NCBI GenBank assembly: GCA_037384225.1
Contig: JARROD010000145.1
Location: forward strand, 1-22,386
Source of the DNA: Exilibacterium sp.
GTDB taxonomy: Bacteria > Pseudomonadota > Gammaproteobacteria > Pseudomonadales > Cellvibrionaceae
Reading direction: 5' to 3'
Length of the DNA: 22,386 nucleotides
Below are positions 1 through 22,386 of this stretch, piece after piece; within the stretch, counting starts at the first letter, position 1; the number at the start of each line of letters is the position of its first letter. Made by a program: the position numbers and the translations under genes. The notes under the pieces are model-generated. The model had not been told where the DNA came from and made no database searches. It saw nothing but the letters and a program-made list of their open reading frames with translations.

Positions 1-179
1 GCCTTCGATCCGGCGGCCATCCGGGGGTAGTTGGCCCAGACACGCCGCAAGTCCCCCTCCGGGGCCCGGCCCGCCATCACAGATGGCGGGCGTCGGTATC
101 CATGCCTCCGACAGTCTGGGCCAACGACCTCCGGACGTCCGCCTGACACTGTGCCTGCCCCGGGTTATTGAGAAGTTAC
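1..179. repeat. Intergenic REP/MITE-like element, copy 1. It is truncated at the window edge and carries a nested GC-rich palindromic insert at about 24-140.
   Basis: The left end GCCTTCGATCCGGCGGCCATCCG and the right end TCCGCCTGACACTGTGCCTGCCCCGGGTTATTGAGAAGTTAC match the compact copy at 15448-15536. The roughly 115-bp insert between them has nested inverted repeats: GGCCCAGAC (33-41) pairs with GTCTGGGCC (114-122), and GCCCGCCATC-aca-GATGGCGGGC lies at 68-90. Confidence 0.6.
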
Positions 180-625
180 CAATTTTTCCTGAAATAATTG
201 AATAAAAATTTTCAATTATTTTGTTGTTTGAACCCAAGTGTGGCGCTATTATCAACCACTCAGCTATCGACGTTCTTTATAAGAAAACGGATAAATAAGT
301 TTTGGGAACTGTACGCTCACCCCCATCAAAAATTTAACTTAGCGGTCATCCTCCAGGATAACGAAGTCGCCGATTGGAAATTTTATAGAAGTTACCAGCC
401 CACAAAAGTCACTAACCCACAAAGTGACTGAATAGACTTATTTTTTTGCTTGTAAAATAGCCCTATGGCTGACAGCCTGAAAATTAACTATTGATCTGGC
501 ATCAAAAACAATTGGCAAAATATATGGTAAACAGGTTGCAATTATTTAAGTTGGTTGTTGAATGTTAATTTCGTAAAGCTCATATTGAAACTGCTTGCAA
601 AAATCCAGCTAGAGATACAAAACAA

Positions 626-910
626 ATGAAAAACAACACACAAAATAAAGCGTTGTTTATGTTAATTCCGCATAAAGGCACTCCAAAATTAAAAGATAAA
701 AACACAATCGCAAAGCAAATCGTTAACGTAGAACAAAGTTCAGAATTACCCGGAGACGAATTCAGAGCCTGGGTCGACAGAAACCAGGAAACGCTGGGCG
801 ATGCCAAGGTTATCGACATGCTAATGCTTCGTTGCCGACTGCTGCGTCAATTGGAAGCGTTAAAAATTCGGGAAAGCGCCGCAGCTGAATTAATGAAGCG
901 CCACAACTAA
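626..910 (+). CDS. Hypothetical small protein of 94 aa. The N-terminus is basic and the C-terminus looks helical.
   Basis: The ORF follows a roughly 200-bp AT-rich stretch and has a non-repetitive, protein-like composition. It is the only plausible gene in the 1.1 kb between the repeat and the M13 peptidase. The Shine-Dalgarno (AGAGA) is weak and I recognise no family. Confidence 0.35.
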   Translation: MKNNTQNKALFMLIPHKGTPKLKDKNTIAKQIVNVEQSSELPGDEFRAWVDRNQETLGDAKVIDMLMLRCRLLRQLEALKIRESAAAELMKRHN

Positions 911-1310
911 CGTTAATACACTACTTCAGCTAACGTAGACACAAGCGATACCGCTGAGTCAGTAAGCAAACACTACCGAATTAATAAAGGCCCACCGCTG
1001 TTTTTTGAAGGGCCACAGCTATTTTATAGCGCTGTAGACCCAGGCTCCATCTAGTTAGTGGGTTATATTTCGCATATCCTCTTTTCGGTTAAAAATAACC
1101 CGTTAAGAAAAGGGTGTGTGTGGTAATGAACCCGCAGAGGAGACTGATATTGCCACGCTGGATTTTCTATAACAGTTTTTATCCACAGCCCCGCCCGGAT
1201 TCAGGGTGGATTGAGCTGCTCCTCCTGAAAAAGTATACTTCCCGCCAGTCCCTCCTTGCGTTCAACGACGTGCCTTGTATAAAAGTAACAGGGGCAAAGG
1301 GGTGCTCATA

Positions 1311-3401
1311 ATGTTGAACAGTATGATGAGAAAGGTAATTCGACGAATGAAACTCACGGTAAATACACTCCACTACGGCATTGCCCTATACGCTATACTG
1401 GCGCTTTCCGGCTGCACCATGCCAACTGACAACTCCGTCACTAAGGCGGCAACAACACGCCCCTCGGGGATAGATAACGCGGGTATGGACACTACCATCC
1501 GGGCTCAGGACGATTTTTTCGGCCATATGAACGGCAGCTGGATTGAGAACACTGAGATCCCCGCTGATAAATCCAGTTGGGGCGCTTTTCATAAACTGCA
1601 CGACCAAAGCCAGAAAGACATTAAAGCCATAGTCGAAGAGGTCTCAACCGCCGCCAGCAGCGAGGACGCGATCCGAATCGCCAATCTGTACAAGAGTTTC
1701 ATGAACCAGGAGCGTATCGAAGCCCTGGGTCTAACCCCGCTGCGCAAAGAACTGGCCAGTATCGCCGCACTCGATTCCACAGACAAGGTGATGAACCATT
1801 TCTCCACCGCTTATGCGCAGGGCTACGACTCACCGTTAGGATTCTGGGTCTACGCCGACCAGAAAGATCCGAACACAAATATTGTTTATTTCAGCCAAGG
1901 CGGTCTCGGACTCGGCAACCGCGATTACTACTTCGATGAGTCGGAAAAAGGGCGGGGAATCCTCGAAAAATACACCGCGTATATCACCAAACTGCTCACA
2001 CTCGCCGGCGATAAACAGGCGCAGCAGAGCGCCGCCGACATACTCACCCTGGAAACCGCCCTGGCCAAACATCACTGGACCAAGGAGGACAACCGTAACG
2101 CCGATAAAACCTACAATAAATTCAACCATAAAGAACTGCGGGCGCTGATGGCGGACTTCTCCTGGGACAGCTACCTCAGTGACTTCAACATGGCCGGCGA
2201 AACGGATTTTATCGTCTACCAGCCATCCTATTTCAAACAGTTGACCGAAGTGGCGGCGCAATACGACCCGGTCACTTGGCAGGCATACTTCCGCTTTCAT
2301 CTACTCGACAGCTACGCCAATTACCTGAGCGAAGACTTTAATCAAGCCAAATTCGACTTTCGCAACCACGAGCTTCAGGGCCAGGAGGAACAGGCTCCAC
2401 GCTGGAAGCGGGCCATCGATACCCTCAACGGCAGTGTCGGTGAACTGCTGGGCAAACTTTACGTGGAAAAACACTTCCCCCCGGAAGCCAAACAGCGCAT
2501 GGAGGCCCTGGTTGAGAATCTCAAACGCGCTTACGCCGATTCCATTAAACAACTCGACTGGATGAGTGACACGACCAAACAGGCAGCACTGAAAAAGCTG
2601 GGCACCTTTACGACCAAAATCGGCTATCCGGACAAGTGGCGTAGCTACGACAGTTTGACTTTTACCAGCGACAACCTGGTCGAGAATATCAAGCGTGTCA
2701 ATACATTCGACATCGACTACATGCTGGCGAAACTGGGTAAGCCCGTAGACCGCAGCGAGTGGGGTATGACCCCGCAAACTGTCAACGCCTACTACAATCC
2801 CGTGCTCAACGAGATTGTCTTCCCCGCCGCTATTTTGCAGCCTCCATTTTTCGATATGAGCGCTGACGATGCGGTCAATTACGGCGGTATCGGTGCCGTT
2901 ATCGGCCACGAAATAGGCCACGGGTTTGATGACCAGGGTTCAAAGTACGATGGCGATGGCAAACTCCAGAACTGGTGGCAGGCAGAGGATCGGGAGCAGT
3001 TCCAAAAACGTACACAGGCGTTGGTTGCGCAATACAGCGCTTTTGAAGCCCTGCCTGGTGAGTTTGTCAATGGCGAGTATACGCTCGGAGAGAATATCGG
3101 CGATCTGGGTGGTTTGAGCATTGCCTACAAGGCTTATGAACTTTCCCTCAATGGCAAGCCTTCTCCGGTCATTGAGGGCTATACAGGGGAGCAGCGGGTG
3201 TTTTTGGGTTGGGCCCAGGTCTGGCGCACCAAATATCGCCAGGAGATGTTGAGCCAGAGACTGAAAAACGATCCCCATTCGCCAGCGCGTTTTCGGGTTA
3301 ATGGTACAGTAGCCAATATTCCCGCTTTTTATGACGCTTTTGAGGTGAAAAAAGGCGATAAATTGTATTTACCACCGGAGCAGCGCGTTAAGATTTGGTG
3401 A
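1311..3401 (+). CDS. pepO: M13-family zinc metalloendopeptidase (neprilysin / PepO / endothelin-converting-enzyme-like), predicted lipoprotein.
   Basis: The translation contains the HExxH motif in VIGHEIGHGFD and the M13-specific GENIGDLGG (ExxxD) motif further downstream. The N-terminus has a lipobox (AILALSGC). The ORF track opens at a TTG (1275). I chose the ATG at 1311, which is preceded by AGGGGCAAAGGGG; ATG 1347 (MKLTV) is an alternative start. Confidence 0.9.
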   Translation: MLNSMMRKVIRRMKLTVNTLHYGIALYAILALSGCTMPTDNSVTKAATTRPSGIDNAGMDTTIRAQDDFFGHMNGSWIENTEIPADKSSWGAFHKLHDQSQKDIKAIVEEVSTAASSEDAIRIANLYKSFMNQERIEALGLTPLRKELASIAALDSTDKVMNHFSTAYAQGYDSPLGFWVYADQKDPNTNIVYFSQGGLGLGNRDYYFDESEKGRGILEKYTAYITKLLTLAGDKQAQQSAADILTLETALAKHHWTKEDNRNADKTYNKFNHKELRALMADFSWDSYLSDFNMAGETDFIVYQPSYFKQLTEVAAQYDPVTWQAYFRFHLLDSYANYLSEDFNQAKFDFRNHELQGQEEQAPRWKRAIDTLNGSVGELLGKLYVEKHFPPEAKQRMEALVENLKRAYADSIKQLDWMSDTTKQAALKKLGTFTTKIGYPDKWRSYDSLTFTSDNLVENIKRVNTFDIDYMLAKLGKPVDRSEWGMTPQTVNAYYNPVLNEIVFPAAILQPPFFDMSADDAVNYGGIGAVIGHEIGHGFDDQGSKYDGDGKLQNWWQAEDREQFQKRTQALVAQYSAFEALPGEFVNGEYTLGENIGDLGGLSIAYKAYELSLNGKPSPVIEGYTGEQRVFLGWAQVWRTKYRQEMLSQRLKNDPHSPARFRVNGTVANIPAFYDAFEVKKGDKLYLPPEQRVKIW

Positions 3402-3408
3402 TCGAATT

Positions 3409-3452
3409 GGGCTTATGGATAGTCCATCATATCCATAAGCCCATAATTTTTT
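3409..3452. terminator. Rho-independent terminator, probably bidirectional, between the convergent M13 peptidase and esterase genes.
   Basis: A perfect 12-bp stem GGGCTTATGGAT / ATCCATAAGCCC with a 10-nt loop is followed by ATAATTTTTTATT. It begins 8 nt after the M13 stop codon (TGA at 3399-3401). Confidence 0.75.
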
Positions 3453-3543
3453 ATTCTTTAACTTTTAGCTGGGTCGTTTTTTAACCTAGCCAACAGCCAG
3501 GACGGTAAACCTCTCTAAGTACCGTGCACGGTCCTGGTATGGT

Positions 3544-5238
3544 CTAAGGACACTGTCCAGACGCAAAAAAACCTTCCTCTGTTTCTTTTACCCAACTGAA
3601 AGTATAAATATTTGCCAGCCCCAAATTATCGCCGCCGCCAACTGTGATCGCATAACCCAGATCCGGGGCTGCGCGGCCGGCCTGAATATGATTCCAGTTG
3701 CTGTCTTCCCAGTCATGGCATTCAAAATCCCCCGTACCGCCGCTGCAGGCCGTTAACCTAGCACTGTACCACTCGCCGGGCGTACCCTCATATAAAGTAA
3801 TTTGGGACCAGGAATCGTAGGACTTACCGATTGCCACCCGGTCCGATTTCGTCAGCGCCTCCAAGTCGAAAAGGCCGCCTTTAACAGCCCTTGCCTCGGC
3901 AATATGTGCGCTCGGTGAGGCGCTGACAACAGCGCAGGTTTCAGCCGGCGCAGAGGGGTCCACGACAAGGATTGTGCGGGATCGGACGGCTGTATTGCCG
4001 TCTCCATCTTCGGCGGTGTAGGTGCAATAATATTCTCCGACTGTATTGGTATCCACAAGGCAATCGGCGCTGACAGTCAGTTGTCCATCCTCCAGATCCG
4101 TCGCGGAGGCGCCGGGGTCGCTAAAACTATCACCGATATTAATCTGCAAAGGGTTTTCACCCAGCAGGGTTATACTTGGTGTACCTATGGGGGCACCGTT
4201 GCCGTCCCGACTGTGGCGATTGAAAAAATCCACGATTAAGGCGGGGTAGTCCGGGCCTTTTTTTACGGTGTAGGTATCGATATTGCCCGCGCTCCCCGCC
4301 ACCCAGTAATGGCCGTAATCATTGTCGCCGCTGCTTGGTGTTTGCAGTGGGCCGTCGAAAAAAACAGTTTCAACCGTAGTCTGGTTTGTTTCGCTGTCGG
4401 CGTAGTATGTGTGGAGGCAATCGTAATTGTGTTCAGAGTAGAATTCACAGTTCACTTCCTGGACTTTTGTGCCGCCGAATAACCGCAGATGCAGGTCGCG
4501 GATATTGCGGCCGGCGGGCTGTTGTACGACACAGTCGTTGTCGTTTTGCAAGACCATGATCGGAATGGCGTAATCGTTGTTCAACTCTTGGGTCGCGCTG
4601 TTGGCGGAGCTGTTAATCGATTTGAACTGTGGTGAGCCCCAGCATCCGGCGAGGGAAACGGAGCTGGAGGTTTCGCTATAGGCCAGTCCGGATGCGACGG
4701 CTGCCGCTGACCAGTATTCGTTGTGGGTGATAGCGGCGATTTCCGCCATGGCACCACCGGCGGAAAAACCGGCAATAAAACGCTGTTGCGGGTCAATGTT
4801 GTAGTTACTCTCCACCTCCAGCGCCAGTTGGTGTAGGTCTTCCGGTTCTCCTTGTTCGGCGTGGATATGCTGATCGAACCAGAAACCCCAGCAGTTTTCG
4901 CTGCGCTGGCCGTCGTAACTGGTGATCGACGGTGTTACGAGAATAAATCCGTTGCTGTCGGCCGCCGCCTGAAAGCCCCAGTTGTCCATGCTATCGGTGC
5001 CATCCTGCACACAGCCGTGCAACACCATGACCAGCGGTGCTGCCGCGGTTAAACCGCTGGGGCGGTAAACCTGGTAGTTTCTGTCCCTGGAGCCGGAATA
5101 ATTTTTTGCATTAAAGGTATAGTTACTGATTGTGCCGGCATATATTTGTTGACAAAAAAATCCATAGAAAAATAGACAAACCAGGCAACTGAGTCTCTTT
5201 CCATATGAAATATTATTTGTTAATGGAATTTTTAACAT
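3544..5238 (-). CDS. Secreted multi-domain esterase. The N-terminal alpha/beta-hydrolase domain is of the PHB-depolymerase / LpqC esterase family. It is followed by an Ig-like (DUF5011-type) domain and a Cys/Trp-rich C-terminal putative binding domain.
   Basis: There is a signal-peptide-like N-terminus. The LHGCVQDG motif and the nucleophile elbow GFSAGGAMA (GxSxG) are the hallmarks of the esterase_phb family. The Ig-like segment reads ITLLGENPLQINIGDSFSDPGASATDLEDG...YYCTYTAEDGDGNTAVRSRTILV. The C-terminus has several Cys and aromatic residues. Confidence 0.8.
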   Translation of the reverse strand: MLKIPLTNNISYGKRLSCLVCLFFYGFFCQQIYAGTISNYTFNAKNYSGSRDRNYQVYRPSGLTAAAPLVMVLHGCVQDGTDSMDNWGFQAAADSNGFILVTPSITSYDGQRSENCWGFWFDQHIHAEQGEPEDLHQLALEVESNYNIDPQQRFIAGFSAGGAMAEIAAITHNEYWSAAAVASGLAYSETSSSVSLAGCWGSPQFKSINSSANSATQELNNDYAIPIMVLQNDNDCVVQQPAGRNIRDLHLRLFGGTKVQEVNCEFYSEHNYDCLHTYYADSETNQTTVETVFFDGPLQTPSSGDNDYGHYWVAGSAGNIDTYTVKKGPDYPALIVDFFNRHSRDGNGAPIGTPSITLLGENPLQINIGDSFSDPGASATDLEDGQLTVSADCLVDTNTVGEYYCTYTAEDGDGNTAVRSRTILVVDPSAPAETCAVVSASPSAHIAEARAVKGGLFDLEALTKSDRVAIGKSYDSWSQITLYEGTPGEWYSARLTACSGGTGDFECHDWEDSNWNHIQAGRAAPDLGYAITVGGGDNLGLANIYTFSWVKETEEGFFASGQCP

Positions 5239-5303
5239 GATATGAACACCCGCTTAATTATGTTATACCCAAAGCGAAGGGGCGTGCTCTGGAAATCTCA
5301 ATA

Positions 5304-6005
5304 TCAAACGCTTTGGTATACCCTATCCTTGCATAAATTTTCGAGCTCAGGACCTTTTAGAGCGGTATTTTCAGGGGCGCGCGCAGATTTTTCTAACCGG
5401 AGCATAGCTATCCCTATGTGAGGATTAGAAAAATTGAGCACGACCCTGAAAATGCGTTTTCTGACACGTTCGTATCGTCGGGTTTTCGCCGTCAGCAGTG
5501 CGCAAATAACCCCCGCAACAGCGCCAAACAAATGCGATTCAAATGAAACGCCGGGTCTTCCCGGCAAAACACCGTAGAACATACCACCGTAAAAGAAAAT
5601 GACAAAAACGGCAATGACAATATTGATAAACCGGTGGTCAAACCAGGCCATGGCTATTGTCAGGCTCCACAAACCGAATATCCAGCCACTGGCGCCAATG
5701 TGAATCGCCGGGCGAGCAAACAGCCAAACCATCAAACCGGTTAAGGTGATGATTATAAAACTGCTCCACAGGTAAAACTTTATTCCCCGCAACAGACACA
5801 GGCCGCTGAAAACCATCAGCCCAATCAGGTTATTGACCAGGTGGGCGGTGTTTCCATGTAATAAGGGGGCAGAATAAATATGGGGGAGCGTTTCAACAAC
5901 CCGGGGAAAAATACCGAACCGGGAAAGTTGGTAGCCGGTAAATATATTCAAAAAATGTATGCCACTGATCACAGCGGCCAAGATGAGCAAAACTCTGATT
6001 TTCAA
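5304..6005 (-). CDS. Rhomboid-family intramembrane serine protease (GlpG-like).
   Basis: Rhomboid signatures are present: HGNTAHLVNNL (the HxxxxHLxxN motif), the catalytic GASGWIFGL (GxSG) and a TM6 His in HLFGAVAGV. The protein is polytopic and hydrophobic. The start is a TTG preceded by CGGAGTG, and this start is needed to include TM1/TM2. Confidence 0.85.
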   Translation of the reverse strand: MKIRVLLILAAVISGIHFLNIFTGYQLSRFGIFPRVVETLPHIYSAPLLHGNTAHLVNNLIGLMVFSGLCLLRGIKFYLWSSFIIITLTGLMVWLFARPAIHIGASGWIFGLWSLTIAMAWFDHRFINIVIAVFVIFFYGGMFYGVLPGRPGVSFESHLFGAVAGVICALLTAKTRRYERVRKRIFRVVLNFSNPHIGIAMLRLEKSARAPENTALKGPELENLCKDRVYQSV

Positions 6006-6093
6006 TTATTTTTCACTCCGATCACTTGCCGAAAGCACGCGTCGCCACATGAAAGTCGGGCCGGTTGTGCGCGCAGATGTTCGCAATCTTTAT

Positions 6094-9000
6094 TTATTCA
6101 CTTGCTTTTTTAACTTCATCAACGACTGAATTGACGGTTTTATTAGCACTCTTTTTACCCACTGTGACACTCGTTTCCAAGCTGCGCAGTTGTGCGGAAA
6201 TATCTTTCATTTTATCGTGGGTGCGCAAATCTATCTCAAGCTTTTTATCCATACTGCGAACCAGTGGAAATATACTGTGTTCAATCGTTTCCGCCAGAAC
6301 GCGCAGCAGCTTATCCATGCCGGGCACCGGTTGATTAACGACTTCAACATTGGGTTTGTTGACCGCCACCAGTTTAACCAGTTTTTCCAGCGCCAGTGTT
6401 ACCGATGTCAGTTCACTTTCCGCCGCCGGTTGCTCAGCGCTTCGTTGCGACTGTAACAGCAACCCTTTGCTGATATGGGTGAGACTCTGTACACCTTCAG
6501 CCATATCCTTCAACTGCACCACGATCTTGCCCGCTACGTCGGCATCATCGCCCCCCATCGCTTTGTTACGCAAAAAATCCTTTTTTATCTCTCCCCAGCG
6601 ACTTTGCTCGGCAGCGGTCATATTTCCGCGCAGCTCTGCCAACTTCAGAAGATTTTCCTCGGCTCCCGATGTCAGCAGTTGCGATTCACCAATATAGTGA
6701 TCCTCAATCATTTGCATCAGTTCCCGCTCATTCATGACCGCCGACACTTTTTCCGCCATTTTGTTCATATTGCGGTAACTGCCCTGCAGTTTGAACGGCG
6801 GCTCGGTACGGTATTTATCACTTTGCGCCGCCGAGGCAATATACTGCTGGTTAATGTTCAACACCACACGCTGAACCTTAAACAGCATGCGCAAGACAGC
6901 CGTGATTTCGTTGATTTCCGCCCCGCTGTACTGGTGCGACAAGTTAGTGGTGGTGACTTCTTCCGCCCTGGCCATGTCTATCAGTTTGTAGATATCGCTC
7001 ATGTCCCGCGTTGCCAAAGGCGCAAGCACGGGATTAGACGTTAGACAGTTTTCTATATAACTCAAGGAGAACTGCTCATCCATACCACCGAGTACATCCC
7101 CCAGATTATAAATATCCGCACGGTTGGCCAGCATGTCCGGAATTTTAAAGACTTGCCCGGATTCCGTATAAGGGTTGCCGGCCATAACCACACAGAATTT
7201 TTTCCCCCGCATATCGTAGGTTTTTGTTTTGCCTTTCCAGACACCTTCGATACGCCGGGTTCCATCACATAGTGATATAAACTTCTGTAGAAATTCCGGG
7301 TGGGTATGCTGAATATCGTCCAGATACAACATCACATTGCTGCCCATTTCCAGCCCGAGATTCAGCTTTATCAGTTCCTGCCGCGCCGTAGCATTGGGCG
7401 CTTGCTCAGGGTCGAGTGAGAGCACTTCGTGGCCCAGCGAAGGACAGTTGATTTTCATAAAAATCAGCCCCAGGCGGTTGGCAACGTATTCCATCAGCGT
7501 TGTCTTGCCGTATCCGGGCGGGGAAATCATCATCAAAAGCCCCATCAAATCCGTGCGTCTGCTTTCACCGACACTACCCACCTGTTTGGCCAGGTTATCA
7601 CCGATGATGGGCAGATAGGCTTCGTCGATTAGGCGGTTGCGTACAAATGAACTCAAGGGTTTTGGCTTGAGCTCTTCCAGACGCAGTTTTTCCCGTTCCC
7701 GCTGTACTATCTCCTGGCGAACCTGTAGGTATTTATAAAAGTTCGGCACATACACATCACGATGTTGTTCCATGCGCTGCCAATATTCATCCACGGCGAG
7801 GTTGAGCTGACGATTGCCGATAGTGGGATGTTCACCCAGCAAGCCATCGATCTGCAGTTCCAGATCGGTTTCGGTAGCGCGTCTATCGATGCGTTGATCA
7901 CCGTTGATAAGCGCCACCGCTTCAGGAATATAACGCCGCAAAGCCTGCAGGTTTTTATTCTCGACCAACGCCACCAACCACGCCGAGGTCAGGTTCCAAC
8001 GCTCATCCGGGCGCCCCTGCAGTTTTTCGAGCGCGACACTGTATTGCCGCCAGGTATCAGTATCGAGCGCCCGCTTTAGCTCATCGACCAGCCGCTGGGC
8101 GTATTTACTGCCGACAAACGCGGTACGCTCCCGCTCCAGTTCGGCCACCAGGTAGCGCGCCGCACGACTGATATCCGCTTCACTCACCGCAATAGGGTAG
8201 TGCTCAAAAAACACCGTCAGCGCTTTGCGGACCTCCGTCACCAGCAGATCGCTGGCATCACCGCTGGAAAAATGCTGCTGCATCAGCGCCGCCGACCGCG
8301 CGCGTTGCGTCCAGGTTTCATATCGTGACTGCCAGTGTTCGCGCTTCGAGCCATGGCGGCGCTCCACCTCCGCGAGCATTTTCGTTGGCGACGGCGAAAC
8401 CACTGTATTCGGCAGATTGTTCAACAGTTTAATATTGGCCCAGAACACCTGCGCCAAACCGCGGCACAATGGGTCAAAGCAGAGTAAGTCTGCACTGTCG
8501 ATGGCAGGTACCAGGCTGCTTAGGATGCGCGTCGCATCGTGATCGTGAATGCCTTTTTCATAAGCTTCTTTATAGCGTGGGGCGGCAAAGTCAGACACCA
8601 GTCTATCCAGTTTTCCCTGATCCCTGAGTGACTCCCGCAGCAGCGTCAGAGACAGGCCGTGGCGACCGTCGCGGGCTGCATCCAGTATCAACCAGGCCAG
8701 GTATTCGGCGCGGTAAACTGTTGCGCTTTCCGATTCCAGCGAGACATCCCAGTAGTCTTTTAAAGCCAAGAGGTCCGGGTGCGTTATCTGTTCGAAATAA
8801 TCCGTGCCGATCAAATGTGTGTAGAGCTTGCCCTCCCGCGGTATTATCGTCAAATCCAGTTCCTGCATATTGACACTGAATTTGTGCCTCGGACCCAGCT
8901 TGATAACCCGGCCGCCGTCCTCAAAAATATCGCTTTTATCCCGCAGCCCCCGCAGTGCCTGATCTTTTATCGCGTTGAAACGCGACTCCACATCGTCGGC

Positions 9001-11532
9001 TTTGACGGCGCTATCAAGTGCCCGCAGCTGTAGCACCAGCTCACGGATTTTCAATACCAGCGTATCGGAGGCAAAGTAGGTGTTTAGTTCATCGACTGCG
9101 GTGAATTTCAACGAGCGGCGCTCTATGCTCGCCAACATGCGCGCACAGGCATCGGCCACCGCTTGCGCTTTGCGCTGACGTTCGTCCAGCAACTGTTGTT
9201 TGTGGGATTCGAACGATTCGTAAACCTCCTCCCGCTTTTCCATAATATCGGCCAGAAACTGATCCTGGTCGCTGAACTGGCTCTCCAGCTCTTCGAGTTG
9301 CACCAACAAGCGGGACAGTTGTTCGTCGCATTTTTCCGGGGTTGAAGCCAACCCCAAAGCGTTGGTAATACTCTGGGTAAACAGTTTGAATTGTGCGGAG
9401 AATTGCGCCACAGCCTCCTTCGCACCCAGGCTTTTCCGCTTGTGCCTGGCCCCCGCCTTGCTTTGATTGAGCTTCGAATAAATCTCGGAAATGGAATCGA
9501 TAATACGCGTGCGAACAGTCGCATCCTGCACCTGCAGCGTTGTTACCAGTTCCGACAGCAAATCCAATCCGGCAGCCGTGGTTTCTATGTTTTCTATCAG
9601 CGGCGTCAGCACGGCGATGCTGTGTGCCACTTCGACTTCCCGGTTGAATCCGACGATTTTGTCCAAGTAAGGTGCCAAAGCCTGGTCGCCGGACAAAAAG
9701 GCGACTGTCTTTTCACTCAAATCAGTCTGCATTTCAGCCAATTGCCGATCCAGTGTTTCAATCCGCGCGGTGTCGATATAGCGCAGTTCCTTAATACTGA
9801 CAAGGTGGCCCCGCTGATGCCGGATGCGATCCAGAGCGGCGATATAGTCTTCCACCGATTCGCGATTTCCGGATTTCACGACACGCTCAATGGACTCCTG
9901 CTCGCGTTCGGCGGCGACCATGGCCTCGGCCGACTGCCCGCGAATGCTTTCGACTTTTTCAAACTCATCGATAACCAGCTCCGAGGTCGCGGCGATTTCC
10001 TTCAATAAATCACCGATACCATCGGTTTCCTGCTCCCCGATCCAGTAATAAGTATCAAACATCTTAGCGGCCGTCTTACCCAGTTCCTCGTACAGACGCA
10101 CATTAACTGCCGGGTTGTCGATGCGGCGGCAGATACTGTACAACTCGGAAATGCCGCGCACCAGCTCGGCGTTGCCTATACGACCAAAAAACGACTGGCT
10201 CACCGGTATCCTGCTGGCAAACTCCTCGCTCACAAATGGTGTATTCCAGATTTGCATAGGGTGAACCCGGGTCGGCTCACCTTCAGCGGTAAAAATGATC
10301 AGACGCCCCTCAGCCGACAGCGCATAACCGTGACTATAGATGGGGTTTTGTAAAGATTTTTGGATTAGGTTGTAGGCAAATAAGCCCACCACACCGCCTT
10401 GCGGTTCGTAAAACACATAGAGCACATCCTCACCGTTGGGCGAACGAATGCGCCTTTTGAATTTCACACCCGGCACTTGCTCGTCATAGGTTTTGTATTC
10501 CCCGGTTTGCAGGTAATAGCCACCCGGGAAAATTATCCCGTGATCCTCCGGCAACTGCACACAGGACTCGCCGATGGCATCGATCCGCAAAACGCTTTGA
10601 GTTAGTGTGTTGAATATCAAATAGCGCCAATCCTCTTCCCTATAAGGGCGAATTTTCAACAGAATCAGACACCCCACCGTAGCGTAAAAGACATCTGCAT
10701 CATCTAAAGACTGGGTTCTATCCTCGACCGGCTCGGTGTAAATGCCGAGACCGGTTTCCGTATTGTTTTCCACCTTTATCGTCAGGTTGCCACCGATCGT
10801 TTCAACAAAGATGCTGTCGAGAATATTGATATGGGGATGTCGGCCGTGCAAATTATCTTCCCGCGTCGTTTCGACCCATTCGAAATCATAGGCTGGAGGC
10901 AGTTGAATATCCCGTTCGCCGCGGTTGTCAATGTATTTGACGTCGCCACCGTCGGCCGACACCGACCAGCGAAAGACCCGGATATCGGTCAACCGTTCAC
11001 CGATCTGAAAGCCGGCCAGTAACTTTCCCTGATTGATCGACAACTGAATCAAGCGGGTATTTTTGTAATAGCGGTACAGCTCTTCAAAGTCATTGAGAAA
11101 CCCATTCTCGGATAAAAAACTTTCGCGCAGGGAAACAGGTTCCATTTCATAGCTTGTCTTCCCCCCCTCACCGGCACTTTCGCGAACCCGAAACAGGGAA
11201 AAAACATCTTCGACCCGGGTTTCTTTTTTCAAGCCGATAAAAACATTGTAACCGAACAGGAGCAATTCACCGACTTGAACAATATCTCTGGCGATGCAAT
11301 TGTTTTCTGTTCGCACCCTGACTCGACCGGCGACGCTCAGGTCAGATACACCGAACTCCTCCAACCGGGCTCGATTCAAATCGCGGGTTTTTGTATCCAG
11401 CCGCTTACCCTGCTCAACCAGACGTTTGCGGATAATTTCATAGGCTCCGCCTTCGGCGACCGCGCTGTCAACAACGTTATTGTCGGCCGTAGTATTACCA
11501 TCAACAGCGTCGAAAATTTCCTGCTGTGCCAT
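6094..11532 (-). CDS. Giant 1812-aa multi-domain protein with a MoxR/dynein-type (AAA_5-like) AAA+ ATPase domain near the C-terminus. The N-terminal region is beta-rich and the centre is a long alpha-helical/coiled-coil region. Function unknown.
   Basis: Walker A is ISPPGYGKTT (residues about 1337-1346, nt about 7498-7530). Walker B is VMLYLDDIQ. The CVVMAGNPYTESGQVFKIPDMLANRADIYNL segment resembles the AAA_5/MoxR sensor region. The 1812-codon ORF is uninterrupted and has a strong RBS (AAGGAAAC) 8 nt upstream. I saw no vWA/MIDAS motif and no N-terminal Walker A, so it is not SbcC/SMC-like. Confidence 0.85.
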   Translation of the reverse strand: MAQQEIFDAVDGNTTADNNVVDSAVAEGGAYEIIRKRLVEQGKRLDTKTRDLNRARLEEFGVSDLSVAGRVRVRTENNCIARDIVQVGELLLFGYNVFIGLKKETRVEDVFSLFRVRESAGEGGKTSYEMEPVSLRESFLSENGFLNDFEELYRYYKNTRLIQLSINQGKLLAGFQIGERLTDIRVFRWSVSADGGDVKYIDNRGERDIQLPPAYDFEWVETTREDNLHGRHPHINILDSIFVETIGGNLTIKVENNTETGLGIYTEPVEDRTQSLDDADVFYATVGCLILLKIRPYREEDWRYLIFNTLTQSVLRIDAIGESCVQLPEDHGIIFPGGYYLQTGEYKTYDEQVPGVKFKRRIRSPNGEDVLYVFYEPQGGVVGLFAYNLIQKSLQNPIYSHGYALSAEGRLIIFTAEGEPTRVHPMQIWNTPFVSEEFASRIPVSQSFFGRIGNAELVRGISELYSICRRIDNPAVNVRLYEELGKTAAKMFDTYYWIGEQETDGIGDLLKEIAATSELVIDEFEKVESIRGQSAEAMVAAEREQESIERVVKSGNRESVEDYIAALDRIRHQRGHLVSIKELRYIDTARIETLDRQLAEMQTDLSEKTVAFLSGDQALAPYLDKIVGFNREVEVAHSIAVLTPLIENIETTAAGLDLLSELVTTLQVQDATVRTRIIDSISEIYSKLNQSKAGARHKRKSLGAKEAVAQFSAQFKLFTQSITNALGLASTPEKCDEQLSRLLVQLEELESQFSDQDQFLADIMEKREEVYESFESHKQQLLDERQRKAQAVADACARMLASIERRSLKFTAVDELNTYFASDTLVLKIRELVLQLRALDSAVKADDVESRFNAIKDQALRGLRDKSDIFEDGGRVIKLGPRHKFSVNMQELDLTIIPREGKLYTHLIGTDYFEQITHPDLLALKDYWDVSLESESATVYRAEYLAWLILDAARDGRHGLSLTLLRESLRDQGKLDRLVSDFAAPRYKEAYEKGIHDHDATRILSSLVPAIDSADLLCFDPLCRGLAQVFWANIKLLNNLPNTVVSPSPTKMLAEVERRHGSKREHWQSRYETWTQRARSAALMQQHFSSGDASDLLVTEVRKALTVFFEHYPIAVSEADISRAARYLVAELERERTAFVGSKYAQRLVDELKRALDTDTWRQYSVALEKLQGRPDERWNLTSAWLVALVENKNLQALRRYIPEAVALINGDQRIDRRATETDLELQIDGLLGEHPTIGNRQLNLAVDEYWQRMEQHRDVYVPNFYKYLQVRQEIVQREREKLRLEELKPKPLSSFVRNRLIDEAYLPIIGDNLAKQVGSVGESRRTDLMGLLMMISPPGYGKTTLMEYVANRLGLIFMKINCPSLGHEVLSLDPEQAPNATARQELIKLNLGLEMGSNVMLYLDDIQHTHPEFLQKFISLCDGTRRIEGVWKGKTKTYDMRGKKFCVVMAGNPYTESGQVFKIPDMLANRADIYNLGDVLGGMDEQFSLSYIENCLTSNPVLAPLATRDMSDIYKLIDMARAEEVTTTNLSHQYSGAEINEITAVLRMLFKVQRVVLNINQQYIASAAQSDKYRTEPPFKLQGSYRNMNKMAEKVSAVMNERELMQMIEDHYIGESQLLTSGAEENLLKLAELRGNMTAAEQSRWGEIKKDFLRNKAMGGDDADVAGKIVVQLKDMAEGVQSLTHISKGLLLQSQRSAEQPAAESELTSVTLALEKLVKLVAVNKPNVEVVNQPVPGMDKLLRVLAETIEHSIFPLVRSMDKKLEIDLRTHDKMKDISAQLRSLETSVTVGKKSANKTVNSVVDEVKKASE

Positions 11533-11692
11533 AGTAGTTTCCTTTATCAGTTCTGCACCGAATATCGGGAATTGCCTTAGAAATACCCTCTACTCATCAA
11601 TCAACAACAGAGATCGGCATCGTCGCCCGGGTCCGTCGAAAACTCCGTTATCGGACTCGGTCAATCAGCTACTGTCAGCAACATGCCGGCAG

Positions 11693-11762
11693 GGCTTTGT
11701 TCATCGTTTCGCCCACCTAAGGTGCTAACCGAGCCGGTCCGAGGAGGCGAAACGATGAACAA
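11693..11762. repeat. Hairpin repeat element, copy 1. It forms a complete 70-nt hairpin and shares a 59-nt identical core with the copy at 17373-17431.
   Basis: The stem arms TTGTTCATCGTTTCGCC (11697-11713) and GGCGAAACGATGAACAA (11746-11762) are exact reverse complements. The loop is CACCTAAGGTGCTAACCGAGCCGGTCCGAGGA. The element lies between the flotillin stop codon and the giant-ATPase start codon. Confidence 0.8.
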
Positions 11763-11781
11763 CGCCGCCGGCAGGATATGC

Positions 11782-13761
11782 TCAGGCACTCACATTCTCC
11801 TCTTGAACGGTAAAACTCTCTGGCGCACTGTTATCCACCCCGTTGCCTTTGTTGTTGATGAATTTATCCAGCAGTGCGGTTACTGTTCCGCTCTTTGTGG
11901 CCAGCCCATCGACGGCTTTACCCAGTGACAGCGATTTGGCGAAGGTATCGAAGAAGTGCCCTTCGCCACCGACAATATCGATATGCGCTTTTTCCAGCGC
12001 AGTAGCGAGAACGTCCGCGTTTTCCCTGGCGACATCCTTGCCGGCTTCAATGGATGCAAGTGCTTCCTTAAGCGAGGTTTCCAGGCTCATGCGGAATTCT
12101 TCATGCTCGCGAGCCTTATCACTCATCGACCCCATAGCGTCGAATTTCTCGTTCAAACCATCAGCCTCGGCTTTAAACTGCTCCCGGGTGACCTGAGCCG
12201 CCGCCAAACCTACTTGCTTCTGAGCACTGGCTTCGGATTCACCTTTTGCGCCTATAACTGCCGCCTCGGCCAGTCCCACCTCACGCTGAGCGCTGGCCTC
12301 GGATTCACCCTTGGCGGCAATCACCCTGGCTTGCGCCATTCCTTCTTTTTCCAGTGCATCGGCCCTCGCCTCCTTGACTTTGGCCTCGGCCAGCCCCGGC
12401 GCTGCGCGCTCGGCCTGAATGCCCTCGGCCAGCTTTTTCTTCGCATCCGCTTCTCTGGCCGCGGCTTCCAAACGCGCCTGGGCCATGGTAGTGACTTCGT
12501 TGGCTTTGAACTTGGCCGCCTGCTCTTCGGCTTCGGCGACTTTTATCTGCTTCACCTTCTCCTCTTCGGCCACAGCTTCCGCGGCCAGCACCTGCACCTG
12601 CTTCTGCCGGTCGGCTTCTGAAACCTCGCGGACCTCCTTGATCTTCTCTTCCTCCATCGCCACGGTTTTATCCACTGACACGCGATCGCGAATTACATTG
12701 GCAATTTCTTTTTTCTCCACTTCGATGGCTTTTTCCGCCTCTATCGTCTGCAGCTCCACTTCACGCTTGCGCGCAACCACCTCCAGTTCCCGCGCCCGGA
12801 TCACTTTTTCTTCCTCTATCGTCACCGCGCGCAGACGATTCTGTTGCGCCACTTCGATTTCGCGTTTCTGATTTTCCCGCTGAACCGCCAGCGTCTGATC
12901 GGACTGAATGGTGGCGGCTTCCGACTTCAAACGCTCCTCTTCCTGCACCTTTATTGTTTCCGCCTCTTCACGGGCGCGAAGCGAGGCAACCTCGCGCTGC
13001 TGGCGGGCTTCCGCATCCGCCTGTTGACGCTCCAACTCCAGCATTGCCTCAGCGGTTTCAACATTTTTCTTTTTAATAGCCAACTCCTCGTCGCGCTCAA
13101 GCATATTGGTGTGTACGTTTTGCCGCGCTGTTAGCTCGGTGATTTTCTTAATACCCTCGGCGTCGAGGATATTGCTGGGATCCAGGGATTTCTTCGGCGT
13201 CTGTTCCAGATAGTCGATCGCCACGTCCTCCAGGACATAACCATTGAGATCGTCACCGATCACCTCGATAATCTTTTCCCGAAAATGGAGACGGTTTTCA
13301 AACAGCTGTACAAACTCAATTTTTTTGCCCACGGTTTTCAGGGCTTCGGAGAATTTCGCGGCGAACAGTTGATCGACAGCAGCCTTATCCGACGCCCGGC
13401 TGGCGCCAATGGATTTGGCCACCTTTAAAACGTCTTCCGCTGTTTCATTGACACGAAGATAGAATGCGACGGTGATATCGGCACGCATATTGTCTTTGCA
13501 GATCAACCCATCACTGCCCCGGCGATCGACCTCCAGCGTAATCAGCGATATTTTCATCAGCTCTTTTTTGTTAATAATCGGATAAACCAACGCCCCGGTG
13601 AAATGCACCTTCGGTGTTGAACTCATATCGTTTACGATAAGTGCAGTCCCCTGCTCAACTTTCACATAAAAGGCTTTAAACAGTGCCCCCACGCCTAAAA
13701 GGATAATAAAAAAGATACCAATTCCCGTCGCTATGGGCGCTATTATTGAGATGTCAGCCAT
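11782..13761 (-). CDS. yqiK: Flotillin-like SPFH/band-7 inner-membrane protein of the YqiK family, 659 aa, with a long Ala/Glu-rich coiled-coil C-terminus.
   Basis: There is an N-terminal TM helix (IIAPIATGIGIFFIILLGVGALF). It is followed by an SPFH core, then an EA-rich heptad region, then a flotillin-type C-terminal tail. The protein is longer than E. coli YqiK (553 aa, from memory) because of internal repeats. Confidence 0.9.
   Translation of the reverse strand: MADISIIAPIATGIGIFFIILLGVGALFKAFYVKVEQGTALIVNDMSSTPKVHFTGALVYPIINKKELMKISLITLEVDRRGSDGLICKDNMRADITVAFYLRVNETAEDVLKVAKSIGASRASDKAAVDQLFAAKFSEALKTVGKKIEFVQLFENRLHFREKIIEVIGDDLNGYVLEDVAIDYLEQTPKKSLDPSNILDAEGIKKITELTARQNVHTNMLERDEELAIKKKNVETAEAMLELERQQADAEARQQREVASLRAREEAETIKVQEEERLKSEAATIQSDQTLAVQRENQKREIEVAQQNRLRAVTIEEEKVIRARELEVVARKREVELQTIEAEKAIEVEKKEIANVIRDRVSVDKTVAMEEEKIKEVREVSEADRQKQVQVLAAEAVAEEEKVKQIKVAEAEEQAAKFKANEVTTMAQARLEAAAREADAKKKLAEGIQAERAAPGLAEAKVKEARADALEKEGMAQARVIAAKGESEASAQREVGLAEAAVIGAKGESEASAQKQVGLAAAQVTREQFKAEADGLNEKFDAMGSMSDKAREHEEFRMSLETSLKEALASIEAGKDVARENADVLATALEKAHIDIVGGEGHFFDTFAKSLSLGKAVDGLATKSGTVTALLDKFINNKGNGVDNSAPESFTVQEENVSA
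12220..12351. repeat. Intragenic tandem duplication of about 66 bp (22 aa) x2 inside the flotillin coiled-coil region.
   Basis: The DNA units CTGAGCACTGGCTTCGGATTCACC... and CTGAGCGCTGGCCTCGGATTCACCC... are adjacent. They encode ...VIAAKGESEASAQREVGLAEA / AVIGAKGESEASAQKQVGLAAA. Confidence 0.7.
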
Positions 13762-13936
13762 AAAAGTTACTCCATTTCCGTTTTGAGTTAAGCCGCGACA
13801 TTAACTGCCCTTGTTATGCTAAGGGACGTGCACGAAATAACTTCCGGCCCCTTTATCAGTAATAAAAAGGGGTTTCGAGGCGCCCGTCTGGTGTCGTTGC
13901 GAAAACGCCGGCATAGTGGGCCTACGTCAAGTTTTC

Positions 13937-14626
13937 TTATTCTGAAAATTCTTCCACTGAGATCACCCGATAGGTATTCTGTGCTTTGATATATTCCAGC
14001 AAAACAACCCTATCACCTCTTTTAAACACCTGATCCCCAGTGCTGCGGACCTTCAATATCAACCCGGCGCCGCCATCGTCCAAAACCGCCTCGCCAAACG
14101 TTTTATCGACCCGCGATGTCCGCACCACCGCCACCTGCCCAAGCACCAGCTTCTGCGTATGCTGCTGCGCCTTTTTGAATAACGGCCGCAGCGGTCTTAT
14201 CACTACGGCAGTGATTTTGACGGCGATATACAAAGACCCCACCAGAACCGGTAACCCCAGTAAATAACGAAACAGCCCGGCGGTAATAGCGGCCGGCAAA
14301 CAGTATACGATGTAATAGCAGACGAGCCAGCCCACCAGCGAAACGATGGACACAATGACAGTAACAGGAACACCGTTGAGCCCAAACCGCAGCATTAAAC
14401 CCGCCAGGCCTTCGGCGTTGGAAAAACCAGTATCCTGGTTCACATCGAGGGCGCCATCCGCATCGGGAATATCGAAATCGAGTATATCCAGTTCCACCAG
14501 CCCCAGGATAGCCACCAGCCAATAGAGGACACAGACAGCCAGAATAAAAGTAAAAATGGCGGTGGGAAACGAGGAAATATTCTGATAGAAAGGATTCATT
14601 CCCTCACTTAAAAATAATGCAAACAT
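13937..14626 (-). CDS. yqiJ: YqiJ-like short NfeD-family inner-membrane protein, the usual partner of flotillin YqiK.
   Basis: The N-terminus and TM region resemble E. coli YqiJ (PFYQNISSFPTAIFTFILAVCVLYWLVAILG). Multiple TM helices are followed by a soluble C-terminal OB-fold-like tail ending ...VVLLEYIKAQNTYRVISVEEFSE. It sits immediately upstream of the flotillin gene, as in yqiJK. The RBS is AGGGGCAGGAT. Confidence 0.8.
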   Translation of the reverse strand: MFALFLSEGMNPFYQNISSFPTAIFTFILAVCVLYWLVAILGLVELDILDFDIPDADGALDVNQDTGFSNAEGLAGLMLRFGLNGVPVTVIVSIVSLVGWLVCYYIVYCLPAAITAGLFRYLLGLPVLVGSLYIAVKITAVVIRPLRPLFKKAQQHTQKLVLGQVAVVRTSRVDKTFGEAVLDDGGAGLILKVRSTGDQVFKRGDRVVLLEYIKAQNTYRVISVEEFSE

Positions 14627-14739
14627 ATCCTGCCCCTTTCAACTGTATCCAAATAATCGCGGCGTCTCAGATAGTAATATGCCGATACGCTCTCCCTTTG
14701 TCCCTACAATCCAGCCCTAAGGGTCGTGCACTTCCCTAA

Positions 14740-15426
14740 TCATTTATCCTTTTTCAATCGCCTCAGAACATCATCGGCACTGCTGCCCCCGGGCGCGATA
14801 CCGGCTTTCTCTAAACGGGTCTGCAGGGAACCGTCTCCCTCCTCTTCGGCAAGCTCACTGGCCGCCTGCATTTGTGCCGCTTTCAATGCCTGTTTTTCCT
14901 TTATCCGCTCCAGCGAATCCATCGCCGTGCGCAACCTGGAGTTGGCACCACTGTGACGCTCCGCCACGGTCGCCTGCGCGCGCTGAACACTTTCCGTGGC
15001 CTTGACCGTATCCACCTGTTGCTTTAAGCGCTTAATATTGCCTTCCGCCAATTTAATCGCGGTGCGCAACTTACCCGCACTGGCGGCAAACTCGACACCA
15101 GTGCGCAACTCGCCGGCAAGTTGATTTTCCAGCCCGGCGACCTTTTTCGCCACTTCCCGAGCCAACTCCTCCTCGCGTTTGCCCAGTGCCTTTACAACAT
15201 AATCTTCGTGTTCGGCGATGTCCTTTTTCAGCTTCTGCGCCTTTTCTTCGGAAATTTTTTGTCTGGCAATAATAGCGGCGAGACTATCTTTTGATTGTTT
15301 CAGTTCTTCGGAAGCATCGCGCACTTCCTGATCGAGTATCCGCAGTGCCTGGCTGTCGACAATCGCCTCTCCCGCCTCATTTACGCCCCCACGCAAAGCG
15401 GTCATCATTTTCGCCCAAATATTCAT
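14740..15426 (-). CDS. yjfJ: PspA/IM30-family protein (the bacterial ESCRT-III-like family), YjfJ-type.
   Basis: The translation aligns by eye along its length with E. coli YjfJ (recalled from memory): ILDQEVRDASEELKQS, VDTVKATESVQRAQATV and LEKAGIAPGGSSADDVLRRLK match MLEQHIRDAKAELDKA, MEVVKATEAMQRAQQAV and LAEAGIGGSNKSSAQDVLARLQ. The RBS is AAGGA, 9 nt upstream. Confidence 0.9.
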   Translation of the reverse strand: MNIWAKMMTALRGGVNEAGEAIVDSQALRILDQEVRDASEELKQSKDSLAAIIARQKISEEKAQKLKKDIAEHEDYVVKALGKREEELAREVAKKVAGLENQLAGELRTGVEFAASAGKLRTAIKLAEGNIKRLKQQVDTVKATESVQRAQATVAERHSGANSRLRTAMDSLERIKEKQALKAAQMQAASELAEEEGDGSLQTRLEKAGIAPGGSSADDVLRRLKKDK

Positions 15427-15447
15427 AGCGTTAATCCTTAGGTTGAT

Positions 15448-15536
15448 AGCTTCTCAATAACCCGGGGGTAATTGTGCCTTCGATCCGACGGCCATCCGCC
15501 TGGCATTGTGCCCACCCCGGTTTATTGAGAAGTTAC
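15448..15536. repeat. Intergenic REP/MITE-like element, compact complete copy. Terminal inverted repeats CTTCTCAATAACCCGGGGG ... CCCCGGTTTATTGAGAAG flank a conserved core.
   Basis: The core GTGCCTTCGATCCGACGGCCATCCGCCTGGCATTGTGCC matches the ends of copy 1. The roughly 19-bp terminal inverted repeats are nearly perfect. The element fills the 110-bp gap between the yjfI-like stop and the pspA-like start. Confidence 0.8.
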
Positions 15537-16163
15537 TTAGGTTGCAAGGGTAATATTTAGAAATTCAGCATAGGCTTCCGTCGCCTGGATGACGTTGCTG
15601 GCCAGCACTTCGATTTCAAACACCACATTCGGCAGAATCGCGGTGGAACTCAAGGCGCCGAACATGTGGTAGTAGTCAGTCCCGTCCGGGGAAGTGTCCA
15701 GGCTCACAGTGGACAGGGGGAAGTATTTGTGCGTGCGTAGCACCGCCTCGTTAAAGCCGGCCCGGTCAATCACGTCGTCAACCGGCCAGAGGACGGCTTC
15801 GACGACAATCTGTTCTCCGGCAACCGTGAGAAAAACCGGCAAATCGCCGTATTCGTGCAAAACCATATGCAGTGAAGGCTCGACGCCCTCAATAAGCTCA
15901 AGGTCGGCCTCTTCACCACTGAACAGTTCGGTTTCCTTAAGTGCGGCATAGAGACCGGACGTTGTCCAGGCATGCATTGCATCGATCATGTGCGTGACTC
16001 CTTCTTCCGATTCAAGTCCGTTGGCGTCGCGAAGCCGCCTTTCCAGAACTGCAAGTTGCTTGGCGTATTCCGGGCGAATCCAAACTTCTTTCTTTACCAA
16101 CCCCTTTTCACGCAGGCGACGTCTAAACTCGCGTTGATAGTATGCCGATGATTTTTTGCTCAT
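15537..16163 (-). CDS. yjfI: YjfI-like DUF2170 protein with an additional basic N-terminal extension of about 58 aa.
   Basis: The C-terminal DYYHMFGALSSTAILPNVVFEIEVLASNVIQATEAYAEF matches E. coli YjfI (EYYIVFGALSLKSSLEDILLEITSLVDNALDLAEITEEY, from memory). The gene is directly upstream of the yjfJ homologue, as in E. coli. The N-terminal residues KKSSAYYQREFRRRLREKGLVKKEVWIRPEYAKQLAVLERRLR are absent from E. coli YjfI. The RBS is weak, and an internal start at MIDAMHAW is possible. Confidence 0.75.
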   Translation of the reverse strand: MSKKSSAYYQREFRRRLREKGLVKKEVWIRPEYAKQLAVLERRLRDANGLESEEGVTHMIDAMHAWTTSGLYAALKETELFSGEEADLELIEGVEPSLHMVLHEYGDLPVFLTVAGEQIVVEAVLWPVDDVIDRAGFNEAVLRTHKYFPLSTVSLDTSPDGTDYYHMFGALSSTAILPNVVFEIEVLASNVIQATEAYAEFLNITLAT

Positions 16164-16180
16164 AGAGGTAAAGATAAATT

Positions 16181-16295
16181 ATCACATGTAAGCTGTCAAC
16201 AAATCACATGTAACGATTTGTAATAATTACATGTAATTTAATAGAGGGGTTGCAATGCGCGGCGACCTATAGCAAACAGCGTTTGCTATAGGTCG
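16181..16295. promoter_or_regulatory. Candidate operator/UAS region upstream of the yjfI-like gene. It contains three phased TTACATGT(A/G)A sites and a perfect 15-bp inverted repeat.
   Basis: The ACATGT cores lie at 16184-16189, 16206-16211 and 16229-16234, spaced 22 and 23 bp apart. The third site, TTACATGTAA, is a perfect 10-bp palindrome. CGACCTATAGCAAAC-agc-GTTTGCTATAGGTCG at 16263-16295 has perfect 15-bp arms. The sites lie 20-130 bp upstream of the ATG at 16163. Confidence 0.5.
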
Positions 16296-16304
16296 AAGCC
16301 TGGT

Positions 16305-16358
16305 AGCTTCTCAATAACCCGGGGTATTGTAGCGTCGATCCGGCGGCCAACTCAGAAG
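16305..16358. repeat. Partial copy of the REP/MITE-like element (left arm plus core), in inverted orientation.
   Basis: AGCTTCTCAATAACCCGGGGTATTGTAGCGTCGATCCGGCGGCCA matches the left half of the element at 15448-15536. It lies between the pspF-like stop codon and the yjfI regulatory region. Confidence 0.65.
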
Positions 16359-16408
16359 TCTCGCTGGGCTTTTCCCAGACCGAGGACGGTGGGATGGGGC
16401 GAAAAGGA

Positions 16409-17347
16409 TTATTGGTTGGTGTAGCCATGGGAAATATTAAGCATTTTTATACGATTGTAGAGTGTGCGTTTCTGGATATGCAGCTCATTGACCACTTTTT
16501 GTATAGTGCCGCCGTGGCGGGTGAGCGAATTTTCAATCAATACTTTTTCCACCCTCTTTAATCTTTCTTTCAAGGGGACGGTGATAAGACTCTGGCCAAA
16601 GCCGGATTCGGGAAGCGGCATCAAACCGAGGACAAAACGTTCTGCGGAGGCCTTCAATTCCCGATAGTTGCCCGGCCAGTTGTGACAAAGCAGGCTGTGC
16701 TGAACGACTTCATCGGCTTCAATCTGCGCGCGTTTGTGTTTTGCGCAGGCCTCCAATACAAAAGCATTAAACAGCGGAACAATCACTTCAGGTCTAGCTC
16801 GCAGTGCGGGCAACTGGATTTTTACAACACTCAAACGATAATACAGATCCCTCCGGAATTTTTTCTGCTCAACCAAATTTTCAAGTGGAATTTTCGTTGA
16901 CACAATAACCCGCATATCGACCGGTATAAAGTGTGTCGACCCCAGGCGCTCCACTCCCCGGCTTTCTAAAACTCTCAACAACTTCGCCTGCATTGTCAGC
17001 GACATGCTGTCAATTTCGTCCAGATAAAGTGTACCCTTGTTCGATGCTTCCACGTAACCGCAGCGGGACTTTTGCGCCCCAGTAAAAGCACCCGAGACGA
17101 CGCCAAACAATTCACTTTCCGCCAAAGACTCAGGTATTGCTGCACAGTTTACAGCGACGAATTCACCACTGCGACGGGATACCTCATGTATTTTTCGCGC
17201 CACCGTATGTTTCCCTGCCCCTGTTTCACCCTCGATAACGAGGTCCACTTGGGCAGCCCCCACTTCGTTGATAATTGTCCTTATTTGAGAAAACGTATCT
17301 GACTCACTTTGCGCCGGACGAGCATTGTCAACAAAGGATAACGTCAT
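16409..17347 (-). CDS. pspF: PspF-like sigma54 enhancer-binding protein. It has an AAA+ sigma54-activation domain and a C-terminal Fis-type HTH, and no N-terminal receiver or sensor domain.
   Basis: Walker A is GETGAGKH (about residue 45). The sigma54-contact GAFTGA motif, ESELFG, an arginine-finger region and a C-terminal HTH (TIQKVVNELHIQKRTLYNRIKML) are present. The domain layout is that of E. coli PspF. The ORF track starts at 17362 (MEFLIM...). The ATG at 17347 (MTLSF) has a proper GGAG Shine-Dalgarno 9 nt upstream, so I prefer it. Confidence 0.85.
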   Translation of the reverse strand: MTLSFVDNARPAQSESDTFSQIRTIINEVGAAQVDLVIEGETGAGKHTVARKIHEVSRRSGEFVAVNCAAIPESLAESELFGVVSGAFTGAQKSRCGYVEASNKGTLYLDEIDSMSLTMQAKLLRVLESRGVERLGSTHFIPVDMRVIVSTKIPLENLVEQKKFRRDLYYRLSVVKIQLPALRARPEVIVPLFNAFVLEACAKHKRAQIEADEVVQHSLLCHNWPGNYRELKASAERFVLGLMPLPESGFGQSLITVPLKERLKRVEKVLIENSLTRHGGTIQKVVNELHIQKRTLYNRIKMLNISHGYTNQ

Positions 17348-17372
17348 GATTAAAAACTCCATAGAAAAGTTA

Positions 17373-17431
17373 GGCTTTGTTCATCGTTTCGCCCACCTAA
17401 GGTGCTAACCGAGCCGGTCCGAGGAGGCGAA
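17373..17431. repeat. Hairpin repeat element, copy 2. The 59-nt core is identical to 11693-11751 but the right stem arm is missing.
   Basis: GGCTTTGTTCATCGTTTCGCCCACCTAAGGTGCTAACCGAGCCGGTCCGAGGAGGCGAA is identical to copy 1 in the same orientation. It sits 11 bp upstream of the pspF-like ORF start at 17362. Confidence 0.8.
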
Positions 17432-17697
17432 GTCCCTCCAGAGACACGCCGTAAACCCTTCCCTGGGGGCTCGAAACGCCAAAAGTTAAAAACTGTTCAG
17501 CCCACAGGCAGGGTTGCTGTAACACTAAAACCTTGGCGGTTTTTTTGTAATGACAATCACTGTGGTAGGGTTAATAACAACTGCCCACCTTTACAGCCGA
17601 TGAATCTCGGCGGTATGATTGTTTAGATTTTAGTTTAATTGGAAAATTTCAATGATCTATCTAGTTTGCGATAAAATGGACCTGGGCCAAGGCAAAC

Positions 17698-17713
17698 TGG
17701 CATTTTTATAGCA
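17698..17713 (+). promoter_or_regulatory. Sigma54-like -24/-12 match (TGGCAT-N5-TAGCA) on the plus strand. It has no annotated downstream gene.
   Basis: TGGCATTTTTATAGCA has GG and GC at the canonical 10-nt spacing, against the consensus TGGCAC-N5-TTGCA. A 29-codon mini-ORF (17747-17836) with a GGGGAAAG Shine-Dalgarno lies about 35 bp downstream. This could be a chance match. Confidence 0.25.
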
Positions 17714-17805
17714 ATCACAATTTACGGAAATGGGGAAAGTAAAAAATGGCGCGGAAACAGGCAGATCCGCAATACGTTTGTAACTTATCAACAACCCGGA
17801 GCGTT

Positions 17806-17869
17806 GTGCTTTCGATTCGGTTGATGTCCGCCTGACATTGTGTCTACCCGCGGTTATTGAAAGGGTTAC
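17806..17869. repeat. Degenerate partial copy of the REP/MITE-like element (core plus right arm).
   Basis: GTGCTTTCGATTCGGTTGATGTCCGCCTGACATTGTGTCTACCCGCGGTTATTGAAAGGGTTAC aligns with the right half of copy 1 (…TCCGCCTGACACTGTGCCTGCCCCGGGTTATTGAGAAGTTAC). It overlaps the stop codon of the clan-CD peptidase. Confidence 0.6.
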
Positions 17870-19311
17870 TCAATAAATCCTTCTTCGCATTCCTGCAAGA
17901 TTTGGCGCTGACTTTTTTCCTTCTCGGTAGCATAGCGTTCAAACCATTTTTCAAGTCTGGCTAACTTTTTCATTCTGAATATTTTGTCTACCTGCGTGAC
18001 AGTCCTTACCAAATCCAGCGCTTCCTGCTGCATCTGCAAATAACGCTGTTGCGATTCCACCAACACCTGATATTTCGGGTAGGCAATTATTTGCCCTTGG
18101 ATATCCTCCAGATCATTAGAAATGGTACGCTGGTACTCATAGGTGTAGGGATTAAATAATTCCGGCCAGTGGGATCTGAGCCGGGACTGAATGTCGTATT
18201 GCGTCTGTTCTATTTGTCGCAGTAACTGGTGCATCGCCGTATTTTGATCCGAGATCCGCTGTTGTAAGTGTGCTTTTTCCTTCAGCAACGTTTGCGCATC
18301 CAGCGTCCAACCGTTTCTGGTTGCGACAGTTTCGGCTATTTTCCAGTACTCACTTTGCTTGTTTTCTACCGCACTGTCCCAACGCAAATACCACGGTTGC
18401 CATTGTTCCAGATAGGTTTCACTGGTCGCCCGGGAGAGGTCGCTGCTGAGGGCATTGCGTAGTGTATATAAATGAGCTTCACGAAGGCTGACTTTGTGGT
18501 CCCCATTCAAATCCGGATCGCCCTCCAGCGCCGTGCCCAGACGCGACTGCCCATTGAGCGCGGCAAAAAAGTAGGTGGTGTAATCGCGAAACTCGGCCTT
18601 ATTGACGCCAAGGTCACACCCCTCAGCCTGGCGCCACGCCGATTCCGCCATAAAGCCGCAGCGCGGTTGTCGGGAAAATTCTGAGGAAAAAGGGCTTTCG
18701 TAGATCAGTTTATGAAAAGCGCCAGAATAACATTGTGTCAATACAAACCTGACTGTGGTTTCAGGCGGAGCCTTGTCCAATAACTCATCGAGTTCACTGA
18801 CCGTTAGTTTTTCATCACCCCAGAGTTTTAAATAGTTCTTATTAACATCATCGTCGTTGATACCGCCGTGACCATTGTAAATCAACAGGATATCGTCCCG
18901 GCCCGACAAGGCGGCAAAATCCCTTGTCAATCCACGCTCCAACGATGATTTATCAGTACCGCCTTTCACACGGGAAAGTTCATGCGTTTTATACCTGATT
19001 CCATTGTCACCGATGCCTGTGAAAACCCTCGCCAGAGGCTGCAAAAATTCAACCGACTCTTCTCTGGGAGCCCAGTAAGCGACGTCCTTGGTACCCGACA
19101 GACCAGCGCTGTAATAAGTGCTCAAGGCGGCGCCCTGTCCCTGCAACAATTGTTCGAGCCAGCTGACGTTTTGTTCAATTTGCCCCTGGGAGTTTTCAAT
19201 ATGATTGCCACCGCCGATTAACCATACTTTGGTTGTGGCAACTGTGGCGACAGGCATCCCCAGGGCGAGGACCGTGAGGCTTTTCACAAGTGTCTTCATT
19301 TTCTGTCTCAT
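17866..19311 (-). CDS. Secreted clan-CD cysteine peptidase (caspase/legumain-like, C13/C14-type His-Cys dyad) with a C-terminal helical/coiled-coil domain.
   Basis: There is a signal peptide (MKTLVKSLTVLALGMPVATVA). The catalytic-dyad motifs are LIYNGHGG and, about 46 residues later, LTQCYSGAF (the HG...Cx[S]G pattern typical of clan CD). The start overlaps the upstream membrane-protein stop in an ATGA. Confidence 0.7.
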   Translation of the reverse strand: MRQKMKTLVKSLTVLALGMPVATVATTKVWLIGGGNHIENSQGQIEQNVSWLEQLLQGQGAALSTYYSAGLSGTKDVAYWAPREESVEFLQPLARVFTGIGDNGIRYKTHELSRVKGGTDKSSLERGLTRDFAALSGRDDILLIYNGHGGINDDDVNKNYLKLWGDEKLTVSELDELLDKAPPETTVRFVLTQCYSGAFHKLIYESPFSSEFSRQPRCGFMAESAWRQAEGCDLGVNKAEFRDYTTYFFAALNGQSRLGTALEGDPDLNGDHKVSLREAHLYTLRNALSSDLSRATSETYLEQWQPWYLRWDSAVENKQSEYWKIAETVATRNGWTLDAQTLLKEKAHLQQRISDQNTAMHQLLRQIEQTQYDIQSRLRSHWPELFNPYTYEYQRTISNDLEDIQGQIIAYPKYQVLVESQQRYLQMQQEALDLVRTVTQVDKIFRMKKLARLEKWFERYATEKEKSQRQILQECEEGFIE

Positions 19312-19805
19312 GACGCAGCACTATTCCTTTGCCCGATCGCCAGTACCGAGTAGCGGATTGCAAACCATAGACAGGCCGCCGCATACACAAGCACGATCAT
19401 CTGGGCCACTCCCAGCAGCACCAACACCAACAGACTCCCCCCCAAAACCAGCCAGGGTAAAAACGGCATCAGCAACCCGGTAAGCCGGGCACCGTGGTAG
19501 AATATGAGTGCGCCGCCAAAAGCGGCTGCACACAACGGTGCCGCCGCCTTCCAGTCGCTCAGCAGTTGCAACAGGAGACGGCGCCTGGAGTCGAATAAAA
19601 GCAGGCGCATAAACTCAGCATCGCCCCGGAACCAGTCGAGCCCTATTTGCACCACGACGGCCGTGGGGTAAATTGCTACAATGCACACAATCAAGGTTAG
19701 TATTCTCAAAACCATACTCATTTCGGCGCGATTTTGCTGATCATGGATTTGTTGGCATTGTTCATCGTGCCGCCCACCAACAGTGCCAACCGATCCGGCG
19801 GTCAT
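19308..19805 (-). CDS. Small hydrophobic membrane protein of unknown function.
   Basis: Several TM helices are evident. The stop codon overlaps the peptidase start (ATGA at 19308-19311). The start is uncertain: an internal ATG at 19721 (MSMVLRIL) begins the first TM helix, and the upstream 28 residues are polar with no Shine-Dalgarno. Confidence 0.55.
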   Translation of the reverse strand: MTAGSVGTVGGRHDEQCQQIHDQQNRAEMSMVLRILTLIVCIVAIYPTAVVVQIGLDWFRGDAEFMRLLLFDSRRRLLLQLLSDWKAAAPLCAAAFGGALIFYHGARLTGLLMPFLPWLVLGGSLLVLVLLGVAQMIVLVYAAACLWFAIRYSVLAIGQRNSAAS

Positions 19806-19861
19806 CCGAAGGCGCAGCCAATGTGCTGATACCGGTGAATTAACAGCAGAGATGATACAGC

Positions 19862-21550
19862 TTATTTACGAATAATATAATCACCCAGAATCAATGCATC
19901 CAGTCCGGTGGAGAAAAAGCAACGAATCGCGTGCAGGGGGGATTCAACAATCGGCTCTCCCATGATATTGAAACTGGTGTTCAAAATAACCGGCACTCCG
20001 GAAAGCTTGCCAAACTCATTGATCAGCTGATGGTAGCGGGCGTTGGTTTCGGGGTGGACCGTCTGCAGGCGAGCGGTACCGTCCACATGGGTAATCGCCG
20101 GTATAACCTCTTTTTTATCCTCCTTTACATCACAGACTTTAAGCATAAAGGGTGCGTTGACATCGATATCGAAGTAATCGCCTTTGTGTTCGGCTGGCGA
20201 AGACGGGGCGAAGGGCCGGTAGGCTTCCCGGTGCTTGACTTCGGCATTGATCTTGTCTTTCATGCCGGGAATGGTCGGGTCGGCAATAATACTGCGATTC
20301 CCCAGAGCCCTGGGACCGATTTCCATACGCCCCTGAAACCACCCCAGAATCTGCCCTTCTCGCAACAGTCTGGCGGTTGCACCGCAGATATCTTCCGATT
20401 TTTCGTAACTGAGCTTGCACTCATCCAATACTGCGCGTATTTGCTCATTTGAATACTCGGTGCCCAAATAGGGATTGTTATGGTGAACACGTTTGCTCTG
20501 CTTGAGAATGCCGTTGTAAAGGTAATAAGCCGCACCAATACAAGTGCCGTTGTCTCCCGCCGCCGGCATTACATATAAATCCTTAAAGCGGGTTTCGCGC
20601 AGCAGACGGCCGTTCATAACACTATTTAGTGACACTCCACCGGCTATGACCAGATGATCGGCATCGGTTTTTTGTTCCAAAATTCGGCATATCTGCAACA
20701 CCTTGTCTTCCAGAACTTTTTGAAAAGCAGCGGCAACATCCATATGGTGGGATTGAAATTCTTCACCTTTTTTGCGCGGCGCGCCAAAAGTATCATAAAA
20801 TTTTCTCCCACAACGCTGGCGCCCCGCATTCTGATAACGGAAATAAGACAAATCGATATGAATCCGCCCTTCAGGGCTGATCGCAACCATCTTGTCGACG
20901 CTGGCATAAAACCTTTGCGGATCGCCAAAAGGAGCCAACCCCATGGTTTTGCCTTCGTCATAGTTCGGCTTAAAACCACAGAATTCTGTCGCCGCTTCGT
21001 AAAAAGAACCCAGTGAATGGGGAAACAAACTTTCATTAAAAAAGTTCAGGTTCGTACCTTCCGCCACACCGAGCATGGCTGTGGACCATTCCCCGGAACC
21101 ATCCAGTGACAGTAAAGCGGCCTTGTCATAGGGCGAGACATAGTAACTGCCGGCCATATGGGAGAGGTGATGCTCTACAAAATGCACTTTTGGACCTTTG
21201 TCCCGACTCCCCCAAACCCCACGATACCACTGCCAGAAACTGCGCTGTTTGAGAAAAATACCTAAAAATTCGTGATTGATAAACGGCAGAGCATCCTTGG
21301 TCAACGTAAATGCATAACGGATTTTTTTCCAAAGATCTTTATTTGGATCAATCGATACCGCTATGTGATCAATTTTGGAGTAGTCCAGCCCTGCATATTC
21401 CAAAGATTTTTCAATTGCCTGTACCGGAAACTGGTAAGTGTGCTTTTTGCGTGTAAAGCGCTCTTCCTCCAGGGCCACCTGCAACTCGCCATCGGCGACC
21501 ACGCAGGCTGAAGAATCGTGAAAGAAATAATTGATGCCCAATATGTTCAT
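19862..21550 (-). CDS. Carbamoyltransferase of the NodU/CmcH family.
   Basis: The N-terminus MNILGINYFFHDSSACVVADGELQVALEEERFTRKKH is the characteristic start of NodU/CmcH carbamoyltransferases. The length (562 aa) and the HxxH-type metal-binding region fit. The start overlaps the upstream gene's stop (ATGA). Confidence 0.85.
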   Translation of the reverse strand: MNILGINYFFHDSSACVVADGELQVALEEERFTRKKHTYQFPVQAIEKSLEYAGLDYSKIDHIAVSIDPNKDLWKKIRYAFTLTKDALPFINHEFLGIFLKQRSFWQWYRGVWGSRDKGPKVHFVEHHLSHMAGSYYVSPYDKAALLSLDGSGEWSTAMLGVAEGTNLNFFNESLFPHSLGSFYEAATEFCGFKPNYDEGKTMGLAPFGDPQRFYASVDKMVAISPEGRIHIDLSYFRYQNAGRQRCGRKFYDTFGAPRKKGEEFQSHHMDVAAAFQKVLEDKVLQICRILEQKTDADHLVIAGGVSLNSVMNGRLLRETRFKDLYVMPAAGDNGTCIGAAYYLYNGILKQSKRVHHNNPYLGTEYSNEQIRAVLDECKLSYEKSEDICGATARLLREGQILGWFQGRMEIGPRALGNRSIIADPTIPGMKDKINAEVKHREAYRPFAPSSPAEHKGDYFDIDVNAPFMLKVCDVKEDKKEVIPAITHVDGTARLQTVHPETNARYHQLINEFGKLSGVPVILNTSFNIMGEPIVESPLHAIRCFFSTGLDALILGDYIIRK

Positions 21551-22386
21551 TTAATTTTTCCCTTAAGAGATGCGACTGCTCTCTTTCCGTGTTTTCGCCA
21601 TACTAATCTTCCCCACAGCAGTGCAACCAGCAGCCGGGCCGTCGGCGTTTTATTATAAATTTCTGTACAATAAACAGGTTCCGAAAAAAAGCGCCAACGC
21701 TCGGCCCATGACGGCCCCGTAACCAAATTGATTTCGCATTTCTCTGCAGACTCATCGAGCGATTCCAGCAACAGCTTTAAAAGAATATTTCCCGGACCAA
21801 ACGCCTGATAACGCTCATCATAGCCGATCTTCAGTAGCGACCATTTGCCGTCGGCTTTAATGCAAAACTGGCTGGCTACATATTTTTCCCCCAATAACAG
21901 AAAATTGATCGCGGCATTTCCCGTGGGCCCAAATTCATTGATCAGAGAGCGATAAAAGGCTTCAACGCCTGGATTTGAATTAATGGACGATCCAATTCCC
22001 GACTCCCCTTTCCAACCGGAAGCCTCAATCGAAAGAAAGTGTTCAAAGGCTTCCTGCAACTCCGACTCTTTGGTCACAACTTTCAGTTGCACTTTCCCGT
22101 GCTCAGCTTCGGCTTTTCGCTGTAAGCGGGAAACATTTTTCAAGTGTTTGCGGGAAACGGCTTCAGATGACGGTAACTCCATGCCGCAGGGTTGGTAAAA
22201 ACTCCGGGCATAAGCTTCCACTGGATAACTAGCGTCCTGACTGATTGCTGCGTAGAGATTCGATCGCTGGCGAAATTTTGTCAGGCTCAATAAACTCCAT
22301 CTGTCTCCACTCTGATTGCGTAGAAAATCAACAAAAAAATCCAATACACCATGGCTGTCAACATCGTCGCAGATAAGCACATCGGT
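21547..22386 (-). CDS. GNAT-fold acyltransferase, FemAB / BioF2-like (CelD-type). The 5' end is truncated by the window edge.
   Basis: The ORF is open to the right-hand window edge. The protein shows the FemAB-like / Acetyltransf_6 pattern (...GNILLKLLLESL..., ...WKGESGIGSSINSNPG...). The stop overlaps the carbamoyltransferase start, which suggests translational coupling. Confidence 0.6.
   Translation of the reverse strand, partial: TDVLICDDVDSHGVLDFFVDFLRNQSGDRWSLLSLTKFRQRSNLYAAISQDASYPVEAYARSFYQPCGMELPSSEAVSRKHLKNVSRLQRKAEAEHGKVQLKVVTKESELQEAFEHFLSIEASGWKGESGIGSSINSNPGVEAFYRSLINEFGPTGNAAINFLLLGEKYVASQFCIKADGKWSLLKIGYDERYQAFGPGNILLKLLLESLDESAEKCEINLVTGPSWAERWRFFSEPVYCTEIYNKTPTARLLVALLWGRLVWRKHGKRAVASLKGKIK

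Follow-up and report, generated by a model that had tools for sequence, protein, structure and literature searches.

Our results demonstrate that the gene array analyzed here, from Exilibacterium sp. (GCA_037384225.1, contig JARROD010000145.1, positions 1 to 22,386; this whole stretch of 22,386 nt is referred to as the window), is an orthologue of the known bac operon, a PspA-centred membrane-maintenance system, with a rhomboid protease gene at its end. The gene set and its order are conserved across the Gammaproteobacteria, and a conserved sigma-70-type promoter with two or three ATTACATGTAAT palindromes lies ahead of the first gene. Taken as a whole, the explanation that we favor, at a probability of roughly 70%, is that of a bac operon orthologue encoding a PspA/flotillin/ATPase membrane system that would be repressed by BacA.

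All seven minus-strand genes of the initial annotation were recovered by ORF listing; they are located within positions 5304 to 17362 and are separated by gaps of 88 to 249 bp (Table 1). Pfam also confirmed the DUF2170, PspA_IM30, and Rhomboid domains, as well as the Sigma54_activat and HTH_8 domains, without a receiver domain, of the sigma-54 enhancer-binding protein (EBP).

Table 1. Positions of the genes and other features within the window
Feature	Position	Strand	Basis
Rhomboid intramembrane serine protease	5304-6005	-	Pfam Rhomboid, E 2.2e-18
bacE homologue, giant ATPase, 1812 aa	6094-11532	-	DUF3686, DUF7902, AAA+
Palindromic REP/MITE-like element, flotillin-ATPase spacer	11693-11766	.	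Repeat search
bacD homologue, flotillin-type SPFH protein (YqiK family), 659 aa	11782-13761	-	hhalign
bacC homologue, YqiJ/YuaF-like (NfeD-type) membrane protein, 229 aa	13937-14626	-	hhalign
bacB homologue, YjfJ-type PspA/IM30 (ESCRT-III superfamily)	14740-15426	-	Pfam PspA_IM30, E 3.1e-45
bacA homologue, DUF2170/CesT-like	15537-16163	-	Pfam DUF2170, E 5.9e-49; NCBIfam BacA equivalog
bacA promoter/operator region	16171-16237	-	Conserved motif and promoter geometry
bacA -10, TATCTT (ATG 7 nt further on)	16171-16176	-	
bacA -35, TTGACA	16194-16199	-	
Palindromic boxes	16226-16237 (ATTACATGTAAT), 16203-16214, 16181-16192	-	Motif scan
Strain-specific 1,420-bp segment carrying the EBP gene	16287-17706	-	Alignment to related MAGs
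Receiver-less sigma-54 EBP	16409-17362 (likely start, 17347)	-	Pfam Sigma54_activat and HTH_8

The identification of the locus is based on an equivalog match of BacA, a match to a solved structure, the colinear gene core, and published descriptions. The DUF2170 protein scored 321 bits against the NCBIfam model "biofilm formation regulator BacA" (cutoff, 300), and the crystal structure of P. aeruginosa BacA (PDB 8Q8O) matched its residues 64 to 203 only. Of 69 gammaproteobacterial loci, 58 have the bacA-bacB-bacC-bacD-bacE core in colinear order, among them those of P. paraeruginosa (L062), the closest relative of P. aeruginosa that was sampled, and of more than 20 Pseudomonas species. Within Pseudomonas and the Cellvibrionaceae the operon is nearly universal and colinear, and synteny of the flanking genes is not kept between genera. 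The linkage of six genes, bacA through bacE and the rhomboid gene, is far greater than expected by chance, whereas that of the EBP gene is not. The earlier view that the array forms a single system, linked rather than scattered in related genomes, holds for bacA through bacE and, in many loci, the rhomboid gene, with the EBP gene left outside. The module is not undescribed as had been suggested, as it has already been published (PMC10948618 and PMC11237479) and BacA is named by NCBIfam.

BacB shares 36% of its residues with E. coli YjfJ (E 3e-32) and 25% with PspA, and its matches in the PDB are Vipp1/PspA. Pfam gave no match for BacC or BacD. The earlier YqiK assignment of BacD is settled by a comparison of family profiles with the E. 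coli K-12 proteins (hhalign probability of 99.9%, E 1.4e-32, 397 columns), and the YqiJ assignment of BacC receives weak support (73.9%, E 2.8e-5). The counterpart of BacD in P. aeruginosa is PaFlo3; a flotillin deletion in strain PA14 leads to almost no phenotype, which weighs against the explanation that we favor. The bacC gene lies directly upstream of the flotillin gene, and the giant ATPase gene directly after this pair, in approximately 67 of 69 loci. BacE is a giant beta-propeller/coiled-coil AAA+ ATPase. It had been described as an AAA_5-type ATPase, and its length and AAA+ module are as stated, but the protein is mainly DUF3686 (E 7e-202, residues 45 to 496), followed by DUF7902 (residues 617 to 701) and a long helical middle region, and the AAA/AAA_5 matches at residues 1333 to 1461 are weak. 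The single AAA+ module spans residues ~1330 to 1480, with GYGKT as Walker A and LYLDD as Walker B. A second copy of the REP/MITE-like element preceding bacE, 100% identical, is present at 17373 to 17431, and the element is lacking in two otherwise 98.6 to 99% identical loci (L081 and L082).

The accessory enzymes vary among genomes. The rhomboid gene comes directly 3' of the ATPase gene in 36 of 69 loci, and a further 7 loci have it at another place in the cluster. In P. paraeruginosa its place is taken by a gene for a PLD-like (PLDc_2) hydrolase, and in many other genomes the rhomboid gene is followed by a PLD gene. The catalytic motifs of the rhomboid protein (HxxxxHxxxN, GASG, and the histidine in ESHLFG) are intact in the window; owing to a 111-bp indel at ~5455, the protein and its counterpart in a near-identical MAG have different C-terminal tails.

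The promoter of bacA is conserved. The -35 element, 17-nt spacer, and -10 element are kept across loci and resemble a sigma-70 promoter. The core of the palindromic boxes, [TC]ACATGT[AG], occurs exactly three times in the window, each time in the bacA promoter region, and over 1.78 Mb of related loci 117 of 126 copies are found within 120 bp upstream of bacA (expected, 0.46). The boxes are essentially restricted to bacA promoters, in genomes spanning several orders. They are spaced 21 to 24 bp apart in 49 of 53 loci, and the distance from the last box to the ATG is 26 to 27 nt in 44 of 53 loci and 24 to 29 nt in 49. In the window, bacA lacks a Shine-Dalgarno sequence; across the loci, a sequence of this kind is found at bacA in 2 of 52 versus 55 of 57 at the next gene, and the bacA transcript is probably leaderless.

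BacA consists of a basic N-terminal domain of ~50 residues followed by a DUF2170/CesT-like chaperone domain. AF2 predicts the latter with pLDDT values of more than 90, and its superposition on 8Q8O gives a TM score of 0.95; the former, which lies outside the crystallized protein, is predicted with moderate pLDDT values of 57 to 77. The N-terminal domain is nearly invariant (21 of its first 45 residues are invariant), has a net charge of ~+9, and is also found as stand-alone proteins of 44 to 70 residues. Weak but consistent matches were observed to a MazE-like antitoxin family and to UrfF, a "plasmid repression protein." Five loci encode a DUF2170 protein without this domain, and none of the five has the palindromic boxes; as these loci appear to represent one or two divergent clades, the co-occurrence of domain and boxes is phylogenetically clustered. 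On the basis of these sequence features, we propose that the N-terminal domain may bind DNA, and we infer that BacA is an autorepressor of the bac operon. Loss of bacA in P. aeruginosa raises BacB to BacF 6- to 13-fold (PMC10948618), although the mutant carries a transposon insertion, so that read-through, and not the loss of a repressor, could account for overexpression of the downstream genes.

The following mechanism can be envisaged. BacA dimers would bind the palindromes via the basic N-terminal domain and repress the bacA-led leaderless transcript; in P. aeruginosa, bacABCDEF is one transcript by RT-PCR (PMC10948618). The CesT-like domain would hold BacB, and binding between the two proteins has been predicted (AF2 interaction probability, 0.981; PMC13092808). 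Membrane damage would draw BacB to the membrane, shift the balance between BacA and BacB, and derepress the operon, a feedback that would follow the logic of PspA and PspF without sigma-54. Within an SPFH microdomain that BacC and BacD may form at the membrane, the BacE ATPase would remodel BacB polymers, and the rhomboid (or PLD) enzyme would process a membrane protein or lipid.

It had also been suggested that all seven genes constitute one sigma-54 module in which the EBP would act as PspF does, under the control of the PspA-like protein. The EBP indeed displays the architecture of PspF (AAA+ plus HTH, with no receiver), its gene immediately precedes the operon in the same orientation, the same adjacency to the bac operon recurs in an independent MAG contig (L085) that harbors the 1,420-bp segment, and for P. 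aeruginosa a sigma-54 site ahead of bacA has been proposed by Wallart et al. However, 79 of 80 related loci have no EBP gene, and the only one found within 10 kb sits downstream of the operon, on the other strand. The 1,420-bp segment that carries it is flanked by an imperfect 19-bp direct repeat and is missing from two MAGs (L083 and L084) that are 97 to 98% identical on both flanks. The nearest named homologues are HrpS/HrpR-type proteins (55 to 60% identity), and the score against the PspF model was 203 bits (cutoff, 443). No -24/-12 promoter precedes bacA at promoter distance in the window, nor does one in any of the other loci, and the EBP-bacA spacer lacks a TGGCAC-N5-TTGC-like site that agrees at 9 or more of the 12 positions. 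Among the loci, 9/12 matches were limited to L022 and six Pseudomonas/Aquipseudomonas loci, where they lie 179 to 357 nt upstream of bacA; the P. paraeruginosa locus has none. Downstream of the inserted segment, the sigma-70-type promoter is still intact. The EBP gene is a recent, strain-specific insertion that adjoins the operon and is not a member of it, and a sigma-54 module of seven genes is very improbable.

The possibility that an unlinked transcription factor recognizes the boxes, with BacA acting only as a chaperone of BacB and its N-terminal domain serving another role such as protein or membrane binding, deserves more weight, although we consider it unlikely. All similarities of the domain to known DNA-binding families are below curated thresholds, no solved structure matched it, and CesT-like proteins usually regulate via partner switching and not DNA binding (PMC10948618). 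The confinement of the boxes to bacA promoters, their absence where the domain is absent, the excess of BacB to BacF in the bacA mutant, and the lack of any other conserved regulator gene in the cluster across the compared loci argue instead for BacA. An anti-phage system of the abortive-infection type, acting through membrane remodelling or damage, had likewise been considered, and PA3728-PA3732 belong to a set of 17 genes whose expression is raised in every phage-infected sample of P. aeruginosa (PMC12041424); the variable rhomboid/PLD enzymes and nonsyntenic flanks are also in line with this. Such induction is nevertheless the expected behavior of a Psp-type stress response, no operon protein matches any PADLOC model (the EBP alone matches RtcR-type AAA domains), and the flanks contain no nuclease, sensor, or other typical defense genes. 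The near-universal operon is unlike patchy defense islands, and the published phenotypes concern biofilm, rhamnolipid, swarming, and virulence, which makes a defense function improbable. Database names would make the giant protein a DNA repair ATPase with a coincidental neighborhood, as the Pfam description of DUF3686 reads "ATPase involved in DNA repair" and "DNA repair ATPase" is the protein name in many NCBI records. This is barely credible for a gene that is fixed after the flotillin and YqiJ-like genes and that is cotranscribed and coregulated with the bac genes in P. aeruginosa; Pfam detected no DNA-binding or nuclease domain in BacE, and a full-text literature search for DUF3686 retrieved no paper.

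The BacA-repressed bac operon that we favor resembles several known systems. E. coli has homologues of BacA to BacD, but in K-12 yjfIJ and yqiJK are, as the initial annotation stated for E. coli, separate loci with no EBP or giant ATPase gene close by. A rhomboid gene is likewise not part of these loci; yjfIJ lies within a polyamine-related operon, and YjfI, at 133 aa, has no counterpart of the BacA N-terminal domain. The E. coli Psp system (pspF/pspABCDE) resembles the bac operon in its PspA-family effector, its induction by phage, and the proposed negative feedback from effector availability to transcription. It differs in that PspB and PspC have no counterparts here, BacB is of the YjfJ type, the promoter is of the sigma-70 type, and the adjoining EBP is neither a PspF orthologue nor conserved. 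In mitochondria, the SPY complex comprises the stomatin-like scaffold SLP2, the rhomboid PARL, and the AAA protease YME1L. It unites an SPFH scaffold, a rhomboid, and an AAA+ machine in a single membrane complex, as the bac products may do, but the resemblance is one of analogy only; the components are not orthologous, and BacE has no protease domain.

The closest likeness is to the "biofilm-associated cluster" bacABCDEF of P. aeruginosa (PA3732-PA3727/PA14_16140-16200; Macé 2008, Wallart 2024), with which the locus shares the first five genes in the same order and the same boxed promoter before bacA. Identities to the P. paraeruginosa proteins are ~52 to 55% (BacA), ~56% (BacB), ~49% (BacC), ~65% (BacD), and ~58% (BacE). 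The sixth gene encodes a rhomboid here and a PLD-like protein in P. paraeruginosa, and in this strain an HrpS-like EBP gene has been inserted upstream. An operon of CesT/Tir-PspA, TM-band-7-flotillin, novel AAA+, and YqiJ/YuaF genes has been described by Ravi et al. in 2024 (PMC11237479); PLD is an optional extra gene there, the text has no occurrence of the word rhomboid, and the promoter boxes and the N-terminal domain of BacA are not described. The domain set is identical to that of our locus, as is the proposed ESCRT-like, ATP-dependent assembly or remodelling beneath the membrane.

Our analysis places the locus in a known operon class, here in an uncultured relative of the Cellvibrionaceae; it is ~99% identical to a MAG, GCA_050298575.1. 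ORF calling recovered the seven minus-strand genes reported in the initial annotation, which had also correctly stated that in Escherichia coli yjfIJ and yqiJK are separate and that neither adjoins a gene for a sigma-54 enhancer-binding protein (EBP) or a giant ATPase. Pfam matched the expected DUF2170, PspA_IM30, Rhomboid and receiver-less Sigma54_activat proteins. The further claim that the module was undescribed does not hold: the DUF2170 protein matches the NCBIfam equivalog NF050185 (321 bits, cutoff 300, positions 1 to 203 of 206), whose name is "biofilm formation regulator BacA", and published descriptions of the module exist. Macé et al. (2008) defined PA3732-PA3729 of Pseudomonas aeruginosa as a "biofilm-associated cluster"; Wallart et al. 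(2024; PMC10948618) showed by RT-PCR in PA14 that six genes, bacA to bacF, form one operon, and determined the crystal structure of BacA; and Ravi et al. (2024; PMC11237479) found the same gene set computationally, sometimes with a PLD hydrolase added. A 2026 survey of the SPFH proteins of PA14 lists the flotillin as PaFlo3. What our results add is the exclusion of the EBP, a conserved operator with a putative leaderless promoter, an unstudied N-terminal domain in BacA, and a measure of how often a rhomboid gene is part of the cluster.

Features of the bac locus and its surroundings (window positions unless stated otherwise)
Feature	Position	Strand	Description
EBP gene	16409-17362, probable start 17347 behind GGAG	minus	312-317 aa; Sigma54_activat + AAA_lid + HTH_8 (Pfam)
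bacA (DUF2170 protein)	15537-16163	minus	208 aa; Pfam DUF2170
bacB (PspA_IM30 protein)	14740-15426	minus	228 aa; Pfam PspA_IM30
bacC (YqiJ-like protein)	13937-14626	minus	229 aa; family profile and position
bacD (flotillin-type protein)	11782-13761	minus	659 aa; family profile against YqiK
bacE (giant ATPase)	6094-11532	minus	1812 aa; Pfam DUF3686 + DUF7902
Rhomboid gene	5304-6005	minus	233 aa; Pfam Rhomboid
Box cores upstream of bacA	16181-16237		exactly three in the window
Extra segment relative to L083/L084	16287-17706		1,420 bp; contains EBP gene and REP-like repeats
REP/MITE-like palindromic element, ~74 bp	11693-11766, 17373-17431; weaker 19754-19812		GGCGTTGTTCATCGTTTCGCC...GGCGAAACGATGAACAAAGCC
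Second short intergenic repeat family	132-182, 15444-15536, 16301-16353, 17778-17868		CCCCGGGTTATTGAGAAGCTACCA and GCCTTCGATCCGRCGGCCATCCG, direct and inverted copies
66-bp repeat	13871-13936; L081 7689 and 21649-21714		right after the YqiJ-like gene
481-aa ORF	17866-19311	minus	no Pfam, NCBIfam or PADLOC match
165-aa ORF	19308-19805	minus	overlaps the 481-aa ORF; no Pfam, NCBIfam or PADLOC match
Carbamoyltransferase gene	19862-21550
GNAT gene	21547-22380		Acetyltransf_6/FemAB-like

The assignments of the gene products differ in strength. BacA matches the P. aeruginosa structure (PDB 8Q8O) at E 6e-42. BacB carries a full-length PspA_IM30 domain (PF04012, E 3.1e-45, positions 1 to 218 of 220), matches Vipp1/PspA structures in the PDB, and is of the YjfJ type, with 36% identity to E. 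coli YjfJ versus 25% to PspA. For BacD and BacC, family profiles were built from 29 related loci and compared with the proteins of E. coli K-12. The BacD profile matched YqiK (hhalign probability 99.9%, E 1.4e-32, 397 columns), and we consider this profile-based flotillin assignment secure; Pfam gave no match for BacD at E <= 0.01, Band_7 included. The BacC profile matched YqiJ (DUF1449) weakly (probability 73.9%, E 2.8e-5, 140 columns), and Pfam and PDB searches with BacC returned no match; the YqiJ assignment is a weak one, backed by the conserved position upstream of the SPFH gene. PDB sequence searches with the flotillin, the YqiJ-like protein, the whole ATPase and a profile of the BacA N terminus gave noise only. 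The giant protein consists mainly of DUF3686 (E 7e-202) together with DUF7902, and its AAA/AAA_5 matches in Pfam are weak (residues 1333 to 1461). The rhomboid (PF01694, E 2.2e-18) looks catalytically active, because its translation carries the HxxxxHxxxN, GASG and H..G (catalytic His) motifs. A 111-bp indel at about 5304-5455, the 3' end of its gene, separates the window from the related contig L081, so that the protein has 233 aa here and 184 aa in the MAG; the C-terminal tail is altered and the six-TM catalytic core is intact.

We scanned species-representative genomes for loci anchored on the ATPase and then searched them by tblastn with the window proteins. All 80 loci found were gammaproteobacterial, among them Cellvibrionaceae, Oceanospirillales-like bacteria, Arenicella, Kangiellaceae and many Pseudomonas, including Pseudomonas paraeruginosa. 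Sufficient upstream sequence was available in 69 loci. BacA, PspA, the YqiJ-like protein, the flotillin and the ATPase were colinear in 58 of these; the order bacA-bacB-bacC-bacD-bacE on one strand is thus common to the window, the P. paraeruginosa locus and 57 others. Nine more loci kept the order YqiJ-like protein, flotillin, ATPase. Downstream (3') of the ATPase gene lay a rhomboid followed by a PLD gene in 24 of the 69 loci, a rhomboid only in 12, a PLD gene only in 6, and neither in 27; in seven further loci the rhomboid gene occupied another position in the cluster. A rhomboid goes unmentioned in the text of Ravi et al. (PMC11237479); the rhomboid-bearing form of the operon is common but apparently has not been remarked on before. 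The frequency of a rhomboid as the sixth gene suggests a proteolytic step within the SPFH microdomain. The proposal of a single seven-gene system stands for six genes, which form a conserved unit, and fails for the EBP.

The PspF-like activator is not a member of the operon. Only 1 of the 80 loci had an EBP gene within 10 kb, and that gene (42% identity) lies downstream on the other strand. Two near-identical MAG contigs, L083 and L084, are 97 to 98% identical to the window on both flanks and lack the 1,420-bp segment that holds the EBP gene; in them the 481-aa upstream gene directly abuts bacA. The segment is edged by an imperfect 19-bp direct repeat. A third MAG contig, L085, has EBP-bacA-bacB-bacC on one contig. 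Because the adjacency of EBP and bacA is present in L085 and absent from L083 and L084, it is real but polymorphic. The protein is not a PspF orthologue: it scored 203 bits with the PspF equivalog model TIGR02974 (cutoff 443), it is 38% identical to E. coli PspF over the AAA+ core only, and its nearest named homologues are the receiver-less HrpS/HrpR proteins of Dickeya, Pectobacterium, Erwinia and Pseudomonas (55 to 60% identity). The EBP gene is an unrelated, strain-specific insertion outside the bac operon.

Wallart et al. (PMC10948618, Figure 4B) proposed a sigma-54 site upstream of P. aeruginosa bacA. Searches upstream of bacA in 56 loci, and over the whole window with GG/GC required, yielded no credible site; TGGCAC-N5-TTGCW had fewer matches in the window than in shuffles, and nothing in the EBP-bacA spacer reached 9 of 12 matches to a -24/-12 element. 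The few 9-of-12 matches among the loci lay 179 to 357 nt upstream of bacA, and none was in the P. paraeruginosa locus; in the window, a 9-of-12 match at 17698 was rejected, as it is on the wrong strand and at the insertion junction. Because no good match lies near bacA across loci and none in P. paraeruginosa, the proposed sigma-54 site lacks support from conservation.

In the 70 nt 5' of bacA, conservation is striking and reaches from Cellvibrionaceae to Pseudomonas. This stretch contains a -35 TTGAC, a 17-nt spacer, a -10 TAAnnT ending 7 nt before the ATG, and the palindrome aTTACATGTrAt in two or three copies, of which one lies upstream of the -35 element and one in the spacer. The boxes are 21 to 24 bp apart in 49 of 53 loci; the last box lies 26 to 27 nt from the ATG in 44 of the 53 (24 to 29 nt in 49). 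The loci, 1.78 Mb in all, contain 126 copies of the 8-mer core, and 117 of these are within 120 bp upstream of bacA (54 loci; 0.46 expected). In P. paraeruginosa (L062, 5630-5706) we found a TTGAAG-17-TAGTGT promoter with two TTACATGT boxes and no sigma-54 match above 9 of 12. Only 2 of 52 loci have a Shine-Dalgarno-like 4-mer ahead of bacA, against 55 of 57 for the next gene. This rarity and the short distance from the -10 element to the ATG suggest that the bacA mRNA is leaderless.

BacA itself is longer than its E. coli counterpart (208 versus 133 aa), and YjfI aligns only to residues 95 to 201. The N-terminal part had escaped examination because the crystallized P. aeruginosa protein corresponds only to residues 64 to 203 of the window BacA. 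No stretch of the protein is more conserved than this N terminus, KSSAhYQREyRrRLREqGLVKKEVWIrPE...: of the first 45 positions 21 are invariant, and the net charge is about +9. AF2 models it, at moderate confidence, as two helices joined by an extended segment; the CesT-like domain that follows is predicted confidently and superposes on 8Q8O. A profile of the N-terminal domain found 144 cluster representatives among 1.84 billion proteins. Since many of the matches are complete proteins of 44 to 70 aa consisting of the domain alone, the domain is, as judged from these proteins, an independent module. The tiny stand-alone family (P0421-P0494, 44 to 70 aa), homologous to the BacA domain, has the consensus M..S.AER.reYRqRmRdqGLVkkeVWI.PE...Lk..Ek.LR. 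The BacA N terminus as a single sequence gave nothing useful in Pfam; only when many members were scanned did MazE-like antitoxin (PF11455) and UrfF signals surface. PF11455 matched 13 of 22 BacA N-terminal domains (best E 0.009, below the curated threshold) and the stand-alone relatives at <=20.5 bits (gathering score 22), and the NCBIfam model for UrfF, "plasmid repression protein F", reached <=29 bits against a cutoff of 100. Membership in either family was rejected, as every match is below the curated threshold; the signals, consistent in BacA N termini and stand-alone proteins alike, serve as a lead on function only.

The boxes are absent from the five loci whose DUF2170 protein lacks the N-terminal domain, and in the P. 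aeruginosa bacA mutant, BacB to BacF are overproduced 6- to 13-fold (PMC10948618). On the basis of the N-terminal module, its co-occurrence with the boxes and this derepression, autorepression of the operon by BacA is the simplest model; as caveats, the published mutant carries a transposon insertion, no family match reaches its threshold and the co-occurrence is phylogenetically clustered. In this model the N-terminal domain of BacA would hold the bac operators and its chaperone (CesT-like) domain would hold BacB; the AF2 interaction probability of BacA and BacB is 0.981 (PMC13092808). Recruitment of BacB to damaged membrane would shift the balance of BacA and derepress the operon. BacC and BacD would build an SPFH microdomain, in which the giant ATPase would remodel BacB assemblies, as Ravi et al. 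(PMC11237479) suggested by analogy with Vps4 and ESCRT-III, and in which a rhomboid and/or PLD protein would modify a membrane protein or lipid. Taken together, BacA may be an unrecognized two-domain autorepressor, with a small, basic, distantly MazE/UrfF-like N-terminal module on the ATTACATGTAAT operators of a leaderless, sigma-70-dependent bac transcript and a CesT-like domain sensing free, ESCRT-III-like BacB, and the rhomboid a regular, unreported member of an SPFH-rhomboid-AAA+ hub; we give this joint reading a probability of roughly 45%, a little short of even odds. The mitochondrial SLP2-PARL-YME1L complex is analogous to the proposed hub.

Two other functions have been attached to these genes. 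Anti-phage defense, raised in the initial annotation, is unlikely, because PADLOC gave no meaningful match for the six operon proteins, the flanks have no defense context, and the operon is broadly distributed in a pattern that looks vertical; RtcR-type models matched only the EBP, through its AAA domain. The induction of PA3728-PA3732 in phage-infected P. aeruginosa (PMC12041424) fits a Psp-like stress response. A role in DNA repair is implied by the names of thousands of orthologues of the giant ATPase, called "DNA repair ATPase/protein" after the Pfam description of DUF3686; one JGI record has it as a tRNA methyltransferase MnmC. Neither context nor domains support the repair name, and the conserved membrane-protein neighborhood suggests that these names are misleading.

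Two copies of the REP/MITE-like element are identical over 59 bases. L081 and L082, which are 98.6 to 99% identical to the window, lack the copy that lies between the genes for the flotillin and the ATPase, so the element is mobile or was until recently. The second repeat family fills most of the unusually long intra-operon gaps and flanks the EBP insertion. In L081, unrelated genes (HAD hydrolase, LacI, GGDEF-EAL) precede the flotillin gene, and we rejected this contig as evidence against linkage: the break falls exactly at the 66-bp repeat and EBP-bacA-bacB-bacC are on a separate 4.1-kb contig of the same MAG, so L081 is probably misjoined there. Rfam found no structured RNA anywhere in the window, the 500 bp preceding the EBP gene included, and terminator-like hairpins were not commoner than in shuffled sequence (13 versus 15.8). 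The 481- and 165-aa ORFs lie downstream of the carbamoyltransferase and GNAT genes, an arrangement syntenic in L083 and L084; they may form a small uncharacterized modification or biosynthesis operon.

The operon unites a bacterial ESCRT-III relative with a flotillin scaffold and an AAA+ machine of 1,800 residues and is widespread in Pseudomonas and marine Gammaproteobacteria; in P. aeruginosa it influences virulence as well as the formation of biofilms, and it reacts to infection by phage. Our results provide a testable regulatory model, with BacA on conserved palindromes at a putative leaderless sigma-70 promoter, which conflicts with the published sigma-54 proposal and, if true, would correct it. 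The window differs from the P. aeruginosa bac operon in its sixth gene: bacF is PLD-like in P. paraeruginosa (PLDc_2, L062:15225-15932), whereas a rhomboid gene takes this place in the window, and PLD-family Pfam models matched none of the window's other gene products. It differs from the Psp system sensu stricto, which has PspB/PspC sensors (none matched among the window gene products) and a PspF orthologue with a sigma-54 pspA promoter (neither found in the window). If BacA is indeed the autorepressor, the operon would have reinvented the feedback loop of PspA and PspF without sigma-54.
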